From Patescibacteria group bacterium (lineage in GTDB: Bacteria > Patescibacteriota > Minisyncoccia > Phycocordibacterales > Phycocordibacteraceae): 64,000 nt of DNA. Made by a program: the position numbers and the translations under genes. Positions 1 to 64,000 of this stretch are shown in pieces; position 1 is the first letter of the stretch, and each line of letters begins with the position of its first letter. A model generated the notes under the pieces. The model ran no database searches. It had not been told where the DNA came from and worked only from the letters and a program-made list of their open reading frames with translations. The stretch covers positions 183,642 through 247,641 of the forward strand of contig JAZKAU010000002.1 of NCBI GenBank assembly GCA_040388985.1. Reading direction: 5' to 3'.

Positions 1-18583: not shown

Positions 18584-19129
18584 ATGACCAAACAAACCAA
18601 AGTATTGCTCGTGATATTAGCAGCGTGTATCGTGCTTGCGCTCGTCGTCTTCCTGGTTATGGGCATGACGCTTTCCACGCCCGAGACGGCTTCCACCACT
18701 CCAGAGATGGCAAGCACATCTTCGACTACTGCTACAGCTAAGGCAGTCGTGCATACAACGATCAAGACCACGTCGTCCACAGTCGTGCAGCCGGGGACTC
18801 CTGTACCGCCACCCACGACTATCTGGAACTTCCATCTCCGCAGCACCGACGCTTCGGGGCAGCAATATACCGACGTTACGCTTACGGCTAACGATAAGGA
18901 CTACGTACTCGGAACGTTCGTCGGCACGTGCAAGACGCTCGCGGATAGCGACCTGAAGGTTGCGAGCGAGATATCCGCCATACAGTGCTTGAGCCAAGGG
19001 AAAGGCGATGAGGTAGGCGTCTTCAAGCAAGGGAATGCGTATGTCGTGAAGAAGGGCACGATCGAGCTCGGCGTTGCTGGCAAGCCTGATACTCACGGCA
19101 CGTTCACGGTCATCCAGACGCTCCCATAA
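18584..19129 (+). CDS. membrane-anchored hypothetical protein
   Basis: N-terminal TM, S/T-rich linker and a globular C-terminus; a GC-rich hairpin precedes it at 18546-18570. Confidence 0.4.
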   Translation: MTKQTKVLLVILAACIVLALVVFLVMGMTLSTPETASTTPEMASTSSTTATAKAVVHTTIKTTSSTVVQPGTPVPPPTTIWNFHLRSTDASGQQYTDVTLTANDKDYVLGTFVGTCKTLADSDLKVASEISAIQCLSQGKGDEVGVFKQGNAYVVKKGTIELGVAGKPDTHGTFTVIQTLP

Positions 19130-19660
19130 ACAGATTCATCTTTCAGAGCATAAAGCGTCTACCCGGAAGACGTCTTATGCTTTTGCTGACGAATATCTGC
19201 GGATAGTGTATTTTGATACCGGGAACCACCACCAAAGGGCTTTTAATCATGGCGGACTCTTTATTAGGTACGAGGCTCACCGTGGACACCAAGATCCTTT
19301 TGGGCGAGGTCGGGGAAGTGCCTGAAGCGCCTTCCATCCTTGCGCAAATGGAAGCAGGTGATCACCGCGCCGCGCTCTCAAGCCTCCTCGCTGTGAAGAG
19401 AAGGCTGCAGGGCGCGATCGAAGTGAAGATGCGGACTCTGATCCTCCGCCTCCAGGCGGAGGGGCAAGGTCGCAACGAGCAGGTGAGCTCGGCGCTCATG
19501 ATGTGATGGCTGAAAGGGCTCGCCGGCGGCGGGCCCTTTTCGATTTCTTGACGTATCTCCCGCTCCCAGGTAGTTTTATAGATAACGCGAGTTGGCGCTC
19601 TTTTACATGTTGTTTTGCCCATAGGGGCAGATCGGACTGGTAAAAGGCGCTGCGCGGAGA

Positions 19661-19682
19661 AAACAATTGCTCGCAATTGTTT
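19661..19682. promoter_or_regulatory. perfect 9-bp inverted repeat AAACAATTG-ctcg-CAATTGTTT in tuf leader
   Basis: Lies within a leader of about 270 nt between the terminator at 19513-19540 and the tuf ATG; flanked by direct repeats TTTGCCCATAGGGG / TTTGCCCATAAAAGGG. Confidence 0.35.
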
Positions 19683-19788
19683 GCCCATAAAAGGGACCGT
19701 TCGGCGCTTTTGTCGTTTCCCAACGGACCGGTATTCAAGAGCGCTCGCAGGGTACTTATTCTTTAAATTACCGATAACTTACAAACAT

Positions 19789-20991
19789 ATGGCAGCAGCA
19801 GCATTCGATCGTTCAAAGCCGCACATGAACGTAGGAACCATCGGTCACGTCGACCATGGTAAGACTACGCTCACCGCAGGCATCCTGAACGTCCTCAACC
19901 TTCTCGGGAACGGCTACAAGGCCCGCGCGGAGAACGTCGACAACATCGACAACGCGCCTGAGGAAAAGGCTCGCGGAATCACGATCGCACTCCACCACTC
20001 GGAGTACGAGACCCCGAACCGTCACTACGCACACATCGACGCTCCAGGCCACGCCGACTACATCAAGAACATGATCACTGGTGCCGCTCAGATGGACGGC
20101 GCAGTGCTCGTAGTCGCCGCGACCGACGGCGCGATGCCGCAGACCCGCGAACACATCCTCCTTGCGAAGCAGGTCGGTGTGCCGAAGCTCATCGTCTTCC
20201 TCAACAAGGTAGATATGGTAGATGACAAGGACATGGTGGACCTCGTCGAAGAGGAAATCCGCGAACTTCTCACTAAGCAGGGCTTCGATGGCGCAAATAC
20301 CCCCGTTATCAAGGGCTCGGGTCTCAAGGCTCTCGAAGCGAAGTCGGCAGACGACGAATACGCTCAGAAGGTCAAGGAGCTCGTCGATACGATGGACACC
20401 TACTTCGAGCAGCCGGAGCGCGACCTCGACAAGCCGTTCCTCATGCCTATCGAGGACATCTTCTCGATTGAAGGCCGCGGAACCGTTATCACGGGCCGCA
20501 TCGAGCGCGGCGTCATCAAGGTCGGTGAGGAAGTCGAGATCGTCGGCCTTCAGCCGACCGTCAAGACGACCGTTACCGGTATCGAGATGTTCAACAAGCA
20601 GCTGACCGAAGGTCAGGCTGGCGACAACGCAGGTATCCTCCTTCGCGGTACGAAGAAGGAAGACGTGCACCGCGGTCAGGTCCTCGCCAAGACGGGTTCC
20701 GTGACCCCGCACACCGAGTTCGAGGCAGAGGTCTACATCCTCTCCAAGGACGAGGGCGGACGCCACACGCCGTTCTTCTCGGGCTACAAGCCGCAGTTCT
20801 ACGTCCGTACGACGGATGTGACCGGCGAGGTTACCCTTCCGGACGGAAAGGAGATGGTCATGCCGGGCGACACCGTGACCTTCAAGGTGAAGCTCACCGC
20901 GCCTATCGCGCTTGAGGACAACACCCGCTTCTCGGTTCGCGAAGGCGGTAAGACCGTGGGCGCAGGCGTCGTGACGAAGATCGTCGCCTAA
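19789..20991 (+). CDS. tuf: elongation factor Tu
   Basis: [13 protein letters not shown] and DAPGHADY; full-length EF-Tu from ATG 19789. Confidence 0.97.
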
Positions 20992-21013
20992 TATCCCGCG
21001 ATTACTCACTCGT

Positions 21014-21388
21014 ATGGCACCCACACCAACCACCAAAGCCGCGCCGAAGAAAGCTGCTGCAAAGACAGCTGAGACGGTCGCTGAGCCGAAGCTCCGCATC
21101 CGCGTGCGCGCCTACGAGCATAAGATCCTCGACCTCTCGGTGAAGCAGATCATGGATACGGCCAATCGGCTCGATGCCAAGATCGTCGGTCCTGTGCCGC
21201 TTCCGACCGAGATAAAGCGTTGGACTGTGAACCGCTCGACCTTCGTCCATAAGGACGCGCGAGAGCAGTTCGAGATGCGCATCCACAAGCGCCTCATCGA
21301 TATCCTTTCGCCGTCAGGCAAGGTCATCGAGGCGCTTACGAATCTCAATCTTCCTTCGGGAGTTACGATTGATGTGAAAATGGTCTAG
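21014..21388 (+). CDS. rpsJ: 30S ribosomal protein S10 (with Lys/Ala-rich N-terminal extension)
   Basis: LRIRVRAYEHKILDLSVKQIMDTANRLDAKIVGPVPLPT...HKDAREQFEMRIHKRLIDI. Confidence 0.93.
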   Translation: MAPTPTTKAAPKKAAAKTAETVAEPKLRIRVRAYEHKILDLSVKQIMDTANRLDAKIVGPVPLPTEIKRWTVNRSTFVHKDAREQFEMRIHKRLIDILSPSGKVIEALTNLNLPSGVTIDVKMV

Positions 21389-21515
21389 CGCGCTTCCAAA
21401 ACTACTGCATCTGCGTTGTTGCGACTTCAAGAATTTCTTCCATCGTACGACTCAGTACGCTTCCAAAAATTCTTTCGTCGCGCCTAGCATCTACAGCAGT
21501 TTTGAAACCGCCTAA

Positions 21516-21555
21516 GCAAAAACAAAGCCGTCCGAAAGGACGGCTTTGTTTTTGC
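21516..21555 (+). terminator. terminator separating rpsJ from rplC
   Basis: GCAAAAACAAAGCCGTCC-gaaa-GGACGGCTTTGTTTTTGC. Confidence 0.6.
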
Positions 21556-21596
21556 TTTCTCTCCTGTATAGTCATTCTCGGAAGGAGGGTAGGTCG

Positions 21597-22073
21597 ATGA
21601 CGATAGACCCGGACATATTTGATCGGTATCTGACTGCCGCTCGAGAGATCGGAGAGCGATTCTTCGAGGACGATCCACCCATCTTAAGGGGTGCGATGTC
21701 CGTTGCAGCCTGTAGCGGCTTCGTGATTTGCTACCGAGGCGGGCCAGGCGGGATCGTACTCGGCCGCGCGGTCGTCGGTGATCTCAACGATTGCTATCGG
21801 AGCAGATATGGCAAGGCAGCCGAAGCTGCTGCTAGAGATGCGTTCTGGAGCATGAGAGGAATCTCGCGATGCCCTGAGGGAGGCGCTGTGAAAGGGAAGA
21901 ATCACGCTCTGGGTGTCGGCGGTCTTCCTCCGGGCGTGAACGAACTCCTGGCGCTATGTACGCTACGGGAAGAGCATCAGCTCCCGTTGGGGTTCTTCAA
22001 GGCGGTCATAGAAGGACCTGACTATGCCGGAATAGATCTCGATCGGATTCTTCGTCCGACGGCCCGCGGTTGA
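21597..22073 (+). CDS. hypothetical protein inserted between rpsJ and rplC
   Basis: GGAAGGAGGG RBS, then the ATG at 21597; Gly-rich, with a weak GlcG/DUF336-like flavour (ALGVGGLPPG); function unassigned. Confidence 0.4.
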   Translation: MTIDPDIFDRYLTAAREIGERFFEDDPPILRGAMSVAACSGFVICYRGGPGGIVLGRAVVGDLNDCYRSRYGKAAEAAARDAFWSMRGISRCPEGGAVKGKNHALGVGGLPPGVNELLALCTLREEHQLPLGFFKAVIEGPDYAGIDLDRILRPTARG

Positions 22074-22316
22074 CGCCAATCTGAAGTATCGCGACAGACA
22101 TCCTCAACGAAAGGGCCGCAGGTGAAGATCTGCGGCCCGAGTTGCATTTCCTGATTGCTTCCTATATAGTGCTTGAAACGCTACGAACGGTGCCCGCGAC
22201 CGGTCCAATGGCCCGGATTCTATCAGAAACCGCGCTATTGCTGCGCGTGTTTTATTTTAGTCAGGTCCGCAGGACGACGCTGAAATAAAACAATGCGAAG
22301 GGCATTTTAAAGAAAC

Positions 22317-22949
22317 ATGAAATTCATCCTCGCCAAGAAAGACCGCATGACCCAGATCTTCACGGAAGACGGGCGTGTCTGGGCTGGTACCGTCCTCAAG
22401 ACGGGCCCTTTGACGGTTACCCAGGTGAAGACGGCGGACGGTAAGGACGGATATAACGCGGTGCAGGTCGGTTTCACCGATCAGAAGCCAGGACGCCTCT
22501 CGAAGGCCGTACTCGGGCACCTCAAAGCTTCCGGCGACAAGTCTTTCCAGACGATTAAGGAGTTTCATGTCGAAAATCCTGCTGACTACGAAGTCGGGAA
22601 GGTCATCGGCCTCGACAGCTTCGCGGTAGGTGACGGCGTCACCATCGCCGGAACATCGAAAGGTCATGGTTTCGCCGGTGTCGTGAAGCGTCATGGCTTC
22701 CGTGGCGGTCGCCGCAGCCACGGTCAGAAGCACTCAGAACGCGAGCCGGGATCGATTGGCGGCGGAGGTCGTGCAGGCGGTCGCGTCGCTAAGGGTATGA
22801 AGATGGGCGGTCGCATGGGTAATGACCGCGTTACGGTGAAGAATCTGAAGGTGCTTCATATCGATGCTGACAAGGGCGAGATCATCATCTCGGGAGCTAT
22901 TCCGGGAGCCAAGGGGTCACTGGTCGAGATAACCTCAATGGCTTCGTAA
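22317..22949 (+). CDS. rplC: 50S ribosomal protein L3
   Basis: MKFILAKKDRMTQIFTEDGRV..VTQVKTADGKDGYNAVQVGF. Confidence 0.95.
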   Translation: MKFILAKKDRMTQIFTEDGRVWAGTVLKTGPLTVTQVKTADGKDGYNAVQVGFTDQKPGRLSKAVLGHLKASGDKSFQTIKEFHVENPADYEVGKVIGLDSFAVGDGVTIAGTSKGHGFAGVVKRHGFRGGRRSHGQKHSEREPGSIGGGGRAGGRVAKGMKMGGRMGNDRVTVKNLKVLHIDADKGEIIISGAIPGAKGSLVEITSMAS

Positions 22950-22959
22950 TTTCTATACT

Positions 22960-23802
22960 ATGGCTACAACTGCAACAAAGAAGACCGCTCCTAAAGCTGC
23001 TCCAAAGGCAGCGGCTAAGACACACCCCGCAGTAGGAACTGCCGGGCACAAGCCTACAAAGAAGGTCGCCGCAAAGACTGCTGCTCCAGCAACAGAGGTA
23101 CAGAAGGTTGAGAAAGTCTCGCCACCGCTCGGCGCTATGGAAGCTACGATCTACGGCATGAACGGCGCTTCGGCCGGCACGCTCAAGCTCCCCGAGGAGA
23201 TTTTCGGCGCGAAGTGGAACGCTGACCTCGTACACCAGGTCGTCATCGGCATGCAGGCAAACGCGCGTCCGACCGTCGCGAACACTAAGTTCCGCAGCGA
23301 AGTCTCGGGCGGCGGTAAGAAGCCGTGGAAGCAGAAGGGAACCGGCCGCGCTCGTCACGGCTCGAGCCGCTCTCCTATATGGCGCGGCGGAGGCGTCACC
23401 CATGGCCCACGTGCGGAGAAAATCTACGCGGTCAAGATCAACCGCAAGATGCGCCTCGCAGCTCTCAAGGTCGTACTCGCTCGCAAGTGGAAGGACGGCG
23501 AAATTATCTTCATCGATCGCCTTACGTTCGACGCGCCGTCGACCAAGCTAGCTAAGGCCGCGATTCTCGCTATCGCGAGCGGTTCCGGAAAGGGAACGCT
23601 TGCAACCAAGCGCGCGAATGCTGCCGTCATAGCTTTCGCGAAGAAGGACACGAATGCCGAGAAGTCGCTACGCAACTTCGGAAGCTTCATCACGGAAGAG
23701 GTGCGCAACCTGAATCCGGTCGACTTGATGAACAAGAAGTATCTGGTCATGAGCGAGCCCGCAGACGCGCTCAAGGTCCTCGCTGAGCGATTCGCCGCAT
23801 AA
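22960..23802 (+). CDS. rplD: 50S ribosomal protein L4 (with A/K-rich N-terminal extension)
   Basis: Canonical uL4 core (GGGKKPWKQKGTGRARHGS..P.WRGGG) preceded by about 60 aa of AKPA repeats. Confidence 0.93.
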   Translation: MATTATKKTAPKAAPKAAAKTHPAVGTAGHKPTKKVAAKTAAPATEVQKVEKVSPPLGAMEATIYGMNGASAGTLKLPEEIFGAKWNADLVHQVVIGMQANARPTVANTKFRSEVSGGGKKPWKQKGTGRARHGSSRSPIWRGGGVTHGPRAEKIYAVKINRKMRLAALKVVLARKWKDGEIIFIDRLTFDAPSTKLAKAAILAIASGSGKGTLATKRANAAVIAFAKKDTNAEKSLRNFGSFITEEVRNLNPVDLMNKKYLVMSEPADALKVLAERFAA

Positions 23803-23813
23803 CACTTACGCAT

Positions 23814-24203
23814 ATGGCACTCTTTTCACCCGACACCAAGAAAACTACGAAGACGTCCTCGAAGACGTCGACTTCAGGCACGCTGAGCCCCGCAATGCGC
23901 AAGGCGCTGACCCACGAGGACGGACGCCTTTCAGGCGTGCTCAAGGCACCATGGTTCTCCGAGAAGGCACTTATCGGTACTGAGCGCGGCGTATACGTCT
24001 TCGAGGTCCCGGGAGACGCTACGAAGCCTCAGATCGCGGCTGCGATCTCGAAGTTCTATAACGTGACGCCGAAGAAGGTCCGCATCGCGAACCTCCCAGC
24101 CAAGAACGTATCGCTTCGCGGACGCCGTGGCCAGGGAACTCGCGCTCGCCGCCACAAGGCATACGTGTACCTGAAGGCAGGCGACACCATCGCGCTCGTG
24201 TAA
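23814..24203 (+). CDS. rplW: 50S ribosomal protein L23 (N-terminally extended)
   Basis: Position between rplD and rplB; LKAPWFSEKA...YVFEV...NV..KKVRIANLPAK. Confidence 0.88.
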   Translation: MALFSPDTKKTTKTSSKTSTSGTLSPAMRKALTHEDGRLSGVLKAPWFSEKALIGTERGVYVFEVPGDATKPQIAAAISKFYNVTPKKVRIANLPAKNVSLRGRRGQGTRARRHKAYVYLKAGDTIALV

Positions 24204-24214
24204 GCCAACCACTT

Positions 24215-25057
24215 ATGAAAACCTACAAGCCAACCAGTCCAAGCCGTCGTAACATGACCACGCTCCCGTATAAGGAGCTGCTGTCCGGCCACAAGCCTCT
24301 CAAGAGCCTTCTCTCGACGAAGAAGGATCGTGCAGGCCGCAACAACGCAGGCCGCATCACGACCCGTCATCAGGGAGGAGGTCATAAGCGCCGCTATCGC
24401 GACGTTGATTTTTCCTACAATAAGAAGGACATCCCGGCGAAGCTCGAGACCATCGAGTACGACCCGTATCGCACCGGTTTCATCTCGGTCGCCCTCTACG
24501 CGGACGGCGAGCGCCGCTATGTGCTCGCTCCTAAGGACGCGAAGGTCGGCGATACGTTCATCGTTGGCGCCGATGCTCCGATAAAGCCAGGGAACCGCAT
24601 GCCACTCGGAAAGATCCCATCGGGCACCTTCGTATACAACGTGGAACTCAAGCTCGGTGCAGGCGCACGCCTCGCACGCTCAGCGGGCAACTACGCTGAA
24701 GTCGTCGCACATGACGCAGGCTACGCGCAGCTCAAGCTTCCTTCGAGCGAGATCCGCAAGGTTTCCGATCTCTGCTACGCATCTATCGGCGCGGTCGGAA
24801 ACGAGAACAGTCGTCTCGTTAAGTACGGAAAGGCAGGACGTTCTCGCTGGAAGGGCATCCGTCCTACGGTCCGCGGTACTGCCATGAACCCGGTTGACCA
24901 TCCGCACGGAGGCGGTGAAGGTAAGCAGGGTCGCGGACTCCGCCGAGCGAAGAGCATGTGGGGCAAGCCTACTGGCAAGGGCCAGAAAACGCGCACTCCG
25001 AAGAAGTACTCGAACAAGTCCATCGTCAGCCGCCGAAAGGTTGGCAAGAAGCGATAA
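24215..25057 (+). CDS. rplB: 50S ribosomal protein L2
   Basis: RNMPLGKIPSGT..HNVELK.GAGA..RSAG and the C-terminal MNPVDHPHGGGEG. Confidence 0.97.
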   Translation: MKTYKPTSPSRRNMTTLPYKELLSGHKPLKSLLSTKKDRAGRNNAGRITTRHQGGGHKRRYRDVDFSYNKKDIPAKLETIEYDPYRTGFISVALYADGERRYVLAPKDAKVGDTFIVGADAPIKPGNRMPLGKIPSGTFVYNVELKLGAGARLARSAGNYAEVVAHDAGYAQLKLPSSEIRKVSDLCYASIGAVGNENSRLVKYGKAGRSRWKGIRPTVRGTAMNPVDHPHGGGEGKQGRGLRRAKSMWGKPTGKGQKTRTPKKYSNKSIVSRRKVGKKR

Positions 25058-25101
25058 GGACGAAAGAAAATCCCCGCAGAAGCGGGGATTTTCTTTCGTC
25101 C
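25058..25101 (+). terminator. rplB terminator
   Basis: GGACGAAAGAAAATCCCCGC-agaa-GCGGGGATTTTCTTTCGTCC. Confidence 0.6.
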
Positions 25102-25132
25102 AAGCGATACGGATGTCTTGTATACTCAACCT

Positions 25133-25555
25133 ATGAATCTCCAGGTAGGCGTAAAAGTGTTTCTAAGGAACAAGGACGACAAGATCTTGCTGGTTAAACG
25201 CTCGTTCGAGAAATATGGGAAGACGGAAGGTGCTTGGGACATCGTGGGCGGACGTATCGATCCGGGAACGCCGCTCATGGAGAACTTGAGGCGAGAAGTC
25301 AGCGAGGAGACGCAGCTCACTATCACCTCCGCGCCAAAGCTCATCGGAGCGCAAGACATCATTCCGAACGACGAGCGGCATATTGTCCGCTTAACGTATG
25401 TTGCGCAGACTGACGGTGAGCCGGTACTCGACCTTTCTGAAAATACAGAATATAAATGGGTCACCTTTCAGGAACTCTCTGAAGAATCAGAGCTTGATGC
25501 CTATGCGAAAGCTCTGGTGCAAACCAATCTCCTCAGCGTCGATTCGTGGGACTAG
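25133..25555 (+). CDS. NUDIX hydrolase
   Basis: NUDIX box GGRIDPGTPLMENLRREVSEETQL; a TATACT -10 sits 7 nt upstream of the ATG, so the transcript may be leaderless. Confidence 0.8.
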   Translation: MNLQVGVKVFLRNKDDKILLVKRSFEKYGKTEGAWDIVGGRIDPGTPLMENLRREVSEETQLTITSAPKLIGAQDIIPNDERHIVRLTYVAQTDGEPVLDLSENTEYKWVTFQELSEESELDAYAKALVQTNLLSVDSWD

Positions 25556-25579
25556 GGTCCGGTCATATATAGTAGGAGT

Positions 25580-26428
25580 ATGATTCCCGTGAAACAGATC
25601 CGAGAAGACGGCAAGGTATATACGAGCTATCCTGCCGAATTGCGAGAAGCGGTCGCACGAGCAATGAGCGCATGGGAAGCGTTTTGCGCGCTTCCTGAGG
25701 ACCTAAAGACGCAGTTCCCGTACCAGGTTGACGGAGGAGTTAGCGGAACAGGCTATGAACTCAAGAAAGAAAAAGGAGATCTCCTAGATCAAAAAGAGAA
25801 TTTTCACTTGCGGCTCCGAGTACGCGACGAATTGCTCGCGACAGCAAAGTCCATCGGTAGTCCAGAAATACGTGAGTTTGTTGAAGCCAGCCTTGCTCTT
25901 CCGGAACTCATCGCTCCGCTACTCGCGGATTTCGCGCACAGCATGGAGAAGGAATTCGATATGACCGGATTCGCTGACGATGTCGCATACGCCACCCCAT
26001 CACTGCTTCTACGCTTCCTGCATTATTTTGGTGATCAGGAACCCGGAGATGAGATTGCGAGTCCTCATGTCGACAAAGGCGGCTTCACACTTCATCTGTA
26101 CGAAAGTGATAAGGGCGTTGAGCAACTCACGGTCGACGGTACATGGGTTCCTATTCCCGTGTCACACGACCAGACCGTCATCTTCCCTGCGCTCGGTCTC
26201 CAGTATCGGCTTAAGAATCAAGCAAAGGCACTGTGCCATAGAGTAGTAGCTACTCCTGAAAGCGCAAAGCGCGGACGTTTCTCGGCAGTATGCTTCGTTG
26301 ATTTCAGAGGTAACGTGCCATGGGATAAGGAAACATATGGACGGCAACAAGACATGCCGCTTGCTTTCAACTACACCATGCCGTGGGATGAGTTCAAGAC
26401 TCACTTCAGGGAAGATATCTTGAGTTAA
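25580..26428 (+). CDS. 2OG-Fe(II) oxygenase superfamily protein
   Basis: HVDKGG (HxD) ... CHRV (His) ... RFSAVCF (RxS), in the typical 2OG-oxygenase order. Confidence 0.5.
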   Translation: MIPVKQIREDGKVYTSYPAELREAVARAMSAWEAFCALPEDLKTQFPYQVDGGVSGTGYELKKEKGDLLDQKENFHLRLRVRDELLATAKSIGSPEIREFVEASLALPELIAPLLADFAHSMEKEFDMTGFADDVAYATPSLLLRFLHYFGDQEPGDEIASPHVDKGGFTLHLYESDKGVEQLTVDGTWVPIPVSHDQTVIFPALGLQYRLKNQAKALCHRVVATPESAKRGRFSAVCFVDFRGNVPWDKETYGRQQDMPLAFNYTMPWDEFKTHFREDILS

Positions 26429-27296
26429 GAACGTCTTTCAGGCTCGAAAGGGGGATAGGTAGCAGGACGGTACCGAGCACATACGGGCCCACCTGATAAG
26501 GCGCGAAGACGATGACAAGCTTGCCATCTTCGATATAGAAATTCTGGAAGCTCTCGACTTTCGGAGCGGTACCATACTGTATATCGTCCGTATTGGCACC
26601 GCCCCCATCGCTCTGCTTACTGATTATTGCCGGAAGGTCCGCACGAGCACGCGTTGAGAGTAGATCGAGATATTTCGTGCCAGGAGTGAAGAGGTCAGCA
26701 ATCGTTAGCAGCTGGCCGGTACCCGAGTCGAAGGTGAAGGTCTTGTAGTAGGTATTCGGATGGGCACCGAGGGTATCGCTGAATATCTCATAATCGTAGG
26801 AGAGCGTGGAAGGAGACTTGTGCGTTGTGTAGGCGATAGTGAGCGCATACTTATTTCCTCGGTCGAGTCCCTGCACCTGTATGTCTTGCGGGGTGAGCGA
26901 GTCGAGTTTCGAGTCGCTCTTGAAGCTCGCGATCTGATCGCCCACGTACGCTTCCATGGTTTGCTGCGCCGCGAGTCCGCCTTCCTTCAGAGGAACCGTT
27001 AGAGGATATTTCGCCCGTATCTCATAATACTTCTGCAGATCGATAACGGTCTTGTCAGCGGGAGTCATTTGCGCAGGCGCTGTCGTCGTTGCGATGCTCG
27101 GGGGCAGAGCTACCGGCGCTGGATGGCTCGCCATATACCAGATAATCAAGGCCAGGAATACCACTATAAGTATGCCGGTCACGATAAGGGCATGGTGCTT
27201 ATGCTTGAAGGTCATATCGCTAAAGTATAGCCTATATATTCGGCCATCTTTGCCAAAATCAAGACTTCTTGCAAAAAGCTGGCGCCCGGTATACAT
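26406..27296 (-). CDS. membrane-anchored DUF3298/DUF4163-like (RsiV/PdaC C-terminal-like) protein
   Basis: N-terminal TM, then a C-terminal FAPYQVGPYVLGTVLLPIP motif typical of DUF3298. Confidence 0.5.
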   Translation of the reverse strand: MYTGRQLFARSLDFGKDGRIYRLYFSDMTFKHKHHALIVTGILIVVFLALIIWYMASHPAPVALPPSIATTTAPAQMTPADKTVIDLQKYYEIRAKYPLTVPLKEGGLAAQQTMEAYVGDQIASFKSDSKLDSLTPQDIQVQGLDRGNKYALTIAYTTHKSPSTLSYDYEIFSDTLGAHPNTYYKTFTFDSGTGQLLTIADLFTPGTKYLDLLSTRARADLPAIISKQSDGGGANTDDIQYGTAPKVESFQNFYIEDGKLVIVFAPYQVGPYVLGTVLLPIPLSSLKDVLNSRYLP

Positions 27297-27360
27297 TGTA
27301 CCTACCTCGCGGTTGGCCGCGGGCTTTTAATTAGCGCGTTTCACACAGGTTTTAATTACG

Positions 27361-27402
27361 GTCCGAATCCGCTCCCCTGAAACCCAGGTCGCAGATTCGG
27401 AC
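27361..27402 (+). promoter_or_regulatory. rpsS leader stem (9-bp perfect GTCCGAATC/GATTCGGAC, 24-nt loop)
   Basis: In the 155-nt region upstream of rpsS, which also contains the CGCGG-ttgg-CCGCG + CTTTTAATT hairpin at 27308-27330. Confidence 0.35.
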
Positions 27403-27451
27403 AGGTAAGGGTTTCTAATCTCGCCTGCGGCTCGCTAACAAACACCTAACA

Positions 27452-27799
27452 ATGTCTCGATCACTCAAGAAAGGACCCTACGTGGACGTAAAACTCCTCA
27501 AGAAGGTCGCTGACAAGAAACCGGCTTCTGCCGGGGTGATTAAGACATGGGCCCGTGCAAGCCAGATCTCTCCGGAAATGCTCGGGTTCACCTTCGGCGT
27601 CCATAATGGCAAGCAGCACGTAGAAGTGCTGGTTACCGAGGACATGGTAGGACATCGCCTCGGCGAGTTCTCCCCGACGAAGAAGTTCGTACGGCACGGC
27701 GGTAAGATGCAGAAGGAGCTTGAGCAGAAGCGCAAGGACTCTGAGATAGCGGCCGCCAAGGCTGCTAAGGCATCGCCTGCTCCTGCCAAGAAGAAATAA
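27452..27799 (+). CDS. rpsS: 30S ribosomal protein S19
   Basis: [35 protein letters not shown]. Confidence 0.95.
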
Positions 27800-27828
27800 G
27801 CCCGCACACCCAGACTCCCCCTACTACC

Positions 27829-28158
27829 ATGCAAGCCCACCTTACCAGCTACAACCAGACCCCTCGCAAGGTCCGCCTCGTGACCGACATGGTCAAAGGT
27901 AAGCGCGTGCCGCAGGCTTTGGCTGCGCTCTCCTTCCTTCCGAAGCGCGCGTCTCTTCCTATAAAGAAGCTCATCGAGTCGGCAGTAGCCAACGCGAAGC
28001 TGAAGGGAGAGGATCCCTCATCGCTCATCGTGAAGAACATCACGGTCGATAGCGCAGGCATGCTGGTCAAGTACATGCCGCGCGCTATGGGTCGCGCAGC
28101 TCCGGTACGCCGCCGAAAGAGCCAGGTCTCGGTATTCCTCACTACAGACAGCAAATAG
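27829..28158 (+). CDS. rplV: 50S ribosomal protein L22
   Basis: Position; PRKVRLVTDMVKGKRV..AL..L. Confidence 0.9.
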   Translation: MQAHLTSYNQTPRKVRLVTDMVKGKRVPQALAALSFLPKRASLPIKKLIESAVANAKLKGEDPSSLIVKNITVDSAGMLVKYMPRAMGRAAPVRRRKSQVSVFLTTDSK

Positions 28159-28172
28159 GCCTTACTTTTACC

Positions 28173-28883
28173 ATGACTCACACCGTACATCCCTACGCGC
28201 ATCGCCTCGGCATCATCCGTGACTGGAGGAGCCGCTGGTTCGCGCTCGACAAGAAGACCTTCCGCGAGAACCTCGCGGTGGATGCCGCTGTCCGTTCCTT
28301 TCTCACGAAGAAGCTCCGCAATATGCACATAGCGGAAATCGAGATCGAGCGCACTCAGAGCGAGCTGCGGGTCATCGTCCACACCGCCCGCCCGGGACTC
28401 GTCATCGGACGCTCCGGCGAGAACGCGGCTAAGCTCCGCAAGGAGCTCACGACTGCGGTCACCAAGGTCTCCTCGACCCATGGCCGCACCATCAAGCTCG
28501 ACATCATGGAGATCCGCCAGCCGGAGACCAGCGCCGCAGTCGTTGGCATGATGGTCGTCGAGGGTCTCGAGAAGCGCATGCCGTTCCGCCGCGTGCTCAA
28601 GTCCACCGTCGAGAAGGTGATGTCGAGCCGCGATGTCATCGGTATCCGCATCGTGGTGTCCGGTCGCCTCGGCGGCGCCGACATGAGCCGCACCGAGCAG
28701 ATCAAGCGCGGTCGCGTGCCGCTCCAGACGTTCCGCGCGAATATCGATTACGCGCACCAGGAGGCACATCTTCCGTATGGCGTCATCGGTATCAAGGTCT
28801 GGATCTACCTGGGCGAGCAGTTCTCTATGGAGGGTTCTGAGCAGCCGCGCGAGCGCATGGCTACGCCATCTCCGCGCGCATAA
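28173..28883 (+). CDS. rpsC: 30S ribosomal protein S3
   Basis: HPYAHRLGIIRDW.SRWF...KH domain...GRLGGADMSRTE. Confidence 0.95.
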   Translation: MTHTVHPYAHRLGIIRDWRSRWFALDKKTFRENLAVDAAVRSFLTKKLRNMHIAEIEIERTQSELRVIVHTARPGLVIGRSGENAAKLRKELTTAVTKVSSTHGRTIKLDIMEIRQPETSAAVVGMMVVEGLEKRMPFRRVLKSTVEKVMSSRDVIGIRIVVSGRLGGADMSRTEQIKRGRVPLQTFRANIDYAHQEAHLPYGVIGIKVWIYLGEQFSMEGSEQPRERMATPSPRA

Positions 28884-28904
28884 TTCCGTTTAATTCTTCG
28901 CAGT

Positions 28905-29327
28905 ATGTTATTCCCTAAGAAAGTAAAGCACCGCAAGTGGCAGACCGGACGCAAGTCCGAGGCTAAGCTCGCGCGCCCTGATACGCGCGGAACTGCCGTA
29001 TCCTTCGGCAGCTACGGCCTCAAGGCGACGACTGCGCACCGCGTGACGAGCAACCAGATCGAGGCTGCCCGTAAGGTCCTTACCCGCGCCACCGGAAAGG
29101 GAGGGAAGATGTGGATCCGTATCTTTCCGGACCGCCCGGTCACTGCGAAGCCCGCTGAGGTCGGCATGGGTAAAGGTAAGGGAGATCCGAAGCACTTCGT
29201 CTTCGAAGTGCGTCCGGGACGCGTGCTCTTCGAGCTCGATGGCGTCGAGGACGCGAAGGCGCGCGACGCTATGCGTCGCGCAGGCTCCAAGCTTCCGGTA
29301 AAGACGAGCGTCGTCACGCGCGCATAA
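28905..29327 (+). CDS. rplP: 50S ribosomal protein L16
   Basis: MLFPKKVKHRKWQTGR...ARVLTRATGKGGKMWIRIFPD. Confidence 0.95.
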   Translation: MLFPKKVKHRKWQTGRKSEAKLARPDTRGTAVSFGSYGLKATTAHRVTSNQIEAARKVLTRATGKGGKMWIRIFPDRPVTAKPAEVGMGKGKGDPKHFVFEVRPGRVLFELDGVEDAKARDAMRRAGSKLPVKTSVVTRA

Positions 29328-29334
29328 ATCATAT

Positions 29335-29526
29335 ATGACAAAGAAAATCGATTTCAAAGAGAAGAACCCGAGCGAGCTCACGGCATTGCTCGCGCAGAAG
29401 CGTGAAGAGCTCCGCGCGCTCCGCTTTTCAGCCGCAGGTTCGCGCATGAAGGACGCGAGCGCGCCTCGCAAGCTCCGCGCTGACGTCGCCCGCATACTGA
29501 CCGAACTTAGCAGCCGCGCCGCATAA
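29335..29526 (+). CDS. rpmC: 50S ribosomal protein L29
   Basis: Position; L..K..EL..LRF. Confidence 0.85.
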   Translation: MTKKIDFKEKNPSELTALLAQKREELRALRFSAAGSRMKDASAPRKLRADVARILTELSSRAA

Positions 29527-29534
29527 CCTTCGAT

Positions 29535-29816
29535 ATGGAACCTACAACCCTAAAGCCCCAGACATTCTCAGGTACCGTCGTAAAGACGGCCATGAAGGAC
29601 ACGGCCACCGTGGCGGTCTCCCGCTATGTGAAGCATCCGAAGTACAAGAAGTACCAGACCCGTACCAAGAAGTTCCTCGTGCATGACCCCGAGAACCAGG
29701 CTTCGGTCGGCGATCAGGTCACCATCGTCGCGACTCGCCCGATATCGAAGCAGAAGCGCTTCGCGCTCAAGTCCATCGACGTAGTCGCCGAGCAGGTCGA
29801 AGCCTTCGAAGCATAG
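29535..29816 (+). CDS. rpsQ: 30S ribosomal protein S17
   Basis: GTVVKTAMKDTATVAV.RYVKHPKYKKY...KKFLVHDPEN. Confidence 0.92.
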   Translation: MEPTTLKPQTFSGTVVKTAMKDTATVAVSRYVKHPKYKKYQTRTKKFLVHDPENQASVGDQVTIVATRPISKQKRFALKSIDVVAEQVEAFEA

Positions 29817-29834
29817 TCATTAATTAATCCGCGT

Positions 29835-30212
29835 ATGTTGCAGCCACAATCCATCGTCACCGTCGCAGACAATTCGGGAGCCAAAGTCGCCCGCGTCTTC
29901 AAGGTGCTCGGGGGCAGCAAGCGCCGCTACGCGGAGCTGGGCGATGTCGTCGTCGTCTCCATCCAGACGGTAGAGCCTCGCAAGGCGGTCAAGAAGAAGG
30001 ACATCTACAAGGCGGTCGTCGTGCGCCAGAGGAAGCCGTACCGTCGCGCGAACGGCTCCTACGTGCGCTTCGACGATAATGCGGTCGTGCTCATCGAGAA
30101 GCAGGGTAAGGAGATGGGTCCTAAGGGAAACCGCGTCTTCGGCCCGGTACCGCGCGATCTCATCGAGCGCGGGTGGCAGAACATCGCTTCCATAGCGCCG
30201 GAAGTCGTATAG
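29835..30212 (+). CDS. rplN: 50S ribosomal protein L14
   Basis: MLQPQSIVTVADNSGAK..RVFKVLGGSKRRYA. Confidence 0.95.
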   Translation: MLQPQSIVTVADNSGAKVARVFKVLGGSKRRYAELGDVVVVSIQTVEPRKAVKKKDIYKAVVVRQRKPYRRANGSYVRFDDNAVVLIEKQGKEMGPKGNRVFGPVPRDLIERGWQNIASIAPEVV

Positions 30213-30234
30213 TCCAGAATTTACCTATACTTTT

Positions 30235-30546
30235 ATGAAAATGAAACTCAAGAAAGGCGACTCAGTGATGGTCATCTCCGGCAAGGACAAGGGTAAGACC
30301 GGCACCATCGCGCACGCACTCCCGCTTGAAGGGAAGGTCGTCATCGACGGCGTCGGAGTCTACAAGAAGCACATCAAGGGCGCACGCGGACAGAGCGGCT
30401 CCATCGTCGAGCGCCCGCGCGCCATTGATGCTTCAAATGTCATGTTCATGGACCCGAAAGAGAAGAAGCCGACCCGCATCGGCCGCAAGGTAGAGAACGG
30501 CAAGGTCGTCCGATTCGCGAAGAAAAGCGGCGCAACGCTCTCCTAA
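30235..30546 (+). CDS. rplX: 50S ribosomal protein L24
   Basis: KLKKGDSVMVISGKDKGKTG (KOW motif). Confidence 0.93.
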   Translation: MKMKLKKGDSVMVISGKDKGKTGTIAHALPLEGKVVIDGVGVYKKHIKGARGQSGSIVERPRAIDASNVMFMDPKEKKPTRIGRKVENGKVVRFAKKSGATLS

Positions 30547-30557
30547 TCAACGTATCT

Positions 30558-31097
30558 ATGATGATCTCACAGCAAAAACAGAAGAGCACCTACGACACCT
30601 TCAAGGGGCAGTTCGGCTACGCAAATACCATGGCAGCGCCGCGCCTCCTCAAGATCACCGTATCGAGCGGCGTGGGGAAAGCTAAGGACAAGAACCGCAA
30701 CAAGCTCGTCGAAGAGAAGCTCGCGCGTATCACCGGTCAGAAGCCGGCAGCGCGGGCTGCTAAGAAGTCCATCGCCGCCTTCAAGTCGCGCGAAGGCGAC
30801 ATCGTCGGCTATCAGGTCACGCTTCGCGGAGCTCGTATGTACGAATTCCTCGATAAGCTCGTCCACATCGCCCTTCCTCGTACGCGCGACTTCCGCGGAC
30901 TGAGCGCCACTGCCATCGACGAGATGGGCAACATGACCATCGGTATCCGTGAGAACTCCATCTTCCCGGAAACTTCCGAAGAGGACCTCAAGGACGTCTT
31001 CGGCCTCGCTATCACGCTCACGACCACCGCAAAGACCAAGCCCGAAGCAGAAGCCTTCTTCCGCCATCTCGATATTCCGCTTAAGGTCGCTGCGTAA
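30558..31097 (+). CDS. rplE: 50S ribosomal protein L5
   Basis: Position; ...RGLSATAIDEMGNMTIGIRENSIFPE. Confidence 0.93.
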   Translation: MMISQQKQKSTYDTFKGQFGYANTMAAPRLLKITVSSGVGKAKDKNRNKLVEEKLARITGQKPAARAAKKSIAAFKSREGDIVGYQVTLRGARMYEFLDKLVHIALPRTRDFRGLSATAIDEMGNMTIGIRENSIFPETSEEDLKDVFGLAITLTTTAKTKPEAEAFFRHLDIPLKVAA

Positions 31098-31115
31098 CTC
31101 CTTTAATCCAAGACG

Positions 31116-31150
31116 AAAACGGCCAGAACGCGTAGAGTTCTGGCCGTTTT
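31116..31150 (+). terminator. rplE terminator
   Basis: AAAACGGCCAGAAC-gcgtagag-TTCTGGCCGTTTT + CTTC. Confidence 0.55.
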
Positions 31151-31209
31151 CTTCTACCGGTGCGATCTCGTATCTGCGAAATCACCATTTTGATATATAC
31201 TCCTCTTCA

Positions 31210-31875
31210 ATGAAGCCGCTGAACGTGCCGCTCGTCCGCCAGGAGAAGAATTCGGTCTTGTGCGGAGTAGCCAGCATCCGCATGCTGCTCGCGTACCATG
31301 GCATCGAGGCGAACCAGGAAGCTATCCTGAAAGAAGTGAAGATACACAAAGGCTGGGGAACCTTTACTCCGCAGTGGGGAATCTTCCTCATGAACCACGG
31401 GTTTAAGGTTGAGATAATCACGCAGAACCCCAAACTCTTTACGGCAAAGGACCGGGGGAAGAAGAAGGCTGTCTTACTGAAAGTCTTGGAGGAGCGGCTC
31501 GGCATAGCAGACAGTAAGACCGATATCGCAGCCATCAAGGAATATATAACCTACCTCAAGCAGGGAGGAGTGCTTACCGTAAAGATTCCAGATGTGAGAG
31601 ATATACAGGAGGAGATACGCAGCAAGCGGCCCTTGCTTGCCGAACTCACGAGCAACTGGCTGCTCGGGCTGCGACGGAACGTGAATTTCCATTTCAATGT
31701 CATAACGGGCATAGATGCAAAATACGCATATGTGAATGATCCCCTGTGGCATTCGGCCGGAGGGAAGAAGCGCTATCCTATAGCCGACTATCTCTTCGCT
31801 CTACACGCCTCATCCTATGGAAGTCCCGACGAAGGCTGCCTTATGAAGGTCATACCGAATTCCCGCCCATCGTAA
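31210..31875 (+). CDS. C39-like papain-fold cysteine peptidase domain protein (second paralog)
   Basis: VPLVRQEKNSVLCGVASIRMLLAYHG (Cys context) ... HFNVITGIDAKYAYVNDP (His); the ATG at 31210 follows a TATACT -10; inserted between rplE and rpsN. Confidence 0.6.
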   Translation: MKPLNVPLVRQEKNSVLCGVASIRMLLAYHGIEANQEAILKEVKIHKGWGTFTPQWGIFLMNHGFKVEIITQNPKLFTAKDRGKKKAVLLKVLEERLGIADSKTDIAAIKEYITYLKQGGVLTVKIPDVRDIQEEIRSKRPLLAELTSNWLLGLRRNVNFHFNVITGIDAKYAYVNDPLWHSAGGKKRYPIADYLFALHASSYGSPDEGCLMKVIPNSRPS

Positions 31876-32048
31876 GCGAGAGTGAGCGCAAGTGTCGGGA
31901 GATAGTTCTTAATATATCTACTGAACCGTCTTTCTTGCTTACCCTACCGATTTCCTATACGGTTACGTCAGGTCAACCAAGCGGTGTATTGTCGCTTGTA
32001 TGTACACGTACTGATAATCAAACCACTGGACATTGAAAGGGAAATAGC

Positions 32049-32711
32049 ATGCATAGAACCGCACAAGGGTGGATTGACGCGTATCGCTCGCGCGATGCGT
32101 TCTGGATCCACGATGGAAATCCGCGCCGTCCGCATGCCCTCCTCACATCGGGGAAGCATTCGAACGGTTTCTTCTACAGCAAGCCGATTATCGCAGACAG
32201 GGGTCTGCTCAGCGAAGCCGCGTCAGACCTCATCGAACTGCTCGATCAGCGTGGCGGTGATCTGGGCTTGGTGGACTGCGTCGTGGGTCCTCAGACCGGA
32301 GCCACGCTGCTTGCCGAGCTCCTTGGTCGCGAACTCGGCTGTTCCTGGGCTTCACCTGCGAAGGCGGGGGAAGGGGATGACCGATCGATGATCTTCTCGC
32401 GAAACGAGATCGCGCAACTGCCGGGTAATTCGGTACTGCCATGCGAAGACGTGCTTACCACCGGCGGAAGCGTCATGCTTGCCGCGAATGCCGTGAACGA
32501 TGCTGGCGGGATCGTCCTGCCGTTTATCCTCGTACTCGTGAACCGTTCCGGCCTCACCGAGGTGGACGGGAAGCAGATCGTCTCGCTTATCGACCGGCAT
32601 ATGCCCATATGGGAACCGGACGACTGTCCGTTGTGCCGGGCTGGCTCCTCACCTATCTCACCGAAGCGGCCTGAGACGAACTGGAGTCTGCTCAACAAAC
32701 CCTACGACTGA
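32049..32711 (+). CDS. pyrE: orotate phosphoribosyltransferase-like (type I PRTase)
   Basis: PRPP-binding motif VLPCEDVLTTGGSV; N-terminal LLTSGKHSNGFFYSKPI resembles the OPRTase FxLxSGxxSxxFF motif; adjacent to pyrF. Confidence 0.6.
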   Translation: MHRTAQGWIDAYRSRDAFWIHDGNPRRPHALLTSGKHSNGFFYSKPIIADRGLLSEAASDLIELLDQRGGDLGLVDCVVGPQTGATLLAELLGRELGCSWASPAKAGEGDDRSMIFSRNEIAQLPGNSVLPCEDVLTTGGSVMLAANAVNDAGGIVLPFILVLVNRSGLTEVDGKQIVSLIDRHMPIWEPDDCPLCRAGSSPISPKRPETNWSLLNKPYD

Positions 32712-32724
32712 CAGGAGGAATGCG

Positions 32725-33471
32725 ATGATTGAACTTACCCCCGCACAGCGGCTCATTGTCGCCGCTGACTTCCGGCTCGAGAGCTCGGGCCCGAACGGCG
32801 GCACCTTCGCGGTTCGCCAAAGGCTCCGAACGTTTCTGAAAAGTCTTGAGGGGACCGGAGTCACCATCAAGGCGAACAGTCTCCTCCGGGTCTTCGGCTA
32901 CGAGCTGATCCGCGAGATCCAGGGCTATGGCCTCGGCGTCTTCGCGGATCTGAAGCTGAATGACATCTCGAACACCCTCAAGACCGACGGCGAGTTCCTG
33001 CAAACTCTCCAACCCGAAATGCTCACGGTCATGTGCAGTGCGGGCGTGGGCGGCATGCAGGCACTGAAGGCCCAACTGCCCCTGACCGAGGTCCTGGGCG
33101 TCACGGTCCTGACGAGCCTTACGTCTGCCGATACGGTCAGGATGTTCGGCACCGCGCCGGACTCTGCTGCCGTCAGGTTCGCCGAGATGGCGAAGGAAGC
33201 CGGAATCGGCGGCTTGATTTCTTCGGCAGCGGAAGCACATCTTCTCCGGAAAGTCGTGGGAGAGGGAATGACCATCAACGCGGCTGGGATTCGGCCAGGT
33301 GCCATCGTCGTTGGAAGCGACGATCAGAATCCCGATCGAGCCAGGACGCCGCTCGAAGCGTTCGAAGCCGGCGTCGATCGTATCATCGTCGGACGTCCGA
33401 TCGTCGAGGATCCAAATCCGTACGACGCTACGATGCGTATCATCGACAGCTATGCGCACCTGTTCGCGTGA
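32725..33471 (+). CDS. pyrF: orotidine-5'-phosphate decarboxylase
   Basis: RLIVAADF (LIVALD-like) and DLKLNDISNT (DxKxxDIPNT-like), characteristic of type 1 OMP decarboxylase. Confidence 0.65.
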   Translation: MIELTPAQRLIVAADFRLESSGPNGGTFAVRQRLRTFLKSLEGTGVTIKANSLLRVFGYELIREIQGYGLGVFADLKLNDISNTLKTDGEFLQTLQPEMLTVMCSAGVGGMQALKAQLPLTEVLGVTVLTSLTSADTVRMFGTAPDSAAVRFAEMAKEAGIGGLISSAAEAHLLRKVVGEGMTINAAGIRPGAIVVGSDDQNPDRARTPLEAFEAGVDRIIVGRPIVEDPNPYDATMRIIDSYAHLFA

Positions 33472-33488
33472 TCCCAAAGAATCATATA

Positions 33489-33524
33489 CGGCCCGGGAGG
33501 AAACTCCCGGGCCGCTTTATTTTA
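33489..33524 (+). terminator. pyrF terminator
   Basis: CGGCCCGGGAG-gaaa-CTCCCGGGCCG + CTTTATTTTA. Confidence 0.6.
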
Positions 33525-33600
33525 ATTAGTTATATATCGTTGGGAAAACCAACTTCTGTGCATAGTCTCGTGGCATCTCATCCGTCGGGAGCGAGGGCGA

Positions 33601-33679
33601 GGAATGGTGTGGCAGCGGAAGGGATAGTCCCGAGAAGGTATACCCTCACAGGGAACTATCCCTGAAGCAACACCATTCC
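33601..33679. ncRNA. nested-stem structured element upstream of rpsN promoter (possible sRNA or REP-like element)
   Basis: An outer 10-bp stem GGAATGGTGT/ACACCATTCC encloses an 8-bp stem GGGATAGT/ACTATCCC; the element lies between the pyrF terminator and the TTGACA-N17-TACAGT promoter, so it is not part of the rpsN leader. Confidence 0.3.
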
Positions 33680-33706
33680 GCAGCCCGAGCGGCTCGTTGA
33701 CAGGCT

Positions 33707-33735
33707 ATTTGCTTGCTGATACAGTACCTCTACGG
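33707..33735 (+). promoter_or_regulatory. sigma70-like promoter for rpsN operon (TTGACA-N17-TACAGT)
   Basis: -35 at 33707-33712 and -10 at 33730-33735, 22 nt upstream of the rpsN ATG. Confidence 0.45.
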
Positions 33736-33756
33736 CTCTCCGGAGCTCTTTTTCGT

Positions 33757-34026
33757 ATGGCCAAAGCCTCACAAATCGCCCGCAATATCAAGAAGGAAAA
33801 GCTTGTCGCCAAGTACGCTGTTAAGCGTGCCGAACTCAAGGCTGCCGGCGACTCGGCGGGCCTTCAGAAGCTTCCTCGCAATTCTTCCGCTACGCGCGTG
33901 AAGAACCGCTGCGCCGTTACCGGCCGCAGCCGCGGCTATATGCGCAGCTTCGGCCTCTCGCGCATAGCCTTCCGCGAGCTCGCACGCGAGGGCAAGATTC
34001 CAGGAGTAAAGAAAGCATCATGGTAA
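33757..34026 (+). CDS. rpsN: 30S ribosomal protein S14 (long form)
   Basis: [20 protein letters not shown]...[41 protein letters not shown]. Confidence 0.93.
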
Positions 34027-34412
34027 CCGACCGCGTTGGAGATTTCATAATCCGCTTGAAGAATGCCGGAGCCATCGGCAACACGACCGTCACGGCTCCG
34101 CATTCCAAGCATATCGAAGCCATCGCGAACAAGCTCAAGGAGCTCGGCTTCGTGGAGCGCGTCGAAGTATCGAAGACCGCGCCTCGACAGATCGAGGTCA
34201 CCCTCATGTATGACGCGAAGGGCAAGCATCGCATAAACGGCGTGAAGCGCGTGAGCAAGCCTGGTCGCCGCCTCTACGTCGCGAGCACTGAAGCGCACAG
34301 CGTGAAGAACGGTCTGGGAGCGCGTATCATCTCGACGCCTAAGGGCATCCTCGCCGATCGCGAGGCGCGCAAGGTCCGTGCAGGCGGCGAAGCTCTCTTC
34401 GAGATCTGGTAA
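34020..34412 (+). CDS. rpsH: 30S ribosomal protein S8
   Basis: [14 protein letters not shown]...; position. Confidence 0.93.
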
Positions 34413-34427
34413 CTCTATTTTCGTACT

Positions 34428-34964
34428 ATGTCCTTCCGCATCGCAAAGAAACCGATAGTGATCCCATCTAAAGTAAGCGTCTCGACCGACGGAGGCGTGC
34501 TTTCGGTGAAGGGATCGAGCGCAACGCTTGTACGTCCTATCCACTCGACGGTAGCTATCGACGTCACTCCTGAGGGCGTCACTATCGCTCCTAAGAACAA
34601 CAGCAAGCTCGCCCGTGCGCTTACCGGCACCTTCGCCGCGCATTTGACCGCCATGATCTCGGGCGTCGAGACGCCGTTCAAGAAGGTCCTCATCCTGAAG
34701 GGCGTGGGATACAAGGTCGAGCTCAAAGGTCGCGACCTCGTCTTCAACGTCGGCTTCTCGCACCAGGTCACGCTTACGATTCCTGAGGATCTCACCGCAA
34801 CGGTGGAGAAGATGAACATCACCATCTCGGGAGCTGATAAGCAGCGGGTCGGACAGTTCGCAGCCGAAGTGCGCGCCGTGAAGCCGCCAGAGCCGTATCT
34901 TGGAAAGGGTATCGCCTACGAAGGCGAGGTTATACGCCGTAAGCAGGGCAAGAAGGCCGTCTAA
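34428..34964 (+). CDS. rplF: 50S ribosomal protein L6
   Basis: SRIAKKPIVIPSKVSV.....L.VKG; position. Confidence 0.93.
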   Translation: MSFRIAKKPIVIPSKVSVSTDGGVLSVKGSSATLVRPIHSTVAIDVTPEGVTIAPKNNSKLARALTGTFAAHLTAMISGVETPFKKVLILKGVGYKVELKGRDLVFNVGFSHQVTLTIPEDLTATVEKMNITISGADKQRVGQFAAEVRAVKPPEPYLGKGIAYEGEVIRRKQGKKAV

Positions 34965-34984
34965 TATACGTTTAATACTCTTGT

Positions 34985-35335
34985 ATGACCCGACTCGGAA
35001 CATCATCGAAGCAGCTGCGCGAACGCCGTCACACGCGGGTACGCGCCAAGGTAAGCGGTACGACCGAGCGTCCTCGCCTGGCTATCTTCCGTTCCAACCG
35101 TTTCGTGTCCGCGCAGGTCATCGACGACACCAAGGGACATACGCTCGCTTCTGCGCACGGCCGCGAATTCAAGGGCGCACAGTCGCTCCAGGCAGCTGCG
35201 GTAGGGAAGGCAGTCGCTGAGCGCGCGAAGGCTGCAGGTGTCGATGCGGTGGTCTTCGATCGCGGCGGCTATTCCTACGCAGCACAGGTCCGGAATCTTG
35301 CGGACGCAGCGCGCGAAGGCGGGCTCACTTTCTAA
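34985..35335 (+). CDS. rplR: 50S ribosomal protein L18
   Basis: [34 protein letters not shown]. Confidence 0.93.
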
Positions 35336-35341
35336 TACTTT

Positions 35342-35995
35342 ATGACTGATACCACCATTATGCCCGAGACCGAAGTAGCGCCCGACGTAGCTGTCGAGGA
35401 AGCTGCACCTGTCGAAGTCGCGGAGACTCCGGCAGCCGCAGCCCCTACCACCGATCGTCCTCTAGGCGACCGCGGGCCACAGCGCGGCCGCGGAGGACCT
35501 GGCGGTGGCCGCCCGGGAGGACGTCCGGGAGGGCGCGGACGTGAGCGCGCTCCTCGCGAGCGCAGCGAGTTCGAACAGGTAACGCTGGACGTGCGCCGTG
35601 TGGCCCGTGTCATGGCCGGAGGACGCCGCTTCTCCTTCAGCGTGACGGTCGTTATCGGCGACAAGAAAGGTCGCGTGGGTGTGGGGCTCGGCAAGGGTGC
35701 CGATACCGCGCTCGCTATCGACAAGGCAGTCCGTGCCGCGAAGAAGGCCATGATCACCGTGCCGCTTACCAAGAGCCGCTCTATCGAGCACGCGGTAGAC
35801 GCGAAGTACTCGTCGTCGACGGTAGAGCTCATCCCGAGCCCGGGCCGCGGTCTCGTCGCAGGTTCCGCGATGCGTACCGTACTCGAGCACGCAGGCGTCA
35901 CCGATGTCATCACCAAGATCCAGACCCGTTCGAAGAACAAGCTCACCATCGCGCGCGCGACCATACAGGCGCTCAAATCGCTTCAGGCCCGCTAG
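35342..35995 (+). CDS. rpsE: 30S ribosomal protein S5 with ~75-aa RGG/PGG-rich N-terminal extension
   Basis: Core VRRVARVMAGGRRFSFSVTVVIGDKKGRVGVGLGKG... preceded by GRGGPGGGRPGGRPGGRGRER. Confidence 0.93.
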   Translation: MTDTTIMPETEVAPDVAVEEAAPVEVAETPAAAAPTTDRPLGDRGPQRGRGGPGGGRPGGRPGGRGRERAPRERSEFEQVTLDVRRVARVMAGGRRFSFSVTVVIGDKKGRVGVGLGKGADTALAIDKAVRAAKKAMITVPLTKSRSIEHAVDAKYSSSTVELIPSPGRGLVAGSAMRTVLEHAGVTDVITKIQTRSKNKLTIARATIQALKSLQAR

Positions 35996-36006
35996 TATCT
36001 ACTTTT

Positions 36007-36474
36007 ATGCAAACGAACACCCTTAAAGCAGCAACGCCTCGCATCACGACCGCCCGAGTAGGACGCGGTGGCAAGCGTGGAAAGACGAGCGGTCGCGGTA
36101 CCAAGGGACAGAATGCGCGTGCCGGACACAAGAAGCGTCCCGAGATGCGCGATCTCCTCAAGAAGCTCCCGAAGCGCCGCGGATTCGGTAAGAACCGTTC
36201 ACGCACCGTGCGTCCGCAGGTCATCTACTCGGCAGTGAACCTTTCCGCTCTCGAGAAGGCCTTCGTCGCCGGCGAGACCGTATCTCCGCTCACGCTCATG
36301 AAGAAGAGCCTCGTGCGCTCGCGCGGCGGGTACATCCTTCCGGTAAAGATTCTCGGCACCGGAAGCATCACGAAGGCGCTTACCGTTACCAACTGCGAGG
36401 CATCCGCTGCAGCGCTCGCTGCGATCCTGGCTGCTGGCGGCTCGCTCACTAACCGCCAGAACGATGTTCGCTAA
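36007..36474 (+). CDS. rplO: 50S ribosomal protein L15 (rpmD/L30 absent upstream)
   Basis: GRGGKRGKTSGRGTKGQNARAGHKKRP; follows rpsE directly. Confidence 0.93.
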   Translation: MQTNTLKAATPRITTARVGRGGKRGKTSGRGTKGQNARAGHKKRPEMRDLLKKLPKRRGFGKNRSRTVRPQVIYSAVNLSALEKAFVAGETVSPLTLMKKSLVRSRGGYILPVKILGTGSITKALTVTNCEASAAALAAILAAGGSLTNRQNDVR

Positions 36475-37732
36475 ATTCCTCCACAAGTTCGGTATCGTGC
36501 TCGCGGACCGCGCGCTCCGCGCGCGCATCCTCTTCCTCATCGGCGCCGTCGCCGTCTTCCGTCTGCTCGCTGCCATACCGATTCCCGGAGTGAACCGCGC
36601 CGCTCTCGAAGAGTTCTTCACGACGAACCAGTTCGTAGGACTCCTCAACGTCTTCTCCGGAGGCGGCTTTTCCAATATCTCGCTCGTGCTGCTCGGCGTC
36701 GGGCCCTACATCACCGCATCCATCTTCATGCAGCTGTGCACCGTGCTCTTCCCGAAGATAAAGGAGATGTCGACCGAGGAAGGAGAGGCCGGCCGCGCCC
36801 GCTTCATCTCCATCTCGCGCATGATCACGATACCTATCGCGCTCCTGCAGGGAATCGCCTTTCTTTCGCTCCTTCAGAATCAGGGCATATTGAACGCGCT
36901 TACGCCGTTCCAGTTCGGCGTCGACGTTCTCCTTATCGCGGCAGGTACCATTCTGCTCATGTGGGTAGGCGAGCTCATGACGGAATTCGGTATCGGCAAC
37001 GGCGTCTCGCTCATCATCTTCGTCGGTATCGTCTCGCGCATCCCGGGCGGCATCGCGCAGCTCCTGTTCACGGCGACTGCGGCTAATATTCCCGCATACC
37101 TCGGTTTTGCGGCGCTTACGGTAGCGGTCGTGTATGCAGTCGTCGTCGTCGCAGACGCCGAGCGCTCCATACCTATAGCCTACGCACGCCAGATGCGCGC
37201 AGGCTCTTCAGGCGCGCCTACCTATCTTCCTATACGTCTCCTGCAGGCCGGCGTCATTCCGATAATCTTCGCGCTCTCGCTCCTGCTCCTGCCACAGCTC
37301 GTCCTTGCGGGACTCAGCGCCGGGCATGTGGGCTTCGCAGCTTCCGCCAACCTCTGGTACAAGGCCTTCGCGGCTAATACCTGGGCCTACAGCGCCGTCT
37401 ACTTCGCGCTCGTCGTCATGTTCACCTATTTCTACACGGCCATAACCTTCGAGCCGCATCGCGTCGCCGACAACCTCCAGAAGTCCGGCGCCTTCGTTCC
37501 TGGAGTCCGTCCCGGTCGCGAGACCGAGAACTACATCAGCACGGTCGTCAATCGCATCACCCTTCCGGGCGCGCTCTTCCTGGGCCTCGTCGCCGTCGTC
37601 CCGTTCATCATCCAGGGCATCACGGGCATCACCGCAATCCTCGTGGGCGGTACGGCGCTCCTCATCGCGGTTCAAGTTCTCCTCGATCTGGTCCGCAAGG
37701 TGGATGCCCAGGTCTCGCTCCGCGAATACTAG
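36464..37732 (+). CDS. secY: preprotein translocase subunit SecY
   Basis: 10-TM protein; FALGIMPYITASIIMQL-like motif (GVGPYITASIFMQL); position after rplO. Confidence 0.95.
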   Translation: MFAKFLHKFGIVLADRALRARILFLIGAVAVFRLLAAIPIPGVNRAALEEFFTTNQFVGLLNVFSGGGFSNISLVLLGVGPYITASIFMQLCTVLFPKIKEMSTEEGEAGRARFISISRMITIPIALLQGIAFLSLLQNQGILNALTPFQFGVDVLLIAAGTILLMWVGELMTEFGIGNGVSLIIFVGIVSRIPGGIAQLLFTATAANIPAYLGFAALTVAVVYAVVVVADAERSIPIAYARQMRAGSSGAPTYLPIRLLQAGVIPIIFALSLLLLPQLVLAGLSAGHVGFAASANLWYKAFAANTWAYSAVYFALVVMFTYFYTAITFEPHRVADNLQKSGAFVPGVRPGRETENYISTVVNRITLPGALFLGLVAVVPFIIQGITGITAILVGGTALLIAVQVLLDLVRKVDAQVSLREY

Positions 37733-37753
37733 ATAAGCTGATAGACTTCCGGC

Positions 37754-38707
37754 ATGAAGCGAAGTCTCCTCGGCATCAGTGCGATTCTCATCCTTGCGAT
37801 TCTGGCGACAGCCTCTCTGCTCATCCCCAAAGCGTTAATGCCAGCCGATTCAGCTTCGTCTGCGTGGCTTCCCGCCAGTTCCTTGCCTACGCATTACGAT
37901 ATAAATAATGTCCTCACATGGTACTGGACCGATGGAACGAAGATCTATTGCATGGGCGGGACGATTCAGCGGGAATTGAAAGACGTTGATGTTGATACGT
38001 TCGAATTCTCTGCCCTTTATGCGTATGCAAGGGATAAGAACCATGTGTTCTATGGCGACGAGATCCTGCCGGGCGTAGATCCCGCGACCTTCGAAGTCCT
38101 CGATACGACGTACGCAAAAGACGCCACTCACGTCTATACCCAAGGAAACCAGCTCATAGAGGGTGCTGATGCCGCGACATTCACCAGCGTACCCGTTTCG
38201 CAATTCCAAGGTCCCTATGGAAAGGACAGGGCTCATGTGTACTGGCTCACCCATACGCTACCCAAGGCCGACCCCGCCACTTTCACAGTGAGTGACGAGG
38301 GCATTCACGATAAGAATTGGATATATCAGAACGATGGGCTATTCGGACCTGTATCGCTCATAACGGATAATCGGCGATACGCCGGCGCGCTTCCTGGTGA
38401 CTGCACCAAGGCAGGGAACGGACACGATCCTATCGTTCCTTCGAGCTACCCGGAACTATTTTCAGAGAATCTCCGGGTCATAGGATATGTGAGTAGTGAT
38501 GCGACGTGTGTTATAGATAAGGGATCTGGTACGGCGCAGTATTTTGAATACGGCACAGATCAGGGAGCGGAACTCTCGAAGGACGGCTCAAGACTCTATT
38601 TTATGAAGTATATGAGCGAAGGCCAGGCTGTGAATGGCGAGGAGTGTCCGTCGTGCGGCAAGTATGCTATCGATCGAATCACAGGAGTAATCAATAAGGT
38701 ACAGTAA
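37754..38707 (+). CDS. secreted DKNYY-repeat family protein
   Basis: Signal peptide; repeats DKNHVFYGDE..DPATFEV, DATHVYTQGN..DAATFTSV, DRAHVYWLTH..DPATFTV and DKNWIYQND. Confidence 0.65.
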   Translation: MKRSLLGISAILILAILATASLLIPKALMPADSASSAWLPASSLPTHYDINNVLTWYWTDGTKIYCMGGTIQRELKDVDVDTFEFSALYAYARDKNHVFYGDEILPGVDPATFEVLDTTYAKDATHVYTQGNQLIEGADAATFTSVPVSQFQGPYGKDRAHVYWLTHTLPKADPATFTVSDEGIHDKNWIYQNDGLFGPVSLITDNRRYAGALPGDCTKAGNGHDPIVPSSYPELFSENLRVIGYVSSDATCVIDKGSGTAQYFEYGTDQGAELSKDGSRLYFMKYMSEGQAVNGEECPSCGKYAIDRITGVINKVQ

Positions 38708-38711
38708 GCAT

Positions 38712-39302
38712 ATGAATTATCCTGGAACCTTTGTCATCATCGTGGGCGCTGCAGGAAGCGGGAAGGGCGTCCTTATACGGCGTGCGAAGGAGCTGCATCC
38801 GGAGATCGTATTCGCTGTCAGCGCGACGACGCGCACGATACGTCCTGGAGAGACAGATGGCCATCCCTATCATTTCCTTTCGAAGGAAGCCTTCGAAGCG
38901 CGCATCGAATCAGGCGACTTCCTCGAATGGGCGGCTATAGATGGCGGGAAGCTCTATGGAACCCCGAAGGAGGAAGTGATCCCGGTACTCATGAGTGGGG
39001 GTATCGTACTGAAGGAGATGGAGGTCCAGGGTGTGCACCAAGTGCAGCAGATCCTCCCGAAGGAGAATCTGGTGACGGTCTATATCGATGCGGGGCCATG
39101 GGAGAGTCTGTCCAAGCGCATACAGGGGCGCGCTCCTATAAGCGCCGAAGAGCTCGAATCCAGGCGGCTGCGATTTGAATACGAGAAGTCATTCAAGGAT
39201 GAAGCGACGTACGTCGTAGAGAATCTGGACGGCAGATTCGATGAGGCCGACGCGGCCTTCGCTGATATCATCAGCGGGGTCATCACAGGTGCGAAGCAGT
39301 AG
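38712..39302 (+). CDS. gmk: guanylate kinase
   Basis: GAAGSGKGV P-loop and SATTRTIRPGETDGHPYHFLSKEAFE...GDFLEWAAIDGGKLYGT. Confidence 0.88.
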   Translation: MNYPGTFVIIVGAAGSGKGVLIRRAKELHPEIVFAVSATTRTIRPGETDGHPYHFLSKEAFEARIESGDFLEWAAIDGGKLYGTPKEEVIPVLMSGGIVLKEMEVQGVHQVQQILPKENLVTVYIDAGPWESLSKRIQGRAPISAEELESRRLRFEYEKSFKDEATYVVENLDGRFDEADAAFADIISGVITGAKQ

Positions 39303-39326
39303 GTTTATTGCTACGATAGATACTGC

Positions 39327-39908
39327 ATGGAACGCGCGACTACTAATACGATACTCCTTATCGGCAAGCCCGGAAGCGGGAAGGGAACACAGGCCAAGCT
39401 CCTATCCGAGCGTCTCGGGTGGATACGCCTCTCGTCGGGGGATAGGTTCAAGCAGATACGAGATGGCAGCGAGCCGTTCTCGGAACGCGTACGGTCCATA
39501 TACGACAAAGGCACGCTTTTGCCGGATTGGTTCGCTGACTATCTGCTCGAGAGCAGCTTACTCAGTCTTGATGCGCACGTCGGAGTCATCTGCGAGGGGT
39601 TCGGAAGGACGCTCAGTCAGGCACAGCACCTGAGCGAGATAACCGAATGGCTTGGCAGGAGTCTTTTGGTGATAAACCTTGAGGTATCCGACGAGGAAGT
39701 CGTGCGGCGGATGATGAGCCGCAGCCTCGTGCAGGATCGTCCGGACAGTAACAGCGAAGAGAAGATACGCACACGGCTCGCGCAGTTCGCGAGCGAGACC
39801 GCTCCTGCCCTCGAATTCTTCAAGAAGCTCGGACTCGTGAAGGATGTAGACGGCGAACTCAATCCGGAGGGAGTCGCAGGCGCTATCGAAGCTACCCTCA
39901 AGGCATAA
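39327..39908 (+). CDS. adk: adenylate kinase
   Basis: ILLIGKPGSGKGTQAKLLSERLG...LDGFPRT-like CEGFGRTLSQA. Confidence 0.88.
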   Translation: MERATTNTILLIGKPGSGKGTQAKLLSERLGWIRLSSGDRFKQIRDGSEPFSERVRSIYDKGTLLPDWFADYLLESSLLSLDAHVGVICEGFGRTLSQAQHLSEITEWLGRSLLVINLEVSDEEVVRRMMSRSLVQDRPDSNSEEKIRTRLAQFASETAPALEFFKKLGLVKDVDGELNPEGVAGAIEATLKA

Positions 39909-39913
39909 GCTGC

Positions 39914-40693
39914 ATGATCGTACGAACACCTGAAGAACGCACCGACATCATCGAAGCCGGACGCCGGCTCGGCGCGGTGATAGATGAGGTAGCGAAAGCC
40001 GTGAAGCCTGGAGTTTCCACGCTCGAACTCGACACGCTTGCAGAGTCCCTCATCCGCGAAGGAGGCGACGTGCCAGCCTTCAAGGGCTACACGCCTGAGG
40101 GCGTCTCGTACCCGTACCCAGCGACGCTCTGCGTGTCCGTGAACGACGAAGTCGTTCACGGTATTCCGTCCGCTTCGCGGCGGCTTATGGAAGGGGATAT
40201 AGTCTCCCTTGATCTGGGACTCATTCATAACGGCCTCGTGACCGACTCTGCGACTACGGTTGCCGTGGGAACGACCGACAAGCAGTCTTATGCGCTCATG
40301 GACGCCACGCGTGAGTCTTTGGAGGCTGCTATACGGGCCGCTCGCCCGGGAAACAGGATAGGGGACATCTCGCACGCAACTGAAGAAGCGTTCAAGGACA
40401 CCGGCTTTTCTGTAGTTAAGGTTCTCGGCGGACACGGCGTAGGTCGCGCAGTGCACGAGGAGCCGTTCATCGGAAATGCAGGACATCCTGGAACGGGCCC
40501 CGAGATAGTGTCCGGCATGGTGCTTGCGCTTGAACCTATCGCGAACGCTGGGAAAGCCGCCGTGCACCTGATGCCCGACGATTATACCTTCCGCACTCGC
40601 GACGGCTCGAAGAGCGCGCATTTCGAGCACACCATACTCATCGAAGACGACGAGACAATCGTCATAACCCGTAGAGCGAGCGAAGCCGCGTAG
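39914..40693 (+). CDS. map: methionine aminopeptidase type I
   Basis: Pita-bread fold motifs (...HGIPS...DIVSLDLG...GHGVGRAVHEEP...); position after adk. Confidence 0.9.
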   Translation: MIVRTPEERTDIIEAGRRLGAVIDEVAKAVKPGVSTLELDTLAESLIREGGDVPAFKGYTPEGVSYPYPATLCVSVNDEVVHGIPSASRRLMEGDIVSLDLGLIHNGLVTDSATTVAVGTTDKQSYALMDATRESLEAAIRAARPGNRIGDISHATEEAFKDTGFSVVKVLGGHGVGRAVHEEPFIGNAGHPGTGPEIVSGMVLALEPIANAGKAAVHLMPDDYTFRTRDGSKSAHFEHTILIEDDETIVITRRASEAA

Positions 40694-40760
40694 CTCCTTC
40701 ATGAAGTCCTCACCCTGCAGGTGGGAAACTGGATGGATACTCATCTAACATTTCTAGACT

Positions 40761-40991
40761 ATGACAACTATCGTCAATACTCCTAATTCAGACGGAGGAG
40801 GAAGTAGCGGATGGGTCGTCGCGGTTATCGTACTGCTCGTCGTCATTATCGGCGGATACTTCGCCTGGGCGCATTACGGACGTTCAGCTCCGGCAAGTCC
40901 TTCCGCGAACATAAACGTGACGCTTCCTGGGGGAGGCAGCGATAGCGGCGCTCCGACTCCGGCTCCTCAGAGCTCCGGTACCGGGTACTAA
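40761..40991 (+). CDS. small single-TM protein
   Basis: 76 aa with a GWVVAVIVLLVVIIGGYFAW TM segment and G/S/P-rich tails; followed by a long palindromic terminator at 41004-41040. Confidence 0.3.
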   Translation: MTTIVNTPNSDGGGSSGWVVAVIVLLVVIIGGYFAWAHYGRSAPASPSANINVTLPGGGSDSGAPTPAPQSSGTGY

Positions 40992-41090
40992 GACCGACTG
41001 ACCAAAACAAGCCCGGCCGCTCGCGCGGCCGGGCTTGTTTTGGTATACTGCATGCATATAAGCGCCGCAGGCGATTTTTCATTCCAGGAC

Positions 41091-41702
41091 ATGTCCACCC
41101 CTCACCCAAGCTCCGAGCGTACGCTCGTTATCGTTAAGCCAGACGGCGTTCAGCGCGGTCTCATCGGCGAAGCCATCAAGCGCTATGAGAATGTCGGTCT
41201 CAAACTCGTCGGCATAAAGATCGGCGTGCCTGATGCCGAGAAGATTGAGCAGCACTACACGCTTGATCCCGAGTGGCGCCGTATCACCGGCGAGAAGACC
41301 ATCGAGAGCTACCGTAAGAAAGACCTCACCCCACCGTCCGAAGATCCGCTCGAGATAACGGCAGTCATCCTGGCGAATCTCAAGACCTATATGACCTCGG
41401 GCCCCGTAGTCTTCATGGTCTGGCAGGGCGCGCATGCGGTGAAGATCGTCCGTAAGTTGACCGGCGGCACCGAGCCGCTCACGTCAGATGTCGGTACCAT
41501 CCGTGGCGACTACGTCCTCGACTCCTATCAGATGTCAGACCGTGATAATCGCGCTGTCCGTAATGTCATTCATGCCTCCGGCTCGCCTGAAGAGGCTGAT
41601 ATGGAAATCAAGCACTGGTTCCTTCCGAGCGAACTCGTCGAATATCGTCTTCTCAACGAAAGCATCCTCTACGACGCCAACCTCGACGGCATCCTCGACT
41701 AA
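41091..41702 (+). CDS. ndk: nucleoside diphosphate kinase (with ~50-aa internal insertion)
   Basis: ERTLVIVKPDGVQRGLIGEAIKRYE and the active-site NVIHASGS; 203 aa versus the usual ~140. Confidence 0.8.
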   Translation: MSTPHPSSERTLVIVKPDGVQRGLIGEAIKRYENVGLKLVGIKIGVPDAEKIEQHYTLDPEWRRITGEKTIESYRKKDLTPPSEDPLEITAVILANLKTYMTSGPVVFMVWQGAHAVKIVRKLTGGTEPLTSDVGTIRGDYVLDSYQMSDRDNRAVRNVIHASGSPEEADMEIKHWFLPSELVEYRLLNESILYDANLDGILD

Positions 41703-41707
41703 TTCCC

Positions 41708-41766
41708 GCAAGATAGTGAAAAACCCCTGGAATGCATCGCATTCCAGGGGTTTTTCACTATCTTGC
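41708..41766. repeat. 59-nt perfect hairpin (28-bp arms, 3-nt loop), bidirectional terminator or operator
   Basis: GCAAGATAGTGAAAAACCCCTGGAATGC-atc-GCATTCCAGGGGTTTTTCACTATCTTGC. Confidence 0.6.
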
Positions 41767-41993
41767 CAATAGGCTATACTGGCTTTCGTAGTCATCCCAA
41801 ACGTCAACTTGTACATTCCTCGGGAGTCTTATATCCCGCGAATTCAGTGATGGCCTTCGGCTGTCTACGAACGCGCGATGCGGACACCCACGTGGCTTCG
41901 AAAGTTGCCACACGGGGTGGCTACGCGACAAAACCGGCCTTGGCCGGTTTTGTCGTTCAGGCTCTTCCATGTCGGTGTGCTAGGCTTAGACCT

Positions 41994-42350
41994 ATGAACC
42001 GAAGGCCGCTCTTCGCAGCGCTCATCCTGACCGCTCTCCTGCTCGCGCTGCATCTCTACGGCCTCTCGACCTATTTCTATTGGTATCATCGTTGGTTCGA
42101 CATACCGATGCATATCCTCGGTGGAGCAGCTATCGGTGCATTTCTCCTTGCCTTCTTTGCGGTGCGCCGCACAGCGCTCTACTTCTCCTGCATGCTCGCC
42201 GTTGCCGTCATATGGGAGATTTTTGAGTACATCATGGGTATCTCTACCGGGCAATCCGGCTATTGGTTCGACACGATAAAAGATATACTTGATGGAATGA
42301 TCGGCTCCGGCATTACGTTCGCAGTCGCTAAGAAATCAACATGGCATTAA
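41994..42350 (+). CDS. small polytopic membrane protein
   Basis: ATG at 41994 (MNRRPLFAALILTALLL...); 3-4 TM helices; the listed ORF extends upstream through a structured non-coding region. Confidence 0.4.
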   Translation: MNRRPLFAALILTALLLALHLYGLSTYFYWYHRWFDIPMHILGGAAIGAFLLAFFAVRRTALYFSCMLAVAVIWEIFEYIMGISTGQSGYWFDTIKDILDGMIGSGITFAVAKKSTWH

Positions 42351-43738
42351 CTCTTACATTCTCAGGCGGTGCTGAAACGGTGACCGGTTCGAATTTCCTC
42401 GTGGAAGGTCCGAAGGGGAAGCTGCTGGTCGACTGCGGCATCGAGCAAGGCAAGGACTTCTGCCAAGAGTGCATGTATGCGCCCTTTCCGTACGACGTAC
42501 CGAGCGTGAACGCAGTCGTCATCACCCACGCGCATCTCGACCACATCGGACGTCTCCCGAAGCTCATGCGCGAAGGCTTCAAAGGGAAGATTTACATGAC
42601 TGCGCCCACAAAGGACCTGACCCAGCTCATTCTCGACGACTCGGCGCGCATCATGGCGGAGGACGCGCGCGAAAAAGGATTGCCGCTTCTCTATGACGAG
42701 CGCGATGTCCTCGCTGCCATGGCGCTCGTGGAAATCGTCGACTACCACGTTGAGTGGGAAGCCGCGCCAGGCCTCTCCTGCATCCTGCGGAACACCGGGC
42801 ACATCTTAGGCTCTGCCTCCGTGCGCATCCGCGACCTATCGGACGGCCCTGACGGCGTGACGCTCGCGCTTACTGGCGACATCGGCAACTCGCCGTCGCC
42901 GTATCTGCCGGACCCCGAAGCTATTCCCGACGCCGATGTCATGGTCATGGAGAGCGTCTATGGCGATAGGCTCCACACGCACGTAAGCGAACGCGTGGAC
43001 GAGCTTCAGAAGGCACTCGGCGCGGCAATTGCGCGCGGCGGCACCATTCTCATCCCCGCCTTCTCGCTCGAGCGTACCCAGCTCATGCTCTACGAGATGA
43101 GCAATCTCATGGAAGCGGGGAAGCTGCCGAAGATCCCGGTCTTCCTCGACTCCCCGCTCGCCATCAAAGCCACCGACGTATATCGCAAATGGGCGGAGAA
43201 ATTCTTCAAGGACGCCGTAAAGGACGAATTGCATCGCGAACATGACATCTTCAATTTCCCGTTTCTCACCGAGACCCTCACGCGCGAAGAATCAGAGAAG
43301 ATAGCGAGCGCTCCGTCGCCTAAGATAATCATGGCGGGCGCGGGCATGTCGCACGGCGGCCGTATCGGCCGCTGGGAGCAGCTCTATCTTCCGGACCCAA
43401 CCACCACGCTCTTCATCGTCGGCTATCAGGCTCCCGGCTCTCCCGGGCGCCTGCTCCAGGACGGCGCTACCAGCGTCCGGCTGGGCGGAAAGGCAGTCTC
43501 CATACGCGCGCAGATACAGTCCTTCACCGGCTGGTCAGCGCATGCCGATCGTGACGGGCTCCTCGCCTTCGCAAAGATGACCCTTCCGCGCACGAAGACC
43601 ATCTTCACAGCGCTCGGTGAGCCGTCAGCAAGCCGCTTCCTCGCGCAGCGCATCCATGACTACTTGGGCGTAAAGGCGATCGTACCCACTGAAGGCCAGA
43701 AGTGGCAGATTACCAAGGACGGTGTACGAGAAATCTAG
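42341..43738 (+). CDS. MBL-fold beta-CASP ribonuclease (RNase J-like)
   Basis: HAHLDHIGRLP (HxHxDH), a beta-CASP region and a C-terminal domain; 465 aa. Confidence 0.7.
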   Translation: MALTLTFSGGAETVTGSNFLVEGPKGKLLVDCGIEQGKDFCQECMYAPFPYDVPSVNAVVITHAHLDHIGRLPKLMREGFKGKIYMTAPTKDLTQLILDDSARIMAEDAREKGLPLLYDERDVLAAMALVEIVDYHVEWEAAPGLSCILRNTGHILGSASVRIRDLSDGPDGVTLALTGDIGNSPSPYLPDPEAIPDADVMVMESVYGDRLHTHVSERVDELQKALGAAIARGGTILIPAFSLERTQLMLYEMSNLMEAGKLPKIPVFLDSPLAIKATDVYRKWAEKFFKDAVKDELHREHDIFNFPFLTETLTREESEKIASAPSPKIIMAGAGMSHGGRIGRWEQLYLPDPTTTLFIVGYQAPGSPGRLLQDGATSVRLGGKAVSIRAQIQSFTGWSAHADRDGLLAFAKMTLPRTKTIFTALGEPSASRFLAQRIHDYLGVKAIVPTEGQKWQITKDGVREI

Positions 43739-43741
43739 TTT

Positions 43742-44377
43742 ATGAATAGTTATAGAATCTACGGAATAGCATGTGTCGTAGCATGCCCCATCGTAGTTTC
43801 TGGAGTGCTAGTCTTCAGGCACCTGCATACCGCTTCTACTGATACCTCGAGCTTGCCCGAAGCTTCCCAAGAACAGACTCCCGAGCAGAAAGCCGGGGAA
43901 ATAGAGAAAAGCTATACGCTCGCTGCAGACGAGCACAGGCTTATCGTCGCCGGTGAGCGGAACTCATATTACTGTAAGATTCGCCACGGATACGAAGGAC
44001 CCGACTCATGCGGAATCTTTCTAGAGAACGGAGGTGTGTATACATATACTGGCTTTACGGCAACTGATCCGGACTCAACGCTGCTGGTATCGCCGGATAA
44101 GAAGCATATCCTCGTTATTCCCGCTATGGACACGGCTGTGCTCATTACGGTTCTGGACGGATCAAGCCGGGCAATCTACACGGCTCCAAAAGATACGTAT
44201 CTGGGGGTGCTTACGGGCAATGCCGACTTTAAGGGTCGCGCGCGCTGGAGTGACAATTCGCATATCGAGTTGAAGGTCTACTCAGTGGAAGACGCGGGGA
44301 CTGATGAAAGAAATGAGGTAATCGGCAAGGGGAAAGAGGAGTCCAAACCGGTACAGACCGAGATGGTTAGTATTTAA
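43742..44377 (+). CDS. membrane-anchored hypothetical protein
   Basis: N-terminal TM; no recognisable motif. Confidence 0.4.
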
Positions 44378-44388
44378 TCTTCTATCTT

Positions 44389-44724
44389 ATGGCACTAGCG
44401 CATTCACAAGTAACGACCGCATTCGAGCTCGACGGTCATCGTATCACCAAGAACCTCGGAATCGTCCGTGGCATCACGGTGCGCTCGCGTTCGATCGTGG
44501 GCTCTATCGGCGCAGGCTTCCAGTCGATACTGGGCGGCAACATCACGCTTCTCGAGACGCTCTGTGAGCGCGCTCGGGAGCAGGCATTCGAGCGTCTGCT
44601 TGAACACGCTGAAGCCATGGGCGCGAACGCCGTCATTGGCATGCGGTATGACGCCACCGAGATTGGCTCAGGAATCACCGAAGTCCTCGCCTACGGTACG
44701 GCGGTTGCTACTGAATCCGCGTAG
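44389..44724 (+). CDS. YbjQ/UPF0145 family protein
   Basis: [27 protein letters not shown]...[29 protein letters not shown]. Confidence 0.7.
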
Positions 44725-44788
44725 AGGGATAGTGAATGGTCCCATGGTGCTATAGTTACTTCACACAAACATAATCATTATTCTTTAC

Positions 44789-45106
44789 ATGCACACAGGA
44801 TCTATAGTCGGCCTTTTACTCGAAATTGCTCTCGTAGTTGCGGCTTTTCGCGCAATGGCCTCAGTCCGGTCAACGGTATCCAAAGGACAGGTTTCTCAGC
44901 AGAAGCTTGTTGGAAATACGAAGGTAGAAGTAGTCGTTCTGGTGCTTGCAAGCCCGATACTCGCACAGGCTATCTTCTACTACGGTTGGAAGAAACAGCT
45001 CCCAGCAATGGCTCGCAGCGCTAACTTATTCGGGTGGTTATCCATCGTCTTGTGGATTGTCCTGCTCTTTGTTGGGCACTATGTTACTGGGCCTTTATTT
45101 AGCTAG
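44789..45106 (+). CDS. small membrane protein
   Basis: Three hydrophobic segments; followed by a bidirectional terminator at 45110-45150. Confidence 0.35.
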   Translation: MHTGSIVGLLLEIALVVAAFRAMASVRSTVSKGQVSQQKLVGNTKVEVVVLVLASPILAQAIFYYGWKKQLPAMARSANLFGWLSIVLWIVLLFVGHYVTGPLFS

Positions 45107-45162
45107 TTGCCCTAACAAAAAGCGCCCGGCTTTGACGGGCGCTTTTTGTTAGGGCGTTGAAT

Positions 45163-45513
45163 TTACGCCTGCACCTGCTTAGCTATGCGTACGAATACCT
45201 CAGGATGATTCTGGGCGAATTCCGAGAGAACCTTACGGTCGAGTCCCATCTCCTTGCCCTTGAGCTTATTGATGAAGGTGCTGTAGGACTGGTAGCCCTG
45301 CTCGCGGATGGCGGCATTGAGGCGTACGATCCAGAGCTGACGGTAATCCGTCTTCTTGTCGCGGCGGTGATTGAAAGCGTTCTTGCCGGCGTGCACGAGC
45401 GATTCCTTCGCGAGGCGTTCCTTGGTCCCGCGGCCATGGCGGTATCCCTTGGCGCGCGCAAGCACGTTGCGACGGCGCTTGGCTGAAATGACTCCTCCTT
45501 TTACTCGTGACAT
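45163..45513 (-). CDS. rplT: 50S ribosomal protein L20
   Basis: MSRVKGGVISAKRRRNVLARAKGYRHGRG...IVRLNAAIREQG. Confidence 0.95.
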   Translation of the reverse strand: MSRVKGGVISAKRRRNVLARAKGYRHGRGTKERLAKESLVHAGKNAFNHRRDKKTDYRQLWIVRLNAAIREQGYQSYSTFINKLKGKEMGLDRKVLSEFAQNHPEVFVRIAKQVQA

Positions 45514-45552
45514 ACCAGGATTACTTAAAAGATTAAAGAATTGCTCGGCCGA

Positions 45553-45744
45553 TTATTTGCTCGGCGTCGAGAGGAAACTGCGGCGGATGTGATTGCTCAC
45601 GGTCAGCGACTGTGCGCGCTTCTTCACGCCCTTGGTGCGGCCGCTTTCCTTCGCGTTGAAATGGTCCTGACCTGCCTTGCGCACGACAAGCTTGCCGGTC
45701 TTCGTGACGCGTATGCGCTTCGTATAGGATTTGTTAGTTTTCAT
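45553..45744 (-). CDS. rpmI: 50S ribosomal protein L35
   Basis: MKTNKSYTKRIRVTKTGKLVVRKAG. Confidence 0.9.
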   Translation of the reverse strand: MKTNKSYTKRIRVTKTGKLVVRKAGQDHFNAKESGRTKGVKKRAQSLTVSNHIRRSFLSTPSK

Positions 45745-46342
45745 GAGTTTCGGTTGATGAGTCTGGCACGGCGGCTAGGACAGGTGATGCTTCTCCTTCG
45801 GGCTTTGGCGCGGTAGCGCCTGCCTTCGGATCTCGCTCGATGATGGTAGCGAAGCCCTTAGGGGCTCGCGCTACCGGGTCAGCGATGCGATACGCGTACG
45901 GTATGAGCAAGAGGAACTTCTCGAGCCGGGTCTTGAGGAAGGCTTCTTCCATGCCCTTATAACGTCCCTTGAGGAAGAGCTCCGCACGGACCCGGTGACC
46001 CTCAGCCAGCCATTCGGCCGCTTTCCGAGCCTTCAGACGCATATCGTTCTCGCCGGTGCCGACCTTTATCTGCACTTCCTTGGTTTCCGAGACCTTTGCC
46101 TTAGCCCTGGCGGCGCTCTCCTTCTTCTTCAGCTCGTACTGAAATTTACCATAATCCATGATTTTCGCAACGGGCGGGGCCGCATTCGGCGAGATCTCGA
46201 TAAGGTCAAGGCCGGCTGCCTGGGCAGCTTTCAGGGCGTCTGCGCTTGAAATAACGCCCAGATTCTCACCTGCAGCGCCGATAACGCGCAATTGCGGCGC
46301 GCCTATCTCGCGATTTATACGTACTTTCTCGTTAGTTGCCAT
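45734..46342 (-). CDS. infC: translation initiation factor IF-3
   Basis: RINREIGAPQLRVIGAAGENLGVIS...LDLIEISPNAAPPVAKIMDYGKFQYE. Confidence 0.92.
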   Translation of the reverse strand: MATNEKVRINREIGAPQLRVIGAAGENLGVISSADALKAAQAAGLDLIEISPNAAPPVAKIMDYGKFQYELKKKESAARAKAKVSETKEVQIKVGTGENDMRLKARKAAEWLAEGHRVRAELFLKGRYKGMEEAFLKTRLEKFLLLIPYAYRIADPVARAPKGFATIIERDPKAGATAPKPEGEASPVLAAVPDSSTETHEN

Positions 46343-46573
46343 CGGTTGTTTCTCTCAGAATACCATGATAACGGCCAAACTACAACGTTTTCGGAAGATG
46401 TCGGCATCAAGGTACTATAGTAGTAGCCAGGCATTCAAGAAGGGGGATTGAATGGGTACTGTACCCACCTGCGCCCTTCCTTCATGAAGGGAATGGTATA
46501 TAGTGAATGAACTTAAGTTAAGTGACTTAAGTATTAATAACCAGCTGATAGACTCCCGGAACACGCATATCCT

Positions 46574-47038
46574 ATGAGCATCATTACCCGACTGGGCGCC
46601 GCCGCACGTAATCGCACGACGTATCGCGTCGGCCTCCTTCAGGCACGCGCGTTTCGCGTTCTCAAGGCGCGCACCGACGAAGTTCTCGCTCCGATGGGTA
46701 TCACCTCGGCGCATTGGGCATTGCTGGGACTCCTGTTCGAGAAAGACAGCATGCGCATGACCGAGGTTGCTCTGGAGCTCGGTGTGGAAGCGCCTTTCGT
46801 GACGACGCTCATTAGCAGTCTTTCGAAGCTCAAGCTTGTCGACACTGAGCCTGACCCGGCAGACAGCCGGGCGAAACGCGTCTTCCTGACTGAGACGGGC
46901 AAGGCGTTCGTACCGAAGACCGAAGCGCATGTCCGTACGGCTATGCGCGGGCTCGTTGCCGGGACAACGGTAGGGGATCTTGCGTCGTACCTGGGAGTGC
47001 TTGAAGCTATCATCGCCAATAGCGAAGAACGTGCCTAA
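46574..47038 (+). CDS. MarR family transcriptional regulator
   Basis: ITSAHWALLGLLFEKDSMRMTEVALELGVEAPFVTTLISSLSKLKLVDTEPD wHTH. Confidence 0.7.
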   Translation: MSIITRLGAAARNRTTYRVGLLQARAFRVLKARTDEVLAPMGITSAHWALLGLLFEKDSMRMTEVALELGVEAPFVTTLISSLSKLKLVDTEPDPADSRAKRVFLTETGKAFVPKTEAHVRTAMRGLVAGTTVGDLASYLGVLEAIIANSEERA

Positions 47039-47052
47039 TATTCTGAATCACT

Positions 47053-47640
47053 ATGAGCAAAGGAATGATGATCGGTGCGGTGGTGGTAATCCTACTCGTG
47101 CTCGGCGCGCTGTATGTCCACTCTATGAAGAAGGATGCAATGATGGGTGATACTACTAACACTACCTCCATGAATGAGAACACTACAGGCGGCGTGATGG
47201 TCGGAGGAGCGCTTATGACTCCTGACCGCGATATCGTCGCGAACGCCATGAACGCGAGCAACGTTACCACGGTCGTCGCGGCCGTAAAGGCTGCCGGTCT
47301 CGTCGAGACGCTCCAGGGAGCAGGGCCGTTCACGGTCTTCGCGCCGGATAATGCGGCGTTCGAGAAGTTGCCGGCAGGAACCGTCGACATGCTGCTCAAG
47401 CCTGAGAACAAGGCGAAGCTCGTCGATATCCTCACGTACCATGTGGTCGCTGGGCGATATACGGCTGCCGACCTCAAGGACGGCATGATGCTCACAACGG
47501 TCGAAGGTAAGATGATAAAGATCGGCAAGTCCGCTAACGGCACGATCACGATAAACGGATCGGCCATGGTCGAGACGCCTGACGTGATCTCGAGCAATGG
47601 CGTGACCTTCGTCATCGACTCGGTGCTGATGCCTCAGTAG
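47053..47640 (+). CDS. fasciclin (FAS1) domain protein, membrane-anchored
   Basis: FTVFAPDNAAFEKLPAGTVDMLL...LTYHVVAG and ...SNGVTFVIDSVLMP. Confidence 0.75.
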   Translation: MSKGMMIGAVVVILLVLGALYVHSMKKDAMMGDTTNTTSMNENTTGGVMVGGALMTPDRDIVANAMNASNVTTVVAAVKAAGLVETLQGAGPFTVFAPDNAAFEKLPAGTVDMLLKPENKAKLVDILTYHVVAGRYTAADLKDGMMLTTVEGKMIKIGKSANGTITINGSAMVETPDVISSNGVTFVIDSVLMPQ

Positions 47641-47713
47641 TTTCTTTTGCGCGAAGAGGATATCGTTCCTCTTCGCAGCAAAGGATGTTACTCATCTCAT
47701 CCTTATATCTCTC

Positions 47714-48424
47714 ATGAACATCATTTTCCTCGCCACTGCCTTCGCCGCAGGACTCGTAAGCTTCCTCGCGCCGTGCGTGCTGCCTATCATCCCGGGTTTC
47801 CTCGCGTATCTGGCGGGATCGCCGTCGCCTGATTCTTTGACTAAGCGTCGTGACATATTCGTGAACAGCGTCTTCTTCGTGCTCGGCTTCTCGGTCGTGT
47901 TCGCATTGCTCGGCATTCTGCTCCAGACCGTGCTCGCGAGCGTGGGTACGGAAGTGCAGAGCTGGCTCTCGCGGCTCGGCGGCCTCGTCATCATCTTCTT
48001 CGGCATCTACCTGCTCGGGCTCATCAAGGTCGGCTATCTCGAACGGGATCACAAGGTATTGGTGCGCAAGAAGTTCTCCTCGCGCTATCTGACATCCTTC
48101 GTCTTCGGCACGGCATTCGCTGTCGGCTGGACGCCGTGTGCCGGCGCAGTGCTCGGGAGCATCCTCGGGCTCGCCGCGTCAGCACCCGTGTCCGCATTCT
48201 TCCTCCTGCTCTCGTACGCGCTCGGTCTCGGCGTACCGTTCCTGCTTGTCGGGCTCTTCACGGCACAGGCGACGGCCGCCATAGAGCGGTTCGGCGCGAA
48301 ATTCAGCTACGTGAACAAAGTGTTCGGTGCCATACTGATAGTGCTCGGCGTGCTCGTCTTCACGGAGAGCCTGTCTCTGGTGGCGAACTTCGATTTCGTT
48401 AATACCCTCATCCTCTCCCGCTAG
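47714..48424 (+). CDS. ccdA: cytochrome c biogenesis / thiol-disulfide transporter CcdA (DsbD family)
   Basis: AGLVSFLAPCVLPIIPGFLAY and a second Cys (WTPCAGAVLGSIL) in a 6-TM core. Confidence 0.75.
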   Translation: MNIIFLATAFAAGLVSFLAPCVLPIIPGFLAYLAGSPSPDSLTKRRDIFVNSVFFVLGFSVVFALLGILLQTVLASVGTEVQSWLSRLGGLVIIFFGIYLLGLIKVGYLERDHKVLVRKKFSSRYLTSFVFGTAFAVGWTPCAGAVLGSILGLAASAPVSAFFLLLSYALGLGVPFLLVGLFTAQATAAIERFGAKFSYVNKVFGAILIVLGVLVFTESLSLVANFDFVNTLILSR

Positions 48425-48427
48425 CGT

Positions 48428-49543
48428 ATGGAAACCAAGAACATCATCTCGCTCATCCTGGTCATCGCGCTCGTCGTAGGCGCTATAGCCTACCTCGAAC
48501 ATGCAAAGCCCAAGCATGCCGCATCGTCCGCAAACGCCGCCTTCGTGACGCACGATCCGTCGGTACAGACGAAGGACTACGCGCAGAAGTCCCTGGAGTA
48601 CCACCTCGCCAAAGAGCTCGTACATCCGGATGGCTACCTGAACACGCCGGCCTCGACGACCATACAGTCGTTCATAGGCAAGAAGGTCATCCTCGTGGAT
48701 TTCTGGACCTATAGCTGCATAAACTGCCAACGCACCCTGCCGTATCTCACGAGCTGGTACGGGAAATATAAGGATGCCGGCCTCGTCATCATCGGCGTGC
48801 ATACGCCCGAGTTCGACTTCGAGAAGAACAAGGATAACGTCGCGATGGCGCTGAAGAAATACGGAATCGACTACCCGGTCGTGCTCGATAACGAATACGC
48901 GACCTGGGATGCCTACGGGAATCAGTATTGGCCGGAACACTATCTCATAGATATAAACGGCCTTGTCGTCGACCGTCATATCGGAGAGGGAGGATATGAC
49001 GATACGGAGAAGCTCATCCAGCAGCTCCTTGCCGAGCGTAAGCAGGTGCTCGGCGAGACGGGCGAGGTTCCCACAGGACTCGTCGCTCCAGGCGAAGCCA
49101 TCGCCGCCGGAAGTCCTGAGACCTACTTCGGCTGGTCACGCAACGAGTTCCTCGGGAACGGAAAGCAGAACACAGCAGGCGAGCAGACACTTACGCGTCC
49201 TGCGCTCGTAGCGCCCAACACGCTCTTCCTTACGGGTACGTGGAACTTCGCGAAAGAGTCAGCGACTACTGTCTCTGCAGATGCTGGGGTTATCTACTCC
49301 TATGACGCCAAGCACGTGTATCTCGTCGCGAGCTCAGAGAAAGGCGCGGTGGTGACCGTCATGCGCGACGGCGTACCGATAGGAGCTAGCGAGCGCGGAG
49401 AAGACGTAGACGCCCAGGGGCAGGTACACATACAGGAGCCCCGCCTCTATAAGCTCATCAACGAGAAGGAGGAAGGTGCGCATACTATAGAACTACGGGT
49501 CCAGACTCCCGGACTTGAAGCCTTCACATTCACGTTCGGATGA
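48428..49543 (+). CDS. membrane-anchored thioredoxin-fold redoxin (TlpA/ResA-like) with extra C-terminal domain
   Basis: VILVDFWTYSCINCQRTLPYL (CxxC) and a redoxin fold, plus a C-terminal region of about 170 aa. Confidence 0.7.
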   Translation: METKNIISLILVIALVVGAIAYLEHAKPKHAASSANAAFVTHDPSVQTKDYAQKSLEYHLAKELVHPDGYLNTPASTTIQSFIGKKVILVDFWTYSCINCQRTLPYLTSWYGKYKDAGLVIIGVHTPEFDFEKNKDNVAMALKKYGIDYPVVLDNEYATWDAYGNQYWPEHYLIDINGLVVDRHIGEGGYDDTEKLIQQLLAERKQVLGETGEVPTGLVAPGEAIAAGSPETYFGWSRNEFLGNGKQNTAGEQTLTRPALVAPNTLFLTGTWNFAKESATTVSADAGVIYSYDAKHVYLVASSEKGAVVTVMRDGVPIGASERGEDVDAQGQVHIQEPRLYKLINEKEEGAHTIELRVQTPGLEAFTFTFG

Positions 49544-49604
49544 TCGTATCGACGCCGAGCCACCTGGCATACGTTCAAGATACTCCCTAGGATATACTGA
49601 ATAT

Positions 49605-50147
49605 ATGAAGGCAATCCTTATTCCGGGGAACGGCGGCGGGACGCCGCAGGATAACTGGTTTCCGTATCTGGAGCGCGAGCTTCCGAAGCTTGGTATCGCT
49701 GTTATCAATACTCAGTTCCCTGATCCTGAACTAGCCCGGAAGGAATTCTGGCTCCCATTCATCGCAGGACTCGGCGCAGACGAGGAAACGATACTCATCG
49801 GTCACTCAACCGGAGCCGTTGCCGCGCTTCGGTATGCACAAGAACATAAGATTCTGGGTTCTGTCCTGGTAGGTGCCTCTTATACCGATCTCGGGTACGA
49901 GTCAGAGAGAGAAGGCCAGTACTTTGACGATCCGTGGGATTGGCAGACCATACAGAATAACCAAAGGTGGATCATCGAGTTCGCTTCCACGGATGATCCG
50001 TTCATTCCGATAGAAGAATCACGATTCATTCATGAAAGTCTCGCTACTTACTATCACGAATACACGGAGAAGGGGCACTTCGGACACGGCGATACTCCCT
50101 TGCTTGAGTTTCCGGAATTGGTAGAGGCAATAGCCGGAAAGCTGTAG
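49605..50147 (+). CDS. RBBP9/YdeN-like serine hydrolase (alpha/beta)
   Basis: ILIPGNGGG..., GHSTGA nucleophile elbow, ...DDPFIP...HFGH; the ATG at 49605 avoids overlap with the upstream gene. Confidence 0.6.
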   Translation: MKAILIPGNGGGTPQDNWFPYLERELPKLGIAVINTQFPDPELARKEFWLPFIAGLGADEETILIGHSTGAVAALRYAQEHKILGSVLVGASYTDLGYESEREGQYFDDPWDWQTIQNNQRWIIEFASTDDPFIPIEESRFIHESLATYYHEYTEKGHFGHGDTPLLEFPELVEAIAGKL

Positions 50148-50151
50148 AGCG

Positions 50152-50739
50152 ATGAAGCCGATCCTCTTCATTGATTTTGACGGGACGCTCTGCCATGACC
50201 GCTTCTGGCGTAGTCTTCCGAAAGAGGAGTACGAGAAGACTCGGGAACTGCTCTTCTCGGACGACAAGACGTATGTGAGGGAATGGATGAAAGGGAAACA
50301 TACGGCAGAAGAAGTAAATGAGAAGCTTGCCGAGCATCTCGGTATCCCGTTTGAAGTGCTATGGAACGTATTCGTGCAGGATGCCAAGACTATGCGTGTC
50401 TCTAAAGAGGTGCTCGAAGCCATAGGACGCCTTCGGAGCAGGTACACGACCGTTCTGCTTACTGTGAACATGGACAGCTTCTCGAGATTCACCGTTCCTG
50501 CGCTCGGCCTGGACGGCTACTTCGACGCGATCAGCAATTCTTACTATGAAGGGAAATTCAAGGTCGATAACGGCGGCGAGATATTCAGAGAATATCTCGA
50601 TAGGTTTTCCGCTCCTCTGGCGACCAGCGTCCTCATAGACGACTCGCTCGATGCTTGCGAGACCTTCAGATCGCTCGGTGGTATCGCGCATCCGGTAACT
50701 CCTGAAAAGGATCTCGCGTACTACGTTCAGAAGCTCTAA
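50152..50739 (+). CDS. HAD-superfamily hydrolase
   Basis: ILFIDFDGTLCHD (DxDGT motif I) ... LIDDSLDACE (motif IV). Confidence 0.65.
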   Translation: MKPILFIDFDGTLCHDRFWRSLPKEEYEKTRELLFSDDKTYVREWMKGKHTAEEVNEKLAEHLGIPFEVLWNVFVQDAKTMRVSKEVLEAIGRLRSRYTTVLLTVNMDSFSRFTVPALGLDGYFDAISNSYYEGKFKVDNGGEIFREYLDRFSAPLATSVLIDDSLDACETFRSLGGIAHPVTPEKDLAYYVQKL

Positions 50740-50744
50740 GGTAT

Positions 50745-51179
50745 ATGAAAGTCAGGTTCCGAAAGGGCTATATCTTGCTTATAACCCCGAGCCTTGTCCG
50801 TTTCCTAGGTACTCTCACCACAGGTGAGAGCTATGCAAAAGGATTCGCTCTCTTCCCGTTCATCGGTGTTACGAAAGAGGAATTCATGCAGCCATGGCTC
50901 ATCAATCACGAGCTGATTCACTTCCGGCAATCTCTCGAATTACTTTTCGTGGGCCACATGCTCCTTTCGTTCGTGGAGAGAATTTACGCTCGCTTCGTTC
51001 TCAAGATGAACAAGATGGAGCGGTATCTGTATGCGGCTGCTGAGCAAGAAGCGTATCGGAATCAGCATGACCCGGAGTATCTCAAGAATCGGAAACCTTG
51101 GTCAGTCTTTTGGTATGTGAGGAACAAGAGGGAATTCACTTTTGGAGAGAAGTTGGGAGATATCGTATATCTGGATTAA
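50745..51179 (+). CDS. hypothetical protein with HExxH motif (possible metallopeptidase-like)
   Basis: NHELIHFRQ, with a downstream E..AY; low GC. Confidence 0.35.
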   Translation: MKVRFRKGYILLITPSLVRFLGTLTTGESYAKGFALFPFIGVTKEEFMQPWLINHELIHFRQSLELLFVGHMLLSFVERIYARFVLKMNKMERYLYAAAEQEAYRNQHDPEYLKNRKPWSVFWYVRNKREFTFGEKLGDIVYLD

Positions 51180-51271
51180 GTCTTGGCAGGGAAGGGTCTT
51201 GGTGGGTCGAATCTATTGACCTTAACCACCTCTTCATATAAGATTAGGTAATCTAACTATTAGATACTGAA

Positions 51272-51691
51272 ATGAAAGACACGACCAAGAATAGCCTGTC
51301 CGAGCTGCTACTCGCGCTTCGCAGGAAGATAAACGAGAGCGTGAAGGAGAAAGGCCTTAAGGACGAGCTTACGGTGTCGCAATTCGAAGTGCTCTGGTTC
51401 ATCGGCCCTGCGGGCCGCAAGAGCATGGAGAGTATCGCCACCTATCTCAACATCAAGCCGCCGTCCGTGACCGTGCTCATCGATAAGCTCGAGAAGGCAG
51501 GACTGGTCACGCGCGAGAAGGACGGTGAGGATCGCCGCATAATCCACATCGTGCTTACCGAGAAGACGAAGCAGCAGCTTGTCGCCTTCAAGGAAAAGAA
51601 GGAAGCGGTCTTCAACGAACTTCTCTCCCGGCTTTCTTCCAAGGACGCCCAAGAGCTTGAGCGCATCCTTCTGCTCTTAATAGCCCCGTAG
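51272..51691 (+). CDS. MarR family transcriptional regulator
   Basis: LTVSQFEVLWFIGPAGRKSMESIATYLNIKPPSVTVLIDKLEKAGLVTREKD. Confidence 0.75.
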   Translation: MKDTTKNSLSELLLALRRKINESVKEKGLKDELTVSQFEVLWFIGPAGRKSMESIATYLNIKPPSVTVLIDKLEKAGLVTREKDGEDRRIIHIVLTEKTKQQLVAFKEKKEAVFNELLSRLSSKDAQELERILLLLIAP

Positions 51692-51709
51692 TCATCCACC
51701 CAGATACAC

Positions 51710-52990
51710 ATGAAACACGCCGTATTTACATTCTTGAATAAGCCTGCGCTCGTCGCCGGACTCTCGCTCGTCGTCGCGGTTGCCATAGGTGCAGCGGTTG
51801 CCGTAGCTGGTAATGCTTCGCGCACGCCGCAGTTCGTCCTTGCTGCTCCTGGCTCTATCTCGGTGGGCGGACAGAACACTTCAACCTCTTCCGTGCAGAG
51901 CCTGACGCTCGGCTTCCTCGCTGGCGGACGGATACAGGACGTGTCGGTGAAGGCAGGGGATGCGGTCAAGAAGGATCAGGTTCTCGCTACGCTCGACCCT
52001 GAGAACACGGCGGGAGCCATCACGCAGGCTCGTGCAGCGTATGCACTTGCTACTGCTGCGTATCAGAAAGTGGTGAACGGCGCTACGGGCCCTGCCATCG
52101 ACGCCGCCAAAGCCACGGTGAACACGGCAGCGGTCAATCTTCAACAGGTAACCCGTCAGCAGGAGGTTGCGGTGGCAAATGCGTACACCAGCCTCCTTAA
52201 TGCGACGCCGCAGGCGCTCACGAATAATCCGGGAAACCTCGATGACGCGCCGCCTACCATCACGGGCAGCTATACGCTCGGCAAGGAGGGCGACATCATC
52301 GTCGAGACCTACGGCTCCGGAGCGGATTCAGGCGTATCCTTCCGCGTGTCGGGGTTGGTGACGGGCGGCGGCTCGGTCACTACGCTCACGCCTGAAGCCC
52401 TTGGTAATTCCGGCCTCTATATACAGTTTCCTGAAGGAGCTCGTGCTGGCCGTACGTGGATAATCTCCCTCCCGAACACCAAGGCTCCGGATTACATCAC
52501 TAAGTACAACGCGTATCAGGCCGCGCTGCAGGCGCACGACCAGGTCATAGCGAGCGCGAAGGCTGCTCTCGACCAGGCGCAGTCGAATCTGGGTGTCGTC
52601 GTGCAAGCTGCGCGTCCCGAGGATGTCGCAGCGGCGCAGGCGCAGGTACAGAGCGCGCAAGGCGCGCTCCAGATAGCGCAAGCCGCGTATGACGCGCGCG
52701 TCATACGCGCTCCCGGCGACGGAACCGTGACCGCAGTTCATATCACACCGGGACAGATAGCGGCTCCGAACGCGCCTGCTATCGATCTTTCCGGAACGTC
52801 ATTCGCTAAGAGCGTGGCGGTCATGGTGCCGAGCAGCGCGATAGTCGATCGCGATGGAAAGAAGTACGTGGAGGTTAAGACAGCCACCGGCGTAGAAGAG
52901 CGCGAGATCACGACCGGTATCAGTGACGCTACTGATACCGAAGTAGTAAGCGGCCTCTCCGCGGGCGAGTCGGTAGCTGTTTCGCAATAA
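51710..52990 (+). CDS. efflux periplasmic adaptor (HlyD/MFP family)
   Basis: Signal/TM; biotinyl-lipoyl-like hairpin (GGRIQDVSVKAGDAVKKDQVLATLD ... RVIRAPGDGTVTAVHITPGQ); coiled-coil. Confidence 0.65.
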   Translation: MKHAVFTFLNKPALVAGLSLVVAVAIGAAVAVAGNASRTPQFVLAAPGSISVGGQNTSTSSVQSLTLGFLAGGRIQDVSVKAGDAVKKDQVLATLDPENTAGAITQARAAYALATAAYQKVVNGATGPAIDAAKATVNTAAVNLQQVTRQQEVAVANAYTSLLNATPQALTNNPGNLDDAPPTITGSYTLGKEGDIIVETYGSGADSGVSFRVSGLVTGGGSVTTLTPEALGNSGLYIQFPEGARAGRTWIISLPNTKAPDYITKYNAYQAALQAHDQVIASAKAALDQAQSNLGVVVQAARPEDVAAAQAQVQSAQGALQIAQAAYDARVIRAPGDGTVTAVHITPGQIAAPNAPAIDLSGTSFAKSVAVMVPSSAIVDRDGKKYVEVKTATGVEEREITTGISDATDTEVVSGLSAGESVAVSQ

Positions 52991-53010
52991 GGCTTGAATA
53001 ATCTCTATCT

Positions 53011-53652
53011 ATGAATACTGAACAAAAGGAAAAGACGGGCGTATTCAAGAAGCCGTGGGTGCAGAGCCTCATCGCTGTGGTCGTCATATTCGGCGCGCTC
53101 GGCGGCTTCCTCTACTGGCAGTCAGCAGCGAACACCATTGCCATAGACGACTCGTATCTCGATGCGCCTATCGCGAACATCGCGCCGTCTGCTCCGGGTG
53201 CTCTGAACCAACTCTTCGTGAAGGAAGGCGACCGCATAGCTGCGAGCTCGCCGGTGGCGGTTGTTGGTTCCGAGACGCTCTACGCGAAGGAGGGCGGCAT
53301 CATCGCCTCCGCACCGAACGTCGTCGGTTCGTATTTCGCCCCTGGCCAGACGGTGGTCTCGGTCATCGCGGACCAGAAGATGCGCGTCATCGGTTCCATC
53401 GACGAGACGAAAGGCCTGAGCCGGATCGCGCCCGGACAGAAGGTGACATTCACGGTCGACGCCTTCTCCGGAAAGACCTATCAAGGAGTGGTCGACGAAG
53501 TGAGCCCTGCCTCAAGCGACACCGGCATCGCCTTCTCTATATCCGACAAGCGGCCGGTGAAGAAGTTCGATGTGTATATGCGCTTCGACGCGTCAGCATA
53601 TCCAGAACTTAAATCCGGTATGTCCGCGAAGGCGCGCATCCACCTCAAATAA
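53011..53652 (+). CDS. efflux membrane fusion protein (EmrA-like HlyD family)
   Basis: TM, then LFVKEGDRIAASSPVAVV ... IDETKGLSRIAPGQKVTFTVDAF; precedes the MFS pump. Confidence 0.65.
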   Translation: MNTEQKEKTGVFKKPWVQSLIAVVVIFGALGGFLYWQSAANTIAIDDSYLDAPIANIAPSAPGALNQLFVKEGDRIAASSPVAVVGSETLYAKEGGIIASAPNVVGSYFAPGQTVVSVIADQKMRVIGSIDETKGLSRIAPGQKVTFTVDAFSGKTYQGVVDEVSPASSDTGIAFSISDKRPVKKFDVYMRFDASAYPELKSGMSAKARIHLK

Positions 53653-53655
53653 TCC

Positions 53656-55170
53656 ATGGCAGTCGGGGACACGAACGCTCCGTCAGGACACTCGCCGTGG
53701 ATGGTACTGGCTACCGTGATGGTGGGGACGCTCCTCATCGGGCTCGACCGTACCGTCGTGAACCTCGGCCTTCCGGGGATGATAAGCGACTTCCACATTA
53801 CGGTGTCGAATGCCGGATGGATAGCTACGGGCTACATCATCTCGAATGCCGTCTTCGTACCGGTCTTCGGAAAGCTCGGCGACAAGGTCGGGAATCGTAA
53901 TATCTACTTCTGGGCCTTCATCGGCTTCATTGTCTCGTCGGTGGCTGCAGGAGCTGCATGGAACCTTCCGTCGATGGTCGTCTTCCGCGTCTTGCAGGGA
54001 CTGGTCGGTGCTGCGATCTACCCGACCGCGATGGCGCTCATCGCCCGCACCTTCACGGACCCGAACGCCCGTACGCAGGCACTCGGCATATGGTCGGCCT
54101 CGTTCGCTGTCTCGGCCGTTCTGGGTCCGCTCATCGGCGGTCCGCTTATCGATAATTTCTCGTGGCGCTGGCTCTTTTATATAAATCTTCCGGTGGGCAT
54201 CCTCGGCATCTTTATGACGCTTGCGTATCTTCCGCATGATAAGCCCGCAGATACCGTCCCCGGCTTCGATTATAAGGGCGCGGTCGCCCTCGGCGTCGCG
54301 CTCTCCGCGCTCGTCCTCGTCCTTGATCGGGGAAGCGAGTGGGGATGGATGTCGCTCGCCAGTATGCTCGCCTATGCGGTGGTAGTCGTCTTCAGCATCA
54401 TCTTCTACTTCATTGAGAAATACGAGAAAGATCCCGTCGTCGACCTCAAGCTCTTCACTAATCCCATATTCTCGAACATCCTCATCCTCTCCTTCCTGTC
54501 GTTTGGCGGCATGATGGGAGCGATGTTCCTGCTGCCGGTCTTCGCGCAGACATACCTAGGCTTCAACGCGACCCAGACCGGCCTTCTCTTCGTGCCGATG
54601 GCGCTTACCATGCTCATCTCTGCTCCGCTCGGCGGCCGCTTGTCGCGTGTGATACGCCTGCGCTACTTGGTCGCCTTCGGCATGGGGCTTGCAGCCTTCG
54701 GCATCTATCTCTTCTCCGGGCTCGACGTGAAGACCAATGAGCTTGATCTCATGCTGCCGCTTGTTGTCTTCGCTGCGGGGCTGGGCCTTGGCCTTGCGCC
54801 TATGACGGCCGCCGCGACCAATGCGGTCGCGGCGAACGAAGTGGGCGTCTCGTCCGCCGTCCTTAATCTCGTACGCAATATCGCAGGCGCCGTAGGTATC
54901 GCCTTCTTCGGCACTATACTCACCAGCATCATCGGCTCGAACGTCATACGCATCGGGCAGGATGCGATCATTCACACTACTAACCCGCAGATGCTGCAGA
55001 CCATCAGCACGCTCATCATCCTCAAGGCGCAAGTAGACGCCTACGCGGAGGTCTTCCTTATCGCCTCAGGCATCATGGCGCTCGGCGTCATCGCCTCGCT
55101 CTTCCTGAACGAGCCGACGCCTCGGACCGTTCCTCCAGGCGACTCCGCAGCGTCACTGGCAATCCATTAA
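53656..55170 (+). CDS. MFS multidrug efflux transporter (DHA2/EmrB-like, 14 TM)
   Basis: GLDRTVVNLGLPGM motif A region; 504 aa; operon with the adaptors and MarR. Confidence 0.75.
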   Translation: MAVGDTNAPSGHSPWMVLATVMVGTLLIGLDRTVVNLGLPGMISDFHITVSNAGWIATGYIISNAVFVPVFGKLGDKVGNRNIYFWAFIGFIVSSVAAGAAWNLPSMVVFRVLQGLVGAAIYPTAMALIARTFTDPNARTQALGIWSASFAVSAVLGPLIGGPLIDNFSWRWLFYINLPVGILGIFMTLAYLPHDKPADTVPGFDYKGAVALGVALSALVLVLDRGSEWGWMSLASMLAYAVVVVFSIIFYFIEKYEKDPVVDLKLFTNPIFSNILILSFLSFGGMMGAMFLLPVFAQTYLGFNATQTGLLFVPMALTMLISAPLGGRLSRVIRLRYLVAFGMGLAAFGIYLFSGLDVKTNELDLMLPLVVFAAGLGLGLAPMTAAATNAVAANEVGVSSAVLNLVRNIAGAVGIAFFGTILTSIIGSNVIRIGQDAIIHTTNPQMLQTISTLIILKAQVDAYAEVFLIASGIMALGVIASLFLNEPTPRTVPPGDSAASLAIH

Positions 55171-55198
55171 TTATGACGGAGTGTTCTACTGATCTTAC

Positions 55199-56320
55199 CT
55201 AGAATAAAGGAATCAAATTCCCGTCTTTGACCACCTCGATCTTCACGGGCGTGGTGTCGATCGCATGGTCCTTATTGAAGGAGACGGTGCCGCTCGGCGT
55301 CTCGAATGAATGCGTGGCGAGGTAGGGAGCTACGTCAGCTAGATTCTTGGTGGCAGCTATAGCGTGCGCCATCACGTAGATGCTTTCATAGCTCTTCTCC
55401 GCCGTGTGGGTCGCAAGAACTCCATAGCGCTTCTGGTAGAGCTGCTGGAAACGGGCAGAGCTTGATTCCCAGTCGAGTACGACCACTCCCTCAAGAAGGG
55501 TCTTGTCCGCGGTCGGCGCTCCGAACGAGTCGATGATACCGTAGTAGCTTATGACGGTCGGATGGTAATCGAGATTTCGCGCCTGGGTCAGGAAGGTCAC
55601 CGGATCGATGTCGACCATATCGAGGAATACGGCATCGACGCCTTCCTGCTTGAGCTTGATGATGGTAGTCCGGAAATCATTATTACCGATCGACGTGTAG
55701 GCGTCGTCGACGATAGGACCGCGATCAAGCTCCGTCATCGTGGCTCCGAGCGTCGTCGCGATCTGCGTCCCGAATGTTGACTTGAAGTGGACGACAGCTA
55801 GTTTCTGTATAGGACTTTGCGCGAGGTATGGCTTCAGACCCACGATGACTTTGCTGAAATCAGGCATGAGCACGAAACTATTTCCCGAAGGTTCGAGGCC
55901 GCCCGGTATGCGCAGGTTTGCGGGAGATATGAAGGCGACATGCTCCGAGTCAGCGACCGGGAAGAGGGGAATGGTGGCGAAGTCGAAGTTTCCGCCGACG
56001 ATGCCCGCGATTCCGTCAGCATCCACGAGCTTCCTGAAGGCCGAGATGCCAGTCGCCGGAGTGGTAGCATCGTCTTCTACCGTAAGCGATACAGGACGGC
56101 CGTCGATACCGCCGTTCGCATTTATCTCGTCTATGGCTATCTGCATCGCGTTACGTGCGGGTTCACCGTAGCTCGCGGCGATGCCTGTAAGGGAGAGGAC
56201 TGCGCCTATCTTGATAGGATTCTCGCTTGAGACGGCCTTGGTCCCGCTTCCGTGATGAATGAGCCATGCGCCTGCTGCGATGACGAGTATGAGACCCAAG
56301 ATCCCGAGTGCTTTTTTCAT
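55199..56320 (-). CDS. ABC transporter substrate-binding lipoprotein (LivK/branched-chain amino-acid type), orphan
   Basis: Lipobox-like N-terminus; IKIGAVLSLTGIAASYGEPARNAMQIAIDEINANGGIDGRPV type-I PBP. Confidence 0.65.
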   Translation of the reverse strand: MKKALGILGLILVIAAGAWLIHHGSGTKAVSSENPIKIGAVLSLTGIAASYGEPARNAMQIAIDEINANGGIDGRPVSLTVEDDATTPATGISAFRKLVDADGIAGIVGGNFDFATIPLFPVADSEHVAFISPANLRIPGGLEPSGNSFVLMPDFSKVIVGLKPYLAQSPIQKLAVVHFKSTFGTQIATTLGATMTELDRGPIVDDAYTSIGNNDFRTTIIKLKQEGVDAVFLDMVDIDPVTFLTQARNLDYHPTVISYYGIIDSFGAPTADKTLLEGVVVLDWESSSARFQQLYQKRYGVLATHTAEKSYESIYVMAHAIAATKNLADVAPYLATHSFETPSGTVSFNKDHAIDTTPVKIEVVKDGNLIPLF

Positions 56321-56450
56321 GTAGTAAGAATCAGATGCGGCTAATGACCAGCAGTATGCGACGCATAATCAAAACGTCAACGAATAGTCATGATTCTATT
56401 TCCAATGAATGACGACCAAATAGCTTGATATATAAGAATAAGGAAGTATA

Positions 56451-56472
56451 TTAGTCATATATATATGACTAA
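56451..56472. promoter_or_regulatory. 22-bp perfect palindrome TTAGTCATATATATATGACTAA spanning the start codon of the TrmB-like gene (putative autoregulatory operator)
   Basis: Perfect dyad centred at 56461/56462; the ATG at 56465 lies within it; a related half-site AATAGTCATGA occurs at 56384-56394. Confidence 0.45.
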
Positions 56473-57217
56473 CGGAGAGACGAACTATCTGAAAAGCGCC
56501 CTGAAGACCGGGCTTTCACCCAAGGCAGCAAGCGTATATGTGGTGTTGCTTGAAGCCGGCACGGGGCTGGCTCCCAAGAACATCATCACGCGCACCGGCC
56601 TTCACCGGCAGTACGTCTATGACGCTCTGCGGGAGCTTCAGGACGAGGGACTCGTCGCAGCGCTCGGCGCGGGACGCCGTATCCGCTATCAAGCCGCAAG
56701 TCCTGAACGCCTTTCACAGGAAGCTGAGAAGAAGCGCATCGACGTGCTCGACGGCGTGCAGAACCTCATGCGGCTGTATGAGCGATCTCCAGCGGGTGTG
56801 GTCGAGGTGGTGCGCGGAGCCAAGGCCGTTATCGAAAGCGAGTTCGCGCTCCTGCGAGAAGCGGAAGAAGGCGGATTTCTCGACGTGGTCGGAGGGGCCG
56901 GTATGAACTGGGTCCGCCTATTTGAGGACCGACTTGAGGAGTATGAGAACCTCCGGCGCGAGAAGCGTATCAAGCTGCGATACATCGGCGATGTCGACGA
57001 TGTGCGGCATAACTGGGAGGAAAGCATCATCGAGAACGAGTCTCGTATAATCCCGAACATCGGTCATGTCGTGAACGTGAATATCCGGCCCGACAGCGTG
57101 AATTTCAATATCTACGAGCCCGAGATTCTCGTGGTCCGGGTGCGCAATGCAGCAGCAGTCGCAAGCCAGCGCGCGCTGTTCGAGGTGCTGTGGAACGCGG
57201 CAAGACAAAGTAACTAG
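56465..57217 (+). CDS. TrmB-like transcriptional regulator (paralog 2)
   Basis: N-terminal wHTH (ASVYVVLLEAGTGLAPKNIITRTGLHRQYVYDALRELQDEGLV); same architecture as 6103 and 61277. Confidence 0.55.
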   Translation: MTNGETNYLKSALKTGLSPKAASVYVVLLEAGTGLAPKNIITRTGLHRQYVYDALRELQDEGLVAALGAGRRIRYQAASPERLSQEAEKKRIDVLDGVQNLMRLYERSPAGVVEVVRGAKAVIESEFALLREAEEGGFLDVVGGAGMNWVRLFEDRLEEYENLRREKRIKLRYIGDVDDVRHNWEESIIENESRIIPNIGHVVNVNIRPDSVNFNIYEPEILVVRVRNAAAVASQRALFEVLWNAARQSN

Positions 57218-57316
57218 AGTAACTGAAAACAGAATTGCTTTATAGTCGGCCTTTAATCTCAGCGCGGCCCAGCCAATTGATTTCCTTCATTGCGTACCTG
57301 GTATATCATTACTTCC

Positions 57317-57835
57317 ATGAAAGAGGACGGAAGGCTGCATTTCATTATGACTGGAGGAACGATCGATTCTTCTTATAATCCAGTAAAGGAAACCACGGTG
57401 CCGAGCGAGCATTCATATATTCCAATGTTCGTCCCGTTTCTCCAACTTTACGAAGAAGTTGAATTCACAGAGGTATTCATGAAAGACAGTAGGGACATTA
57501 CGGACTCAGATCGTTCCAAGGTACTAGAAGCCATAGAAAAAAGTTCCTCAAAAAGAATTATCATTACGCATGGTAGTTATACGGTCGCTGAGACAGCGAG
57601 ATATGTCCAAGAGTATTTGCAGAGCAAGGATCGGACGATTATCTTCGTATGCTCTCTCATTCCCATCGAAGGTTTTGCTCCGACAGATGCAGGCTTTAAT
57701 CTAGGCTACGCCGTAGGAAAGTCACAGAATCTTGGAGAAGGGGTGTATGTCTGTATGAACGGAAGAGTCTTCAGTCCCGACGAAGTAGTCAAGATATTGG
57801 AGACCGGTAGATTTGCCTCGACGTACACCAAGTAA
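57317..57835 (+). CDS. asparaginase N-terminal-domain-like protein (truncated/stand-alone)
   Basis: HFIMTGGTIDS ... IIITHGSYTVAETARY ... IIFVCSLIP..TDAGFNLGYAV follow the asparaginase N-domain order, but there is no C-terminal domain; low GC. Confidence 0.5.
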   Translation: MKEDGRLHFIMTGGTIDSSYNPVKETTVPSEHSYIPMFVPFLQLYEEVEFTEVFMKDSRDITDSDRSKVLEAIEKSSSKRIIITHGSYTVAETARYVQEYLQSKDRTIIFVCSLIPIEGFAPTDAGFNLGYAVGKSQNLGEGVYVCMNGRVFSPDEVVKILETGRFASTYTK

Positions 57836-57943
57836 GCTCCATATTTTGTACATGTTAGAACTTCTCATCGTTATTTCTTTATAAATCGGAGACAGATATT
57901 CTGTCAGTAACTCGGCGCCAGATCAGGATGTATAATCACGTGT

Positions 57944-58297
57944 ATGAATAAGATCTTAGGCATAGGCGGACTGTTCTTTCGTGCGAATGATCCGGCAGCC
58001 TTGAAGTCCTGGTATGTCGATGTACTCGGCATCGTTATCAAGGAATACGTCTGGCAGCAGGAAGCAGGCCCTACCGTACTCGAGCCGTTCGCGATGGACT
58101 CAGACTATTTTCCACTCGATAAGTCATGGATGATCAATTTTCGCGTGTCCGATCTGGAAGCAGTGATTGCAGACCTCAAGGGAAAGGGTGTCAACGTAGA
58201 AGTCCGCGATGAGTGGAATGCGTCGCCTGAAATGGGGAAGTTCGCTCGGGTACAGGATCCGGAAGGGAATCCTGTCGAGCTTTGGCAACCGGCGTAG
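57944..58297 (+). CDS. VOC/glyoxalase-bleomycin-resistance family protein
   Basis: 117 aa with a beta-alpha-beta-beta-beta module (GGLFFRANDPAALKSWYVDVLG ... VQDPEGNPVELWQ). Confidence 0.6.
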   Translation: MNKILGIGGLFFRANDPAALKSWYVDVLGIVIKEYVWQQEAGPTVLEPFAMDSDYFPLDKSWMINFRVSDLEAVIADLKGKGVNVEVRDEWNASPEMGKFARVQDPEGNPVELWQPA

Positions 58298-58310
58298 AGG
58301 CACACTGATA

Positions 58311-58778
58311 ATGAATCGCAATAGGCAACGACTCATTCCGGTAACATTTCTCGTTGGCTATGGTGCGCTACTGATCAAGGTCATGGTGTTCAAGGACCTG
58401 CCCATCATACGGATCGGTCATCTGATGCTGAGGTTTGGGGGCGCGGACGCAAACGGTCAGGCGAACTTCGTGCCGTTCAGGACCATCTTTCCGTACCTAC
58501 TCGGCTATAAGGGATGGATTATCGCGGGCATCAATCTGGTCGGGAATGTAGGCCTGCTTGTGCCGATAGGAATCTTGGCCCCGTTCGTCTTCCAGAACCT
58601 GACGTGGAAGAAGTCCCTCGTTCTTGCATGCGTCGCCGGTCTTGTCATCGAAGGCATGCAGGTACTATTTCGCGTCGGTATATTCGACATCGACGATGTG
58701 ATACTGAATGCACTCGGTGTCATGATCGGATACGGCGTATGTAGAATTTTCGTAAACGTGGAAAGCGGTTCGTTCTGA
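58311..58778 (+). CDS. VanZ-like membrane protein
   Basis: NFVPFRT...NLVGNVGLLVPIGIL...IEGMQVLFRVGIFDIDDVILNALGVMIGYG (FDxDDxxxNxxG). Confidence 0.65.
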   Translation: MNRNRQRLIPVTFLVGYGALLIKVMVFKDLPIIRIGHLMLRFGGADANGQANFVPFRTIFPYLLGYKGWIIAGINLVGNVGLLVPIGILAPFVFQNLTWKKSLVLACVAGLVIEGMQVLFRVGIFDIDDVILNALGVMIGYGVCRIFVNVESGSF

Positions 58779-58825
58779 CCGTTGCTACACAAGATACTCA
58801 TGGATTACCGTTATACTTAGAGCAT

Positions 58826-59203
58826 ATGAACTACCTCGAAACATTCTCAGGATATTCAGTAGATAGTATCGCGGCAGCTGAGGCCTTTTATCGCGATACG
58901 CTCGGACTTACGGTGGAACGCACGAAAGAAGGATTGGAGATAAAGACTCCGAATCAGACCATCTTTCTCTACGAGAAGAGTTCGCACAAGCCAGCGGAGT
59001 TCACCGTATTCAATCTTGTAGTTGCTGATATCGACGCTGCGGTCACTGATCTCAAAGCAAAAGGCATGACGTTCGAGACGTACGATGGCATGCACCAGGA
59101 TGAGCAGGGCATAGCACGAGGTAAGGAAGTTGGTATGGGTCCGGATATTGCGTGGTTCAAAGACCCGGCAGGAAACATTCTTTCCGTGCTCGCTAAGGCG
59201 TAA
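58826..59203 (+). CDS. VOC/glyoxalase family protein (second copy)
   Basis: FYRDTLGLTVERT ... FKDPAGNILSVL. Confidence 0.6.
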   Translation: MNYLETFSGYSVDSIAAAEAFYRDTLGLTVERTKEGLEIKTPNQTIFLYEKSSHKPAEFTVFNLVVADIDAAVTDLKAKGMTFETYDGMHQDEQGIARGKEVGMGPDIAWFKDPAGNILSVLAKA

Positions 59204-59350
59204 AAAGAAGCACTGCTCCTCATACTTCCTGCGGGTGGCGGATAACTAGGTATTACCATGAGTACACGAAAGCCAGTCAGTGTATGCACCATGAGTAGGT
59301 TGGGTCAGAGGGATTAGAACCCACCGAGTGGTGGTACAATTCGAGTGCCA
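59204..59350 (+). repeat. intergenic repeat copy A (conserved 60-nt block + GATTAGAACC) with mini-ORF MSTRKP... (59258-59317)
   Basis: GCTCCTCATACTTCCTGCGGGTGGCGGATAACTAGGTATTACCATGAGTACACGAAAGCCAG is 53/60 identical to copy B. Confidence 0.6.
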
Positions 59351-59367
59351 GAATTAATGAAAAAGCC

Positions 59368-59847
59368 ATGAATATAGAACGTAAGGAAGCGGTATCAAAG
59401 CCAGCTTCTGTTGAGCTTCAGGCAGAACGCGAGAATTGTCTTCGCGAAATGCTTCCCAAACTTCGAGAGATTGCTGCGCCTCAAACCAGGATGCTTCAGG
59501 CAGAGTTTGCAGTTGGTATAGAGAAAAATGTAGAGCGGATAAAACACATTGCCAGTCCGAGCGAGCTTGATGCGATGGCACAAAAGTTAGTCGCGCTCGG
59601 CATGCCAGCTGAACCTGATGATGCTGGTAACCCAGGCAGTTTCAACAGTCTTCCGTTCCGGCTGACAACATTAAGCAGAGAATTGACTGAACTGGAAAGT
59701 GAGAAAGATGAAGAGCGGGAACTCGGAGCTCACTCCTTCAGGCCAAAGTTCGAACATGGCTCCCGCCTTGAACGTATAGATTTCGCAGTTAAGGAAATCG
59801 GGAGATGGATAGGGAAGAGTGAAACTTACCTAAGTGGAGGGTTTTAG
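59368..59847 (+). CDS. hypothetical protein (159 aa)
   Basis: ORF preceded by repeat A and followed by a terminator; no recognisable motif. Confidence 0.45.
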   Translation: MNIERKEAVSKPASVELQAERENCLREMLPKLREIAAPQTRMLQAEFAVGIEKNVERIKHIASPSELDAMAQKLVALGMPAEPDDAGNPGSFNSLPFRLTTLSRELTELESEKDEERELGAHSFRPKFEHGSRLERIDFAVKEIGRWIGKSETYLSGGF

Positions 59848-59850
59848 CCA

Positions 59851-59893
59851 ACCACCAAAAGCAGAAAACCGCCTCGGGCGGTTTTCTGCTTTT
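59851..59893. terminator. palindromic terminator (AAAACCGCC-N4-GGCGGTTTT family)
   Basis: CCAAAAGCAGAAAACCGCC-tcgg-GCGGTTTTCTGCTTTTGG. Confidence 0.6.
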
Positions 59894-59897
59894 GGTG

Positions 59898-60052
59898 TAA
59901 ATGGATATCCAAGGTTAGAACTTCGCTGATGCTAAACAGCTCCTCATATTTCCTACGAGTGGCGGATGACTGGGCATCACCATGAGCACACGAAAGCCAA
60001 TACGTTCCTACGACTGCTCAAAATGAGCTTGAGTGATTAGAACCTACTAATA
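59898..60052 (+). repeat. intergenic repeat copy B (full length: AAATGGATATCCAAGGTTAGAACTTCGCTG + conserved 60-nt block + GATTAGAACC) with mini-ORF MSTRKPIRSYDCSK (59982-60026)
   Basis: Its 5' part is shared with copy C (61221-61300) and its 3' part with copy A. Confidence 0.6.
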
Positions 60053-60055
60053 TTT

Positions 60056-60865
60056 ATGGAATTTGTTAGGCTCATGGATATGGATAATCTGGTGAATTTG
60101 AGGGGAATTGCAGAGCTTTTCGATTCTCATAATTCAGACAAATTCATTTCTCGTCTCGCGAGTATGTTCATGACACAAGAACCAGCATGTATTGTAGTTC
60201 GCGGTATTCCGGTAACTGGAGACCCAAGGCCAGATGACTTAGGAATGGAAATCAATCCTGGTCACAAAAAACAAGCAGGCCAGAAGTACAGCGAGGAAGT
60301 TTTCAAACTGCTAAATGAGCAGATTGGAGGCAATCGCATCCAGTCAGAGATGGGGAATGTTATTCGCTCAGTAGACCCAACAAATCCTGCTTACATTAAA
60401 GTTGAGCCGACTCATACGCATCCGGATGATCGAATCAATAATATGTTTTGCAATATCTCGGACGGAGCGATATCTAATGTGACTTTCGTGGATGATGTAT
60501 GGAAGAACGCCACGGAAGAGGAAAGGGCGCTCTTTCAAAAGCATAAGTTCATAGATTTTGACGGCTCCCAAGTCTTATGGAACGAGGACTTCGTTCGTTG
60601 CGACGACATATTTGAACGTCTCGAAAACGCATCTCCGTTCGAAAATAATGAAAGTCTCTCCAACACAGCAGTCATTCTTGCTGAGGGAATTCGTGCAAAT
60701 GCGCGTGAGTATCACTTGATAGAAGGAGATATGGTTTTCTTTGCTCAGATGAAAACACTGCGAGGAGCTCCTGCATACAAGACTCCTGAATCAGGTATAG
60801 AAAAGAGATGGTACCAGAGTATGACGTTTGGAGAACGGAGAGGAGTTTTTGTTTACAACCTCTGA
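60056..60865 (+). CDS. hypothetical protein, possible Fe(II)/2OG-dependent (TauD-like) oxygenase
   Basis: THTHPDD (HxD-like) and a distal REYHLIEGDMVFF (His/Arg) region; low GC; weak assignment. Confidence 0.4.
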   Translation: MEFVRLMDMDNLVNLRGIAELFDSHNSDKFISRLASMFMTQEPACIVVRGIPVTGDPRPDDLGMEINPGHKKQAGQKYSEEVFKLLNEQIGGNRIQSEMGNVIRSVDPTNPAYIKVEPTHTHPDDRINNMFCNISDGAISNVTFVDDVWKNATEEERALFQKHKFIDFDGSQVLWNEDFVRCDDIFERLENASPFENNESLSNTAVILAEGIRANAREYHLIEGDMVFFAQMKTLRGAPAYKTPESGIEKRWYQSMTFGERRGVFVYNL

Positions 60866-60874
60866 AGCTGCTTC

Positions 60875-60908
60875 AAACTAGAAAACCGCCCCATGGGGCG
60901 GTTTTCTA
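60875..60908. terminator. palindromic terminator (same family)
   Basis: CTAGAAAACCGCCCC-at-GGGGCGGTTTTCTAG. Confidence 0.6.
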
Positions 60909-61012
60909 GAATTCTAGATTTCGTATATGTTGTGGCGTCTGAATTTCAGCGAGAACTGAGAGCTGCAATTCAGACATCCTACCAAGATATATTCACTACG
61001 TTCGTTATTTTG

Positions 61013-61025
61013 GTGGAGGTGGGGA
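61013..61025. repeat. 13-nt duplicate of tmRNA 3' end (GTGGAGGTGGGGA; minus strand TCCCCACCTCCACCA with CCA)
   Basis: Identical to 63160-63172 at the ssrA 3' end; on the minus strand it reads GTGGGTCAACCTCCCCACCTCCACCA, a T-arm/acceptor-like 3' fragment with no 5' half. Confidence 0.45.
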
Positions 61026-61220
61026 GGTTGACCCACGAATCACTAACCAGAATATTTCGTTCCTCATATTCTGCTAAGTGTTCTCGGGCCCGCCTCGCCG
61101 TTTCTCTCAGAATCGAAACATGCTCCGGCTAACTCATTGTCTTCAAGAGCGGAGCAATCCGCTCTTTCCCACTCTACAAACGAAAATGGCCCACATGAGC
61201 GGGTTTATTTTCGTACTTGT

Positions 61221-61300
61221 GGAAATGGATATCCAAGGTTAGAACTTCGCTGCTGGAATGCAGTTCCTCACATTTCCTATCTGTCGTGGACAGTTGGTAG
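61221..61300 (+). repeat. intergenic repeat copy C (5' part of B) overlapping the 3' end of the TrmB-like gene
   Basis: AAATGGATATCCAAGGTTAGAACTTCGCTG is identical to copy B; the last 7 codons (LPTVHDR*) of the minus-strand gene are read from repeat sequence. Confidence 0.55.
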
Positions 61301-62083
61301 TTTCATGTCGGCTGCCTGCTGCCATGCGAGTTCAAATAAGACTCGTCTGTAGAAGTCGGCAATATCGGCGTTCTCGAGTATTGTGCACGTCAGCTTTCCT
61401 TCGGTAAAGGACTGAATAGCAATGGAGTTATTCCAACTGAATATACCTGCTTGCCAGGAAAGTTCCTCCGGCATGAGTCGCACTCGAATCCGATACTCAT
61501 CTGATTTTTTGTACACGCGCTCGGCAAACTCGCACGGCGGGAAGATAAGTCGTGTACGGATACCCTTATCAGAACGCCTTTGGAAGTAATGTTCGAGATA
61601 TTCAGGATCCACGAGTTCTGAAAACAAACGCACATTAGTAAAGACAAGCACTTCACTCTTTGCCGAAAATGTCTCTTCTAGCATCTTTTTAAAGCCCTCG
61701 ACGCCTTCATAGAGCTTTACGTTCGGCACCCCCACCCCTGATGGAGGACTAACCTTCTCCATAAGACTCACTGCGTAACTAATATTGCTTCGCAGTGCGG
61801 CGATGTCGTTCTCTCGCTGTTGGAGCAGAGAAAAGAGAACCTTTGGATTCTCTGCACCTATATATCGCTTCTTACCTCGGCGAGATTCATACAAAAGACC
61901 TTTTTTAAGAAGTTGCTCGACTTCGCTGTGTACTGTCGTGCGATTTCTGCCTACTCCCTTTGCCAGAGACTGGATAGTTTCAGTACCGGATTCTAAACAG
62001 CGCAAGTACACCTGGGCCTCGTGCGGGTTGCAGCCGAAATGACCAAGCTGAGCGACTACGTGCTGCCTATCAGGAAAATTCAT
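61277..62083 (-). CDS. TrmB-like transcriptional regulator (paralog 3)
   Basis: N-terminal wHTH (QVYLRCLESGTETIQSLAKGVGRNRTTVHSEVEQLLKKGLL); low GC. Confidence 0.55.
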   Translation of the reverse strand: MNFPDRQHVVAQLGHFGCNPHEAQVYLRCLESGTETIQSLAKGVGRNRTTVHSEVEQLLKKGLLYESRRGKKRYIGAENPKVLFSLLQQRENDIAALRSNISYAVSLMEKVSPPSGVGVPNVKLYEGVEGFKKMLEETFSAKSEVLVFTNVRLFSELVDPEYLEHYFQRRSDKGIRTRLIFPPCEFAERVYKKSDEYRIRVRLMPEELSWQAGIFSWNNSIAIQSFTEGKLTCTILENADIADFYRRVLFELAWQQAADMKLPTVHDR

Positions 62084-62170
62084 AAATGTAGAGTATATTT
62101 CGACACTTTTATTTGCAAGTGGTTATCTAAAAATGATAATTAAAATATATCTTTCTGAGCCATAGCCATT

Positions 62171-63070
62171 GTGCATACTTCTAACTTTGACGGGTATATG
62201 ATGACAGTTTACTTTTTGTTCATGAGCAAATCACCAGTTATATACGGACAAATATCCAAAACCCGCTTAAAAAAACTCCCTTGGGGAAGCCACGGTATCC
62301 TCTGGGATGGTTTCGATAATCTCAAAACTTCTGGATTTCTGGTCGACTTTAAGAAGGAAACCTCCTATGAAGCCTGGGCGGATGTTGATTCAGAAAATCT
62401 ATGCCTAGTCGAAGCGGGAAGCGCTACCCTTGAGTGGGCAGGGAAGAAATATCTGATAAAGAACAAGGCGTTCGTGTTTAAGGTGTATCCCGGTCAATCG
62501 CCGACCGTACGACCTGGAAAGAATGGCTTTCGTGTCCTTTCGGTCCAAATGCGACACGCAAAGCAGTCCACTCGAAATAAGGATTCGTTTGATATATCAA
62601 AACTAGATGTTATCGATACTCGAAGAGTACCTGCACAAGTGTACGAGTTTGAAACACTCGCACAGGAAATATTCACGCCAAACTATAAGAACGGACTCGG
62701 ACTTATCAAATTTGCCTTTGTAAATCCGATACCTATACATCGGCATCCGTATTCCGCTCGTCTCATTCGACCGATTTCCGGCAAAGGATATACATATATT
62801 GAACCTAACATTTATGAGGCCCATGCGGATACGTACGCGCTTATACCGACCAACACGATCCACACCAATGGGAATATTCCGGGTAACGTCCTTCGACTGT
62901 ACGCCGTACAACTCCCCTGGGTGCCCAGCGGCATAGACGAGGAAAACATCGCCGGATCACCTCGCTTTGTGAAATATGTCGGAATCACTCCGCCTAAAAA
63001 GATTTGGAAGACAAAAAAACAATTTGAAACATTGATCCATACCCTTGATACCCATATATCAAAGCGTTAG
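62171..63070 (+). CDS. cupin-like protein
   Basis: PIHRHPYSA ... E ... IHTNGN fit the His pattern of cupin motifs 1 and 2; the start may be an internal ATG (62198 or 62222); low GC. Confidence 0.4.
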   Translation: MHTSNFDGYMMTVYFLFMSKSPVIYGQISKTRLKKLPWGSHGILWDGFDNLKTSGFLVDFKKETSYEAWADVDSENLCLVEAGSATLEWAGKKYLIKNKAFVFKVYPGQSPTVRPGKNGFRVLSVQMRHAKQSTRNKDSFDISKLDVIDTRRVPAQVYEFETLAQEIFTPNYKNGLGLIKFAFVNPIPIHRHPYSARLIRPISGKGYTYIEPNIYEAHADTYALIPTNTIHTNGNIPGNVLRLYAVQLPWVPSGIDEENIAGSPRFVKYVGITPPKKIWKTKKQFETLIHTLDTHISKR

Positions 63071-63097
63071 TTGTATTGAGAGTAAATCAGTAGCAAA

Positions 63098-63126
63098 CAG
63101 AAAGCCGCCTTGTGGGCGGTTTTCTA
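63098..63126. terminator. palindromic terminator (same family)
   Basis: AGAAAGCCGCC-ttgt-GGGCGGTTTTCT. Confidence 0.55.
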
Positions 63127-63160
63127 ATGTTCTATATGTTTCCACATAGTTCTATATCAG

Positions 63161-63587
63161 TGGAGGTGGGGAATAATGAGTTCCCGTCCGACCTGGCATT
63201 GAGAGCGAGTCTACGACGCGTAGCTCGTATTGAATATTCAGCAGGAACATAAGAATGCGAGCGAAAACATTCCTGCCTACATCCCTAATTTAGGCGATCC
63301 GTTCGGGCGTACGGATACCGATCTCGTAGAGAATTCCGCCCGATACTCCAGCTACGAGAACCTGGGATATCGAACGTCGCTATGCGAGACGAGCCGAAGC
63401 TCAAGCCTTACGCAGTAACGAACGCAAAGTTGAAGTCACTCATCGCGAACGGTGAGAGAACAGCCTTCCTTGCGCTTGCAACAGTGTTGTTTGCAAGTAT
63501 TGGTATATGCGTTGGTATGGCGGGACAGCATACTTCCCCCGCGTCGCACGTTTCTCAAGGTTCAGACCGTCAAAGCCGGTCACCCCC
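63161..63587 (-). ncRNA. ssrA: tmRNA (transfer-messenger RNA)
   Basis: The minus-strand 5' end GGGGGTGACCGGCTTTGACGG matches the GGGG.UGA..GG.UUCGACGG consensus. The 3' end GGACGGGAACTCATTATTCCCCACCTCCA has a 5-bp T-stem, a 7-nt loop and a 7-nt acceptor strand that pairs with the 5' end, including the G3·U wobble. An in-frame tag-like ORF ends ...SDFNFAFVTA-TAA, and a GAGC-TTCG-GCTC hairpin follows it. The gene is adjacent to smpB. Confidence 0.8.
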
Positions 63588-63642
63588 GGGCACAACTCCA
63601 CCAGGAGATAGAGTTGTGCCCGGGACTGGCCCGCACTAGTTC

Positions 63643-64000
63643 TTACTGACGTTTGCCGCGCATCGCTCTTTCTATCTCGCGCTGCGCATCCTTCTTCTTC
63701 AAAGTCTCGCGCTTGTCGGACTTATTCTTGCCGCGCACGATAGCGACGCGCACTTTCAGGTACCTGCCTGCATTATACACCTCAATTGGCACTATTGTCA
63801 ATCCTTTCTTCGACTCCTCGTCGGCGAGTTCCGCGATTTCCGACTTCTTGAGGAGGAGGCGGCGCGCGCGTTCAGGGTCATATCCGGCTGGTGTATTTCC
63901 GGCCTGGTAGGGAGGTATGCTCATGCCGACCACGAAGGCCTCGCCGCCGCGGATGATGATGCGCGCGCCGTCGAGCTTTCCCTGCTTAGCTCGGACGGCT
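63643..64000 (-). CDS. smpB: SsrA-binding protein SmpB (partial, continues beyond window)
   Basis: C-terminal KGLTIVPIEVYNAGRYLKVRVAIVRGKNKSDKRETLKKKDAQREIERAMR with a basic tail; the reading frame is open to the window edge. Confidence 0.85.
   Translation of the reverse strand, partial: AVRAKQGKLDGARIIIRGGEAFVVGMSIPPYQAGNTPAGYDPERARRLLLKKSEIAELADEESKKGLTIVPIEVYNAGRYLKVRVAIVRGKNKSDKRETLKKKDAQREIERAMRGKRQ

Follow-up and report, generated by a model that had tools for sequence, protein, structure and literature searches.

Evidence for a tandem array of small gene cassettes at the tmRNA gene's 3′ end in a Paceibacteria genome

Results

Organization of the region downstream of ssrA

The DNA directly downstream of the tmRNA gene (ssrA) in a Paceibacteria (CPR) genome, positions 59204-63159 of the 64-kb stretch analyzed here (the window), is probably the tmRNA-proximal part of a tandem array of small cassettes, inserted site-specifically at the tmRNA 3′ terminus by a trans-acting recombinase. 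Below, R denotes a conserved boundary element, P′ a trailer/terminator segment and CCAC/ a junction whose break is marked by the slash. The cassettes, C1 to C4, are read in the tmRNA sense, that is, from 63159 leftwards:

63643-64000, minus strand: smpB, 3′ part, the gene continuing past the window edge (Pfam SmpB, E 2.9e-31)
63158-63587, minus strand: ssrA (Rfam RF00023, 71.1 bits, E 1.5e-26)
63160-63172, minus strand: proximal 13-mer, the present tmRNA 3′ end (TCCCCACCTCCAC), with the CCAC/ junction between 63160 and 63159
63094-63159, minus strand: P′-1 trailer, first segment of C1; a GAAA-loop hairpin of 7 bp (about 63132-63149), followed by a bidirectional terminator at 63099-63125 (terminator scan)
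62171-63070, plus strand: cupin-like ORF, C1 cargo (weak Cupin_2, 21.3 bits, below cut-off, and AraC_binding matches; GC 0.446)
61277-62083, minus strand: TrmB-family HTH regulator, C1 cargo (Pfam TrmB, 35.8 bits, E 7.3e-9, above cut-off; GC 0.478)
61219-61301, minus strand: R3, short-form R and end of C1 (profile positions 70-152; nhmmer E 1e-20), ending ...GTTCTAACCTTGGATATCCATTTCCAC/
61032-61218, minus strand: C2, a non-coding unit with a terminator-like hairpin (61188-61205) and no credible ORF
61011-61031, minus strand: relic tmRNA 3′ end TCAACCTCCCCACCTCCACCA, containing the distal 13-mer (61013-61025), with the encoded CCA kept, at a CCAC/ junction
60866-61010, minus strand: leading segment of C3, with a perfect 16+16 palindromic terminator (60878-60909)
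60056-60865, plus strand: ORF269, C3 cargo, a rare orphan family with 9 homologue clusters only
59895-60044, minus strand: R2, full-length R and end of C3 (nhmmer E 3e-40; aligned with 28 other copies)
59853-59897, no strand assigned: perfect 21+21 palindromic terminator (inverted repeat), leading segment of C4
59368-59847, plus strand: ORF159, C4 cargo, no family match found
59211-59321, minus strand: R1, 3′-truncated R (profile positions 2-112; nhmmer E 9e-25), abutting the glyoxalase gene stop codon; left limit of the recognizable array
57290-59203, plus strand: low-GC accessory genes (asparaginase-like, glyoxalase, VanZ, glyoxalase/Ble-like; Pfam; GC 0.479)
45734-46342, minus strand: infC, conserved far flank of the variable interval (tblastn synteny)

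The tmRNA was found with the Rfam model and missed by an ARAGORN run on the window. Its acceptor stem is intact and retains the G3-U wobble pair, and the smpB-ssrA adjacency is kept in all relatives compared. When 3′ ends were compared, no relative had a T-arm similar to that of the window ssrA (GGGAA-CTCATTA-TTCCC). The region behind the tmRNA had been described as low in GC, and it is: 0.452 for 59204-63159 versus 0.558 for positions 1-46342. Low GC reaches further left, to about 57218, and the syntenically variable interval runs as far as infC at 46342. The genes at 57290-59203 are probably older cassettes that have since lost a recognizable R.

The preliminary description of this DNA had placed genes for a TrmB-like regulator and a cupin in what is now C1; the former assignment holds, while the latter survives as a weak match. 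In an independent assembly (L274) the cupin-like ORF is called as 289 aa, starting at about 62201. ORF269 had been called TauD-like. Searches of Pfam, NCBIfam and PDB sequences gave no match to support that label; the fold matches of its model, all to VioC/OrfP/CAS, are weak (best E 1.6e-4, TM about 0.4, model pLDDT 59) and agree with it in so far as the protein is possibly a clavaminate-synthase-like Fe/2OG oxygenase. The similar terminators and repeat copies reported earlier were also recovered: the terminators lie at 59853-59897, 60878-60909 and 63099-63125, and the repeats at 59211-59321, 59895-60044 and 61219-61301 are copies of R.

A displaced tmRNA end lies 2.1 kb from the gene

The 13-mer GTGGAGGTGGGGA, noted earlier as duplicated, occurs exactly twice, at 61013-61025 and 63160-63172; two matches were found in 0 of 100 dinucleotide shuffles. 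On the minus strand the distal copy reads TCCCCACCTCCACCA, and the 5′ half of the gene is absent. The relic that contains it (61011-61031) matches the tmRNA termini of the sister genome L003 and of L001 without a mismatch, over 21 and 20 nt, respectively. The 21-nt exact match to L003 identifies the distal 13-mer as a true tmRNA 3′ end that has been displaced, in line with its initial reading as an att-like fragment. The region thus has a displaced tmRNA 3′ fragment in direct orientation at its far end (13 nt within the window, 21 nt against L003) and, at the other, a regenerated intact tmRNA gene (full-length Rfam match), as is seen in islands of the Islander type. The C2 unit between the relic and R3 showed similarity to neither tmRNA nor R.

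A conserved element bounds the cassettes

R is a conserved DNA element of about 150 bp, with a short form of about 83 bp, and its 3′ end (...GTTCTAAC-N9-CCAMYTCCAC) mimics the last 10 nt of tmRNA. Related genomes and contigs, 27 in all, yielded 40 copies (13 in 7 reference genomes and 27 in 20 metagenome contigs), 30 of them full length. Where the contig also contains a tmRNA, as it does for 23 copies, R is always downstream of that gene and co-oriented with it; one further copy (L104/L143) has 9.3 kb upstream of it without a tmRNA. Short forms, which also occur in L008, L021, L106, L126 and L140, start at a nearly uniform place, profile positions 65-72 in most, with two shorter ones starting at 84 and 93. 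Between the window and L008, R is 84% identical, compared with 69% for smpB-ssrA DNA, and within one population the R copies do not differ over a 3′ segment of some 50 nt.

R has two terminal GGTTCTAAY motifs, which are direct and not inverted repeats. It lacks both dyad symmetry and a consensus fold by which core sites could be defined: in an RNAalifold analysis of 29 copies on both strands, the consensus fold energy was about 0, with no compensatory pairs, and an Rfam scan over the R copies returned nothing at E<=1. With neither an Rfam match nor covariation, R was rejected as a structured RNA family. The R copies of the window had no convincing promoter match, and no conserved upstream ORF was found for R. 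Searches of IMG/VR, phage and plasmid collections for a possible intact parental element gave no match to R.

Units share one build and meet at a single exchange point

In the tmRNA sense, each unit consists of a trailer/terminator (P′), then 0-3 cargo genes in either orientation, and then R; 27 units in 18 arrays measure 206-3046 nt (median 1166). The start of most cargo ORFs lies on the strand opposite to R, at a distance of 5-30 nt from its 5′ end, and in about a quarter of the cassettes the cargo is sense-oriented and ends at R. The cargo consists of accessory and defence-type genes (so far OLD/AriA-like ATPases, HEPN-like proteins, methylases, an APH kinase, VanZ and Ble-like proteins), and recombinases are never among it. 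One contig, L144, has a VanZ homologue just past an R element. Like CIMEs, the units are flanked by att-like sites, the CCAC/ junctions, and none carries recombination or transfer genes.

The DNA to the right of CCAC/ belongs to a few P′ families, each of which is seen both after tmRNA ends and after R ends; therefore, modules are exchanged exactly at CCAC/, that is, at the first C of the CCA end. Specifically, P′-1 follows tmRNA ends in L001, L012 and L106 and R ends in at least 8 loci, and its fold comprises a hairpin and a terminator; compensatory changes are seen in the hairpins. At the break, tmRNA and R have only about 5-10 nt in common, and unrelated P′ families stand opposite. In L001 and L003, a direct repeat of 35-60 nt (CCAC plus P′-1) flanks the first cassette.

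Related genomes include unoccupied sites

In the distant relatives L022, L034, L030 and L031, infC directly follows ssrA across a gap of 342-1273 nt (tblastn synteny and Rfam tmRNA positions), whereas the gap is 3.4-8.9 kb in closer relatives showing both genes and 16.8 kb in the window. The empty junctions that the preliminary description had recommended looking for therefore exist, and its view of ssrA as an island hotspot holds for this lineage; the relatives do not share one gene order running without a boundary across the 13-mer. In L273 the ORF269 cassette, third in the window, comes first, immediately behind the tmRNA, which is the state one would expect before the 2.1-kb insertion in the window. 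L101 and L141 share a segment, running from R through a methyltransferase gene, with 98% identity over 968 nt; almost all of the mismatches fall in the 5′ part of R, and each contig has a different cassette in front of the segment. All sequences compared are metagenome assemblies. Positions 50080-60907 recur with 100% identity in an independent Logan assembly, which breaks at the 60878-60909 palindrome and has smpB, the cupin ORF and an identical TrmB gene in the same order.

No recombinase was found near the arrays

Using motif regular expressions, phmmer/jackhmmer and tblastn, we found no tyrosine or serine recombinase in the 64-kb window, which agrees with the integrase having been reported absent; the integrase gene expected inside an Islander-type island was thus not found. 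A set of 2256 ORFs included none either, 252 kb of R-bearing DNA contained neither a recombinase gene or pseudogene nor a piece of one, and no integrase lay within 10 kb of ssrA in 43 related genome loci or in any R-bearing contig. Since no recombinase was found, we infer site-specific recombination, as well as circular or excised cassettes, only from the anatomy of the junctions.

Discussion

A model for cassette insertion and its alternatives

We favor a model in which circular or excised cassettes with an R-CCAC/P′ junction would undergo site-specific recombination with either tmRNA-CCAC/ or an R-CCAC/ already in place. Each arriving cassette would deliver a new trailer hairpin and terminator, and tmRNA expression would therefore survive insertion. 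In the window, a later event with a crossover at or 5′ of the T-loop would have replaced the last ~22 nt of the tmRNA, hence the aberrant T-loop, and moved the old tmRNA end 2.1 kb off. The recombinase would be encoded outside the array and its surroundings, either at another chromosomal locus or on a helper element, and would act in trans. Some of the shuffling could stem from homologous recombination within repeated R and P′ segments. What counts against this model is that R shows no dyad symmetry or shared fold to mark core sites, that the L104/L143 copy has no tmRNA in the 9.3 kb upstream of it, and that the C2 relic unit lacks R and needs a second type of event, a T-arm crossover that is not mappable to the nucleotide.

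The region had first been read as decayed elements, called remnants for want of an integrase, which is too simple given that a conserved R delimits 27 uniform small units in many genomes. Developed further, that reading holds that autonomous, integrase-bearing islands or prophages once sat at ssrA, that their integrases were deleted, and that CIME-like relics were stacked by tandem accretion, with R as a retained attP arm. It has precedent, since there are published cases of integration at tmRNA 3′ ends accompanied by a short direct repeat, of tandem accretion and of CIMEs that lack an integrase (PMC4383910; PMC12595487; PMC5704250), and both the classic signature of a displaced fragment (the relic with the replaced tmRNA end) and truncated R copies (R1 and the short forms) are present. 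We nevertheless think it rather unlikely, because every one of the 27 units is equally compact (0.2-3 kb) with no recombinase trace in 252 kb, three-quarters of the R copies are full length, the starts of the short forms cluster as random deletion points would not, a near-identical cassette recurs in different array contexts (L101 and L141), and the collections searched hold no intact R-bearing parent.

Still less probable, in our view, is that no dedicated recombination took place. R would then be the promoter or leader of mostly antisense cargo and P′ a set of tmRNA trailers and terminators, with variation arising through natural transformation and homologous recombination between repeated anchors. 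The position of most cargo starts close to R on the opposite strand, the RNA-type hairpin and terminator of P′-1, and the shared R 3′ segment within a population, as expected of gene conversion, all fit this reading. The sharp exchange point at CCAC/, with so little common sequence there, does not, nor do the cassettes with sense cargo ending at R; a promoter has no reason to mimic the tmRNA terminus, and R has neither a convincing promoter in the window nor a conserved upstream ORF or RNA structure. An origin of the 13-mer pair in GGAGG-rich bias, or of the array in an assembly chimera, might be suggested by a short, purine-rich match and by data drawn wholly from metagenome assemblies, but is effectively refuted: the shuffles never yielded two copies, the match grows to 21 nt against a sister genome, the Logan assembly agrees, and R arrays are seen again in dozens of independent assemblies.

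Beyond insertion in trans, we raise tentatively, and at somewhat less than even confidence, a more general proposal. Cassettes bounded by R, as an analogue of attC, may be inserted and shuffled at CCAC/ by an unlinked recombinase, perhaps one encoded in the chromosome and perhaps of a novel type, with each cassette bringing a replacement tmRNA trailer and terminator; the site may be a slot that ultra-small CPR genomes reserve, at low risk, for genes of defence, resistance and the cell surface. CPR/Patescibacteria genomes are tiny and streamlined, and to our knowledge little has been established about how they acquire accessory genes. If the proposal is right, an array recurring at a single safe place behind an essential RNA gene would give these bacteria a concrete mechanism of gene flux; it would also be a second modular cassette platform beside integrons and would point to an undiscovered recombinase. 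Island finders that depend on an integrase would overlook these arrays entirely, and the R profile provides a practical marker for them and their cargo in metagenomes.

Comparison with known systems

Islander-class islands that target tmRNA or tRNA genes with tyrosine integrases include Pseudomonas I23/I44/I55 and VPI-1 (PMC4383910; PMC12595487). In the arrays, as in those islands, insertion is at the very 3′ terminus of ssrA, the cargo is low in GC and made up of accessory and defence genes, one site has a stack of several elements, and a regenerated gene is paired with a direct repeat formed by its displaced 3′ fragment (14 bp in I55, 13 nt here). However, those islands span tens of kb and encode their own integrase, usually beside the tDNA, whereas the units here measure 0.2-3 kb with no integrase found within 10 kb of ssrA or in the R-bearing contigs, and the conserved 150-bp boundary element is a feature of the present arrays. 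The CIMEs of the Streptococcus ICESt1/ICESt3 family are att-flanked, integrase-less, arranged in tandem at a tDNA 3′ end and mobilized by the integrase of another element (PMC5704250). Their likeness to the units described here lies in the tandem arrangement of att-flanked, integrase-less units at the 3′ end of an RNA gene. In contrast, each CIME has arisen by decay of an ICE or IME, its content is irregular, and related intact elements usually lie nearby, while the present units have a miniature, uniform build across many genomes and a parental element was not found in IMG/VR, phage or plasmid collections.

In integrons and CALINs, cassettes of 1-3 genes are lined up in arrays and each has a single conserved recombination site as its boundary, CALINs being attC clusters without an integrase. 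They too have diverse accessory cargo, can lack a linked integrase and may show the same cassette at different array positions. Unlike attC, R has no imperfect palindrome or fold; the anchor is the end of the tmRNA gene and not attI, with neither IntI nor any tyrosine recombinase in the 10 kb to each side, and the cassettes carry their own terminators and cargo of mixed orientation. The pdif modules of Acinetobacter plasmids are bounded by 28-bp Xer sites in inverted pairs, on which the host XerC/XerD act. No dif-like sequence was recognized in our arrays, and their sites are direct, chromosomal and at ssrA; in both systems, however, small recombinase-less gene modules have short conserved boundary sites, and pdif modules are shuffled in trans by a host recombinase. 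The units look more like a cassette system served in trans than like products of independent decay.

Displaced end of the tmRNA gene

The window is part of the genome of a member of Paceibacterota (Parcubacteria, CPR), and its partial SmpB is 85-86% identical to SmpB of Paceibacterota MAGs. The tmRNA gene (ssrA), which adjoins smpB, was identified with Rfam (71 bits, E 1.5e-26) and was not detected by ARAGORN. Its T-arm, GGGAA-CTCATTA-TTCCC, is absent from all relatives compared.

63158-63587, minus strand: full-length tmRNA gene
63160-63172: proximal copy of the 13-mer, at the present tmRNA end
61013-61025: distal copy of the 13-mer
61011-61031: relic, the 21-nt sequence containing the distal copy

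The preliminary description had reported a 13-mer duplicated at the tmRNA 3′ end, and this duplication is real: GTGGAGGTGGGGA occurs exactly twice, and none of 100 shuffles gave two copies. Read in the direction of the tmRNA gene, the distal copy is ...GTGGGTCAACCTCCCCACCTCCACCA, and the tmRNA terminus of the two nearest relatives, L001 and L003 (SmpB 84-85% identical to that of the window, smpB-ssrA DNA 77-80%), reads ...GGGAGATCAACCTCCCCACCTCCACC. The relic TCAACCTCCCCACCTCCACCA matches the L003 tmRNA end exactly over 21 nt, and the sequence past it has no relation to tmRNA. By sequence match, the distal 13-mer genuinely derives from a tmRNA end, and the classical logic of a displaced fragment accounts for the pair (PMC4383910). 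In the simplest history, the relic sequence would be the ancestral tmRNA end; an insertion that followed, crossing over at the T-loop or 5′ of it, would then have created a new terminus and moved the old one by 2.1 kb. Alternatively, the crossover may have fallen within the 13-nt identity, and the T-loop part of the relic would then come from the element.

Among the tmRNA 3′ ends compared (window, L001, L003, L006, L106, L120 and L140), T-loops are unusually variable and non-canonical (CTCATTA, ATCAAC, TTTCATAG and GTGTCAAAA versus TTCAAYT). This variability in the clade may be a by-product of repeated 3′-end recombination.

An independent de Bruijn assembly of this organism (Logan) reproduced 50080-60907 at 100% identity, and a second Logan contig carries smpB, the cupin ORF and an identical TrmB gene in the order seen in the window. 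The two contigs (L272 and L274) abut at a perfect palindromic terminator (60878-60909, 16+16); therefore the break is an assembly effect, explained by the palindrome, and the population heterogeneity at 60907 that it had led us to suspect is rejected. Another perfect palindromic terminator lies at 59853-59897 (21+21).

A variable interval between ssrA and infC

When the proteins of the window were compared with 80 smpB loci by tblastn, smpB-ssrA was found to be followed by infC-rplT in relatives, at widely varying distances. In the window, infC lies at 45734-46342 and rplT at 45163-45513.

Distance from ssrA to infC (tmRNA positions in L022, L034, L030 and L031 taken from Rfam)
L022: 342 nt
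L034: 594 nt
L030: 877 nt
L031: 1273 nt
Closer relatives in which both genes are visible: 3.4-8.9 kb
Window: 16.8 kb

In L001, L005 and L008, infC was not reached in the ~9.5 kb examined downstream of ssrA. Since this distance varies so widely, and infC follows shortly after ssrA in some relatives, the earlier suggestion that ssrA is an insertion hotspot is borne out for this lineage. The low GC content described for the region was also confirmed (0.452 over 59204-63159, against 0.558 in the first 46 kb). That region is the youngest part, tmRNA-proximal and low in GC, of a larger accessory interval.

The remainder of the interval (46343-57217) has a normal GC content (0.56) and is absent or different in most relatives, parts of it being common to the same interval of L003 and L120. 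It encodes two MarR regulators, a fasciclin protein, CcdA/thioredoxin-like proteins, HlyD-like and MFS efflux proteins, a periplasmic binding protein and a second TrmB protein.

A conserved boundary element

The repeat copies mentioned in the preliminary description are indeed present, three in number, and belong to a conserved boundary element of ~150 bp, here called R, which ends in a tmRNA-like CCAMYTCCAC.

59211-59321: R copy, 3′-truncated
59895-60044: R copy, full length
61219-61301: R copy, short form

An nhmmer profile identified 13 R copies in 7 reference genomes. The pattern GTTCTAAC-N9-CCAMYTCCAC was found at 66 metagenome loci, 20 of which carry 27 further R copies. Wherever a tmRNA gene was visible on the same contig, R lay downstream of it on the same strand (23 of 23 copies), and the 10 kb upstream of smpB held none. 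R is more conserved than housekeeping DNA (84% identity between the window and L008, versus 69% for smpB-ssrA), and its 3′ half is the best-conserved part. Short forms have a near-constant start, at profile positions 65-72 in most and at 84 and 93 in two shorter ones.

Three readings of R at the RNA or protein level were considered and rejected. Against a structured RNA, Rfam gave no match, and neither strand showed a consensus fold or covariation. Against a leader containing a conserved small reading frame (MSTRKPI..., 19 aa, stopping with the TAG of TTAGAAC), several copies are without the ATG or have codon 4 as a stop. Against a duplicate of the 3′ domain of tmRNA, the resemblance is confined to the last ~10 nt. 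Because all of these features are missing, R is read from its sequence as a DNA-level site. The non-coding segment 61032-61218, which on the tmRNA strand adjoins the relic on its 5′ side, was likewise considered as tmRNA-like or R-like, and nothing significant was found past the 21-nt relic.

For one R copy (L104/L143), the 9.3 kb upstream contain no tmRNA (positions 873-6402 of L104, from the 742-kb contig Ga0163148_10000001), and this copy could mark a long cassette or a secondary site. Beside it are a 705-aa GHKL-like protein (GHGNGGK motif), a C5 cytosine methylase and a protein with DnaA_C and sigma70_r4 HTH domains. A diverged R-like element in L005 (19226-19365, 8.5 kb downstream of ssrA) has GGTTCTA at its 5′ end and GGTTCCAA-N17-CCAC at its 3′ end, followed by a trailer of family P′-1; it was missed by the profile, and therefore the R family is broader than the 40 copies counted. 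At 57845-57880 in the window, overlapping an asparaginase-like gene at its 3′ end, GAGAAGTTCTAAC-N9-ATATGGAGC looks like the 3′ terminus of R, with a profile match that is not significant; an older cassette may once have had its boundary here, now decayed.

Modules join at a single nucleotide

All sequence following CCAC was aligned, tmRNA genes and R copies alike, and proved to consist of a handful of unrelated families of trailer segments (P′).

Families of trailer following CCAC
P′-1: (C/T)GATATAGAACTATATGGAAACATATAGAAC, then terminator
P′-2: ATGGTTTCATTAAAAGGCCC...
P′-3: CTAGTTTCAC...
P′-4: CTATACTCATTTTGAG...

Every family stands behind tmRNA in some genomes and in others behind R. The nucleotide at the break is always the same, namely the C that opens the CCA end; the full CCA is not encoded by most tmRNA genes compared here. 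As judged from this alignment, modules are exchanged exactly at the CCAC junction. P′-1 (63099-63149 in the window) folds into a hairpin of 7 bp with GAAA in the loop, a terminator comes next, and compensatory changes are seen among 12 aligned copies; each unit therefore starts with a trailer and terminator able to serve the upstream tmRNA. The hairpin may be a cassette-borne signal for pre-tmRNA 3′ processing or termination. In L001 and L003, a direct repeat of 35-60 nt (CCAC plus P′-1) flanks the first cassette. The 27 measurable units span 206-3046 nt (median 1166 nt).

Evidence for the shuffling of whole cassettes

Between L101 and L141, a 968-nt segment from R through a methyltransferase gene is 98% identical and the preceding cassette differs. 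The mismatches lie nearly all in the 5′ part of R, and the cassette itself is therefore almost identical. A module of R and a 178-aa orphan gene likewise occurs at five loci with differing partner genes.

Loci of the 178-aa orphan family
L001: 6143-6679
L090: 2056-2592
L113: 1455-1991
L135: 796-1338
L008: 12253-12894

The family had no match in Pfam, NCBIfam or PADLOC. At four of these loci it directly adjoins R, on the 5′ side, with ~80% nucleotide identity; the L008 version has 213 aa and is not R-adjacent. Its L001 partner is an AriA/OLD-like ATPase.

The cassette of ORF269 (60056-60865) recurs in L273, where its nucleotide identity is 85% and it has gained a further gene (290 aa) relative to the window and a P′-2 trailer. 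There it lies directly behind the tmRNA end ...TTCAACTCCCCGCACCTCCAC; in the window it is third and bounded by the tmRNA relic, a layout expected if the window had once resembled L273. In distant genomes the ORF269 homologue is found elsewhere, beside a TrmB gene and a tRNA gene, without R. In one such genome (L268, around 10790-10865; Ga0163149_10000014), the homologue (62% identity) and a TrmB-family gene are arranged divergently and the tRNA gene comes directly downstream of the homologue, away from ssrA, which hints at a second tDNA-linked accessory spot.

Cargo genes

Pfam confirmed the TrmB-family regulator reported between the 13-mers (61277-62083); the cupin reported beside it matched at 62171-63070, weakly. 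ORF159 (59368-59847) and ORF269 had no family match. For ORF269, described earlier as TauD-like, no PDB sequence match was found, and a low-confidence model (pLDDT 59) matched only clavaminate-synthase-like Fe/2OG oxygenases (best E 1.6e-4, TM ~0.4), so that a TauD-like fold is predicted with weak support.

Across the arrays, the cargo comprises an APH kinase, SAM methyltransferases, Ldh_2, an M23 peptidase and YkuD, an AriA/OLD-like ATPase, a 439-aa HEPN-like protein, a C5 methylase together with a GHKL-like protein, a sortase with a surface protein, cytochrome-d1-domain proteins, VanZ, glyoxalase/Ble-like proteins and many orphans. The 439-aa protein, encoded by the first gene after ssrA in two genomes (L141, 5941-7260; L008, 10926-12251), has no family match and a C-terminal RNDYAH motif (R-x4-H, HEPN-like); it is probably an abortive-infection-type defence protein.

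Search for a recombinase and a parental element

The absence of an integrase noted earlier extends to the whole 64-kb window, in which no tyrosine or serine recombinase was found. None was found within 10 kb on each side of ssrA in 43 related genome loci, nor in R-bearing contigs, by a tyrosine-recombinase motif regex, by phmmer/jackhmmer with two tyrosine recombinases and gamma-delta resolvase as queries against 2256 ORFs, or by tblastn. The tblastn search for recombinase fragments covered 252 kb, and Pfam showed no recombinase among 40 array proteins.

No R-bearing phage or plasmid was found in IMG/VR or in phage and plasmid records: two R patterns gave no IMG/VR match, the window tmRNA end gave no viral match, and blastn of 59204-63172 against phage and plasmid records returned nothing. 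A generic tmRNA-end pattern is non-specific, matching more than 120 viral contigs. The single match of a 19-mer from the relic, in L147, lies inside an AT-rich coding region without tmRNA or R and is due to chance.

Comparison with known systems

Together, the anatomy of the junction, the mimicry of the tmRNA terminus by the R end and the shuffling of whole cassettes speak for site-specific recombination at the 3′ terminus of tmRNA; on the same sequence comparisons, the units appear to be integrase-less and served in trans. We infer the recombinase, the precise point of crossover and the occurrence of excision. Our literature search found no description of tmRNA-linked cassette arrays in CPR. 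The nearest described counterparts are tmRNA-3′-end islands, which have their own integrase (PMC12595487), CIME accretion (PMC5704250) and, by analogy, integron cassette arrays. In contrast to each of these three, no linked recombinase was found here, and the arrays consist of miniature, uniform units with a 150-bp R and built-in tmRNA trailers.

Follow-up and report, generated by a model that had tools for sequence, protein, structure and literature searches.

What is the short repeat that stands between unrelated small genes near one end of a 64,000-nt stretch of Patescibacteria DNA (Patescibacteria group bacterium, GCA_040388985.1 JAZKAU010000002.1:183642-247641; this whole stretch is referred to here as the window)? 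A preliminary description of the region of interest (59,204 to 61,300) had proposed three or four copies of a composite repeat and had left its function between a leader-type regulator and a small mobile element. We confirmed three copies (A, B, and C), which resemble one another far above chance. Copies A (59212-59324) and B (59936-60047) matched at 72.6% over 113 nt (E value, 1e-15), and copies B (59895-59966) and C (61219-61290) matched at 82% over 72 nt (E value, 2e-14). A pattern scan with the conserved block matched exactly these three copies, with 0 matches expected. The degenerate fourth copy proposed near 61058 was not recovered by nhmmer with filters off and E values of up to 100, which found nothing beyond copies A, B, and C between 56 and 64 kb. 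The copies are located where they were first placed (A, 59204-59350; B, 59898-60052; C, 61221-61300), with edges that shift by a few bases (Table 1).

The repeat also occurs in related genomes, contrary to the outcome that the preliminary description would have taken as a refutation, and represents a real family: an element of ~153 nt was found in 11 metagenome contigs. The block pattern identified 13 metagenome loci, 11 of which bear 17 full-length and 3 partial copies; the matches at L012/L019 (within a DnaE-like ORF) and L014 arose by chance and are not family members. Every copy starts with a GTGGAA-like core, which is degenerate in window copy B (GTGTAA) and in two copies of locus L018 (L018b and L018c). 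In two pairs of loci (L008b and L013; L010 and L015), the repeat and the downstream gene are common to both members from exactly nt 1, and the upstream flanks differ. All copies share a single orientation and a single genomic address, adjoining ssrA, the tmRNA gene.

ARAGORN reported no tRNA or tmRNA in the window, and the tmRNA gene was recovered by Rfam. In the loci that include the tmRNA gene (the window, L018, L016, and L010), every copy is downstream of, and antisense to, this gene, and the same arrangement was seen in L023 and L028. The start of the repeat, GTGGAA, resembles the antisense 3' end of the tmRNA, GTGGAGG. Four classes of a "terminator plus tail" module precede tmRNA 3' ends (GTGGAGG) and repeat copies alike, and these modules were found before copies regardless of the upstream gene. 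The class I module beside the window's tmRNA gene (63097..63159), for example, also precedes repeat copies in L009, L011a, L008a, and L023a. Most boundaries have no more than GTGGA(A/G) in common with the tmRNA end; a longer stretch of that end recurs once in the window (61013-61025, 13 nt exact) and once in L018 (5822-5832). The displaced second tmRNA 3' end in the window (61006..61040) appears to mark an older island boundary. We also considered the repeat as a tmRNA pseudogene fragment and rejected this candidate, as blastn and Rfam gave no significant similarity past the 3'-terminal words; a common origin of the repeat and the tmRNA therefore stays speculative.

The window array comprises three units (59.2 to 63.16 kb) with a GC content of 44 to 49%, versus ~58% for the core, and the L018 array likewise comprises three units. 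The genes in these arrays are small and unrelated, and they include glyoxalase/bleomycin-resistance-like and VanZ-like types. As originally noted, copies A and B stand upstream of two unrelated ORFs (59368-59847 and 60056-60865, neither with a Pfam match), and the minus-strand TrmB-like gene takes its last codons from copy C, ending 24 nt inside it (7 codons plus the stop). In L001, which is the same strain assembled independently, the sequence breaks at the hairpin at 60878..60909.

Table 1. Coordinates of the repeat copies, the genes between them, and the tmRNA locus in the window (a slash marks the junction)
Feature	Position	Strand	Description
Copy A	59212..59324	+	5'-truncated, consensus nt 42-153 with the first 41 nt missing; left edge joined straight onto the stop codon of the glyoxalase gene; codons ...SSYFLRVADN plus stop, then 3' half with TTAGAAC at 59314-59320
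Cargo ORF	59368..59847	+	159 aa, no Pfam family; 3' of copy A
Terminator hairpin	59853..59897		Perfect 21-bp arms, bidirectional; closes the unit of ORF 59368-59847; adjoins copy B
Copy B	59895..60047	+	Sole complete copy, ~153 nt; degenerate core GTGTAA at start; orphan recombinase 3' coding end at 59896-59982 (CKWISKVRTSLMLNSSSYFLRVADDWASP), stop TGA at 59983-59985; TTAGAAC at 59915-59921 and 60037-60043
Cargo ORF	60056..60865	+	269 aa, no Pfam family; 3' of copy B
Terminator hairpin	60878..60909		Bidirectional; closes the unit of ORF 60056-60865
Displaced second tmRNA 3' end	61006..61040	+	Antisense TGGTGGAGGTGGGGAGGTTGACCC, CCA encoded; direct repeat of the attachment region
Terminator-like hairpin and tail	61184..61218		Tail ...TTTTCGTACTT; directly ahead of copy C
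Copy C	61219..61300	+	5' module alone (nt 1-82); core GTGGAA at start; coding WKWISKVRTSLLECSSSHFLSVVDSW, stop TAG at 61298-61300
TrmB-like regulator ORF	61277..62083	-	tmRNA-proximal unit; converges on copy C and terminates within it
Cupin-like cargo ORF	62171..63070	+	tmRNA-proximal unit
3' end module	63097..63159	+	tmRNA-proximal unit; bidirectional terminator hairpin at 63099-63125 plus class I tail ...TTCTATATCA/GTGGAGG
tmRNA (ssrA) gene	63158..63587	-	Rfam RF00023, 71.1 bits, E value 1.2e-25
tmRNA 3' end, antisense	from 63160		GTGGAGGTGGGGA; putative attB-type partner of the repeat's GTGGAA end, from junction comparison
smpB	63643..64000	-	Runs past the window end; conserved partner gene upstream of ssrA

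The 5' part of the repeat is the end of a protein-coding gene. A conserved frame, different from that of the MSTRKP mini-ORF of the preliminary description, runs from nt 2 to ~88 and encodes W-N-W-L-S-x-V-R-T-S-L...F-L-R-V-V-D-x-W. This frame continues the ORF of a large serine recombinase (LSR) across the junction and is open in 21 of 21 copies to nt 80 to 89 (113 in one), part of which is inherited rather than independent because the copies share ancestry; the two alternative frames reach their first stop at a median of nt 22 and nt 33. Variation is lowest at codon position 2 (entropy, 0.355 versus 0.62 and 0.68), and synonymous changes make up 33% of the differing codons, versus 17% and 7% in the shifted frames. 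A Leu-Arg pair, for instance, is written as CTA CGA, CTT CGT, CTG CGG, or CTA CGC. A second crossover at nt ~82, derived from the half copies and the L011/L018 breakpoint, was rejected, as nt 80 to 89 corresponds to the stop codon of this frame.

Protein searches identified the gene. A profile of copies B and C matched two ORFs among 1.84 billion proteins (E values, 1.5e-8 and 1.8e-8). One protein, P0242, corresponds to the C-terminal part of an LSR and leads directly into RWNWLFQVRTSLILNSSSHFLSVVDDWS, and the full-length LSRs P0157 and P0162 have the module peptide as their C-terminus (hhalign E values, 6e-7 and 2e-7). In these three proteins, and at locus L035, the LSR ORF itself ends with the module. 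The large serine recombinases that end in the module peptide are from Paceibacterota. A word-index protein search with the 65-aa C-terminus of the excised form gave no match. No recombinase was detected in the 64-kb window by Pfam on 20 ORFs or by tblastn with 122 queries (120 recombinase homologues plus P0241 and P0242), so that the window copies are orphans.

Recombinase genes do occur beside the tmRNA gene in relatives. Six different LSRs (Resolvase, Recombinase, and Zn_ribbon_recom domains) at eight loci are all convergent with smpB, and at the loci checked (four by Rfam and a fifth by junction sequence), their genes overlap the tmRNA 3' end by ~90 to 140 nt. The genes for P0157 (L035) and P0216 (L036) have neither tmRNA nor smpB nearby, which fits an attP configuration. 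The last ~75 nt of the LSR genes match the class II and III 3' modules of the small units; in addition, the translation of window positions 63076-63159 resembles a recombinase C-terminal remnant, and such a remnant lies at 5605-5748 in L018. The far end was reachable in two recombinase-bearing elements, L023 (8.9 kb) and L028 (10.8 kb), and in both of them nt 1-82 of the repeat lies at the end opposite the tmRNA.

We consider it likely that the repeat is the attP-side (distal) end of Paceibacterota (Patescibacteria/CPR) integrative elements that are driven by LSRs and target the 3' end of the tmRNA gene. As a free circle, such an element would have a recombinase ORF that spans attP, with the last 26 to 29 codons of this ORF beyond the crossover. 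The crossover point would be inside GTGGA, where the recombinase presumably catalyzes exchange at GTG/GA. Because the ORF crosses attP, integration at the tmRNA end (antisense GTGGAGG) would split the recombinase gene: its body would remain beside the tmRNA, reading on into antisense tmRNA, and the orphan tail, together with an attP-type half-site, would end up at the far end of the element. Repeated insertion, after which the recombinase and replication genes were lost, would give a tandem array downstream of ssrA. Each unit of the array would consist of a 5' module (with or without the 70-nt noncoding 3' half), one or more cargo genes, and ~75 nt of recombinase-gene end with its bidirectional terminator and short tail. 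Copies B, C, and truncated A would thus be three integration scars in the window, and since a copy would be left at each insertion of an element at the tmRNA end, the repeat would mark a hot spot of foreign-gene pile-up. The array has probably built up in this manner, and its small units may or may not still be able to move.

Some observations do not fit this explanation or fall outside it. Serine integrases do not normally carry out attL x attP recombination, and the formation of tandem arrays is therefore beyond what the proposed integrative elements explain. They also give no account of the 3' half of the repeat (nt ~89-153), which is conserved, yet noncoding, unstructured, and promoterless; a promoter scan found no sigma-70-like site in the copies and a total not above that of shuffled sequences. 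The related genomes L020 and L024, whose ssrA variable regions are without any copy of the repeat, count against the explanation.

The geometry of the junctions is consistent with serine-integrase attachment sites. Such sites form an imperfect dyad of ~50 bp around a central dinucleotide, with a distal zinc-ribbon motif that is shifted by 5 bp between attP and attB (Rutherford et al. 2013, PMC3783163). At L035, the sequence ...ACAAAGT TGTG/GAAG ACTTTGT... forms a perfect 7-bp dyad centered in GTGGAA, and in an attP site rebuilt from the ends of L028 and L023, TTCATGA occupies positions 9-15 of both half-sites about the same center. The distal motif GAAC ends at position 24 in the repeat versus position 19 in 9 of 10 tmRNA ends (counted from the core, nt 24-27 in repeats [GTGGAA...] versus nt 19-22 in 9 of 10 tmRNA genes [GTGGAGG...]), which is the same 5-bp shift; the zinc-ribbon motif of the published sites likewise ends at half-site position 24 in attP-type sites and 19 in attB-type sites (PMC3783163). 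Our geometry, unlike theirs, is read from sequence alone. Their minimal sites have no counterpart of the third and fourth TTAGAACC words found here (at -67 and about +144). Another difference from their sites is that no dyad was found in the class I tails, including that of the 3' module next to the window's tmRNA, or in the hybrid junctions of the window.

The short units could instead be nonautonomous cassettes that a serine recombinase captures, excises, and reshuffles in trans, with the repeat as a working site in an integron-like system. We regard this as unlikely, although several features favor it. Both element ends are kept, with sharp recurring limits (a 5' end of ~150 nt and a 3' module of ~75 nt that starts from the TTAGAACC word at -67); most copies have kept an intact GTGGAA core; and classes of 3' module and subtypes of 5' module occur in mixed combinations with different cargo. 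Internal junctions, where a 3' module meets a 5' module, are laid out like an attP site, and independent assemblies break at unit boundaries (L001, as described above, and also L021). For those Dehalococcoides ssrA islands that lack an integration module, McMurdie et al. (PMC3146451) proposed mobilization in cis. However, we saw no cassette excised as a circle, no empty site, and no insertion polymorphism; the three copies noted above have a mutated core; copy A is truncated; and the window holds no recombinase. In addition, serine integrases are not known to target attL or attP-like sites without a directionality factor (PMC3783163). That the tmRNA 3' end anchors a gene-capture platform, in which a serine recombinase acting in trans handles cassettes of one to three genes and switches direction through the swap of its own C-terminus, is similarly doubtful.

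A cis-regulatory leader, transcribed with the downstream gene and controlling the cargo through an MSTRKP uORF or a structured 5' untranslated region, is highly improbable. Its appeal is positional: every full-length copy is followed directly by a gene in the same orientation, the 3' half is absent where the next gene points the opposite way, and the mini-ORF begins with an ATG that overlaps the conserved frame's stop codon (CCATGA), an arrangement in which translation of the two could be coupled. Copies A and B do both contain an ATG that begins MSTRKP, as first described. Against a leader peptide, this ORF is broken or absent in 6 of 17 relatives, with a stop at codon 4 in L018a, L018b, and L008a and no ATG in L018c, L017a, and L016, and the uORF version is largely refuted. 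The covariation check suggested earlier gave no conserved RNA fold, with RNAalifold consensus energies of -3.5 and -4.9 kcal/mol and 1 and 0 compensatory pairs, respectively. Single-sequence folding on either strand was not unusually stable (z-scores of -1.45 to +1.42, with RNA energy parameters only), and the repeat had no Rfam match at the gathering threshold or at E values of up to 10. The downstream genes are unrelated, and their start codons lie 0 to ~315 nt away.

Least probable of all is a MITE-like nonautonomous transposon or an integron attC site used by a transposase or tyrosine recombinase: a short, multicopy, recombinase-less element between unrelated small genes does look like a cassette array, and the TTAGAAC direct repeats could serve as putative arm-type binding sites, but the copies have neither terminal inverted repeats nor target-site duplications around them and so are not MITEs, no attC-like hairpin occurs on either strand, the TTAGAAC words are direct rather than inverted, the called or scanned genes of the window array, L018, L010, and the recombinase-bearing loci included no transposase or tyrosine integrase, the copies keep one orientation at one address next to ssrA, and the repeat continues a serine recombinase reading frame. 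Tyrosine-integrase arm sites and IS200/IS605-like ends were rejected as candidates; no such enzyme was found, and the ORF continues a serine recombinase gene. The earlier suggestion of a small mobile element thus pointed in the right direction and named the wrong kind, the end of a site-specific integrative element being the better description.

The array can be regarded as a variant form of the tandem ssrA islands described from Dehalococcoides, where the serine recombinase is DsiB (McMurdie et al. 2011, PMC3146451). Both systems place multiple tandem islands directly downstream of a single-copy tmRNA gene in a small, streamlined genome, and both use an LSR of ~540 to 590 aa that is encoded on the reverse strand by attL, with the attachment repeat within the 3' end of its gene (PMC3146451). 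Upstream, some elements carry a second, small serine recombinase (here, L028, L032, and L035), and many islands are without an integration module (PMC3146451). The boundaries differ: in Dehalococcoides, the ssrA 3' end recurs at them as a direct repeat of 20 bp, whereas here most boundaries have only GTGGA(A/G) in common with the tmRNA, and the recurring boundary is an element of its own (82 to 153 nt) that encodes an alternative recombinase C-terminus. The units here are also much smaller (0.7 to 2.3 kb, with 1 to 3 genes), and the host phylum is Patescibacteria.

Parallels also exist with other systems. In SCCmec and other SCC elements, CcrAB serine recombinases act at the 3' end of rlmH/orfX (summarized in part in PMC3146451). 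As in our loci, an essential single-copy gene receives cargo islands at its 3' end through serine recombinases, and tandem composite arrays include recombinase-less pseudo-elements between attachment repeats. Unlike in our loci, the target is a protein-coding gene rather than a tmRNA gene, the boundaries are short repeats of 15 to 18 bp, and we know of no SCC recombinase genes that span attP. That feature has a precedent in intP of myxophage Mx8, an integrase gene that contains attP and whose 3' end is altered on integration. There, as proposed here, the recombinase ORF spans attP and the C-terminus of the enzyme is swapped on integration; Int, however, is a tyrosine recombinase with a tRNA-locus target, and to our knowledge, no array of orphan 3' ends accompanies it. 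Integron arrays resemble the ssrA arrays in forming an ordered one-way series of small, unrelated, mostly single-gene units with a recurring recombination-site repeat and one primary anchor. They differ in that no IntI tyrosine recombinase (in the window array, L018, and L010), attC-type hairpin, or inverted R''/R' cores were found here, the repeat lies upstream of the gene and is partly protein coding, and the anchor is the tmRNA gene.

In Patescibacteria, whose genomes are tiny, the routes by which genes arrive horizontally are poorly mapped. The proposed origin would explain a conspicuous, conserved "intergenic" repeat of CPR genomes and guard against its annotation as a uORF, small RNA, or MITE. 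The GTGGAA module and its peptide may serve as a sequence marker that delimits the flexible gene pool beside ssrA in Patescibacteria. For a large and diverse clade of serine integrases, the comparison also yields predicted attB (the tmRNA 3' end) and attP sites, which are candidate tools for organisms that have so far been beyond genetic manipulation. Finally, a recombinase that alters its own C-terminus on integration could bear on the control of directionality in serine integrases; if the cassette platform were true, the exchange of the last ~26 residues (module peptide versus antisense-tmRNA tail) could itself switch the direction of recombination.

The composite repeat in the window proved real, with three copies (A, B, and C) identified by alignment and by the conserved-block pattern, which matched at A, B, and C only against a chance expectation of none. 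Copies A and B were 72.6% identical across 113 nt (E value, 1e-15), and copies B and C were 82% identical across 72 nt (E value, 2e-14). Nothing resembling the repeat was found in the remaining 58 kb of the window, and a fourth, degenerate copy that the preliminary description had placed near 61058 was undetected by nhmmer with filters off and E values up to 100. The GC content is 44 to 49% at 57.0 to 63.2 kb versus about 58% on both flanks. As had been described, the 3' end of a TrmB-like ORF (61277-62083, minus strand) reaches 24 nt into copy C. This ORF is one of three TrmB-family regulator paralogues of 250 to 273 aa in the window (the others at 6103-6924, minus, and 56465-57217, plus); one lies inside the low-GC array and one at its GC boundary. 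A 19-nt match to the tail plus core preceding copy C (ATTTTCGTAAACGTGGAAA versus ATTTTCGTACTTGTGGAAA), located at 58746-58764 at the 3' end of a VanZ-like ORF, may be left over from an older unit boundary or have arisen by chance.

Features of the array adjoining the tmRNA gene (window coordinates)
Feature	Position	Strand	Remarks
Copy A	59212-59324		First 41 nt missing
Copy B	59895-60047		Complete
Copy C	61219-61300		First 82 nt only
Displaced tmRNA 3'-end copy	61006-61040		2.1 kb downstream of resident end; more canonical, CCA encoded (antisense TGGTGGAGGTGGGGAGGTTGACCC)
tmRNA gene	63158-63587	minus	Rfam, 71 bits; just downstream of smpB
Unit behind copy C			TrmB-like and cupin-like genes
Unit behind copy B			269-aa ORF
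Unit behind truncated copy A			159-aa ORF

The family extends beyond the window. A metagenome collection, scanned once with the block pattern, yielded 13 loci, 11 of which had extended homology, so that copies do occur elsewhere and are conserved in relatives; the other two loci and a single viral match were rejected as chance matches, one of them within a DnaE-like ORF. An iterated nhmmer profile recovered 17 full-length copies (~153 nt) and three partial ones from 11 loci; a single contig carries no more than three, spaced 1 to 2.3 kb apart. In their source records, the SmpB proteins of these contigs are named as Patescibacteria or "Candidatus Paceibacterota."

In the window and in the fetched contigs with a tmRNA gene (L018, L016, L010, L023, and L028), the copies are without exception antisense to the tmRNA and downstream of its 3' end. 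A GTGGAA-like core opens every copy (mutated in copy B, L018b, and L018c); the tmRNA 3' end, read in antisense, is GTGGAGG. A terminator hairpin with a short tail (the 3' module) invariably stands left of the core. These modules fall into a few classes, and the same class adjoins both tmRNA ends and repeat copies, irrespective of the upstream gene. Furthermore, the locus pairs L008b/L013 and L010/L015 have the repeat and the downstream gene in common from exactly nt 1, with left flanks that differ. Together, the common module classes and the sharing from nt 1 point to an exchange point at GTGGA, with the tmRNA end and the repeat start as equivalent partners.

Several other features of the locus were observed. 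Each of the three units is closed by a bidirectional terminator hairpin, and the three hairpins (AGAAAACCGCC...GGCGGTTTTCT; 59853-59897, 60878-60909, and 63097-63125) closely resemble one another; the hairpin adjoining ssrA would terminate the tmRNA transcript too, and every incoming unit would thus give the tmRNA gene a new terminator. At 63158-63190, the resident tmRNA has an atypical T-arm (GGGAA CTCATTA TTCCC, with a loop without TTC) and no encoded CCA, and ARAGORN misses the gene altogether. The tag frames (63400-63500, minus, in the window; 5285-5360, plus, in L018) seem unusually long by eye, at ~23 to 28 codons (e.g., ANNTVASARKAVLSPFAMSDFNFAFVTA in the window). The displaced tmRNA end is separated from copy C by a non-coding stretch of ~180 nt with two hairpins (61041-61218). 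This stretch is ~70% similar to sequences that precede repeat copies in L015 (495-623) and L006 (171-297), and it may represent either one more conserved module or what is left of a decayed recombinase 3' end. Contigs of related Paceibacterota (L020 and L024 to L026) have the synteny FtsH-(patatin)-SmpB-tmRNA, 3.5 to 6 kb of variable genes, and infC-rpmI-rplT. No copy of the window repeat was found in these variable regions, and other element families therefore probably use the same hot spot.

The metagenome contig L023 encodes a large serine recombinase (LSR) of 578 aa with Resolvase, Recombinase, and Zn_ribbon_recom domains. Its gene and the tmRNA gene are convergent, and the ORF passes through a 3' module and then ~90 nt into the antisense tmRNA. 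Five more homologues, recovered from different samples at 56 to 83% identity, are placed in the same way beside smpB; Rfam confirmed the tmRNA gene at four of the loci, and the junction sequence did so at a fifth. These LSR genes end in ~75 nt that constitute the class II/III 3' modules of the small units, and short LSR C-terminal remnants lie beside the tmRNA in L018 and in the window; no LSR gene was found within the 64-kb window. In the two elements with the far end on the contig (L023, 8.9 kb; L028, 10.8 kb), that end is repeat nt 1 to 82 (the 5' module) in the usual orientation. The L028 element also carries restriction-modification genes together with Rep_O and a small resolvase; an Rfam LOOT RNA (RF03000, 77 bits; 5970-6087) lies between its restriction-modification and replication genes. 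Most of 120 recombinase homologues (P0121 to P0240) end in ...WRCGE[SL]NSGPN... (e.g., ...WRCGESNSGPN...) or ...WRWRESNPR..., which are translated antisense tmRNA or tRNA acceptor/T-arm DNA. Given such C termini, tmRNA or tRNA gene 3' ends seem to be the integration site for the whole clade, with the ORF entering the target.

When L023 or L028 is closed as a circle, the LSR ORF continues (...ATC AT|G TGG AAT TGG...) through the 5' module to a stop at nt 80 to 82. This frame is open up to nt 80 to 89 in all 21 copies (113 in one), whereas the other two frames first meet a stop at a median of nt 22 and 33. The open frame encodes the peptide W-[NK]-W-[LI]-S-x-V-R-T-S-L-x-L-x-x-S-S-S-H-F-L-R-V-V-D-[DE]-W. 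Variation is lowest at codon position 2, one-third of the codons that differ are synonymous (17% and 7% in the shifted frames), and the Leu-Arg codons are spelled CTA CGA, CTT CGT, CTG CGG, or CTA CGC among copies. A profile built from copies B and C alone and run against 1.84 billion proteins matched two ORFs (E values, 1.5e-8 and 1.8e-8), one of which, P0242, is a recombinase C-terminal fragment leading directly into RWNWLFQVRTSLILNSSSHFLSVVDDWS. Among the 120 homologues, the module peptide forms the end of P0157, P0162, and P0200, with a looser fit in P0216 and others; hhalign placed it at the very C terminus of P0157 (E value, 6e-7) and five residues before that of P0162 (E value, 2e-7). 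No tmRNA or smpB adjoins the P0157 gene (L035) or the P0216 gene (L036), which is the attP configuration. The coding nature of the first half of the repeat is the decisive point of the case, and it explains why the half copies (C, L017b, L023a, L023b, and L028) end at the ORF stop.

These data bear on the earlier interpretations of the repeat as a uORF or a mobile element. The 60-nt block is indeed conserved, as the last 14 codons of the LSR-continuing ORF, its stop, and the first bases after it. An ATG followed by MSTRKP is present in copies A and B; the mini-ORF is stopped at codon 4 in three copies, and the ATG is absent in three others, so that the uORF reading fails. The ATG merely overlaps the stop of the LSR-continuing ORF (CCATGA). 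A structured RNA was likewise rejected: RNAalifold consensus energies were -3.5 (plus) and -4.9 (minus) kcal/mol with one and zero compensatory pairs, single-copy folding (eight copies, both strands) gave z-scores of -1.45 to +1.42, and the repeat had no match in Rfam. A MITE is contradicted by copies without inverted termini or duplicated flanks.

In L035, ACAAAGT-TGTG|GAAG-ACTTTGT forms a perfect 7-bp dyad with its center within GTGGAA. Joining both ends of L028 or L023 rebuilds an attP in which TTCATGA occupies positions 9 to 15 of each half-site around the same center. Counted from the dyad center, the last base of the distal GAAC is at position 24 in the repeat and at position 19 in 9 of 10 tmRNA ends. 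In serine integrases, the zinc-ribbon-domain motif of attB lies 5 bp further inward than that of attP (Rutherford et al. 2013, PMC3783163); the GAAC offset appears to reproduce this shift, and, judged from sequence, the site geometry fits a serine integrase. The word TTAGAACC occurs in direct orientation at -67 (Leu-Glu-Pro inside the recombinase), +21 (x-Arg-Thr), and ~+144 (non-coding), and, being kept in two reading frames, it looks to be constrained at the DNA level. Nucleotides ~89 to 153, the conserved 3' half, are non-coding in all six frames and unstructured, and they occur only before co-oriented genes; no sigma-70-like promoter was found in them or elsewhere within the copies.

We propose that elements with an LSR would integrate at the tmRNA 3' end, severing the recombinase gene 26 to 29 codons ahead of its stop, and that the orphan tail, with an attP-type half-site, would come to lie at the element's distal border. 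A series of such events, together with internal deletions, would then yield a tandem array of units, each consisting of the 5' module with or without the 3' half, cargo, and a recombinase 3' remnant with bidirectional terminator and tail. Serine integrases normally do not take attL as a target, a difficulty for array formation. Because both ends are sharply retained and module classes are mixed and matched, it is a serious possibility that the small units are still mobilized in trans. An independent assembly of the same strain (L001, Logan SRR26324622_197879) ends at window position ~60907, exactly at the terminator after the 269-aa ORF, i.e., at a unit boundary, and contig L021 (SmpB identical to that of L020) stops about 400 nt past smpB; such breaks at unit boundaries suggest array heterogeneity in populations.

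The closest described system is that of the tandem ssrA genomic islands of Dehalococcoides, followed by SCCmec-type arrays as the next analogue. In Dehalococcoides, a ~540-aa serine recombinase, DsiB, is encoded on the reverse strand at attL, the attachment repeat is embedded in the 3' end of its gene, and many islands are without an integration module (PMC3146451). In contrast, the window arrays belong to a different phylum, their units are very small, and the boundary marker is a distinct, partly protein-coding module rather than a copy of the tmRNA end. A literature search for such arrays in Patescibacteria found nothing. The interest of the finding is moderate, and it would be clearly higher if the arrays capture cassettes or if the exchange of the recombinase C terminus acts as a directionality switch.
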